From assembly GCA_032128375.1 (NCBI GenBank), contig JAQBGU010000135.1, forward strand, positions 7,213 through 71,212: a stretch of 64,000 nucleotides of DNA. The letters are read 5' to 3'. Under the pieces are notes generated by a model that was not told the origin of the DNA, searched no databases, and worked only from the letters and a program-made list of their open reading frames with translations. Below, in pieces: positions 1 through 64,000 of this stretch. Within the stretch, counting starts at the first letter, position 1, and every line of letters begins with the position of its first letter. The position numbers and the translations under genes are program-made. Origin of the DNA: Deltaproteobacteria bacterium. GTDB taxonomy: Bacteria; Myxococcota_A; UBA9160; SMWR01.

Positions 1-236
1 AACTCGAGAATTTCTTTGTCGGTTCCGGGCTCCTGGGCACCGAATTGGTTACACGGAAAACCCAGAACGGTGAGGCCATCGCGGTTCTTGTGAAGTGTAT
101 GCAGACCTGCATACTGGGGAGTGAGGCCTCATTGACTCGCGACGTTGACGACCAGGCAGAACTGGTTCTGATAATCCGACAATCTTACGGATTCTCCCTG
201 GATCGAAGTCATCTCGAATTCGTGCATATTCGCCAT
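1..236 (-). CDS. gpx: glutathione peroxidase, selenocysteine-containing (N-terminal part; gene runs off the window start); in-frame TGA at 131..129 read as Sec
   Basis: Missing from the ORF track because of the internal TGA. ATG at 236..234 is preceded by GGAGGG with an 8 nt spacer. The translation is [35 protein letters not shown]-[TGA][43 protein letters not shown]. This fits the GPx/BtuE signature VNVASxCGxTPQY ... [14 protein letters not shown], with the TGA exactly where the catalytic Cys/Sec sits. The frame stays open and family-like after the TGA. Confidence 0.85.
97..114 (-). promoter_or_regulatory. bacterial SECIS-like hairpin downstream of the gpx UGA
   Basis: The minus-strand RNA reads GUAUGCAGGUCUGCAUAC, starting 15 nt after the UGA. 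The arms GUAUGC/GCAUAC are complementary and close an AGGUCU apex. The 12-nt core UGCAGGUCUGCA is identical to the apical part of the E. coli fdhF SECIS as I remember it (GGUUGCAGGUCUGCACC). Confidence 0.7.
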
Positions 237-280
237 AGGAATTTCCCTCCGGTAGATGAACCGACGATAGGATCCAGGTC

Positions 281-612
281 ATGGGTGGGCAACCCGAAGC
301 CGCGGTGAATATCACCGCGAGCGATCGAACGGATTGGCGGGAACGCTTGCTCGCGCGCCTGGAGGCGGGTGGGCGCTATCGCTCCTGGGTCTTGTTGGCC
401 GCGCTGGCGGGGATGTTCGCTGCGACATTCCCGATCAGCATTCTTGCCGTTTCGCTCGGCACGATCGCACGCGGGCCGGGCTGTCCGCTGTCGCATTGGT
501 GTTGGCAGCGGTGCTCTTGCGCGAGACCGAACGTCAGCGAGTCCGATTCGATCTGCTCGGCGCGGCGATGCGAGCCTCTGAGCCGGGCGCCTACTTCGAA
601 AGGACGGAATAA
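281..612 (+). pseudogene. remnant of an EmrB/QacA-type MFS transporter gene (internal deletion/frameshift plus truncation)
   Basis: The frame starting at 281 reads ...RYRSWVLLAALAGMFAATFPISILAVSLGTIA, typical of the N-terminus/TM1 of drug-exporter MFS proteins, and loses sense near 470. A second frame (ORF 334..612) reads GLSAVALVLAAVLLRETERQRVRFDLLGAA, resembling the TM6/central-loop region of the same family, then stops. Only about 330 nt is present where a gene of roughly 1.5 kb is expected. Confidence 0.45.
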
Positions 613-1523
613 ATCAGCAGCCCCTGTTGTGTATCTCGGGTGACGCTGATGGTCCGAACGCCGATCGACCGATGGATCCGTGTCCGCCCACTCGTGTCGG
701 CCGCCACCTGTGAAACCAGTGGTTCGATTCGGCGCTCGAATGCATCCGCGCGGGATCCGAATACGGCCTGGTTGATCCTATGGATCGCGTGGTTGGCTTT
801 GTCTGGCGCTGTGCGTCGCCTGGGTGCGATCGGAGCGCTCACAGTAATCACTTCGGAGCGTACCACGTAGCGCGTCGTGCCGGAAGTTGCGATTTGTGCC
901 GGATTGCCGTCGGGCATTTTCCCCGTTCGCCACTGAGTGACGCCCGGGTCCGCCGCGGACAGCGGTGTCCGAAGCCGCCTCACAATGGCTTTTGCGTCGA
1001 AGCTCTGGAAGCTCACGCTGGAATCCGTCTGACCCCGGTCGATCGCAGCGGGTGGGGCGCTCTGCCGGCGACCCCTACCGGCGCCCGTCGGCCTGGGATT
1101 GCGGGCTAGCGCTCGCGCACTGCGCTCGGCTTGCAATGCGTCGACGGCTGGTTTGGGCAGCAGGCTGAGTAAGAATCCAGGCGTTCGCTCGTAGATTCGC
1201 ACTTCACCGGGTGGCACCATCGCGCGAGTGATCACCACCACTTCGTCTCGGGAGGTGAAGTACAGGTACAGCTGGTCGCGACTGACGATGTGCAGCCACT
1301 CCGGCCGGCCCTTACGCGTTACGATGTCGCGGACCGCAGAATCATATTCCAATTCAAGTGCGAGCCGCTGTTCGCCCTCTGGAGTGGCGGTGGACAGGCT
1401 GCGCGCGACTACATCGCCGAGCCTGTAGCCGTGTTGCACGGCGCTGCAACTCGCCAGTGTCGACGCGATGACGAATAGCAGAGCAAGTTTGATCGAGCCT
1501 GCACATGTGAAGCCAGCGCGCAT
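591..1523 (-). CDS. hypothetical lipoprotein
   Basis: 310-aa ORF with the signal peptide MRAGFTCAGSIKLALLFVIASTLASC (lipobox LASC). I recognise no family. Confidence 0.6.
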   Translation of the reverse strand: MRAGFTCAGSIKLALLFVIASTLASCSAVQHGYRLGDVVARSLSTATPEGEQRLALELEYDSAVRDIVTRKGRPEWLHIVSRDQLYLYFTSRDEVVVITRAMVPPGEVRIYERTPGFLLSLLPKPAVDALQAERSARALARNPRPTGAGRGRRQSAPPAAIDRGQTDSSVSFQSFDAKAIVRRLRTPLSAADPGVTQWRTGKMPDGNPAQIATSGTTRYVVRSEVITVSAPIAPRRRTAPDKANHAIHRINQAVFGSRADAFERRIEPLVSQVAADTSGRTRIHRSIGVRTISVTRDTQQGLLIYSVLSK

Positions 1524-1751
1524 TTGACCGGACGCCCCCCAGATACTCCTGGGAAGCCCTTCGACACAAAGCTCGCACGGCTTGAAAGAGGCTGCTCAAA
1601 TGCGCTTCTACCCCCGAACACTGACCGGATCCGTGGGGATTCAGCTTCACCCCTTGGCTCCTCGAGTCTCGGAGTTTCTCCCGTGTCGCTCGGCCATGCG
1701 GAGTAGTATGGGGTGTAGACCGCCAGTCGATCGCCAAAGGGGGCCAGTCCG

Positions 1752-2447
1752 ATGGGCCGCGAAGTCCAAACGCGTGAACGCCTACTGGATGTCGCGGAGC
1801 GTCTGTTTTCGGACCAGGGCTATGGAGCAACGTCAGGACGACAGATCACAATTCAAGCTGAAGCGAACATTGCCGCCATCCATTACCACTTCGGTGGCAA
1901 GAAGGAACTGCTACAGGCGGTGCTGGTCCGTCGGCAGGGCCCAATTACGAATGCGCGACTCGAGCGCCTCGATGCGCTGCAGGCAAGACCGGATCATCCG
2001 CCCACGGTCGAAGAGATCCTGGCCGCCTTCCTCGAACCCGCTCTTTATCGGGCGCGGCACCCCGATAATCCGACGGCGCGGATCTCGAAGCTGGTCAGCC
2101 GCCTCTTGATCGAGAAGCCAAAAGATCTCGGTGGAATCGTAACGGCTCCGTTCGCCGGCGTGCTCCTTCGTTTTATCGATGCGCTCAGACAGGCGCTACC
2201 CGGGATCTCGCGACAGGAGATATTCGTTCGCATGTCGATGGTGGTCGGCGTGCTCATCCATATCGCATCCGGGATGCAAGAGGCACCCATGCTGCCCGAC
2301 ATCGAGTCGCCGACCTACGATGATGAGGCCGTCTTGAAGCCCGTGATCGCCTTTTTGGCGGCCGGCTTCCGCGCGCCGTCCACAGAGAAGCCCATCACCA
2401 TCGATACGCAGTCGCCGCTGGCGAGCGGCTTTGGTGCCGCCGACTAG
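1752..2447 (+). CDS. TetR/AcrR family transcriptional regulator
   Basis: N-terminal HTH region RERLLDVAERLFSDQGYGATSGRQITIQAEANIAAIHYHFGGKKELLQAV is a typical TetR_N domain. It lies upstream of two acyl-CoA dehydrogenase genes. Confidence 0.9.
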   Translation: MGREVQTRERLLDVAERLFSDQGYGATSGRQITIQAEANIAAIHYHFGGKKELLQAVLVRRQGPITNARLERLDALQARPDHPPTVEEILAAFLEPALYRARHPDNPTARISKLVSRLLIEKPKDLGGIVTAPFAGVLLRFIDALRQALPGISRQEIFVRMSMVVGVLIHIASGMQEAPMLPDIESPTYDDEAVLKPVIAFLAAGFRAPSTEKPITIDTQSPLASGFGAAD

Positions 2448-2578
2448 GCAAGTGGGCCCACTATGGAAGCTCTTCTCGCTGTGTTGCTATGGTAAGGTGG
2501 ACGGCCCAGTACGACTCTTACCAAGCAGCCCCGCCGGCCAAAACGGTTCTTGACAGCTGCGCATCGAGGAAACCACGT

Positions 2579-3685
2579 ATGAATTTTGATTTCTCGGAGG
2601 AGCAGAAGCTCCTCCAAAAGACGGCCCGAGACTACCTCGCGGAGTATTCACCGCTGACTGTGGCTCGTGCCGTGATGGAGTCAGACGTCAAGTACAGCAA
2701 CGAGTTGTGGAAGGGGACCGCCGAGATGGGCTGGCTTGGCGCCGCGGTTCCCGAGGAATACGGCGGAGCGGGCTTCGGGCACCTCGAACTCGCTCTGCTC
2801 GCGCAGGAGGTTGGCCGTTCGCTTGCACCGATTCCGTTCTCTTCGTCTGTCTACTTGGCGACTGAGGCCATCACCCGGCTCGGGTCCGAGGTGCAGAAGC
2901 AGAAGTACCTGACCCGACTCGTGTCTGGCGATGCGATCGGGACGCTGGCGATCTCTGAGGGCCCCGGCGAGTTGGACTTGGAGTCGATCGAAACTCGCTT
3001 CGAGGCCGGCAAGTTGACCGGAAGCAAGACACCGGTGCCCGATGGCGACATCGCCGATCTGGTTGTCGTGCTGGCGAAGACCGCCGCTGGAACCGCGCTG
3101 GTCATCGTCAATGGCGATGCGGGTGTCGCGAAGAGGTCGCTCGAATCGATTGACCCGACTCGCTCGCTTGCGCAGCTCACTTTCGACGCTGCACCGGCAG
3201 AACTCTTGGGAGCTGACGGCGAGGGAGCCGCGCAGGTAGAGATTCTTCTGGATCGCGCGGCGGTGTTGATGGCGTTCGAACAGATCGGCAGCGCAGAGCG
3301 CGCCTTCGAAATTACGAAGGAGTACACGCTCGGCCGCTACGCGTTCGGGCGCCCGATCGCGTCATTCCAGGCCATCAAGCATCGGCTCGCCGACCTGTAT
3401 ACGATGATCGTGCTGGCCACCTCCAATGCCTACTTCGGCGCCTGGGCCTTGGAGAACGAATCGGAAGAACTGGGTACCGCGGCGTGTGCGGCGCGTGTGA
3501 GCGCGATAGAAGCCTTTGACCGAGCCGGAGAAGAGATCATACAGATGCACGGGGGCGTCGGATTTACCTGGGAGTATGACTGCCACATGTTCTATCGACG
3601 CTCGAAGCTGACCGGCCTCGTTTTGGGCAGCGCAGCCGAGTGGCGCGAGAAACTGATCCAGCGACTGGAAGCCGGCTCCAACTGA
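2579..3685 (+). CDS. acyl-CoA dehydrogenase family protein
   Basis: The ORF 2489..3685 has its family-typical start MNFDFSEEQKLLQKTARDYL at ATG 2579. The C-terminus reads GGVGFTWEYDCHMFYRRSKL, an ACAD signature. Confidence 0.9.
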   Translation: MNFDFSEEQKLLQKTARDYLAEYSPLTVARAVMESDVKYSNELWKGTAEMGWLGAAVPEEYGGAGFGHLELALLAQEVGRSLAPIPFSSSVYLATEAITRLGSEVQKQKYLTRLVSGDAIGTLAISEGPGELDLESIETRFEAGKLTGSKTPVPDGDIADLVVVLAKTAAGTALVIVNGDAGVAKRSLESIDPTRSLAQLTFDAAPAELLGADGEGAAQVEILLDRAAVLMAFEQIGSAERAFEITKEYTLGRYAFGRPIASFQAIKHRLADLYTMIVLATSNAYFGAWALENESEELGTAACAARVSAIEAFDRAGEEIIQMHGGVGFTWEYDCHMFYRRSKLTGLVLGSAAEWREKLIQRLEAGSN

Positions 3686-3720
3686 GGTCCTATCACAACG
3701 GGTTTTCGCTGAACTAAATG

Positions 3721-3824
3721 GATAGGCCGAATCGATAGGCCGAATCGATAGGCCGAATCGATAGGCCGAATCGATGGGCCGAATCGATAGGCCGAATCGA
3801 TAGGCCGAATCGATGGGCCAGATT
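3721..3824. repeat. tandem repeat, 13-bp unit GATAGGCCGAATC x8
   Basis: Read directly: six perfect units, then variants GATGGGCCGAATC and GATGGGCCAGATT. It sits in the 166-bp spacer between the two ACAD genes and ends 28 nt before the ATG at 3852. The period is not a multiple of 3. Confidence 0.95.
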
Positions 3825-3851
3825 CGCAGGCACGAATCAACAGGAGAAGAC

Positions 3852-5084
3852 ATGGATTTCGAAGACACTCCGGAAGAAGCCGCCTTTCGCGCCGAAGCTC
3901 GCGCATGGCTCGACGCCAACGCGAAATTGTTGGATCCCAATGAGTCGGTGCAGGGGTTGATGGAAAGCGAAGGAGGTGGTGGCGTCAAGCGGGCGCAACA
4001 GTGGCAGGCAAAGAAGGCCGATGCCGGTTGGGCGTGCATCACCTGGCCCAAGGAATACGGAGGCCGCGCGGCGACTTCGATCCAGAGCGTGATTTGGAAT
4101 CAAGAGGAGGCGCGATACCGCACCCCACCGAGCATTTTCGGCATCGGCCAGGGCATGCTCGGGCCAACCATCATGACTCACGGTACGCAGCAGCAGAAGG
4201 ATCGATACATCCAGCCGATGCTGCGGGGCGAGGAAATCTGGTGCCAGTTGTTCAGTGAGCCTGCGGCCGGATCAGACCTGGCTGGCTTGCGCACGACCGC
4301 CGTGAGGGACGGGGATGATTGGATCGTCAACGGCCAGAAGATCTGGACCACGGGCGCGCAATTCTGTAAGTGGGGGATGATCGTGACGCGCACCGATACC
4401 AGCGCGGTCAAGCACGCGGGGATCACCTACTTCATCGTCGATATGGAATCTCCCGGCATCGAGATCCGGCCCATCAAGCAGATCGCCGGCTCGAGCGGCT
4501 TCAACGAGGTGTTTTTCACCGGTTGCCGGATTCCGGACCAGAACCGGGTCGGTGCGGTAAACGACGGCTGGCGGGGCGCGATTACCACGCTGATGAACGA
4601 GCGCTCGTCGATCGGCGGTGGTGGTGGCGGCGCCGGTGTGAAGGAATTGATGCGGTTGGCGAAGCAGTGCAAGCGCAACGGGCGGCCTGCTATCGAGGAT
4701 GCTTCCGTGCGTCAGCAGATTGCGGACTTCTATATCCGCGGCAAAGGACTTTCCTACACGGGGTCGCGAACGCTGACTGCGATCTCGCGCGGTACCACTC
4801 CGGGGCCGGAGAGTTCGATCGGCAAGCTGGTTGGCGCACCACTGCGCCAGCAGATGGCTGCATTCGCGATCGACTTGCAGGGTGCGGCCGGTTTGCTGGT
4901 CAACCAGGACGCCGCCCAGGATGGTGTCTGGCAGATGGCTTGGCTTGGGGCTCCAGGCATGCGCCTGGCTGGCGGAACAGACGAAATCCTGCGCAACATC
5001 GTGTCCGAACGCGTCCTGGGCCTTCCCTCCGAGATGCGGGCCGACAAGGGTGTGCCATTTTCGGAGATTCCGACGGGTATCTAA
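3852..5084 (+). CDS. acyl-CoA dehydrogenase family protein
   Basis: The ORF 3813..5084 has a likely start MDFEDTPEEAAFRAEARAWL at ATG 3852, after AGGAGAAG. It carries ACAD motifs, including C-terminal GGTDEILRNIVSERVLGLP. Confidence 0.9.
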   Translation: MDFEDTPEEAAFRAEARAWLDANAKLLDPNESVQGLMESEGGGGVKRAQQWQAKKADAGWACITWPKEYGGRAATSIQSVIWNQEEARYRTPPSIFGIGQGMLGPTIMTHGTQQQKDRYIQPMLRGEEIWCQLFSEPAAGSDLAGLRTTAVRDGDDWIVNGQKIWTTGAQFCKWGMIVTRTDTSAVKHAGITYFIVDMESPGIEIRPIKQIAGSSGFNEVFFTGCRIPDQNRVGAVNDGWRGAITTLMNERSSIGGGGGGAGVKELMRLAKQCKRNGRPAIEDASVRQQIADFYIRGKGLSYTGSRTLTAISRGTTPGPESSIGKLVGAPLRQQMAAFAIDLQGAAGLLVNQDAAQDGVWQMAWLGAPGMRLAGGTDEILRNIVSERVLGLPSEMRADKGVPFSEIPTGI

Positions 5085-5096
5085 GCCCAGCCAGCA

Positions 5097-5290
5097 CTGG
5101 TTCGCCGGAGCCAGTGGTCCCTGCTGGGCCCCAGCCGCACTTGAGCTATAGCGAGCGGCGAGAACTGGTTCGCCGGAGCCAGTGGGTCCCTGCTGGGCCC
5201 CAGCCGCACTCGAGCTATGGCGAGCGGCGAGAACTGGTTCGCTGGAGCCAGTGGGTCCCGGCCGGGCCCCAGCCGCACTTTCGCTGTGGG
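5097..5290. repeat. tandem repeat, 68-69-bp unit x about 3 (REP-like, hairpin-forming)
   Basis: CTGGTTCGCCGGAGCCAGTGG(G)TCCCTGCTGGGCCCCAGCCGCACT.GAGCTAT.GCGAGCGGCGAGAA recurs with starts at 5097, 5165 and 5234. Unit junctions (GGCGAGAACTGGTTCGCC) are self-complementary. It lies between convergent genes that end at 5084 and 5297. Confidence 0.9.
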
Positions 5291-5296
5291 ACTGTG

Positions 5297-5767
5297 TTAG
5301 TGGGGCCGGCAGAGATCTCCGTGGGGGGACCCGTCGAGCAGCGCGATGAATTCGGGGCCGCCCATGTAGACCAATTCCCTGTGGTCGCCACCTTCGAAGT
5401 ACACGCACGATAGCCGCCGCAGTCGGTCGTCGTACACCACTGGGATTCCGAAGGCTCCGCCCAGCGGAGGAATCGCGCCGGGTTCGCAATCTGGGAAGAT
5501 CAACGGCATTTCGCCCTCGGTCGCAAGTTCCAGTTGCCGGTGCAATTCGGTTTCCAATTTTTTCAAATCGACCCGATGCGAAGCTGGAACGATCGCCATG
5601 ATGTAGCCGCGCTCATCTTCGAGCAGAACCGTCTTGGCAAGCTGGTCCTCCCAGATATATGCCGCGCCGGCCGTCTCGGAGCTGTTGTGAGAGTGCGGAT
5701 GCTGCAATACCTCGTAGCTGACCTCGCGTGAATCGAGATACCACTGGACCGTCTTCGAAATGGACAT
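5297..5767 (-). CDS. YbaK/EbsC-type aminoacyl-tRNA editing (deacylase) domain protein
   Basis: The YbaK-like pattern is present: AKTVLLEDERGYIMAIVPASHRVDLKKLE ... GAIPPLGGAFGIPVVYDD ... VYFEGG. The start is set at MSISKT (ATG 5767) behind GGAGGGAGG. Confidence 0.75.
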   Translation of the reverse strand: MSISKTVQWYLDSREVSYEVLQHPHSHNSSETAGAAYIWEDQLAKTVLLEDERGYIMAIVPASHRVDLKKLETELHRQLELATEGEMPLIFPDCEPGAIPPLGGAFGIPVVYDDRLRRLSCVYFEGGDHRELVYMGGPEFIALLDGSPHGDLCRPH

Positions 5768-6101
5768 GGAAACCTCCCTCCTCATACACAATACACATAC
5801 GCGATACGTGCAATGTCAATCCGAATTAACTCCGTCGGGCACTGGCCGACGTCCGAGAAGATGGGACCCACGGAAACAGAAGATACAGCGGGGATCGCGC
5901 GTGACTGGCAAGCGAGCGTCCGAAGGAGTACTCCTCGACTCTGCGCCAGCTGTTGTTCAAAACGCAAGAAGAATCACGCGCACCCGAGTCGCTTCTGCCC
6001 GTAGTGATTCTCTCCCGACGCGGGCAAGATTGGACTTTCCGGCTTGCGAAGGCTCGGGTGACAGTTGGAAGGAGTCTGTGAGGAGACGGCTGACGGGTCG
6101 A

Positions 6102-6773
6102 ATGAACTTTTTCGCGCTTGGGACGCTTGTCTTGGGGCTGGCCCCTGCCAGCCCGGCCCGGTCGAGCGACACCGACAGCGACGGAAGCTGCCCCTATCGA
6201 CGTGTGTCGTTGAGTACGCCACAACGTCTTCTAAAGGCACCCGGTGACGGCACTCTACAAGCGGAATTTCTTGGCGTGTTTGGATTTCATCTCGGGCGTG
6301 CCGGCTTCGAGGTGATCGAGCCGACCCAATCGGGGTTCACTTGGGAAATATTCAGCCAGGTGGAACCGCTCGGAGACGGGCGGTTGGCTTGGAGCTATGC
6401 GTTGCTCCCGATGCCTGGCCTGGCGGATGGGGTGATCGAATTTCCCACGTTTTCGGTCGTTGAACGACCCGGTGGCGAGCGTGTGCAGTTCACGACGTAT
6501 CACGGGCTGGAAAGCCTTCGCTCCACCGATTTTCCCCTTCGCGCAGCACTGGCATCAGAGAAGCTCGCAAACTTGTACCTCCCAGTGGCGCTGAAGCTCT
6601 GCGCTGAGCGGGGCTCGATATTGGAGATGGAGGCGGCTCGGCTGGAGCGCATCCGCAGCGAACTCAGCGCCGAAATCGAACGCGTTGCGGCGCGACGCTC
6701 ACGACAGAACAAGCACCTGGAGTTGAAAACCGAGGACGGAATGCAGGACCCGCCCGGGTCAGCGAGCGATTGA
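6102..6773 (+). CDS. hypothetical secreted protein
   Basis: Within ORF 5760..6773, the signal-peptide-like start MNFFALGTLVLGLAPASPA is at ATG 6102. The C-terminus is coiled-coil-like (EMEAARLERIRSELSAEIERVAARR). I recognise no family. Confidence 0.5.
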   Translation: MNFFALGTLVLGLAPASPARSSDTDSDGSCPYRRVSLSTPQRLLKAPGDGTLQAEFLGVFGFHLGRAGFEVIEPTQSGFTWEIFSQVEPLGDGRLAWSYALLPMPGLADGVIEFPTFSVVERPGGERVQFTTYHGLESLRSTDFPLRAALASEKLANLYLPVALKLCAERGSILEMEAARLERIRSELSAEIERVAARRSRQNKHLELKTEDGMQDPPGSASD

Positions 6774-6774
6774 A

Positions 6775-7542
6775 TCAGGCAGCGATTCGATCGGCGGATT
6801 GCTCGGCAGCACTGTCATTGGCGATGCGCACGATACCCAGCGCTGCGAGTGAGCGGATCACGAAGTAGGCGGGGTCGATTTCGAACCAGCGAACGCCGAA
6901 GTTGATCGACATGCCGGCCTTGTGGTGGTTGTTCTGAAAGAGCTCACCAAGAGTGACGAAATCAAAGGGCAGCGAATTGCGCGAGAGGTCGTTTCCCTCG
7001 AAATTTCGATAGCCATACTTGTGGCCGCACCAGTTCACTATGGCTCCGTGGATTGGACCCATCAGGAAATGCGCCGGCAGCAGCAGGAAGTAGATCGCGC
7101 TCGGTGCGAATGCAACATAAAACAGTGTGTAGGCCACGCCGAAGCCGATGCGTACGGGCCAGCGGTTTGCGAGCCGGTCGAGTTCTACCCATTGCGGGTA
7201 GCCGCCATCGAAGCGCGGCTCGGGCTCGATTTCGTGGTGCACGAAATCGGAGTAGCGATTCTTGGTGTTGAGCATCATCGCCACCACATTTGGGAAGAAA
7301 TGTGGAGAATGCGGGTCGCGCTCCGTATCGCTGAATGCGTGGTGTTCGCGGTGCAAGATCGCGTAGCCGCGCGGCTCCAGAAACGATGAGCCCTGGGTCA
7401 ACCAGGTTGCGAAATAGAAAATTCGCTCCCAGCGCCTGCTCATCGTGAACTGCCGATGGGCACCGTATCGGTGCAAGAAGAACGTCTGGAAGAATACTGA
7501 CGAGAGCCAGTGACCGACAAAGAATATGGCAATTGCGAGCAT
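6775..7542 (-). CDS. acyl-CoA/acyl-lipid fatty acid desaturase (membrane di-iron, delta-9-like)
   Basis: Three His boxes are present: HRYGAH, HREHHAFSDTERDPHSP and NNHH. The start is set at MLAIAIFFVGHW (ATG 7542) behind AAGGGAGAG; the tracked 355-aa ORF is over-extended. Confidence 0.85.
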   Translation of the reverse strand: MLAIAIFFVGHWLSSVFFQTFFLHRYGAHRQFTMSRRWERIFYFATWLTQGSSFLEPRGYAILHREHHAFSDTERDPHSPHFFPNVVAMMLNTKNRYSDFVHHEIEPEPRFDGGYPQWVELDRLANRWPVRIGFGVAYTLFYVAFAPSAIYFLLLPAHFLMGPIHGAIVNWCGHKYGYRNFEGNDLSRNSLPFDFVTLGELFQNNHHKAGMSINFGVRWFEIDPAYFVIRSLAALGIVRIANDSAAEQSADRIAA

Positions 7543-7711
7543 CCGCTCTCCCTTGCAGCCTTGGTCACGAGGCCGTGAAGGTTCGAGACCCGTGGCGAGT
7601 CGGTACAAAGCTACCGAGGTCAAGAGCTGGAGTCCGCTGAGTTTCGTAATAGTTGTGTGATACCAATTCGTTGGGAGTTCACGGCTCGCACGCGGGTAGG
7701 ATTCGTCGCCA

Positions 7712-9412
7712 ATGCAGCGGCATATCGAAATCGGATTGATCGGAGTCTGCGGCCTGGCCTGCATGTCGCTCCTATTGAAGAACCTCTCGTATCCCCTGAT
7801 GTGGCAGGACGAGGCCGAGACCGCGGTATTTGCGACCCGCATCCTGGACTACGGATTTCCCAAGGTGCACGGCAGTCGAAATGTGGTTTACGAATTCGGC
7901 TCGAACGTGGCACTTGGAATCGATGAGCGAACTGACGCTTACATTGGAACTACCTGGGGACACTTCTACTTCGCGGTTCCAGGTGTTCTGGCAGCCGCGG
8001 CAACCGACGATCTCTACGCGAAGACATGGCGGATCCGTCTGCCCTTCGCGCTGACCGGTGCACTCGGCATCGGCCTGACGGTGCTCGCGGTGATCCCGGT
8101 CTTTCGGGGTCGCCCCGGCCTGGCCAGGCGATTTGTGATCTATTTCTTGTTGCTCTCGTGCGCATCGATTTCGCTGCTGTTGCATCTTCGCGAGGCACGC
8201 TACTACGCGTTGTTGATTCTGCTGGTGGCTGCGATCGGCTGGGTTCACCTGCGCCATGTCGTGTTCGAAACGCTCAGCTACCGCCGATATGCGATCGCCC
8301 TCACGGGGCTGATGGTCCTGCTGTTCAACGTGTTCTACTCAGCGTTCTTCATGATTGGCCTGATACTGGCAATCGAAGCGCTGTGGCGGGAACGCCGCTC
8401 TTGCATCATGAGCCCCCCCCAGATCGGCTCGGGTGCGGCTCGGCGAATCGCGACGTCACTCGCGCCGCTGGCAGCCGCCGGGGTCTGCGTAATACCGCTG
8501 TTGGTCTACTTCGAGACGTTTCCGATCGCGGCCGAATTTTCGAAGCACGTTGGGTTCAGCGCGGCCGTATACCTGGCGAATAGTGAGAACCTCGTTTTCC
8601 ATCTGTTGCGACACGAACTGCTGGCGGTCGTAGTGTTATGCCGTGTAGCGGTTCTGGCCGCCGATCGGGTTTTGGGGGAGCCTCTCGAGCGCTGGGAAGC
8701 ACAGAGCCGTCGAGTCGCCTCGCAGATCGTTGGGTTTGCGCTGGGATATTCGCTGCTCAGTTGCCTCAATCCACTGGTATACGAGCGCTACTACATCGTG
8801 TTGAGCCCCCTGTTGACAGTGGTATTCGTTCTCGATGCGATGTGCCTCAGCGCGCGGGCGAGGGCACACGACCGATCCCGGGGCGGGTGGGTCAACGTGT
8901 TTGCAGTCGCGACGATCCTCGCGTTGACCACAGTGACGGGAACCACGCGAATCCAGGACGTGCGCGGCCGGTTGCGCGAGATTTCGGAGCCCTATCTCGG
9001 CCCGTTGGACTACGTGATCCCGTGGATCCGCGAACAATATCCACATCCGGAGGCGCTCGTGATCGCGACAAACTACGAGAATCATCCCTACATGTACTAC
9101 CTGGGCAGCCACACGATCGTAGGCCTCAGCCGCAATAACATCCGCCGGGACAGGCTGCTCGAGCCGGACCTGGTGGTGCCGCGTCGTCGCTGGCGCGCTT
9201 CGTTGCGAGACGCCATGGCCTTCGTTGAGCGTCGGCGTGGCGAATATCGCTCCGAAGTGTTCGAAGTGCGCGATCTGCACTACAACAATGTGCCGGCGCT
9301 CTCGAGATCGATGTCGACTCCCGATCCGCACCGGTTCGTGACGGCGCTTGCGGACCGCGACGAGCAGAGGCTCGAGGTCTATGTACGAGTCGAGCCGGAG
9401 GCGACGCCCTGA
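7712..9412 (+). CDS. polytopic membrane glycosyltransferase, GT-C fold (ArnT/PMT, GT39/83-like)
   Basis: 566 aa with many predicted TM helices. An early loop has YPLMWQDEAETAVFATRI (the family-typical DE motif), followed by a WRIRLPFALTGALGIGLTVLAV-type helix. Confidence 0.6.
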   Translation: MQRHIEIGLIGVCGLACMSLLLKNLSYPLMWQDEAETAVFATRILDYGFPKVHGSRNVVYEFGSNVALGIDERTDAYIGTTWGHFYFAVPGVLAAAATDDLYAKTWRIRLPFALTGALGIGLTVLAVIPVFRGRPGLARRFVIYFLLLSCASISLLLHLREARYYALLILLVAAIGWVHLRHVVFETLSYRRYAIALTGLMVLLFNVFYSAFFMIGLILAIEALWRERRSCIMSPPQIGSGAARRIATSLAPLAAAGVCVIPLLVYFETFPIAAEFSKHVGFSAAVYLANSENLVFHLLRHELLAVVVLCRVAVLAADRVLGEPLERWEAQSRRVASQIVGFALGYSLLSCLNPLVYERYYIVLSPLLTVVFVLDAMCLSARARAHDRSRGGWVNVFAVATILALTTVTGTTRIQDVRGRLREISEPYLGPLDYVIPWIREQYPHPEALVIATNYENHPYMYYLGSHTIVGLSRNNIRRDRLLEPDLVVPRRRWRASLRDAMAFVERRRGEYRSEVFEVRDLHYNNVPALSRSMSTPDPHRFVTALADRDEQRLEVYVRVEPEATP

Positions 9413-9523
9413 TGGGTCGACTCAGGGCATCGCAGGAAGCGACCGGAGCGGAAGGTTGTGGGCATTCGGCCGGGAGAAACGATTAGACTCGGGCCGAGCG
9501 GGGCAGAGCATGGGTGAGCGAGC

Positions 9524-10351
9524 ATGAAGTCGGTGTCTCGAGACAACCAGACGATTCGCGATTTCGGTGAACAATGGTCGCACTACGGCGACAACGAGGG
9601 TTTTTACGGCTCCGTCGAACTGCTCGCAGACATGCTGGGGCCGCTGGTTTCATTCGATGATCTGCGCGGGGCACGAGTCGCAGACATCGGCAGCGGTACC
9701 GGCAGGATCGTTCGAATGTTGCTCGACGCTGGTGTCGAGAGCGTGGTGGCAATCGAGCCTTCCGTGGGGGTCGAGATCCTTCGTGAGAATCTCCGCGAGT
9801 TCGGCGATCGCGTCGAGGTGATCCACGGCACCGGCGACGAGTTGCCGGCCGATCGCGAGCTGGATTTCGCGATTTCGATCGGTGTAATCCAGTTCATCCG
9901 AGATCCGCAACCCACGTTGCGAGCCGCACTCGGCGCGCTGCGACCCGGAGGCAAAGTCGTCATCTGGGTCTATGGCCACGAGGGCAATACTGCATATGTG
10001 CTCGCGTTGACTGCGCTGCGCTCGATCACGACGCGGCTGCCGCACTGGGCGCTAGCGGGGGTCTGTCAGCTCATGACAGGCTTCGTCGACGCGTACATCG
10101 CGTTATGCAGACTCACTGGGCTCCCGTTGCCATTGCACAACTACCTGGTCAACACATTGGCGCGTGTGACGCGGCGTGAGCGAACGCTGACGATCTACGA
10201 CCAGCTCAATCCCAGCTATGCGAAGTATTACCGTCGCAACGAGGTCGCTGAGATGCTCGAGAGAGCGGGTTTTGTTGACGTCCAGCTCCATCATCGACGC
10301 GAATACAGCTGGACGGCCATTGGCACCAGGCCCGAGCCGCGAAAATCGTGA
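9524..10351 (+). CDS. class I SAM-dependent methyltransferase
   Basis: Motif I VADIGSGTGRIVRMLLDAG is followed by a post-I acidic residue and GGKVVIWVY. Confidence 0.8.
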   Translation: MKSVSRDNQTIRDFGEQWSHYGDNEGFYGSVELLADMLGPLVSFDDLRGARVADIGSGTGRIVRMLLDAGVESVVAIEPSVGVEILRENLREFGDRVEVIHGTGDELPADRELDFAISIGVIQFIRDPQPTLRAALGALRPGGKVVIWVYGHEGNTAYVLALTALRSITTRLPHWALAGVCQLMTGFVDAYIALCRLTGLPLPLHNYLVNTLARVTRRERTLTIYDQLNPSYAKYYRRNEVAEMLERAGFVDVQLHHRREYSWTAIGTRPEPRKS

Positions 10352-10427
10352 GGTTTCTTCCGTGTCGTCGCCTGCACGATGAAGCGCGAGGCTGTCTGGC
10401 CCCTCCCCACGCGAAATTGAGCTAGAT

Positions 10428-11399
10428 TTGAAACCGTTGGTGCCGAAAACACGCCCTGACAACCCCCTCGTTTCGATTGTCGTGCCCGTTCTCAACGAGG
10501 AGGGCTGCGTCGGCGAACTCGCACGCCGTGTCGCGGCGGCTCTGGCGACTGCGAACACCCGTTACGAATTGCTTTTTGTCGACGACGGCAGCCGGGACGG
10601 CACGGCAGCGGCGATCGCCGACCTCCGCAGATCGGACCCCAGCGTGAAGACGATTCGTTTCACCAGGAGCTTCGGCCATCAGGCCGCGCTGGCTGCCGGG
10701 TTCAAACACGCAGCTGGTGATGCGGTCGTTATCATGGACGGTGACCTGCAGCATCCACCCGAGTTCATTCCCACGCTGATCAGCGCCTGGCTCGAGGGGA
10801 TCGACGTGGTCAGCACGATCCGTCGATCGCCCGCCGATTCGCGCTTGGATTCCAAGGAGCTTCTCGGGCGCGCCTTCTACCGGGTCATGTCCGCACTGAC
10901 GCCGATTTCCATCACGCCGGCCGCGGCTGACTTCCGCCTATTGGACCGTCGCGTCGTCGACGCGTTCAATGGGCTCGAGGAGCGCTTCATTTTCGCGCGC
11001 GGCCTGATCCCGTGGCTGGGTTTCGAAGAGGTCTATTTCGACTACGCGGTAGGCGATCGTTTTGCCGGCCGCAGCAAGTATCGGTTCTGGTCGATGCTTC
11101 GGCTGGCGCTCGATGGGATCTTCTCGTTTTCGGTAGTACCGCTGCGGCTGATCTCGTTGCTGGGTTTCGGGACCACATTGTTTGGGATCGGGTTCGGGAT
11201 CTTTTCCGTGTTTTCGTACCTGGCGGGCAACGTCGACGGTACGGGATGGACGACACTCGTCGTGCTGATCCTGACTTTTGGCGGGATCCAGATGCTCTCG
11301 ATCGGGATCGTCAGCGAATACATCGGCCGGACCTATGAGGAAGTGAAACGCCGTCCGCGCTACGTGATCGACTCTACGGCTGGGCTCGATCGACGGTGA
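10428..11399 (+). CDS. GT2 polyprenyl-phosphate glycosyltransferase (GtrB/ArnC/CsbB-like)
   Basis: VSIVVPVLNEE ... LLFVDDGSRDGT ... VIMDGDLQHPPEFIP, plus two C-terminal TM helices and EYIGRTYEEVKRRPRY. It has a TTG start, and its stop overlaps the next gene's GTG (GTGA at 11396..11399). Confidence 0.9.
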   Translation: MKPLVPKTRPDNPLVSIVVPVLNEEGCVGELARRVAAALATANTRYELLFVDDGSRDGTAAAIADLRRSDPSVKTIRFTRSFGHQAALAAGFKHAAGDAVVIMDGDLQHPPEFIPTLISAWLEGIDVVSTIRRSPADSRLDSKELLGRAFYRVMSALTPISITPAAADFRLLDRRVVDAFNGLEERFIFARGLIPWLGFEEVYFDYAVGDRFAGRSKYRFWSMLRLALDGIFSFSVVPLRLISLLGFGTTLFGIGFGIFSVFSYLAGNVDGTGWTTLVVLILTFGGIQMLSIGIVSEYIGRTYEEVKRRPRYVIDSTAGLDRR

Positions 11400-13516
11400 G
11401 CCGTTGGACGGTCGCGACCGCGATCGCCACGGCGCTGCTGTGGATCTCGCTGGGGACCCAGGCGTCACTGCCGACGCTGACCCGCGGCGCCGAGGATTGG
11501 TCTGGTGACTTCCGCTCCTACTACCTGCCCAACGCCGAGTTCGCGGCGAACCAGCTAGCGGAAGGACGCCTTCCGTTGTGGAATCCGTACCAGGGCGCGG
11601 GTGGGCCGTTCCTGGCGACGATCCAGCCGGGCGTCTTCTACCCGCCCAACTGGCTTCATCTGCTGCTGCCGTCTGCAACGGCATTCCTTGTGTTGATCGC
11701 ACTGCACCTGGCACTCGCGGTCGTGACCGCGAGCGCTCTTGCGCAACGCCTGGGCGCGTCGCCGATCGGTGGAGCAGTAGCGGGGCTGGCCTACGCGACA
11801 TCGTTTCAGCTGATTGGCAGCGTATGGACCCCACCGCTGGTTTACACTGCGTCGTGGATGCCGGCGGTGTTATTCGCTGTTGATCGGATCATCGATCGAC
11901 CCTCAGCGAAGTCGACGGCGCTGCTTGCGGCAGTGACCGCGCTTCCCGCGCTCGCGGGCTGGCCGTATACTCTGATGCTGACAGCACTGACCTGCGCGAT
12001 GTATGCAGCCACTCGCATGCTGATGGGGCTGGTGCGCGCGCGAGCGATTCCGTGGCGCGTGGGTGTTGCGCTTTCGGCCGGGGCGGCGATCGGCCTGCTG
12101 TTGGCGGCGCCGCAGTTGTACCCGGCATCGGAGTTGCTGGGGCGCAGTTGTCGCGCGTTGGGCTCGATCATCGAGGAGCAGGCCATCTTCGTGCCGGGTC
12201 CGCACGATCCGGAGATATTCATGAGAAGTATTCTCAGAAGCGGATTCAACGATGGCGTTCCGGGTTACGCGGCCTTGCTGCTTTCGCCCCTGGCGCTGTT
12301 GCTGCCGGGTCCACATCGGGGTCGCGTCGCGCTGCTGCTCGCCATCGGGGGCTTCGGGTTGCTCGCATCCTTCCCCGGCTCGGTTCCAGTCTACGGCTGG
12401 TTGCGGGAACTGCCCATTCTCGCTGATTTTCGATTTCCGTACCGGTACCGGCTGCTGTCGACGCTGGCACTCTCGATCGCCGCCGGCGTTGGCGCATCTC
12501 ACCTCCAGTACGCATTGCGCCGCTACTCACACGCTGGTTCCGCTGCTGGGGTAGTGGCGCTGATGGCTGCACTGGGATGGGGCAGCCTCCCGGTGCTGAA
12601 CACGGCAAGTCGCTTTGCGCGCGATTTCGGTCCGTCTCAATCGGTGGCCGAGCAGATCGCACAGATCGGTGCGGATTGGAAACCCGAGCCGTACGAGCGT
12701 GTCTACTGGACCGGTCGATCCCACAAGCTCCGCGATCCGAGCAACGTGTTCGTTGTCCACGACATGGAGCCGTTGACATTGGCGCGAACCGCACAATTGT
12801 TGACGTTCTTCGAAACCGGACGAGCCAGGACACTCCTCACGCTGAAGCCATCCAGCGATCCTCGCAAGAAGTACGAGGATTGGGTGGCAGCCCCGTTCTT
12901 CGGTTGGCTGAACCTTCCCGGTGACAGTGCACGGGCTGCGATCCTCGACGTGTTCTCGATCGGAACGATTGTCGACCGCGCGCCGCCGTATTGGCTGACC
13001 GACCGCTACGAGCGGATCTCGCCTGCCGGTGCCGAGTCGTCGGTCTTCCGCAACCCTCACGCGCTGCCCCGCGCGTACCGGGTCGCAGTTGCCATTGCGG
13101 AGCCGGCGAAGTTGGCGGACGCGTTGCGCCTGATGACATCGGAGCGTTTCAATCCACGCTCGATGGTGCTGTTGGACAACCCGCCCGCCCGGCTCTTGAC
13201 ACGCCGCCGCCCCGTGCCGTTCGACCCGAGCGGCGTCGAAATCGAACGCTATCTCCCAGATCGGGTCCGGCTGCAGACACGCGGCGCGACGGCGGCGATC
13301 GTCGTGCTGACCGACGCGCACTTCCCAGGCTGGACGGCGAGCTTGGATGGACAGCCGGTCGAGTTGTATCGGGCGAACGCGAATTTTCGCGGTGTTGCGG
13401 TCCCCGCCGGCGAACATGTGGTCGAGATGTACTACGCACCGCAATCATTGGCGTTCGGCAGCTGGCTGGCGGCGTTGGGCGCGCTTGGGATCGCGGTCGC
13501 GGTGTGGCGAAATTGA
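11396..13516 (+). CDS. YfhO-family membrane protein (GT-C-type glycosyltransferase)
   Basis: 706 aa and polytopic. The N-terminal region LAEGRLPLWNPYQGAGGPFLATIQPGVFYPPNWL is the YfhO-type signature as I know it. It is translationally coupled to the GT2 gene. Confidence 0.7.
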   Translation: MSRWTVATAIATALLWISLGTQASLPTLTRGAEDWSGDFRSYYLPNAEFAANQLAEGRLPLWNPYQGAGGPFLATIQPGVFYPPNWLHLLLPSATAFLVLIALHLALAVVTASALAQRLGASPIGGAVAGLAYATSFQLIGSVWTPPLVYTASWMPAVLFAVDRIIDRPSAKSTALLAAVTALPALAGWPYTLMLTALTCAMYAATRMLMGLVRARAIPWRVGVALSAGAAIGLLLAAPQLYPASELLGRSCRALGSIIEEQAIFVPGPHDPEIFMRSILRSGFNDGVPGYAALLLSPLALLLPGPHRGRVALLLAIGGFGLLASFPGSVPVYGWLRELPILADFRFPYRYRLLSTLALSIAAGVGASHLQYALRRYSHAGSAAGVVALMAALGWGSLPVLNTASRFARDFGPSQSVAEQIAQIGADWKPEPYERVYWTGRSHKLRDPSNVFVVHDMEPLTLARTAQLLTFFETGRARTLLTLKPSSDPRKKYEDWVAAPFFGWLNLPGDSARAAILDVFSIGTIVDRAPPYWLTDRYERISPAGAESSVFRNPHALPRAYRVAVAIAEPAKLADALRLMTSERFNPRSMVLLDNPPARLLTRRRPVPFDPSGVEIERYLPDRVRLQTRGATAAIVVLTDAHFPGWTASLDGQPVELYRANANFRGVAVPAGEHVVEMYYAPQSLAFGSWLAALGALGIAVAVWRN

Positions 13517-13591
13517 TTGGCGTGAGTCGATTCGCGATCGAGCTACCTGAGTTGCCGGACCTGAGACGCCCGACTCGTATGGGTCAGCCTG

Positions 13592-15133
13592 CTAGATGAT
13601 ACGCGACTTGCGATCGCCCCAGTAGCGGTCCTTCAGCAACCGCTTGTAGAGCTTTCCGGTTGGGTGCCGCGGAAGCTCGGCCTCGAAGTCGATCGAGCGC
13701 GGGCATTTGATCTTCGCCAGCTGGGACTTGCAATACTCCAATAACTCGGCCTCCAGTTCGGAGTTCGCGTCCGCCATGTCGATGGGTTGGACAACAGCCT
13801 TCACCTCTTCGCCGAAATCCTCGTTGGGAATGCCGAACACCGCGGCGTCTGCGACTTTGGGGTGCGTAATGAGAACGTTTTCTGCCTCCTGCGGGTAGAT
13901 GTTCACGCCGCCGGAGATGATCATGTTCGACTTGCGATCCGTCAGGAAGAGATAGCCCTCTTCGTCCAGGTAGCCGATGTCGCCCAGCGTGCTCCAGCCC
14001 TTGGCGTTCTGGGATTCCGCGGTCTTCTTCGAGTCTCCGTGGTATTCAAACTTTCCGCCACCTGCGAAGTAGATTCCACCCGGTGTCCCGATCGGCTGCT
14101 CCTCGCCGGCGTCATCGAGGATGTGAATTTCGCCAAGCAGCGCTCGGCCGACCGAACCCTTGTGGGTCATCCACTCGTCCGAGTTGATCGTGGTGAATCC
14201 GTTGCCTTCGGTGCCCGCGTAGTATTCGAACAATACAGGTCCCCACCAATCGATCATTTTTTCTTTTACCGGCACAGGGCAGGGGGCTGCGGCGTGGATC
14301 GCACTTTTCAGGCTCGACAAGTCGTGGAGCGCGCGCTGCTCGTCGCTGAGTTTGAACATCCGCACGAACATCGACGGCACCCATTGGCTGATAGTCACCT
14401 GGTGCGCTTCGATCAGGCGCAGTGCCTCCATCGCATCGAAGGACTCCATCAAAACGCAGGTCGCGCCGAGCCGCATCATCGCCATGTTGAAGCGCAACGG
14501 CGCCGCGTGATAGAAGGGGGCGGGTGACAGGTAGACGCTGTCCTGATCGGCTCCGTACAGGCCCTTCAGCAGTCCGAGCATCGCGGGTGCCGTACCGATC
14601 GGCTTGCCATCGAACGGGATCGAGACGCCTTTGGGGCGCCCTGTCGTTCCCGATGAATACAGCATGTCGTTGCCCTCGACTTCATCATCGATCGGCTCGG
14701 ACGGCTGCGCTGCGATGGTCTTTTCCCAATCGGGGTATGCATCGATCGAACCGCCAACCAGATAGCGGCCGTCCAGGCCGGACAGCGGTTCGCGCACCTG
14801 CTCGGCTACGTCGCGGAGCTGGTGCGACCCGACATACACGCGCGCGCCGCAATTCGTGACGATGTACTCGAGCTCGGATGCCGTCAGCCGCGAGCTGATC
14901 GCGGTGTAGATGATGCCGGAACGTTGCGCGGCCCAACAGATCTCGAAAAAGCGCGCGTTGTTTTCCATGTGGATCGCGATGTGGTCGCCCGCCTGCAGGC
15001 CGAGCGAGCGGAACAACTGGGCGCCGCGATTCGAAGCTTCGTCAAGCTGCCCGTACGTGATGGTCTCGCCGCTGGCGGCCATCCGATACGCGACCTTGTC
15101 GGGCAGTGTCTTGGCGAGTTCACCGGGATACAT
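13592..15133 (-). CDS. acyl-CoA synthetase / AMP-dependent ligase
   Basis: AMP-binding motif YSSGTTGRPKGV; the C-terminal region reads GDIGYLDEEGYLFLTDRKSNMIISGGVNIYP ... PRHPTGKLYKRLL. Confidence 0.92.
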   Translation of the reverse strand: MYPGELAKTLPDKVAYRMAASGETITYGQLDEASNRGAQLFRSLGLQAGDHIAIHMENNARFFEICWAAQRSGIIYTAISSRLTASELEYIVTNCGARVYVGSHQLRDVAEQVREPLSGLDGRYLVGGSIDAYPDWEKTIAAQPSEPIDDEVEGNDMLYSSGTTGRPKGVSIPFDGKPIGTAPAMLGLLKGLYGADQDSVYLSPAPFYHAAPLRFNMAMMRLGATCVLMESFDAMEALRLIEAHQVTISQWVPSMFVRMFKLSDEQRALHDLSSLKSAIHAAAPCPVPVKEKMIDWWGPVLFEYYAGTEGNGFTTINSDEWMTHKGSVGRALLGEIHILDDAGEEQPIGTPGGIYFAGGGKFEYHGDSKKTAESQNAKGWSTLGDIGYLDEEGYLFLTDRKSNMIISGGVNIYPQEAENVLITHPKVADAAVFGIPNEDFGEEVKAVVQPIDMADANSELEAELLEYCKSQLAKIKCPRSIDFEAELPRHPTGKLYKRLLKDRYWGDRKSRII

Positions 15134-15235
15134 GGGGCTCCTTCAGGTCGCCGCGCTGTGTGACGATGCATCGAGTTGCTTCGTCTCGCCGCTGCTCTCG
15201 CAACGGCAGGCCCGAGTCTAGATTCGATGAGCCCG

Positions 15236-16192
15236 TCACGCAGCGGGTGCTGGAAACAGCAGGTCGATCTGTGCGGTGAGCTGGCCGGGAATCGACAACC
15301 CCGAAGCCGCGACGTTTTCTTCGAGTTGACTCGTGTGCGTCACACCGACGATCGCGCTGGCGACATGCGGCTCCCGGAGACACCACGCGATCGCGAGTTG
15401 GGCCATCGAAACGTCCAGTTTTTCCGCGATCGCCGACAGCGCCTGGACACGTTCGAGGGCCGCGGGCTCTAGTAGATTCCTCATCCAGCCACTTCTTTCG
15501 GCATCGGCTGCCCGGCTGTTGGCCCCGCGCGCGCCACCGGAATACTTGCCGCTCAGCACTCCCTGGGCCAGTGGGCTGAAGACGATATGAGATAGCCCCT
15601 CGCGGACACAGGTGGCTGTCACGTCCGATTCGATGCCGCGCCTCAGGATTGAGTACTCGGGCTGACTGGAAACCGGTTGGAACGCGCCGTGGCGCTCCGC
15701 TGCGCGGCAGGCCTGTTCGATCTGTTTGCTCGTCCATTGGGAAACCCCCCAGTACAAGAGTTTCCCTTGGCGAATCAGGTCTTCGTATGCGCGGACGGTT
15801 TCGTCGATGGGCGTTGTCGGGTCCCAACGGTGGCATTGGTGGAGGTCCAGGTAGTCGACGCGAAGCCGGCGCAGCGACTCCTCCACGCTTTCGAACAGGT
15901 GCTTGCGCGACAGCCCGCGGTCGTTGGCGCGATCCGAGATCGGGAAGAAACACTTGCTGGCGATGACCAGGTGCCGTCGGGGGAGCCCCTCCAAAGCGCG
16001 GCCGAGCTCGATCTCGGCGGCGCCGTCGGCATAGACATCCGCGGTATCGAACAGGTTCACTCCCAGCTCGAACGCGCGCCGGACGATCTTGCGGCTGGCC
16101 TGAGAATCGAGCTTGGAGCCGAGCGTGAGCCACGACCCCAACCCGATTTCGCTAACCGCAAGTCCACTATGGCCGAGTCGTCGGTACTGCAC
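15236..16192 (-). CDS. aldo/keto reductase
   Basis: MQYRRLGHSGLAVSEIGLGSW ... AFELGVNLFDTADVYADG is the canonical AKR N-terminus. Confidence 0.92.
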   Translation of the reverse strand: MQYRRLGHSGLAVSEIGLGSWLTLGSKLDSQASRKIVRRAFELGVNLFDTADVYADGAAEIELGRALEGLPRRHLVIASKCFFPISDRANDRGLSRKHLFESVEESLRRLRVDYLDLHQCHRWDPTTPIDETVRAYEDLIRQGKLLYWGVSQWTSKQIEQACRAAERHGAFQPVSSQPEYSILRRGIESDVTATCVREGLSHIVFSPLAQGVLSGKYSGGARGANSRAADAERSGWMRNLLEPAALERVQALSAIAEKLDVSMAQLAIAWCLREPHVASAIVGVTHTSQLEENVAASGLSIPGQLTAQIDLLFPAPAA

Positions 16193-16290
16193 GGTCGCGA
16201 ATTCTATCTCAACTGGGCTTTTTGCCTCAGTTCAGTCAGTACTCCTTTCGGCACTCCTTTCGATACAACAATCGGTAGACTTCGAGCGCT

Positions 16291-16866
16291 GTGTTGAATC
16301 TCGCCGCTGAAACCGACCCGACTTGGGTCGACCGAGCCCTCGCTGATCTCGAGGAGCTGCTCCTCGACCACGCGCACTGCGAGCGCAAGGCCGCGGGCTT
16401 GGCCGTACGCATGATGTTCCGCTACCCCGACCTTGGGTACTTGCACGAACCGTTATCGCGGCTGGCGCGTGAGGAACTCGCCCACTATGAAGAAGTGCTG
16501 CGCGTGATCGGTGCCCGCGGCGGTGTACTGCGGCGCCAGAAACCCAGCTCCTACGCGGGCCAACTGACAAAGGCGATTCGAGGCCGGGAACCGGAAAGGC
16601 TGATCGACACATTGGTCGTGGCCGCGATCATCGAGGCCCGCAGTTGCGAACGCTTCAAACTGCTGGCGGCTGCGGTCGGCGACCCGACACTGGCGAAACT
16701 CTACAGTGGTCTGCTGGCTTGTGAGGCGCGCCATCACAACATCTACTTCGAGCTGGCGGTCCGCGCCGGCGGCGAGGTCGTCGCCAAAGATCGGCTGCGC
16801 GAACTCGCCGCGCGCGAGGCTGAAATCCTGTCGACCCCCGGGCCGAGCGTTCGAATGCACAGCTGA
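16291..16866 (+). CDS. miaE: tRNA-(ms2io6A)-hydroxylase MiaE-like di-iron protein
   Basis: LLLDHAHCERKAAG ... LAREELAHYEEVL ... IIEARSCERF ... LACEARHHNIYFEL is the MiaE four-helix di-iron pattern. GTG start. Confidence 0.8.
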   Translation: MLNLAAETDPTWVDRALADLEELLLDHAHCERKAAGLAVRMMFRYPDLGYLHEPLSRLAREELAHYEEVLRVIGARGGVLRRQKPSSYAGQLTKAIRGREPERLIDTLVVAAIIEARSCERFKLLAAAVGDPTLAKLYSGLLACEARHHNIYFELAVRAGGEVVAKDRLRELAAREAEILSTPGPSVRMHS

Positions 16867-16946
16867 CACGACGTCGCCCGACCCAGCATGAGTCGGGCTC
16901 CTTGCCACACCCAACACAGCCAATTCGAGCATCAGGAGGAACCACG

Positions 16947-17690
16947 ATGGACATCACGACCGAACCAATTTCGATTCCAGTTTCGGACGGAAGCACGATG
17001 GGCGGATTCCTCGCGCGCCCAAGTGCGGGGGGAACCTACCCGGCGGTCATCGTTTACATGGAGATCTTCGGTGTGAACGCGCACATCCGTGACGTAACCG
17101 AGCGCGTCGCACGCGAAGGCTACGTGGCGTTGGCGCCTGACTACTTTCATCGGACCGGCCCGGGTGTCGAATATGCCTATGACGAGCAAGGCATGGGAAA
17201 GGGCATCGCGTTGATGGGGCGGCTCAAAGCGGACGAGATGATCGCCGACGCGAATGCGGCGATTCAAGCACTGCGCAAGCGCTCAGAAGTGAACGGCGAC
17301 AAAATCGGATGCATGGGTTTTTGCATCGGCGGCCACATGACCTACCTGACCGCCTGCGAGACAGACGTAGCGTGTGCGGCCAGCTTCTACGGTGGCGGAA
17401 TCGCAGCACCCGTGGGGCTCGGTGGAGCAGCCTCCACGATCGGACGAACGGCGAAGATCAAAGGGCAAATCTTGTGTCTATTCGGCGCCAACGACGGCTT
17501 CATTCCACTCGATCAAGTCGAGGCCATCAAGTCGGCGCTCGCCGACGCAGGCGTGGATCACGAAACGGTTGTGTACCCCGGCGCAGACCACGGATTCTTC
17601 TGCGATGCCCGCGATGGTTTTCAGCAAGCCGCCGCCAGCGATGCGTGGGAGCGAGTCAAGGAGATGTTTCACTCCAAGCTCGCGAGCTGA
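16947..17690 (+). CDS. dienelactone hydrolase family protein
   Basis: PAVIVYMEIFGVNAHIRDVTERVAREGYVALAPDYFHR plus the nucleophile elbow GFCIGG. The ATG at 16947 lies behind AGGAGGA. Confidence 0.9.
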   Translation: MDITTEPISIPVSDGSTMGGFLARPSAGGTYPAVIVYMEIFGVNAHIRDVTERVAREGYVALAPDYFHRTGPGVEYAYDEQGMGKGIALMGRLKADEMIADANAAIQALRKRSEVNGDKIGCMGFCIGGHMTYLTACETDVACAASFYGGGIAAPVGLGGAASTIGRTAKIKGQILCLFGANDGFIPLDQVEAIKSALADAGVDHETVVYPGADHGFFCDARDGFQQAAASDAWERVKEMFHSKLAS

Positions 17691-17936
17691 CGAACCAGCG
17701 TCGAATTTCCCCCGGGGTGATGTACCCGTTCGCCGCAGGAGAGATTGCAGAACACTTGACAAACGAAGGTGGCGCAGGGCACCTTGAAGTCGCGCTGACT
17801 GGGCTGTAACCCCGTTTTGGCCTCGTGGTGGGGCCGTTGATCGAAGGCGCACGAGAAAAGTTCGGCAGCCCATTGTGTGTTACCCCTTCTATGGTCAGCA
17901 CGTTCGATGAACACCGGAAGGGTAGGAGAGGAAATA

Positions 17937-18140
17937 ATGGCAGGCGGTACAGTAAAGTGGTTCAGCGATGAGAAGGGCTATGGATTCATCGTTCCCGACG
18001 ATGGCTCGAAAGATCTCTTCGTGCATTTCTCCAACATCGAGGGCGATGGTTTCAAGTCGCTTTCCGAGGGCCAGAAAGTGACCTTCGAGCCGGGCGAAGG
18101 CCGCAGGGGACCGGAGGCCACTATCGTCCGACCTGCTTGA
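17937..18140 (+). CDS. cspA: cold-shock protein (CspA family)
   Basis: [34 protein letters not shown] contains the RNP1/RNP2 motifs. The start lies behind GGTAGGAGAGG, and the upstream untranslated spacer is long (about 245 nt). Confidence 0.95.
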
Positions 18141-18168
18141 ATGCGCGAAAACAGCAACGGAACCCAAC

Positions 18169-18200
18169 GGCGGCCCCGATCGCGGGCCGCCGCATCTTTG
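18169..18200 (+). terminator. rho-independent terminator after cspA
   Basis: GGCGGCCC-CGATCGC-GGGCCGCC forms a perfect 8-bp GC stem and is followed by GCATCTTTGT. Confidence 0.6.
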
Positions 18201-18306
18201 TCAGACCGGCCGCACGCGAGTAGTTCGAGTGGCCGCAGGCGCTTTGTTCCGGCGGCAGACGCTCTATTTGACCGGTCGTCATCTCTTGGACCGCCGATAT
18301 GTGTGA

Positions 18307-18996
18307 TTGGAGAATCGATTGCCCTTGCCGTTATCTGACCTACGCGATCACGAACGTGGCACCTACTCCCAATTCGGCGAGGAGGGTGTGCTGGCTCGCA
18401 TCTTTGAATCGATTGGTGTTCGGCATCGCTATTGCGTTGAATTCGGCGCCAAAGATGGGGAGACCCTTTCCAACACGGCTTCGCTGCGCCGCGAACAGAA
18501 CTGGTCGAGCTTGCTGATGGAGGCGGATCCGGCCTTCGCCGGAGAGGGCGTCCAAACCGAATTTGTGACGGCTGAAAACGTCAACGCGCTGTTCGCCAAA
18601 CACCATGTACCGGCTGAGTTCGATTTGCTGTCCATTGATGTCGACGGCAACGACTACTGGATCTGGCGCGCGATCGACGCTTTCGAGGCGCGTGTCGTGG
18701 TCGTCGAGTACAACATTTTCTTCGGGTTGGATGTCGCGAAGACGATTGAATACCGGCCCGATCACGTCTGGGACGGAACGACCTACCACGGCGCAAGTCT
18801 CGCTGCGCTAGACAAGCTGGGACGCGCCAAGGGCTATAGCCTCGTTCACACCGAGAGTTGGGCCCCCAATGCATTCTTCGTGAAGAATTCGGAACTCCCT
18901 CAGGGCTACGTCGAGCGGCCGATTCACGAGCTGACGAATTGGGCGTCGTATCGGGAACCTCGCGATACTCCGGATCGAAGCTGGGTATCCGTCTGA
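18307..18996 (+). CDS. FkbM-like methyltransferase-fold protein (uncertain)
   Basis: YSQFGEEGVLARIF ... YCVEFGAKDGETLSNT ... DLLSIDVDGNDYWIW resembles FkbM-type methyltransferases. TTG start. Confidence 0.5.
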   Translation: MENRLPLPLSDLRDHERGTYSQFGEEGVLARIFESIGVRHRYCVEFGAKDGETLSNTASLRREQNWSSLLMEADPAFAGEGVQTEFVTAENVNALFAKHHVPAEFDLLSIDVDGNDYWIWRAIDAFEARVVVVEYNIFFGLDVAKTIEYRPDHVWDGTTYHGASLAALDKLGRAKGYSLVHTESWAPNAFFVKNSELPQGYVERPIHELTNWASYREPRDTPDRSWVSV

Positions 18997-19115
18997 GGGT
19001 TCAGGCAGCAACCCACGAATGGCGCAGCCGGCTGGTTCCCACCGCTCATGGCTACTTGTCCCGCGAGAAGGAATTCTGCATACTCGCCGCCGAACTCCGC
19101 CTCCTCCAGAAATAG

Positions 19116-20051
19116 ATGCCTGATATCGTTGGGGCTCCAATGGCCGCCTCGGTTCCGGATCAGATCGTAGAGCGGCCCGACGCTGCCGCGTTATTGCCGT
19201 ATTCTGTCAAGCTCCCGGTCTTCGAAGGACCGCTTGATCTATTGCTGCATCTGATCAAAGTGAACGAAGTCGAGATCACCGATATTCCGATCGCGCGAAT
19301 TGGCGAGCAGTACCTCCAGTACCTCGGCGTGATGCGCGTGCTGGACCTGGATGTCGTCGGCGAGTATCTGTTGATGGCGGCCACGCTCGCGTGGATCAAG
19401 TCCCGGATGCTGCTGCCGGCAGAACGGGTCGGCGAGGACGGTGAGGAAATCGATCCACGCGCCGAACTCGTTGCACGGTTGCTCGAGTACCAGCGATTCA
19501 AGGAAGTTTCCCAGGAACTGGGGGAGCGCAATCGGCTGGACCGGGATGTCTTTGCCGGCCAATGCATGGATCTCGAGCCGCCGGCCGATGCGGACCGCGA
19601 GATCGAGGTCGGCTTGTTCGACTTGGTCAACGCATACCGCCAGGTCCTCGAAGAGAAGCGGGATGAGGAACCGGAAGCGCACGAAATCGAAGCCGAAGAA
19701 GTGACGATTCGGGATCGGATGCTTGCGATCATGCAGGTGCTCGAGGTTCGGTCGTCTGTGGAGTTCGATGTGTTTCTGGGTGACGAGCACCACAATCACG
19801 GGCATGATCATCACGGGTACCATCACGGGCAGCACAGGGAAGACCCTGAAGCGGGGAGCGCCGTGCGGACGATCCGCGTGTCTATGATCGTCGCGACATT
19901 CATCGCGATGCTCGAGCTGACTCGACTCGCTGCAATCCGGATCTACCAATCTCTCGACGACGTCGGCGCCCCGAGCGGTCCGATTCACCTGCGGCTGGCA
20001 GTTGCTACCGGGGATCGCAGTTGGGCGAAAGATCTGCCGGAGCACATGTAA
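19116..20051 (+). CDS. scpA: segregation and condensation protein A (kleisin ScpA), with a His-rich insertion
   Basis: [38 protein letters not shown] is the ScpA N-terminal signature. It is followed by scpB and rluB, a conserved order. Confidence 0.9.
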
Positions 20052-20085
20052 CGCGGCCTCGTTCGATCCGGCTGGATTCACGGCC

Positions 20086-20177
20086 TGTGAAGTTGTGAAG
20101 TTGTGAAGTGAAAAGCTAAAAAGTTGAATAGCTGAAAACAGAATGCAAAATGCAAAATGCAAAAAGCAGAAAGCAGG
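20086..20177. repeat. AT-rich microsatellite block: TGTGAAGT x3 ... ATGCAAA x3, AAGCAG(A/G) x2
   Basis: Read directly. By my count 32 of 92 bases are G or C, in an otherwise GC-rich window. It lies in the 186-bp spacer between scpA and scpB. Confidence 0.9.
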
Positions 20178-20237
20178 CATCAACGACGAAATCTTGTCGG
20201 CAACGGCTGTCGGTCGAACAGGATCTAGGGAGACGCC

Positions 20238-20927
20238 ATGGACGAAACCGAAAAGCGGGGCATCGCGGAAGCTCTGATTCTTGCATCGGTAGAGCCGCTT
20301 CCGGTCGCGCGACTCGCGAAACTGATCCCCCGCTGCACGCCGTCAAACGCCAAGGCATTGGTGGACTCGCTCAATGCGGACTACGTCGCGCAGCAGCGCG
20401 CGTTCGAGATCTGTGAAGTCGCGGGCGGCTACCAAATGCGCACGAACCCCGAGTACAAGACATACCTGGCGCAACTGCAGAAGACGCGGCCGTTGCGACT
20501 GTCCAATGCGGCGCTCGAGACGCTGTCGATCGTCGCCTACCGCCAACCGGTCACGCGGGGAGAAGTCGAACACGTCCGCGGAGTCGATGCCGGACCGGTC
20601 ATGCGAAGCCTGCTCGAGCGAAATCTCGTCAAGATTGCGGGTCACCGCGAAGTTCCGGGGCGTCCAATGCTGTATGCGACCACCAAGCGTTTCTTAGAAG
20701 TGTTCGGCCTGTCCGATCTCGAAGATCTCCCGACATTGCGTGAGCTCGAAGAGTTGCAGCCGATTGAGTCAGTGGCCGCTGAGGGGGATGGCGCCCGGCA
20801 TCTTTTGGAAGAGAGTCAAGACCTGATGAGCGATTCGTCGGAAGCGGACGATTCGAATGCTGTGCAGCAGGTCTCGGACGCGGACGTCGCACTCGAACAC
20901 CTGGAGATCGGCGGTAAGCCGAACTGA
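20238..20927 (+). CDS. scpB: segregation and condensation protein B (ScpB)
   Basis: IAEALILASVEPLPVARLAKLI ... LETLSIVAYRQPVTRGEVEHVRGVD ... GRPMLYATTKRFLEVFGL are the ScpB winged-helix motifs. Confidence 0.92.
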   Translation: MDETEKRGIAEALILASVEPLPVARLAKLIPRCTPSNAKALVDSLNADYVAQQRAFEICEVAGGYQMRTNPEYKTYLAQLQKTRPLRLSNAALETLSIVAYRQPVTRGEVEHVRGVDAGPVMRSLLERNLVKIAGHREVPGRPMLYATTKRFLEVFGLSDLEDLPTLRELEELQPIESVAAEGDGARHLLEESQDLMSDSSEADDSNAVQQVSDADVALEHLEIGGKPN

Positions 20928-20946
20928 CGGGCAGCGGCTCCGATAT

Positions 20947-21002
20947 CAAGCCCACTGCCAAGCCCGATACCAAGCCCTATGCCAAGCCCAGCCAAGCCCG
21001 AT
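20947..21002. repeat. 12-bp tandem repeat (CCAAGCCCGATA-like) x about 4.5
   Basis: CAAGCCC recurs at 20947, 20959, 20971, 20983 and 20993. It spans the scpB-rluB junction and the first codons of rluB, encoding PSPx repeats. Confidence 0.8.
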
Positions 21003-21740
21003 ACGCAGCGGCTGCAGAAAATTCTCGCAGCGGCCGGGGTCGGATCGCGCCGAGCTTGCGAGTCGCTGATCGGTACGGGCCGCGTTTCGGTCAACGGCCG
21101 GCGCGCGTCGCTCGGTGAGTCAGCCGACCCGGAGCGCGACGAGATCGCGGTCGATGGGACGCCGATCCTACGCGAGGCGTTCGAGTACTGGGTCGTCAAC
21201 AAGCCGCCCGGTGTGTTGTCGACAGTTCGCGATACCCGGGGCCGGCCGACCGTGCTGGACCTCGTTCCGGACCGATCCGCACGCGTGTATCCCGTCGGAC
21301 GTCTCGATCGAGACACTGAGGGACTCGTTCTACTGACAAACGATGGTGAACTGACCCATCGCATGTTGCATCCCTCATTCGGTGCCGAGCGTGAATACCG
21401 GGTGACCGCGCGAGGCCAGATTTTGGAACCGGTGTTGGCTCGCCTCGCGGCAGGTGTCGAACTCGACGACGGTCCCACCGCGCCGGCACAGGTCGGCGCG
21501 TCGAGCTTTGATCGCGTTTCGAAACGGACGCGTTTCAGTCTGACGTTGATCGAAGGCAAGAAGCGGCAAATTCGCCGGGTCATGCGCGAACTCGGCCACC
21601 CGGTGATTCAGCTCGTTCGCGTACGGATGGGACCGATATTTCTCGGAGACCTCCCTGTGGGCGATTCGAGGCCGGCGACCGCAGCCGAGCGCAGGGCGCT
21701 GCTCAGGCATCGCGGGTCGCGCTCATCTGAGCGCAACTGA
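20979..21740 (+). CDS. rluB: 23S rRNA pseudouridine synthase, RluB/RsuA family
   Basis: S4 domain RLQKILAAAGVGSRRACESLIGTGRVSVNG plus the catalytic VGRLDRDTEGLVLLTNDG. Confidence 0.9.
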   Translation: MPSPAKPDTQRLQKILAAAGVGSRRACESLIGTGRVSVNGRRASLGESADPERDEIAVDGTPILREAFEYWVVNKPPGVLSTVRDTRGRPTVLDLVPDRSARVYPVGRLDRDTEGLVLLTNDGELTHRMLHPSFGAEREYRVTARGQILEPVLARLAAGVELDDGPTAPAQVGASSFDRVSKRTRFSLTLIEGKKRQIRRVMRELGHPVIQLVRVRMGPIFLGDLPVGDSRPATAAERRALLRHRGSRSSERN

Positions 21741-21811
21741 TCGCGCAAGCTCAGTCGATCCATCCGCTTTTTTGTACTTGCCAATTCACTTCGCAAAAAT
21801 TCGCTATCTGA

Positions 21812-21841
21812 TTGATATTTATCATCTTTCAGGCGTATTAT
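21812..21841 (+). promoter_or_regulatory. sigma70-type promoter candidate (TTGATA - 18 nt - TATTAT)
   Basis: The -35 TTGATA is at 21812..21817 and the -10 TATTAT at 21836..21841. It sits in an AT-rich island about 80 nt upstream of the 21923 gene. Confidence 0.5.
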
Positions 21842-21922
21842 GCAGAGGTCGGGGCGGATTCTGGAAGCTGTAATCGGTGTAGCTCGGCTGCCGTGTAGTT
21901 CGGAGAGGGTGTTGGAGGCGTG

Positions 21923-22798
21923 ATGGCGAAAGAATCGAGCTGGCGCGATAGGGGCATTGTTGTGACGACCCGTGCGTTGTTGGCGGTCGCGCTGCTTGCG
22001 CCTGTCTCTGCCGCTGCCAGCATCACTGGCGTTTGCCCCGACGGGAGCATGTTCATTGTTCAGCGTGCGGATTCCATTCCGTGTCGCGGCGCCAAGGCGG
22101 TTGACCCCAGTGACATGCCGCCCTTGAAGCCAGAGTTTCTCCCTCGTCCGTACGGCTGGGAGGTCTTCAACCGGCGCAGCGATCCGAACAATCCCTACAA
22201 CCTGATCCAATCCGCTCCGATTGATGATCCGGTCGCGCTTGGCGAACGGCAACCCGGAGGGGCCGAGCCTGACGAGCGTGTAGCGGTTCGCTCCGAGTTC
22301 GTCAGCCAGAGCACGGCGCCCGTGTCCACGCCGCAACCGGCGCCTCCCGAAGCGACGCCGCTGGGGTTGGCGAATGGCGAGATTCGAGACCTCGTCATGA
22401 TCGTCGATCTATCGCAGCAGCGCGCACCGGCGGCACTGATGTCGGCCGGCTCGGGTGGCCGCGTTCAGTTGGCCATGTCGCCTGCGTTCGAGGCGCGGCT
22501 GCGTCAGCGCTTCGCAGAGAACGGGCGTTCTAGCAGTGGAAACGTCGTTCTGTTCAGTGCCGATACAGAGCAGGCGGGATCGTTCTACGGAAACCTGACG
22601 TTCGTCCAGGGACACATTGCCTACCAACCAGATTCAAGCGATCCGTTCCAACTCGGGTTGGTTCATGGAAGCATGGGGGAACTCGGGGTCGATGAACCCG
22701 TGCTCGGCTACGTGGTTCTGCCCGAGCACATGGACCTGACCGAGCCGGTCGACATCTACTGGAACGATCTCCAGATCACGGCAACACTGAGGCCTTAG
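21923..22798 (+). CDS. hypothetical secreted protein
   Basis: ORF 21920..22798. The ATG at 21923 follows GGAGG. The signal peptide reads TTRALLAVALLAPVSAAAS. I recognise no family. Confidence 0.55.
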   Translation: MAKESSWRDRGIVVTTRALLAVALLAPVSAAASITGVCPDGSMFIVQRADSIPCRGAKAVDPSDMPPLKPEFLPRPYGWEVFNRRSDPNNPYNLIQSAPIDDPVALGERQPGGAEPDERVAVRSEFVSQSTAPVSTPQPAPPEATPLGLANGEIRDLVMIVDLSQQRAPAALMSAGSGGRVQLAMSPAFEARLRQRFAENGRSSSGNVVLFSADTEQAGSFYGNLTFVQGHIAYQPDSSDPFQLGLVHGSMGELGVDEPVLGYVVLPEHMDLTEPVDIYWNDLQITATLRP

Positions 22799-22844
22799 TC
22801 GTTAGTCGTTGGCCACCCCATGGGAGGCTACCGCCACCCGACCC

Positions 22845-23348
22845 CTAGCGGGGAATCGACATGTAGAGCTGGGTGTAGAGCAGCGACCCATCCTTTGCGC
22901 GGATAATCCCTACACCGGTCGAGTTCATCGCGGGGGCCAACAGGTTGCGGCGGTGATCGGGCGAGTTCAACCATCCCTGCACGATCGCAAGGGTTGGATC
23001 GCTATCGCGAGTCAGGCCGAGGTTCTCTGCCGCCAGCGTCATGTCGCCAATGCCGGCTGCTTGGATGCGATCGACAGGGTTGGCGCCTTCGGGTGACTCG
23101 TGACTGAAATAGCCGCGTTGGGCCATGTCTTCGCTGTGGGCCGCCGCAACGCGGTCGAGGTCGCTGCGCCGCGCCAGCGGAATCAAGTGGTGTTGTGCAC
23201 GGACGCGATTGACCTCCGCGAACAAATGCTGCTCCAATCGCTCGAGCGTGGAGTCGCTGGCGGCTGCGGAAACCAGAAGTGGCGACAATGCGATTGCGAT
23301 CCACATTCCCAGCAGGAATCCGATGGCTTGTCCGATGGTTCTGGGCAT
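22845..23348 (-). CDS. CAP/SCP/PR-1 domain protein (YkwD-like), secreted
   Basis: VNRVRAQHHL ... LDRVAAAHSEDMAQRGYFSHESPEG ... AENLG ... WLNSPDHRRNLL are CAP-domain motifs. An N-terminal signal sequence is present. Confidence 0.85.
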   Translation of the reverse strand: MPRTIGQAIGFLLGMWIAIALSPLLVSAAASDSTLERLEQHLFAEVNRVRAQHHLIPLARRSDLDRVAAAHSEDMAQRGYFSHESPEGANPVDRIQAAGIGDMTLAAENLGLTRDSDPTLAIVQGWLNSPDHRRNLLAPAMNSTGVGIIRAKDGSLLYTQLYMSIPR

Positions 23349-23358
23349 GAAGGCCGGG

Positions 23359-24915
23359 TTAATGCAGCCGTCGTGGGTTCGAGTCTTGAACGGCGAGTTC
23401 CGGTGCGTCCAACAACTCTTTCCGTACCAGACGACCGTTGCGGTAGTGCGAGATTACCTCCACGTTTCCGTCGCCGTCGCTGTCCTCTTCGCTCCGGACT
23501 ACTTGGTCATTTTCGTCGTAGAAGAGTTCTACATTCGGCTCGCCATCCGCATCGAGGTCGCGGGTTTCGCGAAGCCTTCGCCCATCTTGATAGAAGCTGA
23601 TTGCATCGCGATACCCGTCATGGGTCGTATCCTGTTCGTGGCGTACCAGTTCGCCAGAGCGATAGAAGCTCCAGGTATCCACCGCGCCGTCTCCATCCGA
23701 GTCCGCACGCCGTCGAGCGATCGCACCTTGTTGGTATTCGGTCCACGTATCGATTGCGCCGGCCCCGTTGTTGTCCTCTTCCACGAGACGGATTTGATGC
23801 GACGCGACGTCGGTGTGGATGATCCGATCGACGTGGCCGTTGAAGTCCTCGTCGAGTTCCTCCCGCTCGATCTCGCCGTGATTGCGGTAGATCCACTGGT
23901 CGATTCGGCCATCGCTGTTGCGGTCCACGATGCCGTCGGCGATCGTCGAGTCAGAACTCGGATTGGCGGTCGCAGCGGAGTGATCCCTTGCGGGTACGCG
24001 GGGTGTGTTCGACGAACGCGATGGGATTGTCGAGTCGTGCGGGTCTTCGCGGTCTTTCCCCGGCCCGCGGCTCGGTAGATCGGGCGTCCGACGCAGCGCT
24101 TCGAGTTCGGCCGCGATCGACAGCCCATCGGTCGCGGCAAGAGACGCCGTGGTCAGCGTTGAGTCGGGCGCCAGTCCCTGGTGTGCGCTGTCCCTCTCTT
24201 GGCGCGCTTGGCGTTCGCTGAGTTCTTGCGACATGTTCTGAAGCGTCCGTTCCTCGTAGTTCTGCGCTCGGGGGGGCGGAGGCTGGGCCGACTGTGAGGT
24301 CGGATTGGGGGGTCGCGGTACCGCCGGACCCGGCTCCGGTTCGCCGACGATGGCTTCCTTCGCGAGCACGAACGGCGCGGCCGCGATCACCAGCGGCGCC
24401 GTCAAGTATTTCATGAACAGCGGGTCTTCGCGGATCGTGGTGTGTCGAGTGATGTCTTCGCGAGCGCCGCCTAGCATCGTCATGCCCGCATCGGGGTCGC
24501 TCTGTGGGGCCGGGGGTGGCTGATAGGCCGGCTGATACGAGGGTTGACCCTGGGGTTGCGTCGAGCGCGGATCCGCATTGGGCCGCCCGGGCGGGCCAGC
24601 GTACTGACTGCTTTGCCCGGATTGACCGTTGGGTCCGTTCGATTGCGAGGAGTAGGTCTGAGCAGCGGTGCTCCCCGGCGGCGGAGGCAGCGTGGGAAGG
24701 TTCGGCGCAGATTGTCCCGGGTAGATGATCGAGGCGCGGCTGCCGATATTCACGATCGGCGTTCGATCCAGGTCACGGTCGGAATGGCTATAGGCCATAC
24801 AGCCCCCAAGCGGAAGCAACGCAAGCGTCCCGAGCATGGCGGATCGGATCTGGCCTAGCCGTTTGGCACGGCGAGGTTGACGGGTAGCCTGCGAAGTAGT
24901 TCGACGGTTCGACAT
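23359..24915 (-). CDS. lipoprotein with a Pro/Gln-rich linker and about 7 C-terminal DxDxDG-type repeats
   Basis: Start re-set to MSNRRTTSQATRQPRRAKRLGQIRSAMLGTLALLPLGGC (lipobox LGGC; ATG 24915). The C-terminus has roughly 23-aa repeats such as DSDGDGAVDTWSFYRSGELVRHE and DSDGDGNVEVISHYRNGRLVRKE. Confidence 0.65.
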   Translation of the reverse strand: MSNRRTTSQATRQPRRAKRLGQIRSAMLGTLALLPLGGCMAYSHSDRDLDRTPIVNIGSRASIIYPGQSAPNLPTLPPPPGSTAAQTYSSQSNGPNGQSGQSSQYAGPPGRPNADPRSTQPQGQPSYQPAYQPPPAPQSDPDAGMTMLGGAREDITRHTTIREDPLFMKYLTAPLVIAAAPFVLAKEAIVGEPEPGPAVPRPPNPTSQSAQPPPPRAQNYEERTLQNMSQELSERQARQERDSAHQGLAPDSTLTTASLAATDGLSIAAELEALRRTPDLPSRGPGKDREDPHDSTIPSRSSNTPRVPARDHSAATANPSSDSTIADGIVDRNSDGRIDQWIYRNHGEIEREELDEDFNGHVDRIIHTDVASHQIRLVEEDNNGAGAIDTWTEYQQGAIARRRADSDGDGAVDTWSFYRSGELVRHEQDTTHDGYRDAISFYQDGRRLRETRDLDADGEPNVELFYDENDQVVRSEEDSDGDGNVEVISHYRNGRLVRKELLDAPELAVQDSNPRRLH

Positions 24916-25223
24916 CGCTGAAGTCCTCGGTCGCAAGGTGAAGTCATCAGCGCAGATGGGGTCATCGACGCGGATGGAGTCGTCCAGCCAAGACTGATGC
25001 AAGTTCCGTGCGCGCGAGCCCACTCGAATCGATGCGTCTTGAATCGGCGATACTTGTGAACAGTTGGACGAACACATGCATCTGAGTTGCGAACGAACTG
25101 CCACTTCGGGCTTATGCAGCTGGCGGGCAATTGGCGGAATGGCTGTACCCATTCGCACCGAAACGCCCGCGCGAATGATCAGGTTGACCCGAATGGATCG
25201 ATTCGAAGCGGCAATCGCGCTCG

Positions 25224-26237
25224 TCAGTCGAGGTTCGAGTGGGAACCCATCCGCCCGATTCCGACGGTCGCGCCAAAGCCCAGCGCGATCAGCGCCAGCG
25301 CTGATCCGGCCTCGCCCGCAGCAGGCGAGTACGCGACCTGGCGCCAGTCTTCGTGATCGATGCTCGCAAGGTTCTCGTCGGTGACGACCACACCCTTCAG
25401 GGTCTCACCTGCGACAGGAGCTTCAGCCCGTTGGAACGGCCACAGGCCCACGACTGCGCCGAGCAACAAGCCGAGCAGCGCACCCAGCGTCGCCTTGCGA
25501 TAGCGCAAGAGCAGCCACTTCAGCAGATTGCTGACCGCCACGACTCCCAACACAATCCCGATGCCCAGCGGAACGACGACCTTCATTGCGTCCAAAACGA
25601 GTGCGAGATCGCTGCCGGAGCCAGCGCCGTCGCCGAGCAGGCCCCGCTTCAGTTGATCGACGGTGCCGAGAATCGATTCGTATTGGCCCAGGATCAGCAG
25701 CAGGTAGCCGCCGCTGATTCCCGGCAGGATCATCGCAGAAGAAGCTGCCATGCCCGATAGGAAGATCAACGTCAGGCTGGCATCCTGCATCGAGCTGCCT
25801 GCTCCCCGGGTGAGCGTCATCAAAAGCATCAGAACGAAACCGCCTAGCGCGCCGAGTGCGAGCGAACCCGACATGGGGCGAGCCATTCGCCACACCAAGG
25901 GGACGCCACCGAGTGTCAACCCAATGAACAGGCTGTACATGATCCAGCGATGGTCGATGACGAGTCCCTTGACGGTTCCGGCGAGCAGCAGGATCGCAAG
26001 TGCCGCGCTGGCGACGATGGCTCCCAGCAGGATGATCGAGCGCGACCGAAAGCGCAGAGTGGTAACCTCGGCGATTCCCGAGATGAAGCCCGGGTAAACA
26101 CCAGCTGCCAACAACATCGTGCCGCCGCTGATTCCCGGCACCAGATTGGCGAGACCCATCAGAGTGCCACCGATCGCTCCGCGAACCAACAGCGAGAGCG
26201 GAGCGGTTTCGATGTCGTGGGATTCGGGCTCGTTCAT
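25224..26237 (-). CDS. DUF368 family membrane protein (polyprenyl-phosphate transporter family)
   Basis: The motif is duplicated: NLVPGISGGTMLLAAGVY and MILPGISGGYLLLILGQYE. The protein is polytopic. Start re-set to MNEPESHDIE (ATG 26237). Confidence 0.8.
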   Translation of the reverse strand: MNEPESHDIETAPLSLLVRGAIGGTLMGLANLVPGISGGTMLLAAGVYPGFISGIAEVTTLRFRSRSIILLGAIVASAALAILLLAGTVKGLVIDHRWIMYSLFIGLTLGGVPLVWRMARPMSGSLALGALGGFVLMLLMTLTRGAGSSMQDASLTLIFLSGMAASSAMILPGISGGYLLLILGQYESILGTVDQLKRGLLGDGAGSGSDLALVLDAMKVVVPLGIGIVLGVVAVSNLLKWLLLRYRKATLGALLGLLLGAVVGLWPFQRAEAPVAGETLKGVVVTDENLASIDHEDWRQVAYSPAAGEAGSALALIALGFGATVGIGRMGSHSNLD

Positions 26238-26353
26238 AGGGTCTCTCAGGCTGCTGTGTGTGCGCAGGACGCGGTACTGTAGCAGCGCATCGAGTGAGTG
26301 CATTCTCGAAAGCAGCAGATGTCCAGGGACATAGGAGCGTTGGGGGGACCGCC

Positions 26354-27061
26354 GTGTGCGGAAGATTCTCATTGATCGCCAATCCGGACGAATTGGCCGA
26401 ACACTTCAAGATCGACTTCGAGCCCGGTCTCGAATTCGCGCCAACGTGGGAACCTCGATTCAACGTCGCTCCCAGTCAGCCGGTCAAAACGGTGTATGTG
26501 CCGGACACGTCGGCGCAGCGCGCGGTCGTGGAACGGCGCTGGGGCCTGATCCCGTCGTGGGCGAAAGATCCGAAAATCGGCAACCGGCAAATCAACGCGC
26601 GCTCTGAAACGCTGGCCGAAAAGCCGGCGTTTCGGCAAGCGCTCGAGCAGCGACGCTGCCTGGTCGCCGCGGATGGCTTCTACGAGTGGTCGGGGCCGCC
26701 GCGTTCCAAACAGCCCTACTACATTGCGCTGGACGACCAGGCAATCTTCGGCTTCGCGGGACTCTGGGAGCGCTGGCGCAACCCCGAAGGCCTCGAAGTG
26801 GAAAGCTGCACGGTGATCACTGCGGCAGCCAATTCGCTGCTTGGCGAGCTGCATTCGCGCATGCCGGTGATCTTGGATCCCGAGCAATACGAGGCGTGGT
26901 TGGATCCGTCGAGTCAGACCGCGGCCGAGTTGCTGGCGCTGCTCCGTTCGCATCGTTGCGACGCGCTGCGCTACTACCCGGTGAGCTATCGCGTCAACAA
27001 CGTCGCATACGATGATCCCGCTTGCCTCGAACCGGTCGAAGCCCAGCCGACGCTATTTTGA
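26354..27061 (+). CDS. SOS response-associated peptidase (SRAP/YedK family)
   Basis: A GTG at 26354 gives the obligatory N-terminus M-CGRFSL (catalytic Cys2). The family motifs follow: RFNVAPSQ, WGLIPSWAKD, NARSET, RRCLVAADGFYEW. Confidence 0.88.
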   Translation: MCGRFSLIANPDELAEHFKIDFEPGLEFAPTWEPRFNVAPSQPVKTVYVPDTSAQRAVVERRWGLIPSWAKDPKIGNRQINARSETLAEKPAFRQALEQRRCLVAADGFYEWSGPPRSKQPYYIALDDQAIFGFAGLWERWRNPEGLEVESCTVITAAANSLLGELHSRMPVILDPEQYEAWLDPSSQTAAELLALLRSHRCDALRYYPVSYRVNNVAYDDPACLEPVEAQPTLF

Positions 27062-27149
27062 CGAGCGTATCGAGGACCGTCTCGATTGCCGCTGCTGACG
27101 CGCGCGATGGTGGCGAGCGATTCCTCGAATCGACGGGGGGCGAAAATTC

Positions 27150-27419
27150 ATGGGAGACCAACGTGTGGGCAAGACCGCTGCGTTACCGCGCTGGGCCCCG
27201 GTAGTCCGGCGAGTATTGCTGGGTGCGATCGGTGTGCTGTTCGTCATCTCGATTCCGTGGTATCGCGATGGGACCGAGCAGTCACGATGGTTCGGACTTC
27301 CGGATTGGGTGACGGTCGCGCTGGTCTGCTATGCGGCCGTCGCGGTGCTGAACTCGGCGGCCTGGATACTCACCGATATCTCGGATGGTGAGGACGATCG
27401 GCCGGGCACCTCCCGATGA
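27150..27419 (+). CDS. small two-TM membrane protein (DUF3311-like) coupled to the symporter
   Basis: 89 aa with two hydrophobic helices and an IPWYRD...WFGLPDW pattern. Its stop overlaps the symporter ATG (ATGA at 27416..27419). Confidence 0.6.
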   Translation: MGDQRVGKTAALPRWAPVVRRVLLGAIGVLFVISIPWYRDGTEQSRWFGLPDWVTVALVCYAAVAVLNSAAWILTDISDGEDDRPGTSR

Positions 27420-28924
27420 GCTTCGGCGAAATGGGGGTCGCCGGCCTCATGGTGTACCTCATTGCGCTGAGCGGAATCGCGCTCGCAGCAGCGCGCGCGA
27501 GGCAGAGCGACGCTCCATCGGACCACTTCCTGGCCGGGCGCGATCTCGGTGTCTTTGTGCTGTTTATGACACTGTACGCGACCGCTTACAGCGGCAACTC
27601 GCTGCTGGGCTATCCGGGCGAAGCTTACCGGCGCGGTTTCTCGTGGATTATGGCGACCGGCTTCATGATGTCGATCGTCGTGGTATTTCACCTGTTGGTG
27701 CCGAAGTTGCGCCCGGTCGCCGTTCGCGAGAATTTTGTAACGCCCGGCGATTGGGTTCGCTTCCGGTTCCGCGGCGAGCCCGCATCACGCGCGTTGTTGA
27801 CGGGTGTTGCCGCGTTGATGAGCTTGGCGCTGGCGAATTTCCTGTTCGCGCAGCTCAAAGCAATGGGCGAAATGGCGGAGCAGGTGACAGGCGGCCTGAT
27901 TTCCTACGAGATTGGGATCGTCGTGCTGGCGGCCATGATCCTATTCTACGAGACGCTCGGTGGTATGCGCGCCGTTGCCTGGACCGATGCCTTGCAGGGC
28001 ATCTTGATGCTGGTCGGGCTGGCCGCGCTACTGAGTTGGCTATTGAACGCGTCGGGTGGCCTGGAGTCGCTGACGACGGGCATTCTCGAAGTTCGCCCCC
28101 ATGCTGGAGATGTTCCGGACGCCACCGAACTTGCGAATTGGTTCAGCACGATCCTGCTGCTGGGGCTGGCGAGCGTAATCTACCCACAGGCGATCCAGAG
28201 AATCTATGCGGCCCGAAGCGGAACCGTGCTGAAGCGCTCCTTCGCGTTGATGACCTTCATGCCGCTGACCACGACGTTGGTCGTAACGCTGATCGGTCTG
28301 GCCGCGATCACCCGTCTGCAAGGGCTGGGAACGCTAGAGGCGGACCGGGTGATGCCACTGTTGCTGGGCCAGTGGGCCAGCTCGGGCGGGGTTGGGGCGA
28401 TCGCTGCAATGGTGGTTTTTCTGGGCGCCCTCGCCGCAATCATGTCGACAGCGGACTCGGTCCTACTCTCGCTCGGGTCGATAGCGGCGGAGGATCTGGT
28501 CGGGAAGGCGCACGATGACCCCGATGCGACACGATTGGGTAAGCGCATCGCCACGGCCTCAATCGTCGCAATCGCAGGCTTGGCCATGCTGGCGCGCGAT
28601 ATCACGCTTTGGGGCCTGATCGAATTGAAGATGGAGCTGTTGATTCAGTGCGTGCCAGTGTTTCTGATTGCGATCCACTGGCCGCGGCTCCGCGCGCGCC
28701 CGGCTCTTATCGGTCTGGTCGTCGGGACGATCATCGCGGTCACCGGTGTGTTCCTGGGCTCGAAGCGGATCGGAGGAGTGCACATCGGAGTGATCGGCTT
28801 GACGGTCAATGCGTTGATTGCGTGTACCGGGTCGCTCGGCAAAGGACCCCCCAACGAACCCCGATCCGTCGAAAGTCGGACAGCGGAGGAGGCCGTCTCT
28901 GGCCAGCTCCGTGCTCCCCGCTGA
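27416..28924 (+). CDS. sodium:solute symporter (SSS) family transporter
   Basis: 502 aa, polytopic. The N-terminal region DHFLAGRDLGVFVLFMTLYATAYSGNSLLGYPGEAY is typical of the SSS family. Confidence 0.88.
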   Translation: MSFGEMGVAGLMVYLIALSGIALAAARARQSDAPSDHFLAGRDLGVFVLFMTLYATAYSGNSLLGYPGEAYRRGFSWIMATGFMMSIVVVFHLLVPKLRPVAVRENFVTPGDWVRFRFRGEPASRALLTGVAALMSLALANFLFAQLKAMGEMAEQVTGGLISYEIGIVVLAAMILFYETLGGMRAVAWTDALQGILMLVGLAALLSWLLNASGGLESLTTGILEVRPHAGDVPDATELANWFSTILLLGLASVIYPQAIQRIYAARSGTVLKRSFALMTFMPLTTTLVVTLIGLAAITRLQGLGTLEADRVMPLLLGQWASSGGVGAIAAMVVFLGALAAIMSTADSVLLSLGSIAAEDLVGKAHDDPDATRLGKRIATASIVAIAGLAMLARDITLWGLIELKMELLIQCVPVFLIAIHWPRLRARPALIGLVVGTIIAVTGVFLGSKRIGGVHIGVIGLTVNALIACTGSLGKGPPNEPRSVESRTAEEAVSGQLRAPR

Positions 28925-28955
28925 TCCCAAGTTTCGGATCAGGGGGCAGCGCACT

Positions 28956-31154
28956 TCAACGTGTCTGTGGCGCCGGCAAATCGACGTACGCGCGGCCGGC
29001 GCGATAGTCCTCGAGGCGGCGCCGAATATCCTCGGCCAGATTCGCGTTCTGGTCGCTATCGGCGCTGATTGCGGCTTGCTCAGCAACCCGTGTCGCCTGT
29101 TCGAAATGCCCAGCGGTGGCGTGTGCGGCCGCCAACGTGTCCAGCAGATCCGCGCTGCGAACCTCGTGCGAAAGAGATTCCATAGCGAGCGCCAACGCCT
29201 CCTCGCCGTCCGCTCGGGTGGCACCGGGTCGCGTTGCGAGTAGCCAAGCCAGGTTATTGGATACCGGGTGCCAACCCGGTGAGAGCTCTAGCGCGATTCG
29301 ATAGTGCTCGATGGCTTCGCTCACCCGCCCGAGTTCGCTTGTCGCCTGTCCCAGCCCGAATTCAACCTCGATCGTATTCAATCCATTTCGCTGCGCGTCG
29401 GTCAGAAAGGTGAGCGCGCGCGCCGGTTCATTCATGCGCAACAGCACAAACCCGAGGTTGGCCGCAGCCTCCGCCCAGGCGGGCCGTGCGGCCAGCGCCA
29501 TCTCATACTCCGACACGGCTTGCTCTAGAGCTCCGGTTTGAGCCAGCGCTTGCCCCAGCAGCCCGTGCAGATGTGCGAACCCCACGTTTCGCTGCGCGCG
29601 TTGCGCCAGTCGCAGATGCTCGACGGCTTCCGCGCCGCGGTTGAGATCGATGAGTGCCGAGGCCAGGTTCGCGTGGGCGCGCGGGTGATTGGGCGCCAGG
29701 CGCAGCGCGGCCTGGTAATGGCCGATTGCCGCCTCGGGCTCATGGCGCGTCAGGAGCAAGTCGCCAAGCGTCACCCTGGGATCGGGCCAGCGGGGCTTGA
29801 TTCGAATCGCTTCGCGCACGTGGGCTTCCGCTGCGTCGAGATCGCCGGATTCGATCAGCTCCACGGCAAGACCGTTTTCGGCCAAGAAATTCTCTTGGGT
29901 GACAGCGATCGCCCGTTCATACAGCGCGAGCGAATCTCGCCAGTGCGCCAGCTGCGACCGCGTCGCGAAACTGAGCGAGATGATCGCAAGCAGCCCCGAA
30001 GCGATTCCGAGCCATCTCGGCAAGGGTGTCCACGCGACCATCATCGCGACCCCGATCAGGGGGAGATACATGTAGCGGTCAGCGCGTGCTTGCATGCCCG
30101 CTTGAACCACGCCGATCACGGGTACTAGCGTGATTGCGAACCACAACGAACCAACGAGTAGCTGCGGCCGCGAAGTTGCCAATCGAATGGCAACGCTGAA
30201 CGAGACCACCGACAACACCGCACCGACCCACCACTGGCTGGGTACTGCGAGCAGATGCGGATAAAAGACCGCGAGGTCGGTCGGCCAAAAACTCGCGAAC
30301 GCATACCAGCGATAGGAGTCGAGAGCAGTCGTCAGGCGCACCACCAGCGGCAGCAGGTCGCCGTGACTCATTGCGCCACTCTCGCGCTGAACCGCGAGTG
30401 TGACGACACTCGCTGCAACGGCGAGTGCGATCAGCGGAAGTTTATCGAGTACCGCGTCCATCAACGCCGCGCTTTCTGGCCGGCCGAGGCTCCCGTCCCG
30501 ACGCAGTCTGCGCGCCGGCCAATAGTCGAGTAGAAAGAGCGCGAGCGGCAGGGTTACGACCACGGGCTTGGCGAGCAGGCCCAGAGCAAAGCACACCAGC
30601 AGCGCGACATACCGCAGGCGCCTACCACCACCCGGTGGAGCGCGCAGATAACTCGCGTATGCCCACATCGATAGCATCCAGAACAAGCCGCTCAACGTGT
30701 CCTTGCGCTCGGTCGCCCACGCCACCGATTCGACATGCAGTGGATGAACCGCGAAGACCAGCGCAACGAACGCGCTCGGACCGCGGGTGCCACTGAGTCG
30801 AGTGAGCGCGAGAAACAGCACGGCGCTGCTCACCGCATGCAGTCCGACATTGGTCAGATGGTGGCCGGTGGGTTCGAATCCGTAGCACAGGACATCGAGA
30901 TGGAGCGAAAGCCACGTCAACGGAATCCAGTTGGCCTCATACGGTGTCGAGAACGCCTGCCACACCCGCTCCCAATCGAGCGCGCTGCGTAGCTGCGGAT
31001 TCTCGACGATGTAGATGAGGTCGTCGTAGCTGACGAACGCGTGGTGTCGGACTGGCCAGTACAAGACCAGCGGCAACAGCGCGACGGCCATTGCAAGCAG
31101 CAGGTCGCGGTACGAGAGGCTGGCTGAATCAAAGCAGTCGGCGTGTGATGTCAC
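28956..31154 (-). CDS. TPR-repeat membrane protein, PMT/TMTC-like (N-terminal GT-C-like membrane domain plus C-terminal TPR array)
   Basis: The N-terminus reads LYWPVRHHAFVSYDDLIYIVENPQLRS, followed by about 10 TM segments. The C-terminal TPR repeats include AIGHYQAALRLAPNHPRAHANLASALIDL. A GTG at 31154 overlaps the upstream gene's stop (GTGA); the tracked 812-aa ORF is over-extended. Confidence 0.75.
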   Translation of the reverse strand: MTSHADCFDSASLSYRDLLLAMAVALLPLVLYWPVRHHAFVSYDDLIYIVENPQLRSALDWERVWQAFSTPYEANWIPLTWLSLHLDVLCYGFEPTGHHLTNVGLHAVSSAVLFLALTRLSGTRGPSAFVALVFAVHPLHVESVAWATERKDTLSGLFWMLSMWAYASYLRAPPGGGRRLRYVALLVCFALGLLAKPVVVTLPLALFLLDYWPARRLRRDGSLGRPESAALMDAVLDKLPLIALAVAASVVTLAVQRESGAMSHGDLLPLVVRLTTALDSYRWYAFASFWPTDLAVFYPHLLAVPSQWWVGAVLSVVSFSVAIRLATSRPQLLVGSLWFAITLVPVIGVVQAGMQARADRYMYLPLIGVAMMVAWTPLPRWLGIASGLLAIISLSFATRSQLAHWRDSLALYERAIAVTQENFLAENGLAVELIESGDLDAAEAHVREAIRIKPRWPDPRVTLGDLLLTRHEPEAAIGHYQAALRLAPNHPRAHANLASALIDLNRGAEAVEHLRLAQRAQRNVGFAHLHGLLGQALAQTGALEQAVSEYEMALAARPAWAEAAANLGFVLLRMNEPARALTFLTDAQRNGLNTIEVEFGLGQATSELGRVSEAIEHYRIALELSPGWHPVSNNLAWLLATRPGATRADGEEALALAMESLSHEVRSADLLDTLAAAHATAGHFEQATRVAEQAAISADSDQNANLAEDIRRRLEDYRAGRAYVDLPAPQTR

Positions 31155-32587
31155 TCCGCTTCCGATTGGCCGTCTGCGCCTGTGGCGCTGTCTTGTGCCT
31201 TCTCCTCCAGATAGCCGAGCGCGTGGAGTTGTTGCTGTTCGTCCCTGGAGAGCCGTTGGCGCAGTTCCGGGTGTCCAGGCTGCAGATTGTTTCGAAACCA
31301 CTCGAGTTTGGCGCGCAGTCTGTCGTGGATATCCGGTGCATCGAAGCGGCGCTCGGGGCCGTCGGGCGGGAGATGGTAGAGCTCGGTCTTCCACTGGGAA
31401 CCGACTCGCGTCAGTACGAGTTTATTCGGGCCCTCGACAATTCCGAAGCGTTTCCCCGTTCCGGAATCGAGTGTTGTCAGGTAGGGCTCGCTGGGTTGCC
31501 GCTGTTCCCTCGGAAGCATCAGGTCGCGGCCATCCGCATCGCTGGGCGCACCGATCGTCAGACCCAGTAGTGTCGGGTACAAATCGATCAGACTCGCGAT
31601 ATCCAAGCGAATTTCAGGTTCGACACCGGGCGCGCGAATCGCCAATGGGACCCGGACGAGCGGGTCAGAGAGGCGCTCGCCGTGCGCGAACCAATAGTTC
31701 TGCTCGCCGAGCGACTCACCGTGGTCCGCGGTAAACACGACCACGCAATTCTGTTTCGAGTAGTGCTCCTCCAGGGCTGTCAACAACCGGCCGACCTCCT
31801 CATCGAGGTATGCGATCTCACCGTCGTAGCCCGCACGATAGAATGCGACGCCGCGCGCGTCGCCGATTTGCTGATACCTGGGCAGCAACCCGCGACCGCC
31901 GCGACCGGTCCGTTCGGGGAGAACGCGGTCGCCATCAGGCGCAGTGCGCTCTACGGCGAGAAAACGCTCGCGATAGCCGTCCGGGGGTGTGTAGGGGCCG
32001 TGCGGGTCCTGATAGTGAACCCACAAAAAGGATCGGACGCTGGGATCCTTGAACCATCCGTCCATCACCGCGATCGCCGCATCTGTGGTGCTCGAGGCGA
32101 TCCGTTCGGGCCAGTGTCGCGTGACTTCGGTCTGGGGGAGAGCATCGTCGTAGTGGTCGAAACCGACGGCGAGGCCCGAATTGCGACGCAGTACGAAATT
32201 GCTGACCACGGCGGCTGTCCGCCAACCGTTGTCGTGGAGCACAGAAGCCAAAGTGGGAATCGTGGACCGTAAGGCGGAGCGATTGCTGACGATTCCGAGT
32301 TCTTCGGGATACTTCCCCGTCATCAACGAACTGACCGAAGGCAGTGTGTACGGCGCCGGCGCATACACGCGGCTGAAATACTGGCCTTCGGCGGCCAGCG
32401 CATCGATGTGGGGGGTGAGTCCCAGTGTGCTGCCGCCCGCACCGATGCGGTCGGCACGCAGCGTGTCCACGGTGATCAGGATCAACACGCGAGGCGCGGG
32501 GGAACCGAACCCACAGCAGAACGAAACGATTGAGAGCGCCACGCAAACGGCGGCGCACAGTGTCTGAAGTTCGGGCCGGCGTCGCAT
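31151..32587 (-). CDS. sulfatase-fold (alkaline phosphatase superfamily) protein with Thr at the nucleophile position
   Basis: LILITVDTLRADRIG matches the metal-binding N-terminal motif. At the sulfatase signature position the sequence is PYTLPSVSSLMTG instead of C/S-x-P-x-R. The start is set at MRRRPELQTLCAAVCVALSIV (ATG 32587). Confidence 0.8.
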   Translation of the reverse strand: MRRRPELQTLCAAVCVALSIVSFCCGFGSPAPRVLILITVDTLRADRIGAGGSTLGLTPHIDALAAEGQYFSRVYAPAPYTLPSVSSLMTGKYPEELGIVSNRSALRSTIPTLASVLHDNGWRTAAVVSNFVLRRNSGLAVGFDHYDDALPQTEVTRHWPERIASSTTDAAIAVMDGWFKDPSVRSFLWVHYQDPHGPYTPPDGYRERFLAVERTAPDGDRVLPERTGRGGRGLLPRYQQIGDARGVAFYRAGYDGEIAYLDEEVGRLLTALEEHYSKQNCVVVFTADHGESLGEQNYWFAHGERLSDPLVRVPLAIRAPGVEPEIRLDIASLIDLYPTLLGLTIGAPSDADGRDLMLPREQRQPSEPYLTTLDSGTGKRFGIVEGPNKLVLTRVGSQWKTELYHLPPDGPERRFDAPDIHDRLRAKLEWFRNNLQPGHPELRQRLSRDEQQQLHALGYLEEKAQDSATGADGQSEAE

Positions 32588-32826
32588 CACGGGTCGGAAA
32601 GCAGCGTAGCACGAGGGGACGAGACCGAAGCCGGATAGCGGAGGACTGAGAATGGTTGGTCGAAATCCCGGCGCGCGAGCCGGGCCCGTTCCCGGCCCGA
32701 GGGTTCGGGTGTGTTCGTGGGTTCGGCACAGCCACTGGTAAAAGTCGGGTCGCGGGGTTCGGTCTTGGGTTCTGCTGCTAAGCTCCGTCCGGCGCGCATG
32801 GTTGTTATCAATATGAAGGGGACCTG

Positions 32827-33615
32827 ATGGCTCAATCGATAACTCGTTCGTCCCGACTGGCTGTGACCACGCTGATGGTCGCATTGCTCGGGACCGGATG
32901 CACGGTGATCGAGGACGGCGAGGTGGGGGTATCGAAGAGCTTTGGCGCGATTTCCGATACGCCGGTCGGACAGGGCATCGTGATTCAGGTCCCGGTGGTT
33001 CGCACGGTCGAGACCTGGAACGTGAAGCTGCAGGAACTGAAGGAGACCGCGCAGGTGCCGTCTTCTGAGGGCCTGATCGTCGGTCTCGATACGTCGCTGC
33101 TGTTTCGGGTTACGCCCGATAGAGCGCCCCAGATCCGCAAGACCATCGGGATCAACTATGTCGAGGGCTTGATTCGGCCGTACTTTCGCAGCGCGCTGCG
33201 CGATACCGTCAGTGGATACCCGGTCAAGACGGTGTATACCGAAGCGGGCCGCAAGGAGATCGCAGCCAGTATCAAGAATTTTCTGATGGACAGCATGGCC
33301 AAGGAAGGCATCACCATCGTCGATGTGCTGCTGCGCGACGTCAAGCTTCCCACGCGCTTCAAGGAGAGTATCGAGGCGAAGCTGACCGCAGAGCAACGCG
33401 TCCAGCAGAAGCAGTTCGAACTCGAACAGGCCGTGAAGGATGCCGAGATCGAAGTGGCACGCGCGAAGGGTGCGGCGCAGGCCCAGGAGATCGTTCGGTC
33501 GACTCTATCGGATTCTTATCTGCAGTATCTGTGGATCAAGACGCTGAACGAGAATCCGAATGTCATCTACGTCGCGACCGAGGCCAACCTGCCGCTGTTC
33601 AAGCAGTCGAAATAG
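32827..33615 (+). CDS. SPFH/band-7 (prohibitin-like) domain lipoprotein
   Basis: Lipobox LLGTGC, then EDGEVGVSKSFGAI ... VETWNVKLQE ... SSEGL.VGLDTSLLFRV and a C-terminal coiled coil. Confidence 0.85.
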   Translation: MAQSITRSSRLAVTTLMVALLGTGCTVIEDGEVGVSKSFGAISDTPVGQGIVIQVPVVRTVETWNVKLQELKETAQVPSSEGLIVGLDTSLLFRVTPDRAPQIRKTIGINYVEGLIRPYFRSALRDTVSGYPVKTVYTEAGRKEIAASIKNFLMDSMAKEGITIVDVLLRDVKLPTRFKESIEAKLTAEQRVQQKQFELEQAVKDAEIEVARAKGAAQAQEIVRSTLSDSYLQYLWIKTLNENPNVIYVATEANLPLFKQSK

Positions 33616-33818
33616 CCGTCAACGCGGGGTGAACAGGAAAAGGCCCGCCCCGGGCTCTGGGCAACGAGGCTCGCGGTAAGAACAGCCGACGCGAACCCTA
33701 GTGGCACATCCGGAAAGTTCTGGTACATGCTGACAAAGGGATCACCGTCGCGTTGTCCGACGGAGAAGAGCGTTCTGTCGGCTTCAATCATGGGTACCGA
33801 AACTTGGCGGGTGTTGCA

Positions 33819-35198
33819 CTAGTCCCGTCGGCGCATCAGATAGAGAACCCGGTCCGACCCCGGAATCGGCGTTCGATCCTCGGTTTCGAAACGGCGAGCG
33901 AATGCGGCTTCGAAATCCTGTGGGGTGTAGTTGTCGAACACGTCGGTTCGGTTCGCGAGCAGCAGCTGTGCCTTCGGGTCACTCTTGGGCACGAACTCGA
34001 TGATCAGCCGGCCGGACAGACGCGCGAACCAATCGGCGACGCGGCTCAGCGGCACGTTGTTCGAAATGGCCAGGTGGTGAATCAACGCGAGAGCCATGAC
34101 CAGGTCCGCTGGACCCCGATCGACGAGCGACGCGCGCTCCTCGTGTGCCCAGCCGAGGCTCGGGCTGGGATTCGAAAGGTCGAGTAGTAGCGGCAGCAAA
34201 CGCGTCTCACGTTCACGTCGCATCTTGCGATAATTGCGGTCGACACACGCAGGGTCGACATCGAACGCCAGCGTCAGCATTCCGCGCTGGGCCGCGAGCC
34301 GGCTGTATTCGCCGGTATTCGCGCCCAGGTCCCACACACTCGCCGGCTGTGCGCGATCGAGGTAAGTCGCGACGATCTGGTGCTTCTGCTCTTCGGCCGC
34401 TTCGGAATAGCTATCGCCTTCGTAGTAGTCGGCCCATTCGGTTCCCGCGGCATCCCAGCGGAGCTTTTCGACGGCTGTCTCGAGCGCTGTCAGCAGGTTC
34501 GCCAGTGATTTCTTCGGAACGGGTCGAACCGTCACTTTCTCGGTCGCTGTCTGGTAGCGATTCTGGTAGCCCGCGTGCATTCGGATGTGCATGAATAAGT
34601 GGATATTGAGCCAGGCACGCCGGGGCAGCAGCGTACGCGCGAGATCGAGCGGTATGCCGTCGAGGTTCACACGCAGCAATTTCGCGAGCCGAATGTCGCA
34701 ATAAGACATCAGCGCCAGCGGCGCCAGAAAATGTTGGCAGAACTGGCGGTATCCGACCCAGGGAGTATCTGGCTGGTAGATTTCGAACGACAACGTATCG
34801 ATGAACACGGGTGCGCCGCGGTGGAACTGGACATTGTAGGCACTAGCGTCCTTCAGCGTCATTCCGAACCGAAGAGCCGCGTGTTGGATCTGTAGTGTCA
34901 GCAGTGCCGCCGCTCGGAGTTGGCTGAACGACCACTCGTACGGGTAGGACACGAAGTCCACCCGTTCGGGTTTCAAGGTGAGGTAGTCGTCGAGCTCGAC
35001 GTCCGGTTCCGGCTCGTCGACGCTCTGGTGCGGAATCAACAGCCTGCGTTCGACCAACTCATCGTACAGCCCTGATTTCATCAGGCATTCGTAATCGTCG
35101 GCGTAGCTGCGCCGGACTCGCCGGAACAACTCACCGTCGCGCTCGAACAGATACCCGCTGGGATCGCGAAAGGACGCGCCCAGGGAGCGTTCATTCAT
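33819..35198 (-). CDS. SAM-dependent methyltransferase (NoeA-like family)
   Basis: The N-terminus is FRDPSGYLFERDGELFRRV, and the C-terminal half carries VWDLGANTGEYSRLAAQRGMLTLAFDVDP (motif I). Confidence 0.75.
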   Translation of the reverse strand: MNERSLGASFRDPSGYLFERDGELFRRVRRSYADDYECLMKSGLYDELVERRLLIPHQSVDEPEPDVELDDYLTLKPERVDFVSYPYEWSFSQLRAAALLTLQIQHAALRFGMTLKDASAYNVQFHRGAPVFIDTLSFEIYQPDTPWVGYRQFCQHFLAPLALMSYCDIRLAKLLRVNLDGIPLDLARTLLPRRAWLNIHLFMHIRMHAGYQNRYQTATEKVTVRPVPKKSLANLLTALETAVEKLRWDAAGTEWADYYEGDSYSEAAEEQKHQIVATYLDRAQPASVWDLGANTGEYSRLAAQRGMLTLAFDVDPACVDRNYRKMRRERETRLLPLLLDLSNPSPSLGWAHEERASLVDRGPADLVMALALIHHLAISNNVPLSRVADWFARLSGRLIIEFVPKSDPKAQLLLANRTDVFDNYTPQDFEAAFARRFETEDRTPIPGSDRVLYLMRRRD

Positions 35199-35436
35199 CG
35201 CGCGATTCGGGGCCCGCCGGCGGCGTCTCGGAATCGTCTGGCTTGGCTCCGAATCCGAACAGCGTCTTGATCTTGTTCCAATAGATATTCACGGTGACGA
35301 TGATTCCCGCCATGGCCGCCACCAATGCCTGCAGCAGGAAGCTGCCTGCACCGGGATCGACGTACGAAAGCAGCGGCCCGTGAACAAACGACGCGGGCTC
35401 CAGCGTCATCAGGGTCGTGGACACCCACCCAATCAT
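35191..35436 (-). CDS. small membrane protein (81 aa)
   Basis: MIGWVSTTLMTLEPASFVHGPLLSYVDPGAGSFLLQALVAAMAGIIVTVNIYWNKIK... lies behind a GGAGG RBS. Its stop overlaps the downstream methyltransferase start by 8 nt (ATGAATGA). The tracked 258-aa ORF upstream part is Arg/Ser-rich and overlaps the opposite-strand gene. Confidence 0.5.
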   Translation of the reverse strand: MIGWVSTTLMTLEPASFVHGPLLSYVDPGAGSFLLQALVAAMAGIIVTVNIYWNKIKTLFGFGAKPDDSETPPAGPESRDE

Positions 35437-35450
35437 CGTGCGCCTCCATA

Positions 35451-35499
35451 TGCCTTGCAGGACTGGAATGCCTGACTGGAATGCCGGACTGGAACGCCG
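35451..35499. repeat. tandem repeat, 13-bp unit GACTGGAATGCC(T/G) x about 3.5
   Basis: Read directly: units at 35461, 35474 and 35487, plus a partial unit before them. It lies 15-63 nt upstream of the minus-strand start at 35436. Confidence 0.9.
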
Positions 35500-35660
35500 G
35501 GCCCAATCATGACACTCCATCCCCCGCCCCACCAGCAACCAGCGGTACCCCCGACCGATCGCCTGAGCCCGATCGCGGTCGATTGCAGCGAGAATCGCTG
35601 CAGAACTCGAGCCGGAGCTGGAGTCGGAACCCGGCATGGCTATCGTGACGGTCGAGCGAG

Positions 35661-37964
35661 ATGACGAAGAGCGCGGATCGGACAGGGCAGGGGTCGCGCA
35701 TCGGCGCGATGGTGGGATTGTTCGCGGCGGCCATCGCTGTTCGCGCGCTACCAGCGCCGACTGTTCTGCTCGGCGATCGCGTTCAGCCGTTTGGCGGCGA
35801 CGCGTTCTACCACCTGCGCCGAATCGCGTATTCGATCGAGCAATTCCCTCATGTACTCGAATTCGATCGCTACGTGAACTTCCCGACAGGCGCGATTGCG
35901 ATCTGGACACCGGTTTTCGACTGGCTGATCGCCGCGCTGGCGATCTGCCTCCGAGCCGAGCCGGCATCCCTCGAGATGGAACGAATCGCGGTCTGGGTTC
36001 CGCCGGTTCTTGGAGCAGCGACCGTCGTGGTGCTGTATCGACTGGCGGCGCGCACCTTTGGCGAGCCGATCGGGCGCACGGCTGGTGCGCTTTTGTGCAT
36101 CAGTTCCGCGCACTTCTGGTACTCGCAGATCGGCTTCGTCGACCATCACGTTGCGGTCGCGCTCGTCACTACGCTGCTGCTGGGTCGCGCGATCGCGTAC
36201 CTGGACGCGCAGTCGGAACCTGCCCCGGCATGGCCGTTGGGGCTCGCGCTCGGCGCAGCATTGTGGATCTGGCCCGGTACGCTACTTCACGTCGGCATCA
36301 TCGAAGCCGCACTGCTGATCGCGCTCTTGACGGAGGCCGACGCATCCGCGGCCGCTGCACGGCGTTTCACAAACGTGCAGTGCATTGCACTGCTGTTGAT
36401 GCTGCCCTCCGGTGTCACAAACAGCTGGCCGCAATGGGGGGCCTTCAGCCCGGTCGTGCTCTCACTGTTTCAGCCCTGGCTATTCGCCACATTGACACTG
36501 TTTGGGTTCGGGTGCAGCGCACTGTGGCTCCACACGCGGCTCGGCGCGTCCGTCGGGAGGCGCGCACTCAGCGCTGCAGCAATCGGCTTCACATTGTTGC
36601 TGTGTAGCCTTCTTGCGATTCCAGAATTGTGGATCGGTGCGCACGATGCGTGGCAGTGGTTCGGAAAGACGGAGGTTTTTCAGGCCCTCGTCAGTGAATC
36701 ATTGCCTCTGTTGGAGCTCGATGGCGATTTCAGCACCCAGGTGGCCTCGAGTCGCCTGTCCTACTTCGTATTTCTGTCTCCGATCGCGCTGCTCTGGGCG
36801 GCGACCAGCGCCTGGCGAGGAGAACGTGAGCGCGGACGATTGTTGCTGGTCGGCTGGACCGCGGTGCTGCTGGCCGCGACGCTGTGGCAGAAGCGCTTCT
36901 TCAATACCTCCTCGGTCGGCCTGGCTCTGCTGATGGCATGGACACTAGCCGGCGTACATCGCGCATGGACCGCGCGAGCGGGTGGCCACTCGCGGCTCGC
37001 GAGCGCGGTCGTCGTATCTGTCACCGCGCTGCTGTTGCTTCCGAGCGTCGCGAGTTTTCGCGGCTTCCTGCCGAACTGGCGCGGCGACGGTACGATCGCA
37101 GGTTCTCGCCTGCAACTCGCGCAGAATGTCGCGATTGCGACTTCGGAATATCTGCGTCGAGAAACCCCGACGACTTCCGGATGGCTGGACGCCGATGCTT
37201 GGCCCGAGTATTCCGTGATGGGTCCGTGGCCGATCGGGCACGTGATCGAATACGTCGGACGCCGACCGACAGTGACTGACGGATTCGGCGACGACCTGGG
37301 GCCCGAGAACTTCGAACGAGCGGCACGTTACTATGCTGCTGAAGAGCCAGAGGCACTCGCGATCGCAGAACGACTCGGTGTTCGGTATGTAATCGCGCAG
37401 CGCAGCGCAACTTTTCTGGGGAGAGAACCCGGCGCCGCCAGTATGCTGACCGCTTTGTTTGTTCGCGATGGGTCTGAGAGGCCGCTCCCTTCGACCCGAG
37501 ATGCCGGCGCTATTGCACCACCTTCGCCGACGACCTTCCCGGCACTGCATCGCCACCGGCTCATCTACGAATCCGCGCCTCCCGGAGAACGGAGTCCCGA
37601 GCGCGAGTCGTTGTTCAAGCTGTTCGAGATCGTGGTTGGGGCCGAGATCGTGGGTCGCGCGACGCCTGGTGGGCGTGTAAGCGCCGCTGTGGAGCTGAAG
37701 ACGAATCGGAAACGCGATTATCTCTATTTCACGAGCACGACTGTTCGGGAAGATGGCGGCTACACGCTACGCCTCCCGTATGCCAATGGAGGGCCAAACA
37801 AGCGCGGTGTCGTCGGGGTAGGCATGCATTACACGATCGCGTGTGGGGATGCGAAGCGTCCCATCGGCGTGACGGAGCGCGACGTTCAGTCCGGAGCGAA
37901 GCTCCGCGTACCGGAACTGGACTGTCAGTCAGGAATGAAAAAGAGCGATGCTTGGACGCAATAA
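35661..37964 (+). CDS. STT3/AglB-like oligosaccharyltransferase-family membrane protein (divergent)
   Basis: The first loop FGGDAFYHLRRIAYSIEQFP resembles the archaeal AglB D-x-YYHLR motif. There are about 13 TM segments and then a soluble C-terminal domain. At the WWDYG position the sequence reads MGPWPIGHVIEYVGRRPTVTDGFG. Confidence 0.6.
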   Translation: MTKSADRTGQGSRIGAMVGLFAAAIAVRALPAPTVLLGDRVQPFGGDAFYHLRRIAYSIEQFPHVLEFDRYVNFPTGAIAIWTPVFDWLIAALAICLRAEPASLEMERIAVWVPPVLGAATVVVLYRLAARTFGEPIGRTAGALLCISSAHFWYSQIGFVDHHVAVALVTTLLLGRAIAYLDAQSEPAPAWPLGLALGAALWIWPGTLLHVGIIEAALLIALLTEADASAAAARRFTNVQCIALLLMLPSGVTNSWPQWGAFSPVVLSLFQPWLFATLTLFGFGCSALWLHTRLGASVGRRALSAAAIGFTLLLCSLLAIPELWIGAHDAWQWFGKTEVFQALVSESLPLLELDGDFSTQVASSRLSYFVFLSPIALLWAATSAWRGERERGRLLLVGWTAVLLAATLWQKRFFNTSSVGLALLMAWTLAGVHRAWTARAGGHSRLASAVVVSVTALLLLPSVASFRGFLPNWRGDGTIAGSRLQLAQNVAIATSEYLRRETPTTSGWLDADAWPEYSVMGPWPIGHVIEYVGRRPTVTDGFGDDLGPENFERAARYYAAEEPEALAIAERLGVRYVIAQRSATFLGREPGAASMLTALFVRDGSERPLPSTRDAGAIAPPSPTTFPALHRHRLIYESAPPGERSPERESLFKLFEIVVGAEIVGRATPGGRVSAAVELKTNRKRDYLYFTSTTVREDGGYTLRLPYANGGPNKRGVVGVGMHYTIACGDAKRPIGVTERDVQSGAKLRVPELDCQSGMKKSDAWTQ

Positions 37965-38197
37965 ACAGATTTCGGCTGGCAGCGATCAGATCGATCAACA
38001 AGGTCAGGCGTCGACGCAAGCCTTGCGTCGCGAGCCGCCCCAACGAGTGGTTCGTCGGGATTGACCAGCGGATCCATCGAGTTGGCTGCGCAGATGCCGC
38101 TGGCTGCGCTCGCGGCCAAGTTCCAACTCGGGCAACCCGATGTAGTAAAATCACCACGAAGATGAAGTGGTGATCCTGGCGTGGGTGATTTTCTCCT

Positions 38198-38286
38198 GCT
38201 CCACGACAAGAGCAAACCCGGCGAGAGCCGGGGACGCAAAGCCAGTGCCCAGCCTCGGGAATCCGAGTCGGGTCGAACGGCTGCCG
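38198..38286 (+). promoter_or_regulatory. c-di-GMP-I (GEMM-I) riboswitch-like aptamer
   Basis: CCACGACAAGAGCAAACC-[CGGC GAGA GCCG hairpin, GNRA loop]-GGGACGCAAAGCC-[second hairpin CUCGG GAAU CCGAG with extended stem]. This parallels the V. cholerae Vc2 aptamer as I recall it (CACGCACAGGGCAAACC-AUUCGAAAGAGU-GGGACGCAAAGCC...). It ends immediately before the AAAGGAG RBS of the 38300 gene. Confidence 0.75.
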
Positions 38287-38299
38287 AAAGGAGTTGTGC

Positions 38300-38917
38300 A
38301 TGACCGCTCCCCGTCGACTGACAACCGCTTTCCTCGTCGCGGCGATCTCCGTGGCTTCCTGTGGTGCCACGCCTTTCGCTGAACTGGCGAGTACGAGCGA
38401 GAATCCTCCGCTCGGTTATTCGCCATCCGCGCTCAGCGGGGACGCGCTCGCTGCGTCTCGTGTGTTGGGAGGGCTGAACACCGGGTTGCTTCCCGATGAA
38501 GTCGCGAGGCTCGGCGTCGCAATCGTCATGGAGTCGCGACGAGCTGGGATTCCGATGGAGTTGGTGCTGGCGCTGATCCAGGTCGAAAGTAGTGGCAACG
38601 CCTTCGCGGTGTCCGGTGTCGGCGCGATCGGGCTCATGCAGCTTCGCCCGAGCACGGCCGAGGAAGTCGCTGGCCGACTCGGAATCCGCTGGATGGGCGC
38701 TGCAACATTGTTCGAGCCGGTGACGAACGTTCGGCTGGGCGTCGAGTATCTCCGCCAATTGATCGAGCACTACGACAGCGTTTCGATCGCACTCGCCGCC
38801 TACAACTGGGGGCCGGGAACGATCGGGAAGAGGCTGCGGCTGGGCGAAGCGATCCCGGCCGGCTACTCGGATAAAGTCATGGCAAAATATCGCCGACCCC
38901 TGCACCGCGCGATCTAG
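38300..38917 (+). CDS. lytic transglycosylase (SLT domain) lipoprotein
   Basis: Lipobox SVASC. Catalytic motif LIQVESSGNAFAVSGVGAIGLMQL ... AYNWGPG. The ATG at 38300 is 6 nt after AAAGGAG. Confidence 0.9.
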   Translation: MTAPRRLTTAFLVAAISVASCGATPFAELASTSENPPLGYSPSALSGDALAASRVLGGLNTGLLPDEVARLGVAIVMESRRAGIPMELVLALIQVESSGNAFAVSGVGAIGLMQLRPSTAEEVAGRLGIRWMGAATLFEPVTNVRLGVEYLRQLIEHYDSVSIALAAYNWGPGTIGKRLRLGEAIPAGYSDKVMAKYRRPLHRAI

Positions 38918-38978
38918 GGCGAGTTCATTGGCGCGTGTTCGGGCTGTCGGCGCAGACTCCTGGCTCGGGCGGCTCCGA

Positions 38979-39560
38979 TCAGGAAGCGTCCGTCACGATC
39001 ACGCTGATACGTGAGTCTCCCTTCGTACCTGAGATGTTGACTGTCACCTTGCGGGAGTCTTTGAGCCCGGCGAGCCCTAGCTGGCCGCCAAAACTTTCCT
39101 CTTCTGCGATCGCCCAACCCTGCTCTGCGAGCTTGGTCTGATAGAACTCGTAGATATCCTGCTGGGAATCCATCGTCTTGAACGTGACCATGCTGCCTTC
39201 AGCACCTGCCGACATCGCCGCCATCGGCTCGGCTCCCGGATACAGCGGGATATCGGTCGGAAATGAACGCGGTACCTTCGCATCCTCCCCGATACTGGCC
39301 TCGAATGCATTGCCTTGCCCATCTGTCCCAGAGAAGCGAACCGGGTTGCCTTCGGCGTCGCGCTGATCGACCGTCACATTATTGGGAATGTCGGGCGGGG
39401 GTACCTTCTTCGCAGGCACAGCAGCGGGCTCTTTTGCCGCTGTCGCTGCCGGCGCCTGTGTCGGCGCGGGTGCCTCGTCGCTTCCGCACGCAACGAAGAA
39501 GAGAAATGACGCCGCGATGACCAGTAGTGCGCAGCGCGCATGAAGCGTTTTTGCGAACAT
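38979..39560 (-). CDS. hypothetical lipoprotein
   Basis: Start re-set to MFAKTLHARCALLVIAASFLFFVAC (lipobox FVAC; ATG 39560). An Ala/Pro-rich linker is followed by a globular domain. I recognise no family. Confidence 0.6.
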   Translation of the reverse strand: MFAKTLHARCALLVIAASFLFFVACGSDEAPAPTQAPAATAAKEPAAVPAKKVPPPDIPNNVTVDQRDAEGNPVRFSGTDGQGNAFEASIGEDAKVPRSFPTDIPLYPGAEPMAAMSAGAEGSMVTFKTMDSQQDIYEFYQTKLAEQGWAIAEEESFGGQLGLAGLKDSRKVTVNISGTKGDSRISVIVTDAS

Positions 39561-39765
39561 GCTGTTTTCGTACCCCCGGTTGCTGAGTTCGGCAGATCCT
39601 ACATCGGAGCGACTCAATTGAGTAGCTCTGAGTTTGCTCGCTTGGCTGTGCTTCTCAGGCACCTTTTGCGCCTGTTTGGTCCGGCGTTAGACTCCCGCCA
39701 ACCCGGCACGGTTCAACCGTCCATCCACCCGCGATTATCGACTTCAGAACAAGGACTCGAATACT

Positions 39766-40479
39766 GTGTATACCCGATCCATTCGTTCGATGGCTGTCCC
39801 CGTCGCCTGCTGTGCGTTCGGCATCATGCTGATCGCTTGCCAACTGCCACAGGCTGCCTTTGCGGCCCCGCCGGCGACAAACGCCGTTCCACAGACAGAC
39901 CCCGAGAAGGTCCTTTACATACTCGGCATTATGTTGGGGAACTCACTCGAGCAGTTCAAGCTGACGGAAAAGGAATTGGAATGGGTGCAGCGCGGTACCG
40001 CCGACCAGGTGATGGGACGGGATGCCGTGGTGAACCCGGATGAGTATCAGAGCCAGTTCAAGCAGTTCGTTCAAGAACGCACTCAAAGCTCGGCCGAACT
40101 CGACGCCGACGCCGTCGCATTTCTCGAGAAGCAGTCGAGCATTGACGGCGCCGTTGTGTCGGAGTCGGGACTGATCATGCAGGAAATGGTCGCGGGCGCG
40201 GGCGCTTCACCCACAGCGACCGATTCCGTTTCGGTTCACTACCACGGCACGCTGGTAGACGGGACCGTGTTCGACAGCTCTGTCGAGCGCGGCGAGCCGG
40301 CGCGCTTTCCGCTCAACCGGGTGATTCCGTGTTGGACCGAAGGGGTGGCGAAGATGAAGGTCGGGGGAAAGAGCCGCCTGATCTGCCCGCCGCAGATCGC
40401 GTACGGCGCGCGCGGCGCCGGCAAGATCCCGCCGAACGCGCCGATCGTGTTCGAAGTGGAATTGCTCGAGATCGAATAG
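39766..40479 (+). CDS. FKBP-type peptidyl-prolyl cis-trans isomerase (FkpA/Mip-like)
   Basis: C-terminal FKBP domain VHYHGTLVDGTVFDSSVERGEPARFPLNRVIPCWTEGV ... IPPNAPIVFEVELLEI, with an N-terminal signal sequence. The start is ambiguous: GTG 39766 or ATG 39790. Confidence 0.88.
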   Translation: MYTRSIRSMAVPVACCAFGIMLIACQLPQAAFAAPPATNAVPQTDPEKVLYILGIMLGNSLEQFKLTEKELEWVQRGTADQVMGRDAVVNPDEYQSQFKQFVQERTQSSAELDADAVAFLEKQSSIDGAVVSESGLIMQEMVAGAGASPTATDSVSVHYHGTLVDGTVFDSSVERGEPARFPLNRVIPCWTEGVAKMKVGGKSRLICPPQIAYGARGAGKIPPNAPIVFEVELLEIE

Positions 40480-40519
40480 CGCTCCATCGCTCTCGCTCGA
40501 GACCTTCCGCAAAACCCCT

Positions 40520-41629
40520 CTACTGCAGCTTGGTCACGTCGATCTGGTAGAGTTCGCTGACGTTGCCCGACAGGATTCGCTCTGCTTGTTGGTCGGTCAG
40601 GTGGTCCTTGTGCTCGGCCAGCACCTCTTGAGACCAGGGCCAGGTAGAGTCGCTGTGCGGTAAATCGTTCGCCCACATCAGCCGTTCCGAGTTCATGAGC
40701 CCCGCGATCCGGAACGCCACCCAGTCGTCTTGAAACGTCACATAGATGTTCTCTCGGAAATACTCCGATGGCAGCTTCGACAGTTCCTGACCCGGTGGCA
40801 GCCAATTGCGATGGCGCTTGAACGCGTGATCCATGCGGTACATGTAATGCGGTACCCAGCCAGCGTCCGCCTCGACGCAGACGATCTTCAATTCGGGGTT
40901 GCGCTCGAACACCCCGCCGAGCACCAGCGTGCCCATGATGTCCTGGCAGCCACGCACGATGGAGAGGAAGCCGTTCATCTTGGGCCCGCGGGTCTTTGCA
41001 TCCGGCATCGTCAAGATATGGAACGAAAGTGGAAGTCCGAGTTCGATGGCCCGCTGCCAGAACGGGTCATAGATCGGTGAGTCGTAGTCGTCGATTGCCG
41101 GTACGCCCGGCATCATTACGCCGCGCAGCCCTTGCTTCGCGATTGCCTCCAGCTCCGTGATGCCGTCTTCGACCGAGCGCATCGAGACCTGGCCGACGCC
41201 GAGCAGTCTTTCGGTGTGGGTCGCGCAGTAGTCAACGATCCAGCGATTGTAAGCTTCGAAGCAGGCTTTCTTGAAATCGAAGTCAGTATGATTGCAAATC
41301 AACATCCCGACGGTCGGATAGATGACCTCGGCGTTCACACCGTCGCGTTGCTGGTCCGCCAGCCGCGCAGAAGGATCCCAGCCGCTTCTGTGCATATCGG
41401 CGAATCGTTTGCCGAGCACCGTGATTTCCTCGGGCGGGACCCCGGCCGCCGCCACCAGCCCCATGGGTATGGGCCGCTTCATGCCCGGGATGATGTATAG
41501 GCTGCCGGCTTTCTCGTCTTCGATCATGTGGGGTGCCTTGTCGCGCCACTTCGGATCGATGTAGTCGATATACGCGTTGCCGGGTTCGGTGATATGCGAA
41601 TCCGCAGAGATGATCGGATAGCTACTCAT
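40520..41629 (-). CDS. amidohydrolase family protein (amidohydrolase_2/ACMSD-like)
   Basis: The start MSSYPIISADSHITEP (ATG 41629, behind GGAGAAGAAGG) carries the metal-binding xDxHxH-type N-terminus. A conserved ...WANDLPHSDSTWP lies near the C-terminus. Confidence 0.8.
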   Translation of the reverse strand: MSSYPIISADSHITEPGNAYIDYIDPKWRDKAPHMIEDEKAGSLYIIPGMKRPIPMGLVAAAGVPPEEITVLGKRFADMHRSGWDPSARLADQQRDGVNAEVIYPTVGMLICNHTDFDFKKACFEAYNRWIVDYCATHTERLLGVGQVSMRSVEDGITELEAIAKQGLRGVMMPGVPAIDDYDSPIYDPFWQRAIELGLPLSFHILTMPDAKTRGPKMNGFLSIVRGCQDIMGTLVLGGVFERNPELKIVCVEADAGWVPHYMYRMDHAFKRHRNWLPPGQELSKLPSEYFRENIYVTFQDDWVAFRIAGLMNSERLMWANDLPHSDSTWPWSQEVLAEHKDHLTDQQAERILSGNVSELYQIDVTKLQ

Positions 41630-41688
41630 GGGCCTTCTTCTCCATGCCTTGCGACGAAACCTTTCGACGAAACCCTTCGACGAAAAAA

Positions 41689-43377
41689 TCAAGCGATTGT
41701 TCCCCCGCGAAGCAGTCGACCGGGAAGCTCACCGTCTGGATCGACACAGTCCTTCCCGTGTTCCCGTATCGCTGTTCCGTTGACGATGACGGCATCGATG
41801 CCGATCGCGTCGGAGATCAGACGGTCCGCGCCGCCCGGCTGGTCGTGGACTCGGCGCAGTGGCGAACAATCGACGGTGTCGAGGTCGAAGATCACCACAT
41901 CTGCAGAGAGCCCCTGCGCGAGTCGGCCGCGACCGGTCAGGCCGAAGACTTCGGCCGATCGAGAGGTGAGCAACCGAATCGCTTCCTCGACGCGCAGCGT
42001 GCCCGAATCGCGCACCCAGTGCGCAAGCAGATGCGTGGGGGCACACGCATCGCAGAGCTGGCTCATGTGTGCGCCCGCATCGGACAGCCCGAGCATCACC
42101 GCGCGGTGAGTCAGCAGTTCGGCGACGATTGCGGGTGCAGTATTCGCGACCGCGATGCGAAAGCGCGCTTCGAGATGGGTCTGGAGCCCGAGATCCAACG
42201 CGAGATCTGCCGGGTGCACGCCGCGTTCGGCCGCGACTTCTTCGACGTTTCGCTCGGCCAGGCTGGGCTCGCCCGGGCAGTCAGCAATCACCGTGTCCGA
42301 CCACCGGCCAGCAATATTGCCCGCGCTCTCGCCGCGGTCGCGCAACGCGCGACGGAATTCAGGGTCGGCGTAGATGCGCTTCTTGCCTTCGAAATCCGCC
42401 TGCGACACGGGCTTGAACATCGACATGCTCTCGAATGGAAACGGCGCCTTCCACTGGAATTCGAACATCAGCGGCCGCGGCGTGACCTGCGGGTAGATCT
42501 CGATTCCCTCGTCCTGGAGCTTCGCACACGCCTCGAGGACGCCGCGATGTCCTTCTGGGCCGAACATGCCACCGAGTAGTGCGGTCCATGAGATGGGTCG
42601 TCCGGTCGATTTGAAGATCTCTGTGAACTCGCCGAGGAACAACCCGCGCCCGAGCGTCGCCTGCATCGTGCCGTGACCGACCTCGCGCATGCATCCAGCG
42701 AGTCGTTGAATTTCGCTCAGCGCCGCCGCTCTACTGGGTACCGGTCGGCCTTCGTATCCCACATGGGTGGGAGCCCAGGAGGTCGCGAACCCGATGGCGC
42801 CTGCCCGCATCGCGTCTGCGACAATCGCCTCCATCTGCGCGACTTCGTCTTCGGTTGCTTCGCGCTCGGTTGCTTCTTCGCCCATCACGTACATGCGTAC
42901 CGGCGTGTGTCCCACGAGTGCACCGACGTTGATCGCGCTTCCGCGGTGTTCGATGGCGTCGAGGTACTCGGGAAAGCTCTCGAACGGCCATTGTTCTCCC
43001 AACCCCTCCCACAAGGCCGCGAGGTTCATACCCTCGACGTTCTCGAGCGTGCGCAGGATCAGGTCACGATGGGCGGCGCGCGTCGGTGCAACGCCGAACC
43101 CGCAGTTGCCCATCACGACCGACGTGACGCCGTGCCACGGCGAAATCGTGAGCATGCGGTCCCAGAAGATCTGTGCGTCGTAGTGGGTGTGGATATCGAC
43201 AAAGCCGGGCGCGACGACGCGTCCGCCCGCGTCGATCGTCCGGCTCGCTGTGCCGAGCGATTCGCCGATCGCCGCGATGCGTCCATCTCGGATCCCGAGG
43301 TCCCCGGTCGACGCCGGGGCGCCGGATCCGTCTACCAGGGTTCCGCCGCGAATGAGCAGGTCGAACTGTTCGGACAT
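41689..43377 (-). CDS. N-acyl-D-amino-acid deacylase (D-aminoacylase) family amidohydrolase
   Basis: DLLIRGGTLVDGSG ... IRDGRIAAIG ... DAGGRVVAPGFVDIHTHYD is the canonical N-terminus of this family. Confidence 0.88.
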   Translation of the reverse strand: MSEQFDLLIRGGTLVDGSGAPASTGDLGIRDGRIAAIGESLGTASRTIDAGGRVVAPGFVDIHTHYDAQIFWDRMLTISPWHGVTSVVMGNCGFGVAPTRAAHRDLILRTLENVEGMNLAALWEGLGEQWPFESFPEYLDAIEHRGSAINVGALVGHTPVRMYVMGEEATEREATEDEVAQMEAIVADAMRAGAIGFATSWAPTHVGYEGRPVPSRAAALSEIQRLAGCMREVGHGTMQATLGRGLFLGEFTEIFKSTGRPISWTALLGGMFGPEGHRGVLEACAKLQDEGIEIYPQVTPRPLMFEFQWKAPFPFESMSMFKPVSQADFEGKKRIYADPEFRRALRDRGESAGNIAGRWSDTVIADCPGEPSLAERNVEEVAAERGVHPADLALDLGLQTHLEARFRIAVANTAPAIVAELLTHRAVMLGLSDAGAHMSQLCDACAPTHLLAHWVRDSGTLRVEEAIRLLTSRSAEVFGLTGRGRLAQGLSADVVIFDLDTVDCSPLRRVHDQPGGADRLISDAIGIDAVIVNGTAIREHGKDCVDPDGELPGRLLRGGTIA

Positions 43378-43473
43378 CGAGGTTGCCTCGCTGGGATACG
43401 AATCGGATCGTCGGATCCCATCATACCAGCTGCGCCAGCCGTGCGTTGCGCAACCGTGACTCGCAGCCGCTCG

Positions 43474-45561
43474 CTAGACGAGGGTCGCACCGGTAGCCAG
43501 CGAAGACGGCGTTCCGACCGAGGTCAGCCATAACTGGTGAATGGCTCGGGTGGCGCCCACGTGCAGCAACCGCCGGGACGCTGACGTGCCGGGATAGTTC
43601 TGGTCAGTGACGTCGACGAGCACAACGTAGTCGAATTCGAGACCCTTGACCTGCTCAATCTCGGTCACTTCGATCCCCGGGGAGAAGGTGAAATCCTGGT
43701 TCTCCACCAGCCGAACCTGGGGCAGATCGCTGTTGACGAGCCCCTGGTAGTACAGCGCACTCGCTGCTGGCGAGGGCGTCAGAAGGGCGACCGACGCGCT
43801 GGGTTCGCTTCTGCTCAAGTCGCGCAGCGCTTCCGCCAGGAACCCAACGCACGCCCCCCGGTCGCTAAACCGAAACAACTCGACCGGCGGCCCGACCCGC
43901 GTCGTCACGGCCGGCTCTTCGTCCTCTCGCAGGTCTCCAAGGAGTGAAAGCGCGAACTCGAGAATCTGCTGCGTGGATCGGTAGCTGATTCTGAGCGTTT
44001 CGATGGCCGACCCGGGAATTCCCAGGCGTGACAAGAACTCGCTCCACGAGGTGAAACCGCTGTTCTCGATGACGTGCTGCTGGGTGTCTCCGGCGAGCGT
44101 GATCGAGCGGTCGCGATCCAGGCAATCCAACAAAACCTGAACTTCGATCGGCGAAAAGTCCTGAACTTCGTCGATTGCGATGTGCCGGTATCGGATGGGC
44201 CGCTTGCCGCGCAGCATCAGCGGGCCGGTCCGCAGCTGCCATGCCCGCAGCAGCAGCGCGTCGTCTTCGGGGTCGAGTTCGGCCTGGTTGTGCGTGTCGC
44301 CATCGAGGCGCGCAAAGAGTTCTTCATTGCGCCGACGGTTCCAATCTGCGAAACGCCGCAGATCCTCGCTGCTGAACGCGGGGTGTGTTTCTGCAGCGTT
44401 GGCTTCCTCGAGCAGCGCCAGGTTGGTGATCGCGCTCGCCCAATCGTCGATCGCCTGAGTGGAGTTCCTCGCACCCGACACCCGCTCGACTTGTTTGCGC
44501 AACGCCGTATCGAGTAGCGGATGCAGCTTGATACGTTGCACGATGACCGGCGCGTCGCCGCGGGCACCGCGGGGCAGCTGCGGAAAGTGGCGGCGGCGCT
44601 GGTCGATCGCCCATTCCGAGAATGTTGAAATCTGAACATGGCCGAGTCCGAGAGACGGCAACACGTGGCTCACGAAGTTGCGCAATGCCGGGGAGAAAAC
44701 CGCCACTAGCGTCTCGTCGGAATCGATGCACGAGTCCGCGTAAGCAAGGTACGCAATCCGGTGCAACGCGACGGTGGTCTTGCCGGACCCGGCAGTTCCC
44801 CGAATTGCCAGAAAGCCGGCAGACGGTCGGGTAATCAGGCCGAACTGGTCCGGATCGATCAGACCTGTGATCTCGGGCAGCCGCTTGTCGAGCCGCGACT
44901 GAGCGCCCGCTCGATCGGTCCCGAGCCGCGCCGCGACGCCTGCGTCCAGATCGTGTGCGCGAACAGCGCTGGCTTCGCCGCCAGCCAAGCGTGGTCGGTC
45001 GCGCTCGATCCTCCGCCAGCGATCGGGCTGGCTTTCGTCCAACGCGAAGATGCCCTCGGGTGCCTCGACGCGGTGCAGGATTCCGTCGACGATATTCACC
45101 GTTCGGCGCGCGACCACGACACCGCTGCGGACTCGGTCGGCCAGGGTCTCTTCGAAGTCCTCGCCCTGTTGATAGCGGTAATAGATCCGCGAGATCGGCG
45201 CGTTGCGCCAATCGACGACGCGTACACCACCATCGATGCAGGTGGCGCGACCGACGCACAGATCGCGTACCTGGTCTCCCTCGCGCAATCGCAGGTGTGC
45301 GAAGTACGGCGATCGGGGGTCGATCTGGGGGGCACCTCGAGCGGATCTCAGTTGGACGAGCAGCGAACTCTGGCGGTGCCACTGCTGGGTGAGCGCGAGT
45401 GTGTCCTTGGCTTCGGAGCCGTCGATCAGTCGTTCACGAATGTTCTCGAGCTCTTCGATGATCGGCGCTTCGTCGGCGGTCACCGGCTCATCCATTTCGG
45501 CAATTCTGTGGCTGACTTTCTCGAGTAGCTCCAGTTCCTCTGCAACGATCGGATCCGGCAC
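43474..45561 (-). CDS. UvrD/PcrA-superfamily helicase, HelD-like
   Basis: Walker A is IRGTAGSGKTTVALHRIAYL. The N-terminal VVDWRNAPISRIYY resembles HelD-type proteins, and the C-terminus has KGLEFDYVVLVDV. The start is uncertain: GTG 45561 behind GGAGAG, TTG 45585, or the tracked ATG 45816, which would overlap the divergent gene. Confidence 0.8.
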   Translation of the reverse strand: MPDPIVAEELELLEKVSHRIAEMDEPVTADEAPIIEELENIRERLIDGSEAKDTLALTQQWHRQSSLLVQLRSARGAPQIDPRSPYFAHLRLREGDQVRDLCVGRATCIDGGVRVVDWRNAPISRIYYRYQQGEDFEETLADRVRSGVVVARRTVNIVDGILHRVEAPEGIFALDESQPDRWRRIERDRPRLAGGEASAVRAHDLDAGVAARLGTDRAGAQSRLDKRLPEITGLIDPDQFGLITRPSAGFLAIRGTAGSGKTTVALHRIAYLAYADSCIDSDETLVAVFSPALRNFVSHVLPSLGLGHVQISTFSEWAIDQRRRHFPQLPRGARGDAPVIVQRIKLHPLLDTALRKQVERVSGARNSTQAIDDWASAITNLALLEEANAAETHPAFSSEDLRRFADWNRRRNEELFARLDGDTHNQAELDPEDDALLLRAWQLRTGPLMLRGKRPIRYRHIAIDEVQDFSPIEVQVLLDCLDRDRSITLAGDTQQHVIENSGFTSWSEFLSRLGIPGSAIETLRISYRSTQQILEFALSLLGDLREDEEPAVTTRVGPPVELFRFSDRGACVGFLAEALRDLSRSEPSASVALLTPSPAASALYYQGLVNSDLPQVRLVENQDFTFSPGIEVTEIEQVKGLEFDYVVLVDVTDQNYPGTSASRRLLHVGATRAIHQLWLTSVGTPSSLATGATLV

Positions 45562-45652
45562 AGGCTCTCCAACATGACCTGCCAAAATGGCGGCTGGCTC
45601 GCTTGCTGACCACGGGGCCCCACCTGAATCCGCTGATGCGAATCCCCATGCG

Positions 45653-45706
45653 TCTCTCAGTTCTCTCAGTTCTCTCAGTTCATCCAGTTCATCCAGTTCA
45701 TCCAAT
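45653..45706. repeat. 9-bp tandem repeats: TCTCTCAGT x3 then TCATCCA(G/A)T x3
   Basis: Read directly. The array sits in the region shared by the two divergent ORFs. On the minus strand it would read ELDELDELDELRELRELR, and on the plus strand SLSSLSSLSSSSSSSSS. Confidence 0.9.
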
Positions 45707-45775
45707 TCTTCTCTGAGTACATCTCCCGATGCGGAAAGATGCGGAAAAGGGGCACGGATCTTACCATCAGTTGCA

Positions 45776-47581
45776 ATGGGGATGTCAGAGGCGATCGAAA
45801 ACTCAGCGCAGCGCATTTACGAAAGAAGACTGAGGGCGCGCGAACTCGACGCGGAAAGGCGTGGTCGGCGCGCCTCGATCACGTCGAATCTGCGCCTTGT
45901 CGTGTTTTTCTCGGGGGTGCTGATCGCCTGGCTGGTGTTTGGCACGCGCTCAATGGCAGCTGGCTGGCTCGGGCCGCCCGCGGCCACGTTTGCTGTGCTG
46001 CTGGTGGTACACGACCGGCTGCTGACGCGAAAAGATCGAGCGCTGCGTTCAGTGGCGTTCTACCAGCGCGGCCTGGATCGGCTCAACGCCAGTTGGTCGG
46101 GTGGCGGGGAGCCTGGCGAGCGGTTCCGGGATGCGCACCATCCCTATGCCGATGATCTGGATCTGTTCGGTGAAGGATCGCTATTCGAGCTGTTGTGCAC
46201 CGCTCGGACCCGCGCGGGTGAGGAGCGTCTGGCCCAGTGGCTACTGGAGCCTGCGGCTCCCGATGCGATTCGGGCGCGGCAGGAAGCCGTTGCGGAACTA
46301 CGCGGCCGCCTCGACCTGCGCGAGGATCTGGCGCGGTTGGGCGATGAGGTGCGGGCCGGCTTGCACCCCGAGGCGTTGAGCAACTGGGGCAACGCTCGGG
46401 CAACGCTGGACTCGCGAGCGTTGGCCGTTGCCGCAGCCGCCATGGCGGGACTGACCGTTGCCGGACTCCTGGTGTGGATCTTGACGCCGCTCGGTGCGTT
46501 TCCCTTTGGCGTCGCGCTGCTGGTAGGGACGGGATTCACCATGACGGCAAACCGCCGGGTGTCCGCTGTGATCCGCGCGATGCAGGCGCCGGCCCGCGAT
46601 CTTTCGCTGTTTTCGCACCTGCTCGAGCGCTTGGAGAGCGAGTCCTATGCTTGTGCGATGTTGGTCTCGCTGCGCGCAGAACTCGATGAGGACGGCGCTC
46701 CGCCATCCAAGCAGATCGCTCGACTTCGCTTGTTGATCGATCTGATCGATGCCAGCCGAAATCAGCTGTTTATTCCGATTGCATGGATGTTGTTGTGGAA
46801 TCTGCAACTCGCCTGCGCGATCGACCGATGGCGCGTGAAGTGTGGTCCGGCGCTATCGCGCTGGATCGACGCGGTGGGAGAATTCGAGGCGCTCTCGGCA
46901 TTTTCGACCTTTGGCTACGAACACCCGGATTTCCCGTTTCCGGAAATCGTCGAAGACGCAGTGCATTTCGAAGGCACAGCACTGGGACATCCTCTGCTGC
47001 CAGCCGATCGTTGCGTCCGCAACGATCTGAGTCTGATTGCGCCATTGCAGGTCCTGATCGTCAGCGGCTCGAACATGTCCGGAAAGAGTACGCTGATGCG
47101 AACGGTCGGGACCAATACAGCGCTCGCGCTGGCGGGTGCTCCGGTGTGCGCCCAGAGCCTACGCCTGGCACCTGTGTCGATTGGTGCGTCGATTCGGATT
47201 CAAGATTCGCTACAGGAGGGGAGTTCGCGCTTCTACGCCGAGATCTTGCGCTTGCGCCAGATCACAGAACTCGCGCGCGAGCACGGGCCGGCGCTCTTCT
47301 TGCTGGATGAGATTTTGCACGGGACGAACTCACACGATCGCGGCATCGGTGCTGAGGCCGTTGTGCGCAGCCTGGTCAAATCGGGCTCGATTGGCATCGT
47401 CACCACCCATGACCTCGCGCTGACCCAGCTAGCCGATGCGTTGGAGGGGCGCGCTCGGAACGTCCATTTTCAAGATCACTTGGAAGAAGGCGTTATCAAA
47501 TTCGATTACCGGATGCACCCGGGAGTGGTGACCAAGAGCAACGCGCTGGAATTGATGCGAGCGGTTGGGCTCGAAGTCTGA
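45776..47581 (+). CDS. MutS-related ATPase (MutS domain V only) with N-terminal transmembrane segments
   Basis: The start is set at MGMSEAIENSAQRIYERRL (ATG 45776). Hydrophobic helices include LRLVVFFSGVLIAWLVF. The C-terminal ABC-type ATPase has VSGSNMSGKSTLMRTVG ... FLLDEILHGTNSHDR ... TTHDL. Confidence 0.8.
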   Translation: MGMSEAIENSAQRIYERRLRARELDAERRGRRASITSNLRLVVFFSGVLIAWLVFGTRSMAAGWLGPPAATFAVLLVVHDRLLTRKDRALRSVAFYQRGLDRLNASWSGGGEPGERFRDAHHPYADDLDLFGEGSLFELLCTARTRAGEERLAQWLLEPAAPDAIRARQEAVAELRGRLDLREDLARLGDEVRAGLHPEALSNWGNARATLDSRALAVAAAAMAGLTVAGLLVWILTPLGAFPFGVALLVGTGFTMTANRRVSAVIRAMQAPARDLSLFSHLLERLESESYACAMLVSLRAELDEDGAPPSKQIARLRLLIDLIDASRNQLFIPIAWMLLWNLQLACAIDRWRVKCGPALSRWIDAVGEFEALSAFSTFGYEHPDFPFPEIVEDAVHFEGTALGHPLLPADRCVRNDLSLIAPLQVLIVSGSNMSGKSTLMRTVGTNTALALAGAPVCAQSLRLAPVSIGASIRIQDSLQEGSSRFYAEILRLRQITELAREHGPALFLLDEILHGTNSHDRGIGAEAVVRSLVKSGSIGIVTTHDLALTQLADALEGRARNVHFQDHLEEGVIKFDYRMHPGVVTKSNALELMRAVGLEV

Positions 47582-47596
47582 GGAGCGGGCTCGTCG

Positions 47597-47986
47597 TCAG
47601 ATTTCGAGTTCCAGGACCGCGCGCCCGCCGATGCGGCCGGTCAGCGTGGAGAAAAAGTCCAGCAGACGCATCTGCCAGCCGTATTTTGCCCGGAGCGCCG
47701 CGTAGGCACGCTGCTCGGTGGCGCCGTCTTCGATGCGGCGCCCCTTGCCTTCGAACCACTCGCCGCTGACCTGTCCGCCGACGCTGCAGGCCGCGACGCG
47801 AACCCGCTCATCATTGCGCAATCGCTTGACCTTCCAAGCATCGGCTTCGGTGAAGACGTAGAGCCTGCCCCCGTCGGCGGCAAACCAGACCGGTGTTCGA
47901 ACCGCGTCGCCACTGCGACGAAACGTAGCCAGGCTGATGTAGGGCTTGCGATCCAACACGGACAATTCGGTCGGGTTCAGAGCCAT
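47597..47986 (-). CDS. PPOX-class (pyridoxamine 5'-phosphate oxidase-like) flavin/deazaflavin-binding protein
   Basis: YISLATFRRSGDAVRTPVWFAADGGRLYVFTEADAWKVKRLRNDERVRVA is a typical split-barrel PPOX-class sequence. Confidence 0.75.
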   Translation of the reverse strand: MALNPTELSVLDRKPYISLATFRRSGDAVRTPVWFAADGGRLYVFTEADAWKVKRLRNDERVRVAACSVGGQVSGEWFEGKGRRIEDGATEQRAYAALRAKYGWQMRLLDFFSTLTGRIGGRAVLELEI

Positions 47987-48090
47987 TTTTCGATCTCCTG
48001 CGCGCGGACGTCACCGGGTCTGTGCTCGGCGACGCTACAGTGAACGGGTACCTCAGCGAAGGTAACCCTGAACCGCACAGGGAGTCACCC

Positions 48091-49299
48091 GTGCCCAACC
48101 ACCCGACCCGACACGAGATCCAACTACTCGACGGACGCTTTTACGCCGCCGATCCGCATCCATTCTTTGAGTGGATGCGCGACAACGCCCCGGTCTACTG
48201 GGACGATTCCTGGAAGATCTGGGGCGTCACACGACACGCCGACATCATGGCCTGTTCGAAACAGCCAAGGCTGTTTTGTAGTGGGCAGGGTTCGCGTCCG
48301 GATTCACCGCCGATACCGTCGATGATCAATCTCGACGATCCGCTTCACAAACGGCGTCGCAATCTGGTCAACCGCGGCTTCACACCCCGCCAGGTCGACA
48401 TCCAGGAAGACAAGATCCGAGGGATCTGCCGCGAACTGATCGACCGTGCCCTCGAACTGGATACGTTCGATTTCGTCAAGGAAGTCGCCGCACCGCTGCC
48501 GATGATCGTGATCGGCGACATGCTGGGTGTCGCGCCGCAGGATCGCGACAAGCTGCTGCGTTGGTCCGATGACTTGATCCTGGGAACCTCCGCGACCGCG
48601 ACACCGGAGGCCGCAGCCAACGCGGCCAAATCGGCCGGTGAATACATCGGGTATGCGCGCGAGGTGATTTCGGATCGCAGGGCGAGACCCCCTCAGGACG
48701 ATTTGATGAGCGCACTGGTCCACGCGGAAATCGACGGTCAAAGCCTCGATGACGACGCGCTGATTCAGGAATCGCTGCTCATTCTGGTCGGCGGCGACGA
48801 GACGACGCGCCACGTGATCAGCGGCGGGATGGAGCAACTGATCCGCAACCCAGACCAACAGCAAAAACTCGTCGACGATCCCGCAAAGATCCCTGTTGCG
48901 GTCGAGGAAATGCTTCGCTGGGTGACGCCGATCCAGAATATGTCCCGAACCGCCACGCGTGATGTGGAGCTGGGCGGCGAGACGATTCGAAAGGGTGACC
49001 GGCTGCTGCTGCTGTATCCCTCAGGGAACCGCGATGCCGCCGTGTTCGACCACCCATATCGGTTTGACGTCGAGCGCAGCCCGAACGACCACGTGGCATT
49101 TGGCGGTTACGGCGCTCACTTCTGTCTCGGTGCGCCACTCGCTCGCCTCGAGTTGAGAGTGATGTTCGAGGAGCTGGTCGGGCGGGTCTCAGGCCTCCAA
49201 CTCGTCAAGAATGAACCGCTGCCGATCCGCAAGTCGAATTTCATTGCCGGAATCGAGCGGATGGAAGTCCGCGTCGAGACAACCGCCGCTCGTGAATGA
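48091..49299 (+). CDS. cytochrome P450
   Basis: Heme-binding loop FGGYGAHFCLGAPLARLE, an ExxR (EEMLRW) and an I-helix LILVGGDETT. A GTG at 48091 lies 6 nt after AGGGAG; the tracked start is 48022. Confidence 0.92.
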   Translation: MPNHPTRHEIQLLDGRFYAADPHPFFEWMRDNAPVYWDDSWKIWGVTRHADIMACSKQPRLFCSGQGSRPDSPPIPSMINLDDPLHKRRRNLVNRGFTPRQVDIQEDKIRGICRELIDRALELDTFDFVKEVAAPLPMIVIGDMLGVAPQDRDKLLRWSDDLILGTSATATPEAAANAAKSAGEYIGYAREVISDRRARPPQDDLMSALVHAEIDGQSLDDDALIQESLLILVGGDETTRHVISGGMEQLIRNPDQQQKLVDDPAKIPVAVEEMLRWVTPIQNMSRTATRDVELGGETIRKGDRLLLLYPSGNRDAAVFDHPYRFDVERSPNDHVAFGGYGAHFCLGAPLARLELRVMFEELVGRVSGLQLVKNEPLPIRKSNFIAGIERMEVRVETTAARE

Positions 49300-49529
49300 G
49301 CCTCAGCACACGACTCGTGCGCACGTTGAATCGATCGGGCTGATGTTGCGTCCAATGCGCCGTCCATGGGCCAGCCCCACATCCCGAATCGGCGGAGCCT
49401 CCTGATGAATCGGTATGAATCGGTCTCAGTAGCCGCATTGATTGAGCCGATGGGAAAGAGAACCATTGCATCCGCGGAGATTAGACGACCGCGGAACAGC
49501 AGAAGCCACAGCGACGAACAGGAGTATCC

Positions 49530-50018
49530 ATGACCCAATCAAGCATCCCGGCTGCGGGAGCCGACTTTCGAAAAGTTCTCACAATCGCCATCCTGGCTGT
49601 CTCGATGTCCGCATGTGCCCAAGCGGGTCCCAAGACAACTCTGGGCGCGGCCACGGGTGCAGCTGCCGGCGGCCTGATCGGCGCGGCGGCCGGCGGCGGG
49701 GCTGAGGGGATCGTGGCTGGGGTACTGCTGGGCGGGTTGCTCGGTGGTGCGATTGGAAACTCTCTCGACAACCGCGATCGCGAGTACGTGCGACGCAGCA
49801 ACTATCAATCGTGGGAATACGGTCGCAATGGTGAGGCTTCGACCTGGCGCAATCCAGATTCGGGCCACTACGGAAGCGTGACTCCGACGCGCACCTACCA
49901 AGAGCGCGGCGGCAACTACTGCCGAGAGTTCAACCAGACCGTGATCGTCAATGGTCAGCAGCAGGATGCCTACGGTACGGCGTGTCGTCAGCCGGACGGC
50001 TCCTGGATGATCCGATAG
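49530..50018 (+). CDS. outer-membrane lipoprotein, glycine-zipper plus 17-kDa surface-antigen-like domain
   Basis: Lipobox MSAC. The glycine zipper is GAATGAAAGGLIGAAAGGGAEGIVAGVLLGGLLGGAIG. The C-terminus reads GNYCREF ... QDAYGTACRQPDGSW. RBS CAGGAG. Confidence 0.75.
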   Translation: MTQSSIPAAGADFRKVLTIAILAVSMSACAQAGPKTTLGAATGAAAGGLIGAAAGGGAEGIVAGVLLGGLLGGAIGNSLDNRDREYVRRSNYQSWEYGRNGEASTWRNPDSGHYGSVTPTRTYQERGGNYCREFNQTVIVNGQQQDAYGTACRQPDGSWMIR

Positions 50019-50155
50019 AAGTGTGCGCGGCAACGGGCTGATATGGAGCCTGACCCAAGATGGGTCAGGTGAGGTCATGGATCCTATTGTGGGCAAGCGG
50101 CGAACGCGAAACGAGCGGCGGGTTCAGAAGGCAGCGAAAGGCGTCGCGTCCTCGA

Positions 50156-51898
50156 GTGAGTCGCGCCTCGGGTTGCGCTGCTGGGTCGTTCACGCTGGCC
50201 GTGTGTATGTTTGGCTGCTCGCTGTCCGGATGCAGCGAAACGGACCGAAGTCGCTGGAGCGCCCGACTCGGCAACGACGACGACAAAGTAGCCTTCGCAC
50301 AGCAGCTCGCCGATGGCCCCGACCCGGACCCGGTCGAAGCCCTGAGCTGGTTCGTGGAGGCCGCAGACAACGGTCATCGCGGCGCGATCCTGGCATTGGC
50401 GCGTCGATCGCTCGACGGTGACGGACTCGTCAAGGACGAGGCAGCGGCAGCGCGTTGGTACCTTGAAGCGGCCGAGGCGGGTGTCATCGAAGCTCAGTTG
50501 GCGCTCGTTGCGATCTACAGCGACGGGCGCGGAGTCGATAGCGACCGGAAAGAAGCGGGCCGTTGGCTACTGCGCGCTGCCGAAGCCGGCGAAGTCGAGG
50601 CCCAGCTCGAGCTGGCCACTCGCTACCTGGCGGGCGACGGACTGCCCAAGGATGGCACCCGCGCATTCCGATGGTTCGGCGAAGTCGCGAAACAGGGCAT
50701 CGTCGAAGGCGAGTTCCAGATGGGTCTTCAATACGAGCGGGGCTTCGGTGTGTTTCAGGATTTCCAGCAGGCCGCCGCGCTGTATCGCTCTGCTGCCGAG
50801 CAGGGCCACCTTCAAGCGCACAATCACCTTGCGGTGCTCACCGTCGCCGGGCGCGGCGTTCCAAAGGACGAAGCGCTGGCGTTGGAGTGGATCGCTAAAG
50901 CGGCCGAATTGGGTGATGTCCAGGCACAGCGGAATCTGGCCGTCGTCTACGCGAAGGGAATAGGCGTCGACCCCAACCCTGTGGAATCGATGCGATGGCG
51001 TCGCATGGCCGCCGAGGCCGGTAGCGCGGACGAGCAGTCGGCGCTCGCCGAGATGTTCACCTACGGCACATCGGTGCCGGTGGACGCCAGTCAGGCGACT
51101 TACTGGTACACCCGCTCGGCAGAGCAGGGAAACCTGAAGGCTCAACTGGAGGTGGTCAGGCGCTACGCGAAAGGCATCGGAACGGACCCCGATCTCGCGG
51201 CCGTCGCGAAATGGACGCGGCTAGCGGCAGAGCAAGGGCACCTCGAATCGATATTCCAGGTAGGCGTGCATCATTTAGCAGGCGAGGGAGTGCAGCGCGA
51301 CACGAGCGAAGCAGCGAAATGGCTGTTGAAGGCTTCGCGGCGGGAGCACACAGGGGCCCAGGCGAGACTCGGTGCATGCTACGCAGCCGGCGAAGGTGTC
51401 CCGCGGGATGAGAAAGAGGCCGAGCATTGGCTCGGGCTCGCTGCGGAAAAGGGTCACGCACAGGCACAGCTCGACCTCGGCGAATTGCTCGTCGAGGCTA
51501 CCGGAACCCGCGCTGACCCGGTTCGGGGATCCGATTGGATCTTGCGGGCGGCGGAGCAGGGGCTCGCCGAGGGCCAGCGGAAGATCGCCCTGCTGTATGT
51601 GCAGGGTATTGGAGTCCGGAAGCAACGCGGATTGGCTGCCTCTTGGTTTGGCAAGGCTGCCGAGCAGGGCGATGCGGAGGCGCAACTGGCGTTGGGGCAC
51701 GCATTTGCGACCGGGGCAGGCGTAGTGAGGAATCCAGTGGTCGCCCACAAGTGGCTATCACTCAGTGCTGCGGCTGGTGACCCCCACGCCCCCAAATTGC
51801 GCGCAGAGATCGAATCGCAACTCGAACCTCGAGAAATTGACGAAGCGCGGAGCTTGGCGCAGCAATGGCGGGATGAGCATTCCCTCCCGCCCAACTGA
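50156..51898 (+). CDS. Sel1-like (SLR/TPR-family) repeat lipoprotein
   Basis: There are more than 12 Sel1 repeats of the form A..W..kAAEqG...Aq..Lg..Y..G.GV..D. The lipobox SLSGC implies a start upstream of M50. GTG 50156 is proposed, but the start is uncertain. Confidence 0.8.
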   Translation: MSRASGCAAGSFTLAVCMFGCSLSGCSETDRSRWSARLGNDDDKVAFAQQLADGPDPDPVEALSWFVEAADNGHRGAILALARRSLDGDGLVKDEAAAARWYLEAAEAGVIEAQLALVAIYSDGRGVDSDRKEAGRWLLRAAEAGEVEAQLELATRYLAGDGLPKDGTRAFRWFGEVAKQGIVEGEFQMGLQYERGFGVFQDFQQAAALYRSAAEQGHLQAHNHLAVLTVAGRGVPKDEALALEWIAKAAELGDVQAQRNLAVVYAKGIGVDPNPVESMRWRRMAAEAGSADEQSALAEMFTYGTSVPVDASQATYWYTRSAEQGNLKAQLEVVRRYAKGIGTDPDLAAVAKWTRLAAEQGHLESIFQVGVHHLAGEGVQRDTSEAAKWLLKASRREHTGAQARLGACYAAGEGVPRDEKEAEHWLGLAAEKGHAQAQLDLGELLVEATGTRADPVRGSDWILRAAEQGLAEGQRKIALLYVQGIGVRKQRGLAASWFGKAAEQGDAEAQLALGHAFATGAGVVRNPVVAHKWLSLSAAAGDPHAPKLRAEIESQLEPREIDEARSLAQQWRDEHSLPPN

Positions 51899-52056
51899 TG
51901 GGCGACAATTCGCGCCCATCCGGCCCACCCCGGCCAGCACGGTTCGCCCCAATTGCGGCCGTCGTCGGGCCGAATGCTTTGATAGACTCTCGTATCGCCC
52001 GTATCGCCGAAAACCGCTGCCTAAGCATCGATACCTATCCGAACGAGGAGAACACG

Positions 52057-53022
52057 ATGAAGCGCTTCATCCAGCACGAAGAACTCGCGCGCGACAGCCG
52101 ATTCATTCGTCAAACTAACGCCGTTGCGAGCGTACTTTCATCGATGCCCGATGACGTCGACCGCGTCGTCGAGGTCTTCGAACAACTCGATCCGATGATC
52201 GCGCAATCGGTAATCGGGACTGCGGCCGAGGCGCTCTATGATGAGTACGGACCGGCCTTCGGGTTGATCACGCTCAACGAACCGCTCGATCCGAACCACA
52301 CCGCAACACTGGGCGCGCGCATGCGGCTGGTCCTGCGCATGCACGGGATCTTTGCCGGCGAGCTTCAGGCCCTCGAAGGCGCTGGCCGATCGCTGTGGGA
52401 CTTCCCGGACGCTCCGTGGGAGTTCAAGATGAACATGGCGCGCCAGTGTTGGGACGAGGCGCGTCACGTGCAGATCTTCGAGAAGCTGTTGAACCACGTC
52501 GGTGGCGAGATCGGGATGTTCCCAGAGGCCACGTTCCTGTTCGAATGCGCATGTGCGGACGACCCCGCCCAGCGCGTCGCGGGCGTCAATCGCGCACTCG
52601 AAGGGCTCGCCTGTGACGTCTTTCGCGACATGATCAAATACGCGACGCAGACGGATGACGAGTTGATGCGCCAATCGATCGACTACGTGCTTGCGGACGA
52701 GTTGACCCACGTACGGTTCGGCAGCGAATGGGTCAAGGAATTCACGAAGGATGACCCGGAACGCTTCAAAGCTGCACGGAATTTTCAGCGCGAGGTCGAC
52801 AAGCAATTCAGCTTTGGAGGCGCCCGGTCGGCACGCGAGGACGCGGCCATTCCGATTGCCTGGGACGACCGGCTCGAAGCCGGATTCAGCGAGGAAGAAC
52901 TGCAAGAGCTGGCCCAGGTTTCGGGCGGCGGTCCGTCTCGAGAAACTTTGCGCAAGGCGGCCCAAATCCTCGGCGAGCGACACCGCGCCAAGCACAATCG
53001 CACCGCGGAGGTCGCGCAATGA
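52057..53022 (+). CDS. ferritin-like di-iron carboxylate protein (DUF455-like)
   Basis: The ATG at 52057 is 6 nt after GAGGAG. The four-helix ligand pattern is AGELQALEG / CWDEARHVQIF / NRALEGLACD / LADELTHVRFG, i.e. E, ExxH, E, ExxH. Confidence 0.7.
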   Translation: MKRFIQHEELARDSRFIRQTNAVASVLSSMPDDVDRVVEVFEQLDPMIAQSVIGTAAEALYDEYGPAFGLITLNEPLDPNHTATLGARMRLVLRMHGIFAGELQALEGAGRSLWDFPDAPWEFKMNMARQCWDEARHVQIFEKLLNHVGGEIGMFPEATFLFECACADDPAQRVAGVNRALEGLACDVFRDMIKYATQTDDELMRQSIDYVLADELTHVRFGSEWVKEFTKDDPERFKAARNFQREVDKQFSFGGARSAREDAAIPIAWDDRLEAGFSEEELQELAQVSGGGPSRETLRKAAQILGERHRAKHNRTAEVAQ

Positions 53023-53720
53023 GCGAAGAAAAAGGCGAAGTTCCGAAGGAAGGCCGGATGTATCCGGGCATGCGCCAGGACGAGAGGACCGTCTTCGAAC
53101 CCTATTCAGCGTTCGATATCCCGGCCGATCTCCGTGAGCTGCATGGTCGCTACGACGTCGTCGCCACCGCGCTTCGAGTGCGCAACTTCCGTTACGCAGA
53201 AGAGTGGATGATGATGATGATGGGAGGTTGGCTCGCCACGATTCCCGAGCTTCCGGCCAAGACGGGGCTCGCGAAGGTGATCTGGGAGACCGCGCAAGCT
53301 GCGGACGCGCTCGGCAAGCGGCTCCCGGAGCTGCGCTGTGGGCGCAAGGCGGCGACCGCCTCCGAATCCGCCAACCAGGCGTTCGCCGACTTCATAGAAG
53401 CAGTTTCCGAGCCCGAGAGTCCCGACCTCACAGTCGAGAAGCTGACCGGAATCGTCGACGTGCTCAAGCCTCACCTGATTCAAGTCTATGAAAAGACCGC
53501 TCGCGAAACCGACCAGATCTGCGACGCGCCGACGATCGAACTGCTGGAAGACATCGTGCGCAAGACCCGGCGGCATGTGAGCTGGGGCAAGGAGGTGCTG
53601 GACCGATTGTGCGATACAGACGCGAAGCGACAGCGTCGTCAGCATCGCTCCAGCCAATTGCAAGCGCAGCTCGAGGTCTGTGGCGGAGTGACAGGCGAGT
53701 TGACAGTGGCAAGCGCCTGA
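53019..53720 (+). CDS. hypothetical helical protein, probable degenerate ferritin-like partner subunit
   Basis: Its ATG overlaps the upstream stop (ATGA at 53019..53022). It contains RYAEEWMMMMMGGWLATIPE and IWETAQAADALGKRLPELR but no paired ExxH motifs. Confidence 0.55.
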   Translation: MSEEKGEVPKEGRMYPGMRQDERTVFEPYSAFDIPADLRELHGRYDVVATALRVRNFRYAEEWMMMMMGGWLATIPELPAKTGLAKVIWETAQAADALGKRLPELRCGRKAATASESANQAFADFIEAVSEPESPDLTVEKLTGIVDVLKPHLIQVYEKTARETDQICDAPTIELLEDIVRKTRRHVSWGKEVLDRLCDTDAKRQRRQHRSSQLQAQLEVCGGVTGELTVASA

Positions 53721-53808
53721 ACGATCGGCTCACTGCCACACCCGGCCTGACGCAGGGATCGGGCTCGAGAACTGATTTCGGACTGAGGTTGATACTGAGG
53801 ATGAATAG

Positions 53809-55053
53809 ATGGGTGAAGTGCTCGAGCTCTCTGAACGCGCATGGGCGGGCGAACTCGGCGCAACAGAGATTCACCCAAGCCGTGCGCTAGTCGGTCTCGA
53901 GGAGTTCGACACCGGCCTGGCATTCATGTCGGCGTTTTCGAACGTCGCGGTGATCGACACCGCGGAAGGCTTGGTGTTCATCGATACAAGCGGTCCCTTT
54001 CACGCAGCGAAGGTCCACCAATGCGTGCGAGCGTGGTCGGATCGGCCTCTGAACACCGCGATCTACACACACGGGCATGTCGACCACGTTTCGGGGCTGG
54101 GCGCATTCGAGGCGGAACTCGACGGTCCGAAAGTGCGTGTGATTGCGCACACGGCCTGCCCAGCGCGCTTCGACCGCTACCGGCTGACCCACGGCTACAA
54201 TGGCGTGGTCAACATGCGCCAGTTCGGCTTCCCAAAGCCGCTGTTTCCAAAGGAGTTTCGTTATCCGGACGAGACACTGCAGGAAAGCCGGGTGCTCGAA
54301 ATCGGCGGCGAGCGTATCGAACTCTTCCACGACAAGGGCGAGACAGACGACCACCTGTGGGCCTGGCTCCCAGATCGCAAGACGCTGTACACAGGTGACC
54401 TGTTTATCTGGGCCGCTCCCAACTGCGGCAACCCACAGAAAGTCCAGCGGTATCCCCGCGAATGGGCAATCGCGCTGCGAAAGATGCAGGCGCTGGGTGC
54501 CGAGCGGTTGTTCCCAGGCCACGGGCCGCCGATTCTGGGTGTCGACAGGGTCAACCGCGCGCTCTCAGAATCGGCCGAACTGCTCGAGACATTGGTCGAA
54601 CAAACGCTGGTGTTGATGAACGAGGGCATGCGGCTGAATGACTTGCTTCACGAAATCGAACTCCCCGAACACCTGCTCGCGCGGCCGTACCTGCGCCCCG
54701 TCTATGACGACCCGATGTTCATCGTGCGAAACCTGTGGCGGCTGTACGGGGGCTGGTACGACGGCGATCCTCCGAGTCTGAAACCGGCGCGGGACATCGA
54801 TGTCGCGCGGGCGCTCGCCGAACTGAGCGGAGGTGCCCGCACGTTGGCGAAGCGCGCCGAGCAATTCGCCGCAGAGGGCGAACTGGCGGTGGCTTGCCAT
54901 CTGGTCGAGTTCGCCTGGCGAGCTGCGCCCGAGGATTCCGGCATCGCATCGATCCGAACCGTGATCTACCGATTGCGCGCAGAATCGGAGCGGAGCTTGA
55001 TGGCCAAGGGGATTTTCGGCGCCGCGGCCCGCGATTCGGATCCAGCCACGTAG
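53809..55053 (+). CDS. MBL-fold metallo-hydrolase, alkyl/aryl-sulfatase-like (no SCP2 tail)
   Basis: Metal motif IYTHGHVDHVSG with later ETDDHLW and PGHG. The helical dimerisation-type region (LNDLLHEIELPEHL ... YDDPMFIVRNLWRLYGGWYDG) is typical of SdsA1/BDS1-like enzymes. Confidence 0.75.
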   Translation: MGEVLELSERAWAGELGATEIHPSRALVGLEEFDTGLAFMSAFSNVAVIDTAEGLVFIDTSGPFHAAKVHQCVRAWSDRPLNTAIYTHGHVDHVSGLGAFEAELDGPKVRVIAHTACPARFDRYRLTHGYNGVVNMRQFGFPKPLFPKEFRYPDETLQESRVLEIGGERIELFHDKGETDDHLWAWLPDRKTLYTGDLFIWAAPNCGNPQKVQRYPREWAIALRKMQALGAERLFPGHGPPILGVDRVNRALSESAELLETLVEQTLVLMNEGMRLNDLLHEIELPEHLLARPYLRPVYDDPMFIVRNLWRLYGGWYDGDPPSLKPARDIDVARALAELSGGARTLAKRAEQFAAEGELAVACHLVEFAWRAAPEDSGIASIRTVIYRLRAESERSLMAKGIFGAAARDSDPAT

Positions 55054-55099
55054 TCCTTGGTTTGGTCCGGAACACGAACGTGCTCGAGCGGGTGAAGAG

Positions 55100-56155
55100 G
55101 TGGGGTTGAAGCGCGCAGGTATTCTGGCAGTGATCTGCGCAGCGTTGCTTCTGACGCTAGGCCCGATTCTCGGACAGAACTTCAATCCCGTGGTCGACGG
55201 ATCCATCTACCGGAGCGCACAACTGGACGCTGAGGATCTCGCGTTGCGGGCAGCCGAGTTCGGGCTCGCATCGATCGTCGCGGTACGGCCGGCGCGACCC
55301 AGCAAGGCGTGGTACACCGCCGAAAAATCCGTTGCCGACACGCTCGGACTGAAGCTGGTCAACGTGAGTCTCAGCGCAGACCGGATGCCGTCGCGCCAAC
55401 GCCTGCAAACGCTGGTCGGAGCGTTGGATGCCGCGCCGCGTCCGATGCTGCTGCATTGCCGAGCAGGCGTCGAACGCAGTGGCCTCGCGGCAGCAGTCGC
55501 GCTGCTTCTGGAGGGGGAGTCGGTCGAGTCCGCCCGCGGACAATTTTCGCTTCGATACGGTTTCCATCCATGGCTGTCTCAATCGGACCTGCCACGGGTC
55601 CTGGATCGATACGAGCAATGGCTGGAAGTTTCGGGCATCGACAGTTCGGCTGAGAATTTCCGCGGCTGGGTCGACGCTGTCTACGTCGCGGCGTTTTACA
55701 AAGCCGACCTCGAGATCGTCGATTTTGATGCCGACGCGCGGGCCGGTCAACCGATCCCGTTTTCGTTGCGGGTCACGAACCGGAGCCCAGACACGCAGCA
55801 TTTTCGAGCGGCGAACGATTTCGGAGTTCACGTCTCCACGCTGATCGAGGGGATCAGCAGTCCCGATTATCGACACGAGGGGCGCTGGGGAAGGCAAGAT
55901 GTCGATGTGGCTGCCGGCGCATCCCATGTTTTTGATATCGAATTAGCGGCTCTGCCCAGTGCTGGGATGTATCGATTGACCATCGATCTCGTCGACGAGA
56001 GTGTTGCGTGGTTTTCGGATATGGGGTCGACGGTTCTGGTTCGGGAATTCGAGTTGGGACCGGTTCCCGAGGTCGCCGCAGGTCCAGTGGTGATCGAGCA
56101 ACAGAACGAATTCGAGGCGGAACGCGATCGGCCAGCGAGGTCGCGAACCGAGTGA
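55100..56155 (+). CDS. membrane-anchored protein-tyrosine/dual-specificity phosphatase-like protein with an unknown C-terminal domain
   Basis: An N-terminal TM helix is followed by the CX5R P-loop LLHCRAGVERSG. The last ~190 aa have no family I recognise. Confidence 0.65.
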   Translation: MGLKRAGILAVICAALLLTLGPILGQNFNPVVDGSIYRSAQLDAEDLALRAAEFGLASIVAVRPARPSKAWYTAEKSVADTLGLKLVNVSLSADRMPSRQRLQTLVGALDAAPRPMLLHCRAGVERSGLAAAVALLLEGESVESARGQFSLRYGFHPWLSQSDLPRVLDRYEQWLEVSGIDSSAENFRGWVDAVYVAAFYKADLEIVDFDADARAGQPIPFSLRVTNRSPDTQHFRAANDFGVHVSTLIEGISSPDYRHEGRWGRQDVDVAAGASHVFDIELAALPSAGMYRLTIDLVDESVAWFSDMGSTVLVREFELGPVPEVAAGPVVIEQQNEFEAERDRPARSRTE

Positions 56156-56164
56156 AGACTCTGG

Positions 56165-57280
56165 TCACGCCCGTCTGTCGGCGCGCTGTAGCGCGCCGCG
56201 CAGGAAGCCCCGTTCGCGATTCAGCAGCTCTACGAGGCGCAATTGTGCGCGGAAGCGATCGAGGTTTTGGTTGGGGCGCTGGATCTTGAAGTAGACGTCG
56301 CCCTCCAGGTGGTCCGTCAGGAAGCGCGCGCCGTTTTCGAACGCCATCACGGACCCCGCGAGAGGCAGCACTTCGAGCTCCGCAGGCGTGAGGAGCGACT
56401 GCGCGCCCACGCGGTAACCGAGCGCTATCGCCTCCAGTAAATCGGATTCGATCGCCATCGTTTCGGTGCGAGTCTCGTCTTCGGGAGATCGACAGGCCGT
56501 AGTCCGGACCAGCTCACCGAAGTCGGAAAGGACCGTCCCGGTCATCACGGTGTCCAAGTCGATCACACACATTGCCTCGCCGGTTTGTTCATCCAACAGC
56601 ACATTGTTGATTTTGCAGTCGTTGTGGACGATTCGCTCCGGCAGTTCGGAGTGACCGGAGACAGACAACTCGGCTGAAAGCGACTCATAGGCAGCAGCCG
56701 TATGTTCGATTTCCCGGCCGAGAGAACGGGCACGCCCGTGCGAATCTGCGCCGACTGCCGCCTGCAAAGTGGCATAGCGGTGTGGCAGATCGTGAAAATG
56801 GGGGATCGTCTCGGCGAGTGGCGGAGCCGCCAACCCTTCGAGCAGGCGGACAAAATCGGCGAAAGCCCGGGCAGCCTGATAGGCCTGCGCTGGACTCTCG
56901 ACCGCGTCGACGCTGCGGGTCCGCTCCTGGAACCGGAAGCAGCGCCAATAGGCACCGTGTTCATCGAGCCAGATCGGAGAGCCGGATCGTGTCGCCATCA
57001 CCCGCAAGCAGCGCCGATCGGCATCCAAGACGCGAGCGTTCTCGAGCTCGCTTTGGAGGTGTCCGCAGATTCGGCCGATGTTGTCCATCAACGAGGTGGG
57101 GTCGCGAAATATGCCCGCATTGATGCGCTGGAGAATGTGGCGCTCGGGCGACCCGCCTGGGGCCAGTCCGGCCGAAACCGAGTGGCGGACGACGAATGTG
57201 TCGTGAATGTGTCCACCACCGATCGGCTCTGCACCTGCAAAGGTCCCGGAAATATTGAACTGTGCAGCGATGGTCTCCAC
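56165..57280 (-). CDS. APH-fold phosphotransferase (N-acetylhexosamine 1-kinase/NahK-like)
   Basis: FNISGTFAGAEPIGGGHIHDTFVV, the Brenner motif HNDCKINNVLLD, and VIDLDTV. A GTG at 57280 gives a family-like N-terminus; the tracked ATG 57367 adds 29 Arg/Pro-rich residues. Confidence 0.75.
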   Translation of the reverse strand: METIAAQFNISGTFAGAEPIGGGHIHDTFVVRHSVSAGLAPGGSPERHILQRINAGIFRDPTSLMDNIGRICGHLQSELENARVLDADRRCLRVMATRSGSPIWLDEHGAYWRCFRFQERTRSVDAVESPAQAYQAARAFADFVRLLEGLAAPPLAETIPHFHDLPHRYATLQAAVGADSHGRARSLGREIEHTAAAYESLSAELSVSGHSELPERIVHNDCKINNVLLDEQTGEAMCVIDLDTVMTGTVLSDFGELVRTTACRSPEDETRTETMAIESDLLEAIALGYRVGAQSLLTPAELEVLPLAGSVMAFENGARFLTDHLEGDVYFKIQRPNQNLDRFRAQLRLVELLNRERGFLRGALQRADRRA

Positions 57281-57566
57281 GAGAACGTGAGCATAGCGGC
57301 TGGGTCTTGGACGCGGGGCGCGAGTCGCGAACGGGACGGGCCTACACCCCAGTGAAGTCCTTCGCATGCGGGCGACGGCTGAACGGCTACCCTCGCATTC
57401 TGGACGGGTCTTCGACGATGATCAAATCAGGCAGTCTGCCGCGCATCGCCCACACGCTGCCGCGCAAGAATGCCGATACGCTGAATCGGAGCATGCTCCT
57501 TCGCTGGAGCTGTGCATGGCTGATAGGCTGGTCGCGCGCGGAACGTTGGAAAATGGATCGATAGCG

Positions 57567-59261
57567 ATGAGTTTTGCGCACCACGACGACGATCTGACGA
57601 TGCCGTTTACGTGTCCGGAGTGCGGCGACACCGGCGCCAGGCAGCGCTTCGCATCATTCCACTTCAGCTGTCCCGGATGCAACCTGAGTGTGGCGCACGT
57701 CGACTTGGCACCGACCGGAATAGTGCGAGAGGTGTTTGGCTGGCTGTTGCCCCCGGGCACGCTGCTGGCCGACCGATACAGGGTCAACAGTCTGCTGGGA
57801 CGGGGTGGCTTCGCCGCCACCTACGGTGTGGCGGATACGCGGCTTGCGAATCGACGCTGCGCGTTGAAGGAAGTCCCCCGGGTGTTGTTCGATAGCGGGG
57901 AGATGGAGATCCTCAGTCGGCTCGACCATCCCGGGATCCCCAACATTCGCGACAAGTTCGAGCTGGGCTCCATGGTGTACCTGGTCCTCGAATTCGGAGG
58001 CAGTCGCTCGCTGGCCACGGAGCGAATCCAGCGCGGCGGAACGATCCCGGCTGCCACGTTGTTGCCGTGGATCAGCCAGCTGTGCGGCGTGCTCGAGTAC
58101 CTGCATGCGCAAGACCCGCCGATCGTCCACCGGGATCTGAAGCCCGGCAATGTGCTGCTGACCGAAGGCGGCCGGATCAACCTGATCGATTTCGGGATCG
58201 CGAAAGAGACACTGACGGGCACGCAGACCCGGACGATTGCGCGCTCGGCAACCCATGGATTTTCGCCCCCAGAGCAGGTGTTGGGGACCGGGACCGACGA
58301 GCGATCCGACGTGTATTCGCTCGGCGCGACTCTCTTCCAGCTGCTGACCGGCCACAAGCCGCCGCCGGCTCACGAGCGTGTTGCGGGTGCGGAACTGGCG
58401 CGGCCCGGATCGCTGGTGGAGGGTGTTTCGCCGACGCTCGACGAGCTGATTCTGCGCGCGATGGAACTGAACATCCACAAGCGCATTCAATCGATCCGGG
58501 ATTTTGCGGCCCGGCTCGACGCGATTTCTGCCGGAGAGCCAATCCCGCTGATGTCGACCGACAGCCAGCGGCCATTGGCGGATGACGCCCCAACCCTCGG
58601 ATCCGATCGCAGACTACCCGCGAACCTGTCGGACGCTGAAACGCTCTATCTGGGGAGCGACCCACCGGCATTCCAGACGTCGAGTCGATCGGGTGAAACA
58701 CGGCGATTCTCGGCGGCTCTCGTCGCATGGTTGGTATTCGGGTTGGCAGGAGTCGGCGGCGCGATGTGGTGGCTGCAACGCGAACCCGCGGCACGCAGCG
58801 AGCGGCCCGCCCAGGTTGCCGCGGTTCCGGAGCCCCAGCCGCCCGCGTTGGGTTCGCAAACTGATGTCGCTTCGCCAACAGCCCCACCGATAGCGATCGC
58901 TCCCGAAGCGAATGCACCGGCAACACCCGACTCCGTTCGCGAATCCGCCGGGGTCCAGCTAGAACCCGATTCCGAACCGCAATCGACCCCTGATTTGGCT
59001 CGGATCCAGCCGGAACGGCAATCGATTCCGGTCCCGATTCCGGTCCAAAGTCGGATCGAGCCCGGGCCGAGTGTGGATCCCGTTGCACCGGCTCGGTTGG
59101 TGCCACCACCCAGCCGGCCAGTCGTCAGTACCTTGGCGTCGGATGGCGTCGAGCCGGTTCCATCCGGAACGAGTGAACAAGTGGAGCCCCGCTCCCCGGA
59201 CCCCGCCAAGCCGAATTGGGGAGCGGGATTCAAGAAGGGGTCAGTCCGGCGCATCGATTGA
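57567..59261 (+). CDS. Ser/Thr protein kinase with N-terminal zinc ribbon, one TM helix and a Pro-rich C-terminal tail
   Basis: The zinc ribbon is CPECG...CPGC. Hanks motifs are GRGGFAATY, ALKEV, HRDLKPGNVLL, DFGIAK and SPPE. The TM helix is AALVAWLVFGLAGVGGAMWW. Start at MSFAHHDD (ATG 57567). Confidence 0.88.
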   Translation: MSFAHHDDDLTMPFTCPECGDTGARQRFASFHFSCPGCNLSVAHVDLAPTGIVREVFGWLLPPGTLLADRYRVNSLLGRGGFAATYGVADTRLANRRCALKEVPRVLFDSGEMEILSRLDHPGIPNIRDKFELGSMVYLVLEFGGSRSLATERIQRGGTIPAATLLPWISQLCGVLEYLHAQDPPIVHRDLKPGNVLLTEGGRINLIDFGIAKETLTGTQTRTIARSATHGFSPPEQVLGTGTDERSDVYSLGATLFQLLTGHKPPPAHERVAGAELARPGSLVEGVSPTLDELILRAMELNIHKRIQSIRDFAARLDAISAGEPIPLMSTDSQRPLADDAPTLGSDRRLPANLSDAETLYLGSDPPAFQTSSRSGETRRFSAALVAWLVFGLAGVGGAMWWLQREPAARSERPAQVAAVPEPQPPALGSQTDVASPTAPPIAIAPEANAPATPDSVRESAGVQLEPDSEPQSTPDLARIQPERQSIPVPIPVQSRIEPGPSVDPVAPARLVPPPSRPVVSTLASDGVEPVPSGTSEQVEPRSPDPAKPNWGAGFKKGSVRRID

Positions 59262-59284
59262 TGAGCATCACGAGATCGGCGATT

Positions 59285-59340
59285 GGGTACGACAGATTCG
59301 GTACGACAGATTCCGTACTACACATTCCGTACTACCAGGA
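59285..59340. repeat. tandem repeat, 14-bp unit x4 (GGTACGACAGATTC x2, CGTACTACACATTC, CGTACTACCAGGAA)
   Basis: Read directly. It ends at the RBS region (AGGGGAGGG) of the gene starting at 59356. Confidence 0.9.
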
Positions 59341-59355
59341 AGAAGGGGAGGGCTG

Positions 59356-59961
59356 ATGACCAGAACCGCACGTATGGCCTGTTGTGTCGTGCTCGGTAGT
59401 GCGCTCGTGACAGGCTGCACCACAACCCAGGGAATCGGAGCGTTGGGTGGGGCAGCCACCGGCGCGCTCATCGGTGGCCTCGCCGGAGGCAACGCGACGG
59501 GCGCTTTGATCGGCGCGGCTGCTGGCGCAGCGGCCGGGTGGGGCGCTGCGGCGCTGTACGAGTATCACGTCAACCAGAGTCGTTCTGTGGAACAAGACGC
59601 CGAGATCTACGGATACACACCCGGCGTGGGCCCAATCGTGAAGATCCGCGATGCGAGCTGTTCCCCGCGGACTGCGAGAGCGGGCGAATCGGTGCGGATC
59701 CGAAGTGACTACTCGGTGAATTCCGTCTCGGGCGAGCCGGTGATGATCTCGGAACAATGGCACCTCGAAAAGGACGGCGAGGTGCTCCACGAATTCCCGG
59801 TGAACCGAGAAACCCGAGCATCGGGCGGGTGGCTGGCTGAGAATTCCTTCGAACTTCCTCAGGATGCGCCGCCAGGAACCTACGTATTTGTCAACCGAAT
59901 TCAGGCCGATGACGGCAGTGAGGATCGCCGGGATGCGGTCTTCATTCTTTCGGAGGGATAA
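59356..59961 (+). CDS. glycine-zipper lipoprotein
   Basis: The ATG at 59356 follows AAGGGGAGGG. Lipobox VTGC. The glycine zipper is GALGGAATGALIGGLAGGNATGALIGAAAGAAAG. The C-terminal beta-rich domain is unknown. Confidence 0.7.
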   Translation: MTRTARMACCVVLGSALVTGCTTTQGIGALGGAATGALIGGLAGGNATGALIGAAAGAAAGWGAAALYEYHVNQSRSVEQDAEIYGYTPGVGPIVKIRDASCSPRTARAGESVRIRSDYSVNSVSGEPVMISEQWHLEKDGEVLHEFPVNRETRASGGWLAENSFELPQDAPPGTYVFVNRIQADDGSEDRRDAVFILSEG

Positions 59962-60043
59962 GGAATTTTGGCGGAAACCAGCATGGTTCCCCCAGGTAGA
60001 GCGCACGGGCTACCGGGCGAACTGCCAGGCGCCAGGTAGTCCG

Positions 60044-60757
60044 TTGCGATCTGGAGCCGCCAATCCGCATGGCGGAATTCTGGCGCTCGGGCTCGTCGCG
60101 TTGTGGGTCGGTTGCGCGCAGTCGACCTCGATCGCCGGAGACTGCCAGAACGAGCGCGAACGCGCCCGGAACGTCGCCCGGAAGATCAACGAACAGTGGC
60201 CTCTGCGCAGCGCCGACTACGTGACCGAACTGGTGGAAGCCGTGGTCTGGCGGCTGGCCAGTGTCGATCAGCAACGACGCTGGGAGATCGTTGTTTTTCG
60301 CAGCCGCAGGGCCGAGGCCTACTCGATCGGCGACAGTCGCATCTACATCAGCGATGGAACCGTGCGCGCTTGTGAGACGGAGTCAGAACTCGCTGCGATT
60401 CTCGCGCACGAGATGGCCCACCAGCTGCTTGGGCATTTCTGCGAGGGCGCGGGCGCGAGCCTCGGGCGCGCACGGTCCATCGGTTCGATTTCTCTTGGGA
60501 TCGACAAATCCAAGGAACTCGCGGCAGATCGTTTCGGGCTCGACCTGATCGCGCGCGGTGGCTACGACCCACGCGCTGCGCTGAACATCGTCCGTAGAGT
60601 CCAGTCCGGAAACCCGCGCGGACATCTCGACGAAACGGGTCGAGTCGCTCGGCTGGAAGGACTCCTGGCGCGTTATTCCGCGCGTTCGGGATTCGAGACA
60701 GAGCAGTTCGCCAAGGCGCGCGCGATGCTGCACGCCGAACGCGGTCTACGGCCGTAA
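60044..60757 (+). CDS. M48 family zinc metallopeptidase lipoprotein
   Basis: HEMAHQLLGH (HExxH) in the context ESELAAILAHEMAH; lipobox WVGC. The start is uncertain: TTG 60044 is proposed and the tracked ORF starts at 59864. Confidence 0.75.
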   Translation: MRSGAANPHGGILALGLVALWVGCAQSTSIAGDCQNERERARNVARKINEQWPLRSADYVTELVEAVVWRLASVDQQRRWEIVVFRSRRAEAYSIGDSRIYISDGTVRACETESELAAILAHEMAHQLLGHFCEGAGASLGRARSIGSISLGIDKSKELAADRFGLDLIARGGYDPRAALNIVRRVQSGNPRGHLDETGRVARLEGLLARYSARSGFETEQFAKARAMLHAERGLRP

Positions 60758-60880
60758 TCGGGCCGTGAGGAGTCAGCGCAATCGCCCAGCGCTCGGCGGT
60801 TGCGTCAGGGCTTCGATGCTGGCTGCGCGACTCACGGGTGGCTGGGGCTATAGTGCGAATCCGCCTCAGGGGAGAATCCG

Positions 60881-62497
60881 ATGGAATTCAATCTCGCTGA
60901 TCTTTTCGAAAACGCCGTCGATGCGTTCGCTGACCGCGAGTGCATCATCGCCGACGGGCAGCGCCGAACCTACGCAGAGATGGATGCTCGGGCCAACCAG
61001 CTGGCGCATCACCTCGCAGACAACGGCGTGGGGCCGGGGGCGCACGTCGGAATCTACGCTTACAATTCGGTCGAGTGGGTCGAATCGCTGTGGGCTGTAT
61101 TCAAGCTCCGCGCGATCTGGATCAACATCAATTTTCGATACGTCGAAGACGAACTGCGTTACCTGTTCGACAACGCCGAGCTCGACGCACTGATCTACCA
61201 GCGCCAATTCGCGCCGAGAGTCGCAGCCTTGCGCGACAAGCTCCCGAAGCTCCGTCACACGATTGCCATCGAGGACGGTAGTGGCGCGGATCTGGCGAAG
61301 GTTGATTCCGCCGAGTACGAGGCCGCCTTGTCGAGTGAATCGACTGATCGCGAATTCGCTCCCCGATCGGGCGATGATCACTACATGCTGTATACCGGCG
61401 GTACGACGGGAATGCCCAAAGGGGTTGTCTGGCGCCACGAGGATGTATTTTTCGCGCTCGGGGGTGGGATCGACCAGGTCGACGGCAGCCGCGTCGATCG
61501 TGGCGAAGAAATGGTGGCCAAGGGCCAGGGCATCCCGCAGTCGGTCTTCCTGCCGATCGCGCCTTTGATGCACGGTGCGACCCAGTGGTCCGTGATGGGA
61601 GGGAGCCTGGTCGGCCGCAAGAACGTACTCGTCGCGAACTTCGACCCGGACGAAGTCTGGCGGCTGGTGGGTCGAGAGAAGATCAACGGCGTGATGATCA
61701 CCGGCGATGCGATGGGCCGGCCGTTGGTGGAAGCCCTGCATGGCAATATCGCGAACTACGACCTGACATCGCTGGGAGCGATCGTCAGCAGCGCAGCGGT
61801 ATTCTCCCCGACCGTCAAAGATGAGTTCTTCGAACATCTGCCGAACCTCGTCATCACTGACAGCATTGGCTCGTCGGAAAGTGGTGGCAATGGAGTCGCG
61901 ATCATTACCAAGGGCAACACCGCGATGAAGGGCGGGGGCCCTACAGTCCGAGCTGGAGCGAACGCGCACGTTCTCGATGAGAACCTCGACCCGGTGGAGC
62001 CGGGCACGGGCGTGATCGGAAAACTGGCGCGGTCGGGGAATATTCCGCTCGGCTACTACGGCGATCCCGTGAAATCCGCCGAAACCTTCGTCGAGAAAGA
62101 CGGCGTGCGCTACTCGATGCCCGGCGACTTCGCGATGCTCGAAGCCGATGGCACGATCACGCTGCTGGGGCGCGGTTCGGTTTCGATCAATTCCGGCGGA
62201 GAAAAAATTTTTCCCGAAGAGGTCGAATCGGCGATCAAATCACACCCTCATGCATTCGACGCAATCGTCGTGGGGGTCCCGGACGAGCGTTGGGGAAGTC
62301 GGGTTTCTGCGGTCGTGCAACTGCGAGAGGGAGCGAGCCTCGCACTCGAGGATCTGCAGGCGCATTGTCGGACGAAACTCGCCGGCTACAAGGTGCCGCG
62401 CGAACTCCATCTGGTCGATCGCGTCGAGCGCTCGCCGACCGGCAAGCCGGACTATCCCTGGGCGCAGCAGGTCGCGATGGGTGAACTAGACAGTTGA
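60881..62497 (+). CDS. acyl-CoA synthetase (AMP-binding; FadD3-like subgroup)
   Basis: MLYTGGTTGMPKGVVWRHEDVFFALGG, the C-terminal GGEKIFPEEVE and PTGKPDY. The stop codon lies inside the 13-bp repeat array. Confidence 0.92.
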   Translation: MEFNLADLFENAVDAFADRECIIADGQRRTYAEMDARANQLAHHLADNGVGPGAHVGIYAYNSVEWVESLWAVFKLRAIWININFRYVEDELRYLFDNAELDALIYQRQFAPRVAALRDKLPKLRHTIAIEDGSGADLAKVDSAEYEAALSSESTDREFAPRSGDDHYMLYTGGTTGMPKGVVWRHEDVFFALGGGIDQVDGSRVDRGEEMVAKGQGIPQSVFLPIAPLMHGATQWSVMGGSLVGRKNVLVANFDPDEVWRLVGREKINGVMITGDAMGRPLVEALHGNIANYDLTSLGAIVSSAAVFSPTVKDEFFEHLPNLVITDSIGSSESGGNGVAIITKGNTAMKGGGPTVRAGANAHVLDENLDPVEPGTGVIGKLARSGNIPLGYYGDPVKSAETFVEKDGVRYSMPGDFAMLEADGTITLLGRGSVSINSGGEKIFPEEVESAIKSHPHAFDAIVVGVPDERWGSRVSAVVQLREGASLALEDLQAHCRTKLAGYKVPRELHLVDRVERSPTGKPDYPWAQQVAMGELDS

Positions 62498-62583
62498 ACT
62501 AGACAGTTGAACTCGACAGTTGAACTCGACAGTTGAACTAGACAGTTGGACTAGGCAGTTGAACCCGACCGGTGAATTCGACA
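62480..62583. repeat. tandem repeat, 13-bp unit GTTGAACT(A/C)GACA x8
   Basis: Read directly, with units at 62480, 62493, 62506, 62519, 62532, 62545, 62558 and 62571; the last three are degenerate. The first 1.4 units encode the C-terminal ELDS-stop of the synthetase. Confidence 0.95.
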
Positions 62584-62623
62584 GATGAAAAGGTTTGGCC
62601 AAGCGCGATTCGTCGCACGGCTC

Positions 62624-63193
62624 TCAGCCCGCTCTCAAGGCCGCGCGACTTTTCCGCGCGAGCCGCAACAGGCTCGCTTCGGTGATCCAGCGTTCGAGGC
62701 GATCGAGTTCGAACCACGCGAGATCGTGTGATTCGTCGCTGACGGCGATGTGCTGGTCCGGCCCCGCGATCAGCAGGAAGCGCAGATCATGGTGATCGTG
62801 TGCTGGATCGTTGCCAATGGCCGGAATGCGGTGAACGTCGACGTCGATGAGTGACGGGTCTTGTGTGGCCGGGACGAAATCGAATTGTCGCATGCCCGAC
62901 TCTTCGCGTGCTTCGCGCAGCGCGACGGCGCAAATATCCGGGTTGCCGTCTGCGTGGCCTCCGAGCTGAAGCCAGCGGTTGAGCTTCTTGTGGTGCGTGA
63001 GCAGGTAACGCTGCCGGTCCGCCGATGCGATCCAGACCGACGCGGTGATGTGCCCGGGCAGGCAGCGGCGCTCGAAGCAGTCCGGGTTCGTGGTGACCAG
63101 CGAGATGATTCGCGAGACACAGTCGCTTTCATCGGGGTGGGCGGCCTCGTAGCGTCGCAGCAACGCAAGGAGCGGTTCGCGGTGCATGATCAA
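62624..63193 (-). CDS. NUDIX hydrolase
   Basis: Nudix box GGHADGNPDICAVALREAREESGM (GX5EX7REUXEEXGU pattern). Confidence 0.88.
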   Translation of the reverse strand: MIMHREPLLALLRRYEAAHPDESDCVSRIISLVTTNPDCFERRCLPGHITASVWIASADRQRYLLTHHKKLNRWLQLGGHADGNPDICAVALREAREESGMRQFDFVPATQDPSLIDVDVHRIPAIGNDPAHDHHDLRFLLIAGPDQHIAVSDESHDLAWFELDRLERWITEASLLRLARKSRAALRAG

Positions 63194-63391
63194 ATCTCCG
63201 ATTCAGCGGCGCGTGGCGACCCGGAAGACGCGAACCGGCCGAATTTCGAATACGCGTTTCAATTCGGGATGCCGCGACAACCGGCGTGAGGCTCGCGTCC
63301 GCGCGACCCGGTAGAATTCGCGCGCTGAGATGTCGCCACGCAGGCTTGCGAGCGCTTCGCCGTGGTGTCGCGACTTCAGTTCGACGTCACT

Positions 63392-63820
63392 TCAGCTGGA
63401 GATGTAGCGCTCGAGCTGCTCGATCGTGAACTGCTGGTCCTCGATGATGGCCTTCACCACGTCACCAATCGAAATCACTCCCGAGAGTCGCGTTTTGTCC
63501 CGTACGACGAGGTGGCGGATACGCCTTTCGGTCATGACTGACATGCACATGTCGACGCTCGTGTCACTCGTCACGCAGACGACGTCTCGGGTCATGATGT
63601 CACGAACCTGCGTGTCCTTCGAATGGCGGCCCTTCAAGATGACCTTTCTCGCGTAGTCTCGTTCCGAGACGATTCCAGCCAGTTCCCCATCATCGACGAC
63701 CACCATGGCACCGATCTCGTCGTGCGCCATCCGCTGTAATGTTTCGAAAACGGTAGCGTCCGAGTTGATCGTGTGGAGCCGATAGCCCTTGACATCGAGG
63801 ATTTGTCCGACGGTCTTCAT
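63392..63820 (-). CDS. CBS domain pair protein
   Basis: Start at MKTVGQILDVKG (ATG 63820). Two CBS motifs are present: VVVDDGELAGIVSERDYARKV and LVVRDKTRLSGVISIGDVVKAI. Confidence 0.88.
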   Translation of the reverse strand: MKTVGQILDVKGYRLHTINSDATVFETLQRMAHDEIGAMVVVDDGELAGIVSERDYARKVILKGRHSKDTQVRDIMTRDVVCVTSDTSVDMCMSVMTERRIRHLVVRDKTRLSGVISIGDVVKAIIEDQQFTIEQLERYISS

Positions 63821-64000
63821 GGATTCATCGTACACCCGTCGGTTCGTCAGAGAACGCACTTTTTCGTGTCTTGGTGGTGATTTCTGCTGTGGGGGTCTCG
63901 CCTCCAGCGTGAAATGCGGAGACGTTCCGCGGTGATGCACGATCGTTGCCGCCGGGTTGCCGTCAGCCGATTCGCTCGAGGGCGATCGGCAGTCCGTCGC

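Follow-up and report, generated by a model that had tools for sequence, protein, structure and literature searches.

A probable SECIS-recoded selenocysteine glutathione peroxidase gene in a Myxococcota-like bacterium

Introduction

Glutathione peroxidases (GPx) that carry selenocysteine (Sec) and are encoded together with a bacterial-type SECIS make up an established predicted family in bacteria (PMC1088965, PMC2398784, PMC13188914). The earliest report of Sec-GPx concerned Treponema denticola (Kryukov & Gladyshev 2004), and further examples came later from the Sargasso Sea and GOS metagenomes. The family is known from computation, is described as "predicted with high confidence," and is characterized by a UxxT motif, with T. 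denticola given as the one genome example (PMC13188914, PMC9312934). The GOS data contain 40 Sec forms versus 3,287 Cys homologues (PMC2398784). An earlier note on the DNA analyzed here had called Sec-type GPx genes uncommon in bacteria, which is correct relative to the Cys forms; the family itself has been catalogued since 2004–2005, and selenoproteome surveys have included such genes since 2004–2008.

In the bacterial SECIS consensus, a stem-loop directly follows the UGA, and its small apical loop includes a G (PMC1088965). The minimal SECIS of E. coli comprises nt 15–31, is located 11 nt from the UGA, and harbors a bulged U17 as well as G23 and U24, both of which are essential (PMC8659212).

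Here, we describe a GPx gene at the edge of a 64-kb stretch of DNA from a Myxococcota-like bacterium; "the window" denotes this whole stretch. The gene shares with the known bacterial Sec-GPx family the PF00255 domain, the UxxT motif (here U-G-L-T), a UGA at the peroxidatic position, and a SECIS immediately 3' of it, and by the published description of the family nothing fundamental sets it apart. It belongs to this known family and represents no new class of system.

Results

A GPx gene interrupted by TGA at the peroxidatic codon

A Sec-type GPx gene, assigned from its translation and the Pfam GSHPx profile, begins on the minus strand of the window, where positions 1..236 encode its first 78 codons plus 2 nt. 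The ATG (236..234) is preceded, 8 nt upstream, by a putative Shine–Dalgarno-like GGAGGG (245..250, minus strand) read off the sequence. With U replaced by C, the 78-residue fragment matches Pfam GSHPx (PF00255) over profile positions 1–75 (91.2 bits, E = 3.9e-26; the curated cut-off is 27 bits). The gene exits the window at position 1, and its remainder is found on contig L001 of the Logan assembly of run ERR5010711, the DNA of which is identical in the overlap. The complete gene corresponds to L001 6307..5835 (minus strand) and consists of 158 codons including a TAG stop, encoding 157 residues including Sec36 and ending in ...IAWNFTKFLVDKSGTAVERFGPQVTPEVIGEALSEYM.

The in-frame TGA is codon 36 (129..131, minus strand) and falls in the peroxidatic Cys/Sec column, where it aligns with TGC or TGT in 110–111 Cys-form genes and with TGA in at least 127 others. 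Downstream of this codon, the frame stays open for another 121 codons across the window and L001. The program-made list of ORFs contains at the GPx a sole entry, a 35-aa ORF (129..236, minus strand) that terminates at the TGA, and the public gene calls inspected here likewise give only a mis-called 35-residue fragment. The catalytic tetrad U36, Q68, W123, and N124 is present in full in the complete protein, in columns that are invariant or nearly so across 218 aligned homologues. The Gln68 codon, part of a GAQEPG motif, is found at 33..35 (minus strand), and Gln occupies this column in 118/119 Sec forms (among the matches listed) and 98/99 Cys forms; Trp123-Asn124 is encoded beyond the window, on L001, and the W and N columns are invariant in the alignment. 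The earlier note had read from the letters a GPx split by a TGA at exactly the peroxidatic Cys/Sec position, so that no ORF spans it, and all of this is borne out: the product by the 91-bit Pfam match and the full tetrad on L001, the column by alignment to PF00255 and to homologues, and the split by an ORF list that gives just the 35-aa piece.

TGA and Cys forms in genomes and metagenomes

To place the gene among its relatives, we scanned one genome per species (GTDB) with a DNA pattern encoding S-x-TGA-G-x-T-P-Q-Y-A-G, which retrieved at least 120 loci against approximately 4 chance matches expected by our own estimate. The matches listed are all GPx genes that have their TGA in the same column, and the frame following the TGA extends for ≈117–127 codons in nearly all of these loci, the few shorter ones reflecting a contig end or a local frame disruption. 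The earlier note had suggested comparing orthologues for a Cys codon versus TGA and had named a downstream frame that is not conserved in relatives as the mark of a genuine truncation; the comparison gives TGC or TGT in 110–111 genes and TGA in at least 127, and the frame is open in nearly all TGA forms. Among the matches listed, the carriers are mostly Acidimicrobiales and Ilumatobacteraceae (Acidimicrobiia), among which Ilumatobacter nonamiensis and Salinilacustrithrix flava are isolates, with other carriers, again among the matches listed, found in Pseudomonadales-type marine Gammaproteobacteria (OM182, Halioglobus, and Azotimanducaceae) and in Myxococcota. Complete genomes with this Sec-GPx include CP170502.1, OY282447.1, OZ241353.1, NZ_CP133888.1 (S. 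flava), and I. nonamiensis YM16-303. The TGA GPx genes among the matches listed share 42–99% pairwise identity across three phyla, and the Sec-GPx genes closest to the window GPx among them show 60–67% identity to it.

As a matched control, we changed the critical codon of the pattern to TGH and scanned metagenome contigs, which yielded 7 TGA, 99 TGC, and 11 TGT genes. The comparisons below employ a TGA set of 128 sequences (the window gene, the 120 genome loci listed, and the 7 metagenome genes) and a Cys set of 111. Two features of these sets bear on how the counts are to be read: the pooled sequences are related, and the counts are not independent events; and the scan pattern preset part of the 5' arm of the hairpin described below (CAR TAY GCN GG), leaving position 24 and positions 27 onward free.

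A hairpin directly 3' of the TGA

The candidate SECIS is the hairpin GUAUGCA-GGUC-UGCAUAC at 97..114 (minus strand), with arms at 114..108 and 103..97, and it is conserved in 128/128 TGA forms among the matches listed. It consists of a perfect 7-bp stem and a 4-nt loop (18-mer MFE, −7.1 kcal/mol) and overlies the codons Gln41 (third nucleotide)-Tyr-Ala-Gly-Leu-His-Thr47 (97..114, minus strand, by translation). A 14-nt spacer separates the UGA from the stem, which begins at the 15th nucleotide, in keeping with the stem-loop some 15 nt 3' of the TGA reported in the earlier note. The apical loop GGUC (104..107, minus strand) starts 21 nt past the UGA and comprises nt 25–28 counted from the U of the UGA; it is the same as the fdhF loop G22–C25, in which G23 and U24 contact SelB.

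The 12-mer TGCAGGTCTGCA at 111..100 (minus strand) occurs as a single copy in the 64-kb window, against ≈0.3 chance matches expected with one mismatch allowed. The 81-nt fold around the hairpin is by itself ordinary (z = −0.49), and the significance of the hairpin rests on the comparison across genes and not on folding energy. The Rfam release 15 covariance models gave no match to the hairpin over window positions 1..400 at E ≤ 10, and the check by covariance model proposed in the earlier note was in this respect without return. At gathering thresholds, the single Rfam match in the whole window is a c-di-GMP-I riboswitch. A long-range pairing of GAGGCCUC with GAUGGCCUC that appears in the single-sequence MFE fold is not part of the element, its downstream partner being unconserved in relatives.

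Conservation of the hairpin at the RNA level

Across the TGA forms among the matches listed, the hairpin follows the family consensus GUAYGCA-GGUC-UGCRUAC in the same register in every sequence. All seven stem pairs are formed in 119/128 of these sequences and six of seven in 9/128, whereas the 111 Cys forms with the same peptide motif form 0–5 of 7 (Fisher p = 4.5e-58, a value that ignores relatedness and overstates independence). The mean MFE of the corresponding 18-mer is −8.3 kcal/mol in the TGA forms among the matches listed versus −1.3 kcal/mol in the Cys forms. An unguided RNAalifold prediction on 34 diverse members returns the same helix.

Codon usage under the hairpin follows the same division. 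With TGA-form counts taken among the matches listed throughout, Ala44 is encoded by GCA in 121/128 TGA forms versus 10/111 Cys forms, Gly45 by GGU in 121/128 versus 11/111, and Gln42 by CAG in 128/128 versus 65/111; residue 47 is a CGU-encoded Arg in 123/128 TGA forms, but Glu or Gln in the Cys forms. Synonymous sites that flank the hairpin (Gly38, Thr40, and Leu49) are equally variable in TGA and Cys forms. Pair 21–32 is C–G in 125/128 sequences (among the matches listed) and U–A in the window and in the Myxococcales MAG at locus L077, a compensatory change coupled to Arg47→His. A single exception is the Cys form P0004 (locus L251), positioned inside the Sec clade, which retains 7 pairs (two of them wobble) closed by a GGCC loop; because this gene keeps the seven pairs with a Cys codon, hairpin and TGA are not perfectly exclusive. 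The frozen synonymous sites, the compensatory pair, and the linkage to TGA indicate that the hairpin is selected as RNA.

Comparison with the E. coli fdhF SECIS

We compared the hairpin with the fdhF sequence taken from an E. coli genome, which has the layout UGA-CACGGCCCAUCGGU-UGCAGGUCUGCA-CC. The apical 12-mer of fdhF, UGCAGGUCUGCA, is identical to window positions 111..100 (minus strand), loop GGUC included, and both elements are located in the coding region just past the UGA and are read in the same frame, GCA-GGU-CUG (Ala-Gly-Leu). They differ in three respects. The fdhF element harbors the bulged U17, whereas the stem in the window is fully paired and a bulge is present in 0/128 family members among the matches listed; the fdhF spacer is 11 nt with the loop at nt 22–25, whereas that of the window is 14 nt with the loop at nt 25–28, a shift of +3 nt, or one codon; and the GPx family lacks a conserved extended lower stem. 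Most GPx family members among the matches listed have just GCAGGUCUGC in common with fdhF. Measured against the published rules (PMC8659212), the window hairpin falls outside what E. coli SelB should accept.

The hairpin would work like the fdhF apex, yet is not a strict E. coli fdhF-type SECIS. The fdhF apex named in the earlier note proved exact over 12 nt against the E. coli genome, and its term "fdhF-like SECIS" is apt for the apex and loop but not for the bulged U17 and the 11-nt spacing.

The Sec forms lack the resolving cysteine

In a protein alignment of 119 Sec and 99 Cys forms, we inspected the resolving-Cys column (residue 80), which lies in the F-C block ≈44–46 residues past the peroxidatic residue and which we take to correspond to the F-C block of yeast Gpx3-type enzymes. 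Cys is present in this column in 92/99 Cys forms versus 0/119 Sec forms, where among the matches listed it is replaced by Ala (78), Val (37), or Ile (2); the window GPx harbors Ala80. The Sec forms among the matches listed also share an insertion of ≈5 residues ahead of the WNF motif. Median identity is 60% between Sec forms versus 46% between Sec and Cys forms, and the nearest neighbor is always of the same type (among the matches listed). The NCBIfam equivalog models (BtuE-type and Gpx7-type) score below their cut-offs, with the BtuE-type PRK10606 reaching 160 bits versus 270. Judged by these sequence features, the Sec forms constitute a clade of their own in which the resolving cysteine is missing.

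The window GPx shares with the bacterial Cys-type GPx/BtuE enzymes and with other 2-Cys peroxidases that depend on thioredoxin, such as yeast Gpx3, a common fold family, the Gln/Trp/Asn residues, and the motifs NVAS-x-[C/U]-G-x-T and FPCNQF, but harbors Sec and Ala80 where those enzymes have a peroxidatic and a resolving Cys. Mammalian GPx1–4 are similar to the window GPx in having an active-site Sec and the catalytic tetrad and in lacking a resolving Cys, and its VASQUG motif is shared with GPx4. The two differ in how Sec is specified: mammalian and other eukaryotic GPx rely on a kink-turn SECIS in the 3'-UTR with SBP2 and eEFSec, whereas the window GPx has a hairpin in the coding region, of the bacterial SelB type.

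Genome context and Sec machinery

The closest relatives of a MutS-like protein encoded at 45587..47581 are proteins of Myxococcota MAGs (83% identity), which places the organism in the Deltaproteobacteria of the older taxonomy, a lineage rich in selenoproteins (PMC1794560). A sister MAG assembly, GCA_032128195.1, is more fragmented. ARAGORN detected no tRNA in the 64-kb window and no tRNA-Sec in 60 related loci (within 8 kb of the GPx), where one ordinary tRNA-Arg was found. Among ≈50 window ORFs searched with Pfam, none has a SelA, SelB, or SelD domain and none besides the GPx is an obvious selenoprotein; selA, selB, selD, and tRNA-Sec are absent from the extra 6 kb of L001. When the E. coli proteins SelA, SelB, and SelD served as tblastn queries for the window and a further 1.6 Mb of related loci, the one match was a weak GTPase, and the sel genes are therefore not clustered with the GPx gene; in line with the earlier note, the source genome presumably encodes selABCD elsewhere. 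A screen of the window for TGA codons with coding-like sequence on both sides recovered only neighboring genes that share a frame by chance.

Discussion

We conclude that the locus is very probably a genuine and functional SECIS-recoded Sec-GPx gene of a Myxococcota-like bacterium, a reading drawn from comparative sequence analysis. In the mechanism that we propose, UGA codon 36 would not be used as a stop in translation. The 18-nt hairpin would serve as a bacterial SECIS, bound by the C-terminal domain of a SelB that carries Sec-tRNASec and GTP, and this tethering would hold the complex at the ribosome while the UGA enters the A site, where insertion of selenocysteine would compete with RF2. 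The product would be a 157-residue GPx with the tetrad Sec36, Gln68, Trp123, and Asn124. Because the resolving cysteine is missing, the selenenic acid formed on peroxide reduction would most likely be regenerated from outside, either by glutathione or a different low-molecular-weight thiol or through direct attack of a thioredoxin-type protein, and recycling via an intramolecular disulfide is unlikely. In this scheme, recognition by SelB, incorporation of Sec itself, the presence of the sel genes, and the identity of the reductant are inferred.

Four other explanations were weighed against this one. If the TGA were a true stop, the locus would be a pseudogene or a 35-residue remnant followed by decaying sequence; gene callers do give only the 35-aa fragment, and the DNA examined (window, L001, and related loci) contains no Sec machinery, but the 121 further open codons preserve every catalytic residue, and across three phyla the same TGA with a conserved frame recurs in at least 127 further genes at 42–99% identity, a pattern incompatible with independent decay, making this explanation extremely unlikely. 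In a metagenome-derived source, one might suspect that a TGC or TGT had been misread or misassembled. We consider such an error extremely unlikely, given that the window and the Logan ERR5010711 assembly, which may share reads, have the same TGA base and that the gene carries the full set of Sec-clade features, namely the hairpin, Arg/His47, and the lack of a resolving Cys.

The UGA might also be read through without Sec, either by genome-wide reassignment to Trp or Gly or by hairpin-stimulated near-cognate insertion of Trp or Cys. The database entry P0001, a protein from a relative, shows a W at this codon, and part of the fdhF SECIS can promote selenium-free read-through of UGA in E. coli (Liu et al. 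1999, cited in PMC8659212). However, the DNA underlying P0001 has a real TGA, and the W is an artefact of the gene caller; 30/47 window ORFs, with full-length domain matches, terminate in TGA, which excludes reassignment; an enzyme with Trp or Gly as its peroxidatic residue would be inactive; Cys would be more simply encoded by a Cys codon; and the loop is the SelB-recognition motif GGUC. We judge read-through of this kind to be very unlikely. That the hairpin is kept for another reason, such as mRNA stability, pausing, or a constraint on the protein, with its proximity to the TGA coincidental, would be compatible with its position within the well-conserved peptide TPQYAGL and with the unexceptional 81-nt fold (z = −0.49). 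Against this, Cys genes with an identical TPQYAGL use other codons and form 0–5 of 7 pairs, and past Leu46 the protein itself is bent to the 3' arm, with Arg-Thr/Ala in Sec forms versus Glu/Gln-x in Cys forms; position and loop, moreover, fit the published bacterial SECIS consensus (PMC1088965), and we regard a coincidence as highly improbable.

With Sec insertion at a SECIS-recoded UGA as the preferred reading, the by-products of the analysis, namely the breadth of the clade, its near-invariant and bulge-less SECIS, and the lost resolving Cys, are of moderate interest and not categorically new. A broader proposal, which we advance tentatively and with slightly less than even confidence, is that these genes form a Sec-GPx clade with a near-invariant 18-nt SECIS, a clade that horizontal transfer has distributed over Acidimicrobiia, marine Pseudomonadales-type Gammaproteobacteria, and Myxococcota and that has switched to a mammalian-like selenoenzyme free of a resolving Cys. 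If so, one minimal hairpin without a bulge would suffice for the SelB proteins of very different phyla, the clade would have abandoned the thioredoxin-coupled 2-Cys chemistry usual in bacterial GPx, and occasional reversions to Cys, as in P0004, would leave a SECIS fossil behind. The element would then be a portable natural "Sec tag," and the enzymes an uncharacterized bacterial model of true selenium GPx chemistry.

For the organism, a corrected annotation recovers a complete antioxidant enzyme and identifies the bacterium as a probable selenium user. For the family, the at least 127 other genomes and metagenome contigs from three phyla provide a natural data set on what SelB needs from its hairpin and on the effects of Sec on GPx chemistry.

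Genomic surroundings of the Sec-GPx gene

The next gene upstream of the selenocysteine glutathione peroxidase (Sec-GPx) gene lies on the same strand (window 591..1523, minus strand), is separated from the GPx start by a gap of 354 nt, and encodes a 310-aa protein for which a Pfam search returned no match. The N-terminus of this protein, ...LALLFVIASTLASCSAV, resembles the signal peptide of a lipoprotein, lipobox included. Farther along the window, positions 10428..13516 encode a glycosyltransferase of family 2 together with a membrane protein that resembles YfhO, and a 767-aa protein (35661..37964, plus strand) combines STT3 N-terminal, AglB core-like, and AglB_L1 domains; this 767-aa protein is an archaeal/eukaryotic-type oligosaccharyltransferase in a Myxococcota-like genome. 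A c-di-GMP-I riboswitch aptamer (Rfam RF01051; 38201..38288, plus strand) scores 61 bits, where the gathering score is 35. Because this aptamer directly precedes an ORF whose product carries a lytic transglycosylase SLT domain (38294..38917, plus strand), the arrangement suggests that a cell-wall-remodeling enzyme is under c-di-GMP control.

Sequence flanking the SECIS hairpin

In the Pro41 codon, the third base falls at position 15 after the TGA, which is 3 nt upstream of the hairpin helix. Among the matches listed, this codon is CCU in 76 of 128 Sec forms; the matched Cys forms mostly use CCG (77/111), with CCU in 12 of 111. The window gene itself has CCC, with the third base at window position 117. 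The CCU preference of the Sec forms may mark an additional determinant of the SECIS or may stem from composition. RNAalifold proposed a second small helix in which UGAGG is paired with CCNCA (columns 7–23 of alignment A1), with pairs U1–A17, G2–C16, G4–C14, and G5–C13 numbered from the UGA. Such a predicted helix would sequester the UGA itself. Since all bases of this helix are set by codons and the scan pattern, covariation here is neutral, arguing neither for nor against it.

Variant hairpins and a putative SECIS fossil

A variant hairpin, GUACGCC-GGG(U/C)-UGCGURC, is found at positions 18–35 after the TGA in seven Sec-GPx genes (L031, L048, L053, L076, L090, L115, and L116). Loss of the closing A–U pair opens the loop to 6 nt (C GGGU U), with G-G-U retained, and the codons have changed jointly, to Ala GCC, Gly GGG, and mostly Leu UUG. 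The Sec clade also includes a GPx with a Cys codon (TGC), P0004, encoded at positions 301..480 of L251 from a Pseudomonadales MAG (GCA_022450845.1). This protein is without the resolving Cys, reading EILEFAKSKY, and its gene has a decayed but kept hairpin, GUACGCA-GGCC-UGUGUGC, in which 7/7 pairs can form, including two wobble pairs, and the loop has lost its U. P0004 appears to be a recent reversion from Sec to Cys, its hairpin being a SECIS fossil. In the public protein P0001 (ENA), the Sec position is shown as Trp; the corresponding DNA (L252, 211..390) reads TGA at this codon, with the standard hairpin after it, and the Trp therefore evidently stems from a gene caller that applied a TGA=Trp table to this short contig.

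Distribution of Sec-GPx among phyla

Sec-GPx genes were found at at least 120 genome loci (L003–L122) in Actinomycetota (Acidimicrobiia), Gammaproteobacteria, and Myxococcota. Among the matches listed, these genes share 42 to 99% mutual identity and all have the SECIS in common, and the window Sec-GPx is about equally distant from members of each of the three groups (60–67% identity). That three phyla share the same SECIS, with the window copy nearly equidistant from all three, suggests that the Sec-GPx gene has spread horizontally, with its SECIS traveling along.

Follow-up and report, generated by a model that had tools for sequence, protein, structure and literature searches.

A methyltransferase-GtrB-YfhO cassette joined to a predicted GT-C protein of an unmodelled family in an uncultured marine Myxococcota genome

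The window, the whole stretch of 64,000 nucleotides analyzed here, contains four co-directional open reading frames, g1 to g4, which were confirmed on the plus strand at 7712-13516 from the ORF list of the window (Table 1), and independent calls give the same four genes on a MAG contig (GCA_032128195.1, JAQBGZ010000099) and on two Logan contigs. The gaps between g1 and g2 and between g2 and g3 are 111 bp and 76 bp, respectively, and no terminator-like site was found in either of them. The overlap of the g3 stop and the g4 start is found at positions 11390-11399, which read tcgacGGTGA, with the GTG start at 11396-98 overlapping the TGA stop at 11397-99, and this suggests translational coupling of the two genes. 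Both the layout and the overlap agree with what the first-pass annotation had described. A long ORF on the minus strand (6775-7842) seemingly overlaps the start of g1; this ORF is over-extended, and the called gene ends at 7542. A small flippase of the GtrA/GtcA type is encoded neither between nor beside the four genes, and the flanking genes are unrelated. The host is a Gram-negative, uncultured marine member of the Myxococcota, represented by a MAG.

Table 1. Features of the four-gene cluster (positions in the window)
Feature	Position	Strand	Description
g1	7712..9412	+	566 aa; polytopic membrane protein, predicted GT-C fold
g2	9524..10351	+	275 aa; class I SAM-dependent methyltransferase (MT), apparently soluble
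g3	10428..11399	+	323 aa, TTG start; GtrB/CsbB/ArnC-type GT2
g4	11396..13516	+	706 aa, GTG start; YfhO-family GT-C glycosyltransferase (predicted)
g3 stop/g4 start overlap, GTGA	11396..11399	+	read directly from sequence

The g3 product carries a GT-A (GT2) domain (PF00535, 4e-29, residues 16-177) and hydrophobic segments at 226-265 and 277-295, the C-terminal transmembrane helices. It aligns end to end with the GtrB protein sll0501 (5EKP; E = 1.8e-74, residues 15-321) and also with ArnC in the PDB (about 1e-47, residues 15-315). The best NCBIfam match was PgfS (5e-80), and ArnC was matched as well (1.4e-51), both over the full length. Judged from these alignments, g3 is a full-length polyprenyl-phosphate GT2 of the GtrB/CsbB/ArnC type and a predicted sugar synthase. 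Because it stays below the equivalog cut-offs of both PgfS (268.9 versus 500 bits) and ArnC (175.4 versus 529 bits), its sugar specificity is not assignable. The g2 product scored above the Pfam thresholds for Methyltransf_11, 23, 25 and 12, and its Rossmann-type domain has a SAM-binding motif of the GxGxG form (DIGSGTG, residues 54-60); matches in NCBIfam and the PDB were to generic methyltransferases only, with no diagnostic similarity to any sugar methyltransferase. Relatives of g2 are 55-87% identical.

The match of g4 to the YfhO family (PF09586) reached 43.0 bits against a gathering threshold of 28.5, and was limited to 52 C-terminal residues (638-689; profile positions 781-832 of 835); nearly all of the 120 listed g4 homologues carry the same domain. 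In the structural model (pLDDT 92.3), a membrane part (about 1-403) is followed by a beta-rich extracytoplasmic part (about 404-680) and a C-terminal transmembrane anchor (683-705). Foldseek matched this model with probability 1.0 to AftD (2e-7), STT3, PglB, AftA and DPY19 in the PDB, and Emb was matched as well. The first loop contains an acidic residue, D38, which is invariant in 52 sequences. The Pfam score places g4 in the YfhO family, and its model shows a GT-C fold with a large extracytoplasmic domain. The family labels given by the first-pass annotation to g2 (SAM methyltransferase), g3 (GtrB/ArnC/CsbB-type GT2) and g4 (YfhO-type GT-C) are all borne out by these comparisons.

Searches of Pfam, NCBIfam and PDB sequences with g1 gave no match up to E = 10, and none of about 30 diverse sequences of the g1 family matched GT-C Pfam families at E ≤ 0.1. 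The PMT, PMT_2 and ArnT models gave no match to g1 or to its diverse relatives, and g1 cannot be assigned to GT39 (PMT, PF02366), PMT_2 (PF13231) or GT83 (ArnT). Because there was no sequence match, the label "GT39/83-like GT-C" that g1 had received could be checked by fold only. When the AlphaFold model (pLDDT 91.3, pTM 0.92) was compared with the PDB using Foldseek, the best 15 matches were all GT-C enzymes, including STT3 (3e-6), ArnT (1e-5, the second best), AglB, ALG9, Pmt4, PglB and AftB, with E-values from 3e-6 to 3e-2, TM-scores of 0.29-0.52 (0.41-0.52 for the first 14), a probability of 1.0 and identities of 10-16% within the structural alignments. These matches spread alike over GT66, GT83, GT22, GT39 and GT89, and STT3, AglB and ALG9 were matched as well as ArnT. 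The modelled fold indicates that g1 is a GT-C protein, and not demonstrably one of GT39/83; the GT-C part of the label stands, and the GT39/83 part does not, as no model of these families was matched and the fold matches span five families. The two large membrane proteins of the cluster both match GT-C enzymes in Foldseek and are unrelated to each other in sequence (g1 versus g4, hhalign probability 0.2%), just as had been claimed for the pair.

GT-C enzymes carry their catalytic acidic residues in the first extracytoplasmic loop, which follows TM1. Directly after TM1 of g1 we found W31-x-D33-E34, and W31, D33 and E34 do not vary among 56 close and 30 distant relatives; the pair D33-E34, placed as these catalytic residues are, is a candidate catalytic motif. 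A weak profile alignment (hhalign, probability 12%) placed WQDEAET of g1 on RDEGEYA of PMT_2-type neighbours. The g1 protein has at least 10 predicted hydrophobic segments, and a conserved alpha/beta domain is located at the C-terminus (about residues 430-560). The fold and the acidic motif of the first loop are common to g1 and GT66 (STT3/PglB/AglB), GT83 (ArnT), GT39 (PMT) and GT22 (ALG9). Unlike these families, whose sequence models detect neither g1 nor its relatives, the g1 family has invariant motifs of its own, LHLRE(A/V)RYY (residues 157-165) and ATNYE, and its C-terminal domain is distinct.

The four ORFs are conserved at 45-87% identity in many metagenomes, and other genomes carry the gene set as a whole. 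We found g1 joined to the cassette in nine distinct loci and in three gene orders: g1-MT-GT2-YfhO in seven loci (the window, or L001, with L004 and L010-L014), g1-MT-GT2-MT-YfhO in L170 and MT-GT2-YfhO-g1 in L007. The methyltransferase gene lies directly upstream of the GT2 gene in every cassette locus, adjacency of GT2 and YfhO is kept in L004, L007, L008, L010-L014, L170, L090 and L094, and the cassette occurs without g1 in L008 and at the P0192 place. Among the 21 close species genomes with a g1 relative, 5 had it linked to the cassette, 11 had it demonstrably unlinked and 5 belonged to neither class; among the more distant species genomes with a g1 relative, linkage was found in 0 of 59. 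The synteny for which a check across relatives had been proposed is therefore real, as seen in the nine loci, and not general, since most g1 relatives have no adjacent cassette. Neither of the two outcomes that would have told against the first-pass annotation, large membrane proteins that do not match GT-C enzymes or a gene set that is never syntenic in relatives, was observed. The stable core is MT-GT2-YfhO, and g1 is an accessory partner. The earlier wording that the two GT-C proteins share one synthase was overstated, as this sharing is inferred and at most loci of its own family g1 stands apart from the stable unit.

The first-pass annotation also took known systems to consist of one GT2 with one GT-C protein, and this premise was wrong. 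[quoted passage not shown] Four genes, one GtrB-type GT2, one presumed cytoplasmic sugar modifier and two GT-C proteins, at least one of the YfhO type, are common to Pgf and the present cluster, in addition to PgfS being the best match of g3. The gene content and architecture are of the Pgf type by analogy of architecture only; because g3 (269 versus 500 bits) and g4 (16 versus 1400 bits) are far below the Pgf equivalog cut-offs, the genes in the window are not Pgf orthologues. In contrast to Pgf, the modifier here is a SAM methyltransferase instead of a GalE-type epimerase, the two GT-C proteins are unrelated in sequence (YfhO and the unmodelled family), unlike the paralogues PgfM1 and PgfM2, no Ser/Thr-rich adhesin genes are adjacent, and the host is Gram-negative.

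The CsbB/YfhO/GtcA systems of B. subtilis, S. aureus and Listeria likewise have a GtrB-type GT2 adjoining a YfhO GT-C protein, as csbB-yfhO (PMC8035078, PMC5836110), but these and the GttA/GttB/GtlB teichoic-acid systems are without a methyltransferase. The GtcA/GtrA flippase that is missing within our cluster is unlinked in Bacillus too, and flippases often are, as with GtcA (BSU38210) and CsbB (BSU08600) (PMC8035078). Gtr (GtrA/GtrB/GtrC) O-antigen glucosylation and ArnC/ArnT also combine an Und-P-sugar synthase with a periplasm-facing GT-C protein; unlike in those systems, GtrA, phage context and Ara4N pathway genes are absent here, and the GT-C partners are two in number and come from other families.

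With a probability of roughly 0.6, we consider the cassette to be an extracytoplasmic envelope glycosylation system in which g1 serves as a second transferase on the same lipid-linked donor. The g2 enzyme would most likely act before export, methylating either the nucleotide sugar or the Und-P-sugar, and the lipid-linked sugar would cross the inner membrane by way of a flippase encoded outside the cluster. On the periplasmic side, g4 would transfer the sugar onto an envelope acceptor, and g1, as an accessory transferase drawing on the same donor, might act on another acceptor or attach a further residue, like PgfM1 and PgfM2 with PgfS. The sequence names neither the sugar nor the acceptor, as the first-pass annotation had stated for the latter. 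To our knowledge, teichoic acids are not expected in Myxococcota, and a protein of the periplasm or outer membrane, LPS or an exopolysaccharide is therefore the probable acceptor.

It is also conceivable, though in our view unlikely, that MT-GT2-YfhO alone is the functional unit and that g1 is an independent GT-C protein, with its own donor and acceptor, which is a neighbour by descent at a conserved position. The cassette is absent from 49 of the 51 species genomes that have a g1 relative and adequate flanks, as well as being found elsewhere without g1. In L005 and L006, a lone g1 has an inositol-1-phosphate synthase gene on one side and TonB/TBDR genes on the other, and its right-hand flank (glyoxalase, AKR, MiaE, DLH) is the one seen in the window; because g1 retains this chromosomal neighbourhood in the unlinked genomes, its adjacency to the cassette could partly reflect inherited position. 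Seven of the nine linked g1 genes group in a single clade, for which one ancestral juxtaposition could account, and the 111-bp gap after g1 in the window points in the same direction. However, the linkage occurs in three orders and, in a neighbour-joining tree of g1, on three separate branches, and stop and start codons overlap by 4 bp between YfhO and g1 in L007 and between g1 and MT in L004. In the window, g1 is not followed by a terminator-like site. Moreover, the donor of a GT-C enzyme must be lipid-linked, and its obvious source here is the adjacent GT2.

An ArnC/ArnT-type modification of lipid A or the LPS core, with g1 or g4 moving a modified sugar to lipid A and so affecting envelope charge or resistance, appears improbable. 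The full-length alignment of g3 with ArnC, the rank of ArnT among the fold matches of g1 and the Gram-negative host are consistent with it, but g3 is much nearer to GtrB and PgfS than to ArnC (254 versus 165 bits for GtrB and ArnC among PDB sequences) and far under the ArnC equivalog cut-off (175 versus 529 bits), homologues of ArnA, ArnB, ArnD, ArnE and ArnF are absent from the cluster, the ArnT and PMT_2 models miss g1, and STT3, AglB and ALG9 equal ArnT as fold matches. That unrelated genes came together by chance, or that the arrangement is an annotation artefact, is very improbable and effectively refuted by the conservation data, as the ORFs are long and conserved in many metagenomes, the g1 and g4 models have confident folds, and the set recurs in nine loci with overlapping stop and start codons.

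Multi-component transmembrane glycosylation by a GT2, a flippase and a GT-C enzyme is known mainly from Firmicutes, where the substrates are teichoic acids, rhamnose polysaccharides and Ser/Thr-rich proteins, and from the modification of enterobacterial O-antigen and lipid A. The present cluster is a variant of this well-known scheme, and its only fresh element is the unannotated enzyme family of g1. Because one synthase feeding two GT-C proteins is already documented for Pgf and GttA, no concept is changed, and the novelty claimed at first for one GT2 serving two GT-C proteins was overstated. With its optional g1, the conserved MT-GtrB-YfhO cassette of these Gram-negative Myxococcota suggests an envelope decoration, so far unstudied, in a marine group that is abundant and uncultured, and the genomic association with a lipid-sugar synthase provides a first functional handle on a GT-C family overlooked by current HMM libraries. 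In practice, the benefit is mostly to annotation, with a candidate new family for Pfam or CAZy.

A wider reading is possible, if doubtful: g1 may found a new GT-C family that was recruited in one Myxococcota lineage to the MT-GtrB-YfhO cassette, and together they might build a methylated glycan decoration outside the cytoplasm in two steps, such as O-glycosylation of periplasmic proteins in a Gram-negative bacterium. If true, this would extend YfhO-type systems beyond the cell-wall polymers of Firmicutes. The g1 family comprises about 350 to 1,400 clusters at 50% identity, and at least 352 species genomes carry a member, ranging from Myxococcota to CPR/Patescibacteria, Bacteroidota and Nitrospirota; distant members in CPR, Saganbacteria and other Myxococcota adjoin other glycosylation genes (GT2, PMT_2 and YfhO).

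The four co-directional genes proposed in the first-pass annotation were confirmed at the positions in the table, and the same four genes are called on the source MAG contig (GCA_032128195.1, JAQBGZ010000099) and in two independent Logan assemblies. The stop codon of g3 and the start codon of g4 share the bases GTGA at 11396-11399, as had been read, and the remaining gaps are 111 bp (g1-g2) and 76 bp (g2-g3). Neither gap contains a terminator-like site, the regional frequency of such sites being not above that of shuffled sequence, and no sigma-70 consensus was found in the promoter scan. Extra copies of g1, g2, g3 or g4 were not found within the 64-kb window. A minus-strand ORF at 6775-7842 that seemingly overlaps the g1 start was rejected as over-extended, the called gene stopping at 7542. 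The two genes upstream of g1 are kept beside it in L004, a homologous locus from another genome, and not in a further one, L170.

Genes of the cluster and of its upstream flank, with positions in the window
Gene	Position	Strand	Length (aa)	Description
g1	7712-9412	+	566	ORF; unannotated membrane protein
g2	9524-10351	+	275	ORF; SAM methyltransferase
g3	10428-11399	+	323	ORF; predicted GtrB-type GT2
g4	11396-13516	+	706	ORF; YfhO-type protein
Upstream of g1	6775-7542	-	255	Membrane protein; weak DesA-family desaturase match (NCBIfam, 7e-34, below cut-off)
Upstream of g1	6102-6773	+	223	Secreted-looking protein; no family match

The labels previously given to g2 (SAM methyltransferase), g3 (GtrB/ArnC/CsbB-type GT2) and g4 (YfhO-type GT-C) all agreed with the searches. 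g2 scored above the Pfam thresholds for Methyltransf_11, 23, 25 and 12, which indicates a SAM methyltransferase of class I, and its sequence contains the motif DIGSGTG. No convincing TM segment was found in g2, its matches to specific families were weak and generic, and a homologue search returned only the generic name "class I SAM-dependent methyltransferase". Its conservation exceeds that of both GT-C proteins (55-87% versus 45-83% identity). From its sequence, g3 is predicted to be a polyprenyl-phosphate glycosyltransferase of the GtrB/CsbB/ArnC type, with a PF00535 match at 4e-29, end-to-end alignment with the solved GtrB sll0501 (5EKP, 1.8e-74) and ArnC (~1e-47), and the C-terminal hydrophobic helices expected for this type. 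Its alignments with the NCBIfam models for PgfS (5e-80) and ArnC (1e-51) also run from end to end; neither score reaches the equivalog cut-off, and therefore no sugar was assigned from them. The YfhO score of g4 was 43 bits against a Pfam threshold of 28.5, the match being limited to the C-terminal 52 residues, and PF09586 is present in nearly all of the 120 g4 homologues listed. The PDB matches of its AlphaFold model (52 sequences, pLDDT 92.3) were all GT-C enzymes (AftD at 2e-7, STT3, PglB, AftA, DPY19 and Emb).

g1 had been described as a GT39/83-like GT-C protein, of which the fold was supported and the family was not. Searches of Pfam and NCBIfam gave no match for it up to E=10, and neither did phmmer against all PDB chains; its homologues are all named "hypothetical protein" and are without a precomputed Pfam domain, and none of 30 diverse relatives matched a GT-C Pfam family at E<=0.1. 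Because no GT-C sequence model matches g1 or these relatives, we reject membership in GT39/83 and claim no more than the fold. The AlphaFold model of g1 (56 sequences) reached a pLDDT of 91.3 and a pTM of 0.92, and all of the top 15 Foldseek matches in the PDB were GT-C enzymes with probability 1.0 and TM 0.29-0.52, among them human and yeast STT3, ArnT (5F15), AglB, ALG9, Pmt4, PglB and AftB. Immediately following TM1, W31, D33 and E34 show no variation among close or distant relatives; the catalytic acidic residues of GT-C enzymes sit at the same position as D33/E34. The segment WQDEAET is in register with RDEGEYA of a PMT_2-type neighbour cluster, an alignment that was not significant (hhalign probability 12%, E 0.0025). 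The modelled structure thus points to a GT-C enzyme that is not assignable to GT39 or GT83. That g1 and g4 are unrelated, as first described, was borne out in sequence, since an hhalign probability of 0.2% rules them out as paralogues.

The g1 family is moderately large and broad, comprising 1,429 clusters at 50% identity (E<=1e-3; 346 at E<=1e-30). The species-representative genomes with a relative number 352, every one a MAG or SAG, and belong to Myxococcota, Patescibacteria, Omnitrophota, Saganbacteria, Margulisbacteria, Bacteroidota and Nitrospirota. Some MAGs with close relatives of g1 or of the other three genes (L011, L013 and L017-L019) are labelled Opitutales, Gammaproteobacteria or Spirochaetales while their sequences cluster with Myxococcota, which is probably binning or labelling noise. 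In six loci (L041, L049, L050, L057, L073 and L085) genes of the g1 family are duplicated in tandem or fragmented.

Gene order was compared across homologous loci, which were scored with g1 and g4 profiles, and by phmmer in the case of g2 and g3. The order g1-methyltransferase-GT2-YfhO was found in the window (L001), L004 (57% identity) and L010-L014 (75-49%), and g1-methyltransferase-GT2-methyltransferase-YfhO in L170, while g1 (48% identical, E 1e-141) follows methyltransferase-GT2-YfhO in L007. L008 and a further homologous place, P0192, have methyltransferase-GT2-methyltransferase-YfhO without g1, and L009 and L171 have YfhO without this GT2 or methyltransferase. The g1 stop overlaps the methyltransferase start by 4 bp in L004, as does the YfhO stop the g1 start in L007, and the methyltransferase of this cassette directly precedes the GT2 in every case. 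This recurrence indicates that methyltransferase-GT2-YfhO is a stable core, which g1 often joins but which can do without it. For g1 itself, linkage to the cassette is a minority state: among the 21 species genomes with close relatives (clade A), 5 carry the link, 11 lack it over 4.5 kb to either side, and the flanks of the other 5 are too short for a decision; linkage was found in 0 of 59 more distant relatives. The expected synteny of the four genes is therefore real in the nine loci where they occur jointly, and does not extend to 11/21 clade-A and 59/59 distant genomes. Seven linked g1 genes formed one clade in an NJ tree, with L170 and L007 on other branches. The second methyltransferase (L008:7147-8004, L170:7207-8004 and P0192) is a different SAM methyltransferase whose stop overlaps the YfhO start, and phmmer with g2 does not pick it up. 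The unannotated YfhO neighbours of 583 aa (L009) and 523 aa (L008) were rejected as g1 relatives, as was the 491-aa neighbour in L171.

Unlinked clade-A g1 genes keep the same right-hand neighbours (glyoxalase, aldo-keto reductase, MiaE and DLH), with TonB and a TonB-dependent receptor downstream. A divergent myo-inositol-1-phosphate synthase gene lies directly upstream in 9 loci (L005:6749-9650, L006:6771-9683, L017:8687-11617 and 6 more), which might point to a substrate that contains inositol, either a lipid or a glycan. A distant Myxococcota clade (L044:10001-17537 and about 20 similar loci, such as L035, L065, L082, L060 and L066) has a conserved neighbourhood of another kind, in which a convergent GT2 gene is accompanied by genes for a sulfatase (PF00884 with SGSH_C, seen in 21 loci), another GT2 and a GFO/IDH/MocA oxidoreductase. 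Clusters with several GT-C genes occur in CPR/Patescibacteria and Saganbacteria (L062:5019-8214, L087:1969-9949, L038:1779-11668), where the GT-C gene next to the g1 relative is of the PMT_2 type in 11 loci (CPR) and YfhO in L087 and L038 (Saganbacteria, Patescibacteria). Since these distant relatives adjoin glycan genes, the neighbourhoods fit a glycosyltransferase role for the g1 family.

From the observed folds, family assignments and gene linkage we infer a sugar, its methylation, an acceptor and donor sharing by g1 as follows. g3 would make an Und-P-sugar at the cytoplasmic face, an unlinked flippase would export it, and g4 would move the sugar onto an envelope acceptor. The four-gene cluster encodes no flippase; that of B. 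subtilis, GtcA, is likewise unlinked (PMC8035078). The sugar would most likely be methylated by g2 before export, and g1 would most likely be a second transferase drawing on the same donor. We give this lipid-carrier-mediated periplasmic glycosylation system, with g1 included, a rough probability of 0.6. The main rival has g1 working independently, its adjacency due to descent alone; the unlinked clade-A genes suit it, the return of g1 on the other side of the cassette in L007 suits it less, and we regard it as possible, though clearly second. An Arn-like lipid A system, suggested by the ArnC alignment of g3 and the ArnT fold match of g1 and disfavoured by the sub-cut-off ArnC score, seems improbable. 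Chance arrangement is hardly credible beside the recurrence of the gene set.

The premise of one GT-C enzyme per GT2 in known systems was wrong. In S. mutans, the products of the pgf operon are PgfS (a GT-A enzyme), PgfE (an epimerase) and the GT-C pair PgfM1 and PgfM2, both of the YfhO type (10.1101/2022.10.10.511621; PMC11092751), and in Listeria 4b GttB (WTA) and GtlB (LTA) are both supplied by GttA (PMC8035078). Like Pgf, the window cluster has two GT-C enzymes beside its GT2, along with a cytoplasmic sugar modifier. Unlike Pgf, its modifier is a methyltransferase rather than an epimerase, its GT-C pair belongs to unrelated families, one of them unmodelled, and its host is Gram-negative; the genes are not orthologous, because they score far short of the equivalog cut-offs. 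A literature search gave nothing relevant on YfhO accompanied by a methyltransferase in Gram-negative bacteria. One GT2 serving two GT-C enzymes is thus already known, and the methyltransferase and the unmodelled GT-C family, the most useful by-product of the analysis, set the window cluster apart. The original interpretation was partly supported, retaining two GT-C folds, the GtrB-type GT2 and the recurrence of the gene set, and losing the GT39/83 label and the one-to-one premise.

Scanning metagenomes with the YfhO profile brought up mainly distant YfhO genes that have no GtrB or methyltransferase beside them, and was uninformative for the g4 subfamily. YfhO-type GT-C paralogues also stand in tandem arrays, beside which no GtrB-type GT2 was detected: four ORFs in L098, five or six in L139, and seven consecutive ORFs on one strand in L158:3344-21018 (metagenome contig Ga0209201_1000411).

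Follow-up and report, generated by a model that had tools for sequence, protein, structure and literature searches.

Several pathways are known in which a GT-C glycosyltransferase and a phospho-substituent transferase of the alkaline phosphatase (AP) superfamily decorate one membrane-proximal, non-cytoplasmic acceptor, as we propose below for two adjacent genes. These include: (i) ArnT and EptA on lipid A; (ii) LtaS and YfhO on lipoteichoic acid; (iii) PIG-M/V/B and PIG-N/O/G in GPI assembly; and (iv) PglL and PptA on Neisseria pilin. The phosphotransferases of these systems have a membrane domain of their own, which gene 1 of the pair described here lacks, and we know of none of these systems in which the two enzymes are fused or overlapped at their start and stop codons, or in which a sulfatase-like two-domain scaffold is used. 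A second point of reference is provided by TMTC1-4, protein O-mannosyltransferases of the GT-C type (CAZy GT105), which, like gene 2, have a TPR arm on the non-cytoplasmic side, placed after a multi-pass membrane domain; unlike gene 2, the TMTCs are not coupled to an AP-superfamily enzyme.

The gene pair was examined within a window (the whole stretch of DNA analysed) of 64,000 nucleotides; its host is an uncultured marine myxobacterium. By ORF calling, positions 28956..32587 were found to correspond exactly to genes 1 and 2, both on the minus strand:

31151..32587, minus strand: gene 1, 478-aa Thr-type sulfatase-fold (AP-superfamily) protein, predicted periplasmic lipoprotein (ORF, Pfam)
28956..31154, minus strand: gene 2, GT-C glycosyltransferase of the TMTC type (732 aa) ending in a TPR arm, as predicted by ORF calling, hhalign and Pfam
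31151..31154, minus strand: GTGA, overlap of the gene 1 stop and the gene 2 GTG start, read from the sequence

Gene 1 extends from an ATG at 32587, a start Met shared with its homologues P0001-P0004 (also 478 aa), to a TGA at 31153-31151. The junction reads GCG GAG TGA, with the GTG of gene 2 at 31154-31152, which gives a 4-nt overlap. Public gene callers place the gene 2 start at an ATG 21 codons further downstream (P0121, 711 aa); this start would cut into the first transmembrane helix, and the orthologue L001 (73% identical) has no ATG at that position, its sole start upstream of the conserved region being a GTG that overlaps the stop, also in a GGAGTGA context. The overlap, as GTGA, ATGA or TTGA, was detected at at least eight loci besides the window (L161, L001, L013, L021, L034, L040, L049, and L055) and is kept down to about 45% identity. 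The TGA/GTG overlap reported in an earlier note on this DNA is thus real and conserved.

The features of gene 1 that bear on its chemistry are as follows:

32513..32587, minus strand: signal peptide ending at lipobox Cys25, invariant in 30/30 sequences
32447..32476, minus strand: ITVDTLRADR (residues 38-47), first metal-ligand strand with Asp41, aligned to VDDLRAE of 6hhm
32333..32353, minus strand: P-Y-T81-L-P-S-V85, nucleophile motif in place of C/S-x-P-x-R, from alignment to 6hhm and choline sulfatase
32282..32284, minus strand: Asn102, 21 residues past the nucleophile, invariant in 75/75 sequences and present in 120/141 aligned representatives
31991..32023, minus strand: WVHYQDPHGPY, with His191, Asp194, and His196, all three invariant (30-, 75-, and 142-sequence alignments)
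31679..31729, minus strand: ADHGESLGEQNYWFAHG, with metal ligands Asp288/His289 and Glu291, Ala301, and His302, aligned to choline sulfatase SDHGDMLGERGLWFKM
31211..31228, minus strand: L-H-A-L-G-Y, conserved family-wide motif at the C-terminus of the catalytic domain

HMMER alignments, both pairwise and with profiles, placed T81-L-P-S-V85 on the C-A-P-S-R of 6hhm and on Cys54 (C-A-P-A-R) of choline sulfatase. The hand alignment of the earlier note, which had read a Thr at the nucleophile position and a Val for the Arg, was therefore not shifted. Thr81 was invariant in all aligned relatives (30/30, 75/75, and 142/142), indicating a deep family rather than a local mutation, while position 85 was V, I, L, M, H, C or Y and Arg in none of the three alignments; the motif is thus not due to chance. 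Because the nucleophile position is an invariant Thr, formylglycine cannot form in gene 1, as had been stated. The proposed ITVDTLRADR metal motif likewise aligned with the first metal-ligand strand of sulfatases, with D41, T42, L43, R44, and D46 invariant in the 30- and 75-sequence alignments; Thr42 is Asp or Gln in sulfatases.

By sequence and fold, gene 1 sits with the soluble S1 sulfatases, choline sulfatases, and phosphonate monoester hydrolases (PMH). Pfam gave an E-value of 4e-46 for PF00884 (Sulfatase) and of 7e-17 for PF01663 (Phosphodiest); its best sequence matches lay in these groups, with E-values of 1e-24 pairwise and 1e-38 with a profile; and the top Foldseek matches of its AF2 model (pLDDT 86) were members of these three groups at TM 0.62-0.70 (e.g., 6hhm, 6fny, 4upk, and 9koq), with the C-terminal subdomain included. 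The Asp...Asp-His metal ligands and the P-H-x-P histidine, here His196, are held in common with sulfatases. Nevertheless, that gene 1 is still a sulfatase using an unmodified or differently modified Thr is extremely improbable in spite of the S1 fold and the PF00884 match. Of the published sulfatase catalytic set (D20, Q21, C61, R65, K110, H112, H220, D311, H312, and K324; PMC12421950), gene 1 retains no more than the metal ligands and the counterpart of H220. The sulfate-binding Arg, Lys, and His are replaced (Val85, Asn130, and Ala301 stand there): the C-x-P-x-R arginine has become Val, the lysine and histidine of G-K-x-H have become Asn and Val, and the W-F-K lysine has become Ala301, followed by the invariant His302. 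Two further differences from sulfatases are the lipobox Cys, invariant in the family, and an LxALGY motif at the C-terminus; in the form [LIVMF]xx[LIVM]GY this motif was found in 75/75 members, if two F-variants and one copy truncated by a contig end are counted. Moreover, since Thr cannot give formylglycine, the SulfAtlas authors do not count Thr-bearing PF00884 proteins as sulfatases (PMC5066984).

Asn102 at +21 is shared with choline sulfatase and with NPP, where Thr90 and Asn111 have the same spacing. In SPAP, Thr89 and Asn110 are equally placed, the Asn hydrogen-bonds a phosphoryl oxygen, and Thr plus Asn at +21 forms the phosphoryl-binding pair of both enzymes (PMC3145672). The likeness to NPP/SPAP (PafA-like, PF01663) includes the D-x-L-R-A-D first strand, the segment T-x-P-S...T-G-x-Y-P-E-x-x-G-I-x-x-N, and the order Asp/His...Asp-His...His of their two-metal sites, and Asp194/His196/His302 are a putative second metal site judged from sequence; gene 1 differs in the spacing of these ligands (D-x-H, with a His 13 residues past the D-H pair) and in its sulfatase-like C-terminal subdomain. 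Asp194 and His191 are specific to the Thr family. D288, H289, E291, and H302 were invariant in the 75- and 142-sequence alignments, and Thr81, Asn102, His191, Asp194, His196, Asp288, His289, Glu291, and His302 were invariant or nearly so across 75 loci and 150 cluster representatives that are mutually <50% identical, a pattern that marks a functional active site. This conservation of the nucleophile and all metal ligands makes a non-catalytic gene 1 very unlikely, in which an enzyme-like fold would serve for binding or regulation, as proposed for YejM/PbgA, and would act as an acceptor-binding subunit of the glycosyltransferase, although a weak YejM match (NCBIfam, 2e-4) and the fusion of the Thr domain where other GT-C enzymes bear acceptor-binding domains would fit such a role.

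Membership of gene 1 in the LtaS or EptA/MCR families was rejected, as it has no polytopic N-terminal domain and scored about 10-30 bits against NCBIfam cut-offs of 500-1250. What it has in common with the LtaS/EptA (MCR)/OpgB-type transferases is the Thr nucleophile, a place of action on the outer side of the cytoplasmic membrane, and the D-H-G-E-S-L-G-E...H-G segment (residues 253-303), the only stretch matching EptA/MCR models. The first metal ligand is Glu in those transferases and Asp in gene 1, which overall is closer to sulfatases in sequence and fold. The earlier note took the Thr to mark a phosphotransferase as opposed to a sulfatase. The exclusion of sulfatase chemistry stands; Thr81 alone does not establish a transferase, since hydrolases such as NPP and SPAP/PafA-type phosphatases use a Thr nucleophile just as typically (PMC3145672).

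The location of gene 1 was predicted from its N-terminus. In the 30 aligned sequences Cys25 follows a hydrophobic stretch, and the residues just before it are mostly L-x-[GAS], although the window's own lipobox is atypical (S-F-C-C). A 4-6-TM N-terminal extension, which together with the catalytic domain corresponds to the LtaS/EptA/OpgB-type layout, was found in about 19 of 150 Thr-family representatives (~13%). Together with the invariant Cys, these extensions speak for membrane tethering across the Thr family. Against a transferase role, gene 1 itself has a signal peptide only, and to our knowledge all characterised lipid-donor phosphotransferases of the AP superfamily own a membrane domain.

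In gene 2, about 420 aa of membrane helices precede a TPR portion of about 310 aa (Pfam matches at residues ~420-700; AF2 model pLDDT 88), and the following features are conserved:

31020..31037, minus strand: F-V-S-Y-D44-D45, acidic motif in the first periplasmic loop; F40, D44, and D45 invariant; aligns to FVxDD of TMTC1-4
30717..30755, minus strand: FAVHPLHVESVAW motif; H137, P138, H140, and E142 invariant; aligned to TMTC LLFAVHPIHTEAV
30060..30092, minus strand: QARADRYMYLP, ahead of the last transmembrane helices; Q355, A358, D359, R360, Y361, Y363, and P365 invariant
28959..29291, minus strand: C-terminal TPR module (NNLAWLLAT...LDTLAAA...RL.DYRAG); N633, N634, L635, W637, and L671-A675 nearly invariant

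Comparison with metazoan TMTC1-4 by hhalign gave 99.5% (E 8e-23) with only the first ~180 residues covered; within these the FVxDD loop, PLT, HxxNxxLH, and FAVHPxHxE motifs align, and D44-D45 falls on the strongly conserved DD motif after TM1 of the TMTCs (PMC7801869). Near the last helices QARADRYMYLP resembles AERVLYVPSMG of TMTC1-4 (A-[DE]-R-x-x-Y-x-P-x-x-G-like), by eye only as hhalign stops short of this region. Unlike TMTC1-4, gene 2 is bacterial, and its own sequence has no DUF1736 or PMT_2 match; the membrane domain of the window's gene 2 alone gave no Pfam match, and PMT_2 was detected only in homologues ~50% identical. From the alignments, gene 2 genuinely belongs to the TMTC-type GT-C glycosyltransferases, and its TPR arm is C-terminal; the earlier description holds in its TMTC-like and TPR parts, while the PMT-type assignment of the membrane domain lacks a Pfam match.

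The two enzyme types also occur in single chains. P0253, identical in four public sources, joins TMTC-like, TPR, and Thr domains (hhalign 99.3% over 374 columns); P0243 joins PMT_2 and Thr domains; and L032 carries the Thr domain with a TMTC-type C-terminal TPR module (HMM E 1e-31), the [LIVMF]xx[LIVM]GY motif marking where the TPR module joins on in L032 and L054d. At L007 the module is also present in a TPR protein directly downstream of the paralogue (9e-30). A TMTC-like gene lay no more than 6 kb away at 26 of 79 Thr-family loci, and at 11 of these it was directly downstream on the same strand; PMT_2 GT-C genes were the commonest other neighbor family (13/140 ORFs). This recurrent adjacency and the fusions establish, at the level of sequence, that the Thr and GT-C enzyme types are functionally linked. 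The unit proposed in the earlier note is accordingly favored by adjacency, conserved overlap, and fusions, but its pairing is lineage-restricted rather than family-wide: about 50 of the 79 Thr-family loci have no TMTC-like neighbor, a Thr enzyme lies upstream at only 1 of about 53 informative TMTC-like loci, and the majority of paralogues in each family stand without a member of the other.

These unpaired copies, the large and multi-copy nature of both families in Myxococcota, and the syntenic loci L002 and L045, which have no TMTC-like gene downstream (L002 has a divergent PMT_2 gene upstream), would fit a lineage-specific accident of gene order in which the functions are unrelated and the 4-nt overlap is compact operon packing only. 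Such an accident is improbable, and already disfavored by independent fusions with two GT-C types and the TMTC-type TPR module. The 26/79 TMTC-like and 13 PMT_2 neighbors also compare with a chance expectation of 1-4% per 12-kb span (a rough, inferred estimate, not a whole-genome computation), and the overlap persists to the identity given above.

More serious, though on balance somewhat unlikely, is the possibility that gene 1 is a periplasmic phosphodiesterase, phosphatase or pyrophosphatase (of the NPP/PafA/PMH kind) that works beside GT-C enzymes; it could, for instance, remove a phosphate-linked group from the acceptor they share, or allow carrier recycling by dephosphorylating polyprenyl (pyro)phosphate formed as a by-product. 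Soluble hydrolases are its nearest relatives, PF01663 scored 62 bits against a cut-off of 23, Thr and Asn+21 are as in NPP and SPAP, and the window's gene 1 has no membrane domain. Thr-family loci adjoin several GT-C types (TMTC-like, PMT_2, and AglB-like OST) whose only obvious shared trait is a polyprenyl-phosphate carrier, and the conserved syntenic block includes a DUF368/undecaprenyl-phosphate-translocase-like gene. Countering this, the membrane-domain members (~13%) and GT-C fusions have the transferase layout of characterised AP-superfamily enzymes, a carrier-recycling enzyme would have little evident reason to be fused to a TPR acceptor-binding arm, and we know of no undecaprenyl-pyrophosphate phosphatase in the superfamily.

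We tentatively prefer, at slightly less than an even chance, a coupled pair performing phosphoryl and glycosyl transfer on a shared membrane-proximal acceptor at the periplasmic face. Genes 1 and 2 would form a translationally coupled operon, with both enzymes at the periplasmic face of the inner membrane and gene 1 exported and probably lipid-anchored. Gene 1 keeps the sulfatase scaffold and metal site (Asp41, Asp288, and His289), with Thr81 in place of formylglycine and Asn102, His191, Asp194, and His302 added, and may perform phosphoryl rather than sulfuryl transfer via a covalent phospho-threonine intermediate, most likely with a membrane lipid as the donor of the phosphate-linked substituent that the acceptor receives; phosphodiester hydrolysis would be a close alternative. 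Gene 2 would transfer a sugar from a polyprenyl-phosphate carrier to a periplasmic acceptor presumably held by its TPR arm, with protein Ser/Thr favored by analogy to TMTC, and both enzymes may act on one acceptor with the TPR module as a common platform. We infer the chemistry (transfer versus hydrolysis), number of metals, donor, and acceptor; lipid A or a glycan as the target would be pure conjecture. Overall, that these enzymes recur side by side, or joined in a single protein, suggests that they are a so far uncharacterised pair acting on the cell envelope.

The gene pair under study lies on the minus strand of the window between an SPFH gene and a sodium:solute symporter gene:

32587..31151 (minus), gene 1, a Thr-type sulfatase-fold protein; 478-aa ORF from ATG at 32587 to TGA at 31153-31151
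31154..28956 (minus), gene 2, a TMTC-like membrane protein with a TPR arm; 732-aa ORF from GTG at 31154-31152 to 28956
32827..33615 (divergent from gene 1), SPFH gene flanking the pair
27416..28924 (convergent with gene 2), sodium:solute symporter gene flanking the pair

As the divergent SPFH gene and the convergent symporter gene bound the pair, genes 1 and 2 look like a two-gene operon, and the same gene order was found in a relative of 94% identity (GCA_032125315.1) and in a Logan contig with an identical gene 2. A promoter and terminator scan of 28700-33000 returned nothing exceeding shuffled background. A longer gene 1 ORF from an ATG at 32884 was rejected; it runs into the start of the divergent SPFH gene and its extension was found in no homologue. 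The stop codon of gene 1 and the possible GTG start of gene 2 share the sequence GTGA. Public gene calls (homologous protein P0121 and compared loci L080 and L161) place the start of gene 2 not at this GTG but at an ATG lying 21 codons farther downstream (region 31092..31154, minus strand). When compared with all homologues, this ATG start would cut half of TM1, and it probably truncates the helix and masks the stop/start overlap. P0122, which is 80% identical to the gene 2 product, starts at the GTG-equivalent position, while locus L001 (73% identical) is without the corresponding ATG and has as its sole start before the conserved region a GTG likewise embedded in GGAGTGA. Stop/start overlaps of 4 nt (GTGA, ATGA, or TTGA) between the two gene types were also found in L161, L013, L021, L034, L040, L049, and L055; translational coupling of genes 1 and 2 is conserved.

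The gene 1 product has the fold of PF00884 (4e-46, 158 bits), with an N-terminal alpha/beta domain and a C-terminal subdomain, and its AF2 model (pLDDT 86) returned only S1 sulfatases or PMH among the top 50 Foldseek matches (TM 0.62-0.70). Formylglycine sulfatases, choline sulfatases, and phosphonate monoester hydrolases were the closest solved structures by pairwise HMMER (E 1e-24), family profile (E 1e-38), and Foldseek. Pairwise and profile HMMER aligned T81-L-P-S-V85 on C-A-P-S-R of 6hhm and on C-A-P-A-R (Cys54) of choline sulfatase. In all alignments the C/S-x-P/A-x-R formylglycine signature was absent from gene 1, the Thr was invariant, and Arg was never found at position 85. The earlier note had observed a Thr at the nucleophile position and a GTGA overlap with a TMTC-like gene, and both observations were borne out by the HMMER alignments to solved sulfatases and by the window sequence. 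The metal ligands D41, D288, and H289 are invariant and were aligned with the sulfatase Asp ... Asp-His/Asn set. Of the catalytic residues of the EfAS sulfatase (D20, Q21, C61, R65, K110, H112, H220, D311, H312, and K324; PMC12421950), only the first Asp (Asp41), the equivalent of His220 (His196), and the Asp-His pair (Asp288/His289) are retained in gene 1. The second sulfate-binding Lys (K324 in EfAS) is replaced by Ala301, with W-F-A301-H302 aligned on W-F-K, and the sulfate-binding K110/H112 correspond to Asn130/Val132 by position alone, the printed alignments ending at residue 127. The gene 1 product is not a sulfatase, and a residual sulfatase activity on the shared fold is unlikely; the make-over of the active site rules out formylglycine chemistry and fits phosphoryl-transfer enzymes. 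The Mn-dependent arylsulfatase EfAS (9koq) was also considered as a candidate non-formylglycine relative and was rejected, as it carries Cys61. A Thr within PF00884 is not new per se: according to the SulfAtlas authors, roughly half of the seed sequences of PF00884 bear Thr and are not to be regarded as sulfatases (PMC5066984). The unusual point is that the Thr is found in a protein built wholly like the soluble S1 sulfatases, and not like LtaS or EptA.

The gene 1 product was next compared with the superfamily members that use a Thr nucleophile. Thr81, at the superfamily nucleophile position, is a trait in common with LtaS/EptA (MCR), in which a Thr nucleophile is placed by the metal, whereas the N-terminal polytopic (5-TM) domain of those enzymes is missing, with just a 25-residue signal peptide before the catalytic domain. 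The curated LtaS/EptA cut-offs were missed by a wide margin (best NF028537, 30.7 bits vs 500; LtaS, 19.9 vs 970), and the match to the LtaS/EptA model was confined to residues 253-303. The gathering score of PF01663 was passed (62.5 bits vs 23, E 7e-17, residues 35-292), with PF00884 far higher at 158 bits. T81 and N102 were invariant in 75 loci, which places an Asn at +21 from the nucleophile. The NPP nucleophile is presumably Thr90, which gives Asn111 the same +21 spacing. In SPAP the corresponding residues are Thr89/Asn110, and the Asn of SPAP and NPP (Asn111) hydrogen-bonds a non-bridging phosphoryl oxygen (PMC3145672). Asp194, His196, and His302 are invariant in gene 1, with a spacing unlike that of NPP and SPAP; the chain order Asp194/His196 ... 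Asp288-His289 ... His302 mirrors the two-metal ligand order of both enzymes and would be consistent with a second metal site. Judged by these residues, gene 1 appears to resemble a Thr-nucleophile phosphoryl-transfer enzyme, yet it falls outside LtaS/EptA and the S1 sulfatases by their defining features.

Homologue searches with gene 1 recovered thousands of relatives. Where a source name was given it was 'sulfatase' or 'arylsulfatase A-like enzyme', and Myxococcota or Deltaproteobacteria MAGs were the origin of the named NCBI records. Among 1.84 billion representatives searched, 12,407 proteins scored at E <= 1e-30, the Thr state being read in the best 150 only. Thr81 was present in every aligned sequence of three sets (30 sequences, 75 genome loci, and 150 cluster representatives of <50% mutual identity), and position 85 was never Arg in the same sets. 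Asp41, His191, Asp194, His196, Asp288, His289, Glu291, and His302 were invariant or nearly so across this Thr family, and the reading of gene 1 as a pseudo-enzyme is unlikely. The catalytic domain ended in an LxALGY motif in all members examined. In the set of 30 sequences, Cys25 is invariant and ends the signal peptide, for the most part in a lipobox of canonical form, so the family is exported and probably lipid-anchored; the lipobox of the window's own protein is atypical (S-F-C-C). Several close relatives (L002, L004, L008, L011, L018, and L022; 50-58% identity, same synteny) were found in MAGs labelled Opitutales, Gammaproteobacteria, or Spirochaetales, labels that look like errors of binning or naming and not like a genuinely wide phylogenetic distribution.

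The membrane domain of gene 2 was examined by profile methods. No Pfam or NCBIfam match was obtained for the window's protein even at E <= 10 (DUF1736 and PMT_2 included), the membrane-domain HMM had no matches among PDB sequences, and the PMT_2 threshold was just reached (26-30 bits) in homologues of about 50% identity. Foldseek of the full model against the PDB was uninformative on the membrane domain because only TPR proteins were returned. By profile-profile comparison with a published alignment of the TMTC1-4 N-terminal domains (8 sequences; PMC7801869 supplement), hhalign gave a probability of 99.5% (E 8e-23, 176 columns), with the FVxDD loop, PLT segment, HxxNxxLH, and FAVHPxHxE all aligned. 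The invariant D44/D45 of gene 2 were aligned to FVxDD, the acidic DD motif that in TMTC lies in the first non-cytoplasmic loop (PMC7801869). Human TMTC3 alone gave 97.7%; against the full-length protein the alignment covered the first ~200 residues only, with no extension past this point. The AF2 model of gene 2 (pLDDT 88) had about 11-12 long helices in residues 15-406 followed by ~300 aa of TPR pairs, and TPR Pfam matches spanned residues 420-700. By its motifs and profile, though not by Pfam domain, the gene 2 product is a TMTC-type GT-C enzyme. Enzymes of this type are further characterized by a dolichyl/polyprenyl-phosphate-mannose donor and by protein Ser/Thr as acceptor. TMTC proteins have a cytoplasmic N-terminus, 11 TM, and TPR on the far side (PMC7801869); taken from this topology, the DD loop and TPR arm of gene 2 are predicted to face the periplasm, the same compartment as the gene 1 product.

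The extent of the pairing was determined in the flanks of the Thr family genes after removal of the many spurious, Arg-rich downstream ORFs that GC-rich DNA typically yields. With a sensitive HMM, a TMTC-like ORF was detected within the 6-kb flanks of 26 of 79 loci: directly downstream on the same strand in 11, behind a tandemly duplicated Thr enzyme in four, and convergent in four. Once TMTC-like and spurious ORFs had been taken out, PMT_2 was the commonest Pfam family among the other neighbors within 2.6 kb (13/140). AglB/STT3-like genes were close to several paralogues, also in the window (35661..37964), and frequent neighbors also included tandem Thr paralogues (22 at a distance of up to 4 kb) and proteins of the TPR or Sel1 type. 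GT-C neighbors appear to be enriched around the Thr family. About 50 loci had no TMTC-like gene within 6 kb, the gene was missing at the syntenic loci L002 and L045, and of 80 TMTC-like metagenome loci only the closest (L081) had a Thr enzyme upstream; hence the coupling is real and holds for only some members of both families. Directly downstream of three paralogues (L008, L019, and L023) are genes for Sel1-repeat proteins (best E 1e-78), another TPR-like repeat partner. In five syntenic relatives a ~540-aa PMT_2 GT-C gene was found between the SPFH and Thr enzyme genes, divergent from the latter, an interval of 239 bp only in the window:

L002 4207..5829 (minus), PMT_2 GT-C gene
L003 4208..5860 (minus), PMT_2 GT-C gene
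L004 4113..5960 (minus), PMT_2 GT-C gene
L013 3908..5563 (minus), PMT_2 GT-C gene
L015 1249..2931 (minus), PMT_2 GT-C gene

A functional link is supported most strongly by cases in which both activities reside in one polypeptide. P0253 (983 aa), whose identical sequence was recovered from NCBI, JGI, ENA, and Logan, joins a TMTC-like membrane domain (hhalign 99.3%, 374 columns) and a short TPR stretch to a Thr-type domain that shares 49% identity with the gene 1 product, and P0243 (918 aa; two members, three contigs) joins a PMT_2 membrane domain to a Thr domain. Natural fusions of the Thr domain with GT-C domains thus exist, and accidental adjacency of genes 1 and 2 is an unlikely account of the pair. 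In L032, the Thr domain and LRALGY lead into the C-terminal TPR module of TMTC-like proteins (HMM E 1e-31), and the next gene is TMTC-like with a 4-nt overlap; in L007, a stand-alone TPR protein with the TMTC-type C-terminal module is directly behind the Thr enzyme. Other architectures included (i) a 135-250-aa N-terminal extension of 4-6 TM, the layout of LtaS/EptA-type enzymes, in ~19 of 150 representatives, all more distant members; (ii) tandem double Thr domains in 8 of the 150; (iii) two Thr-type domains with a long TPR array between them (P0288, P0289, and P0309; 1300-1550 aa); and (iv) a SAM-methyltransferase domain fused N-terminal to the Thr-type domain (P0336, 744 aa). In every architecture the catalytic domain is predicted to be tethered to the outer face of the cytoplasmic membrane.

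Further features were annotated around the gene pair:

23359..25158 (minus), 599-aa protein rich in Pro/Gln/Ser over a long segment, with C-terminal D-x-D-G-x-x-D repeats
25224..26372 (minus), DUF368/VCA0040-like membrane protein, undecaprenyl-phosphate translocase-like
33819..35198 (minus), 459-aa protein with a sub-threshold PF13489 methyltransferase match only (21 bits)
35661..37964 (plus), archaeal-type AglB/STT3 oligosaccharyltransferase (TIGR04154, 6.7e-93; AglB_L1 and AglB core domains)
38201..38288 (plus), c-di-GMP-I riboswitch RF01051 (61 bits vs gathering 35)
38294..38917 (plus), 207-aa exported protein ORF with lytic-transglycosylase (SLT) motifs

The DUF368 gene of the window is part of a conserved block of OST, methyltransferase-like, SPFH, Thr enzyme, TMTC-like, SSF, SRAP, and DUF368 genes, which was seen in L002, L010, L021, and L045 (TMTC-like gene missing in L002 and L045). 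The 459-aa methyltransferase-like protein is 61-66% identical in syntenic loci (L002-L013), always between the OST and SPFH genes, and in relatives an 82-aa ORF lies ahead of its gene. The archaeal-type AglB/STT3 is on a bacterial contig, probably of Myxococcota, and OST-like genes near Thr family paralogues were also present in L003, L004, L016, L023, L028, L029, and L045. The riboswitch ends 5 nt upstream of the SLT-motif ORF, whose L161 orthologue carries PF01464. The 599-aa protein matched no Pfam family and had weak matches to Lsa25.6 adhesin and lanmodulin.

A GT-C transferase and an AP-superfamily phosphotransferase act on one acceptor in the modification of lipid A, lipoteichoic acid, GPI, and pilin. 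Gene 1 would form a phospho-threonine intermediate and would act with the glycosyltransferase on the same membrane-proximal acceptor. To our knowledge, membrane-tethered AP-superfamily domains, where characterized, are transferases; since the Thr family includes such architectures, we tentatively favor transfer of a phosphate-linked substituent by gene 1, a reading that falls a little short of even confidence. Hydrolysis is the rather less probable reading and nearly as good a one, because the closest relatives of gene 1 are soluble hydrolases and the window's gene 1 product is without a membrane domain. Polyprenyl-phosphate carrier is the common denominator of the differing GT-C partners, which keeps a carrier-linked substrate for gene 1 in play. 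The earlier note had proposed an envelope-modifying unit of a phosphotransferase and a glycosyltransferase, a proposal that holds in outline and that was too specific both on the enzyme family, as gene 1 lacks the membrane domain of LtaS/EptA and scores below their thresholds, and on the target.

Within what could be searched of the literature, we found no description of a Thr-type sulfatase-like lipoprotein family of this sort, nor of a sulfatase-scaffold Thr enzyme start/stop-overlapped with or fused to a GT-C enzyme. Possibly this is a large undescribed sulfatase-fold clade with Thr in place of formylglycine (Thr in all ~250 sequences examined; up to ~12,000 50%-identity clusters at E <= 1e-30) that serves GT-C glycosyltransferases as their dedicated partner, be it operon mate, neighbor, or fused domain, the two together making up a new periplasmic 'phospho-glyco' module, a proposal offered with some reserve. 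In Myxococcota and related phyla, such a module would act on proteins or lipids of the envelope, where it would install or edit a sugar and a phosphate-linked substituent. Labelling this family, which may run to thousands of members, 'sulfatase' or 'arylsulfatase A-like enzyme' is almost certainly a misannotation, and one that leads to overestimates of the sulfatase capacity of marine and sediment metagenomes. In the Thr family, nature would have converted a sulfatase scaffold to phosphoryl transfer, a case that bears on the exchange of catalytic nucleophiles within the alkaline phosphatase superfamily. Furthermore, the link of the family to TMTC-like and PMT_2 enzymes, by fusion or within operons, offers a practical way into what bacterial TMTC homologues do and points to an envelope modification by sugar and a phosphate-linked group not yet described in Myxococcota.
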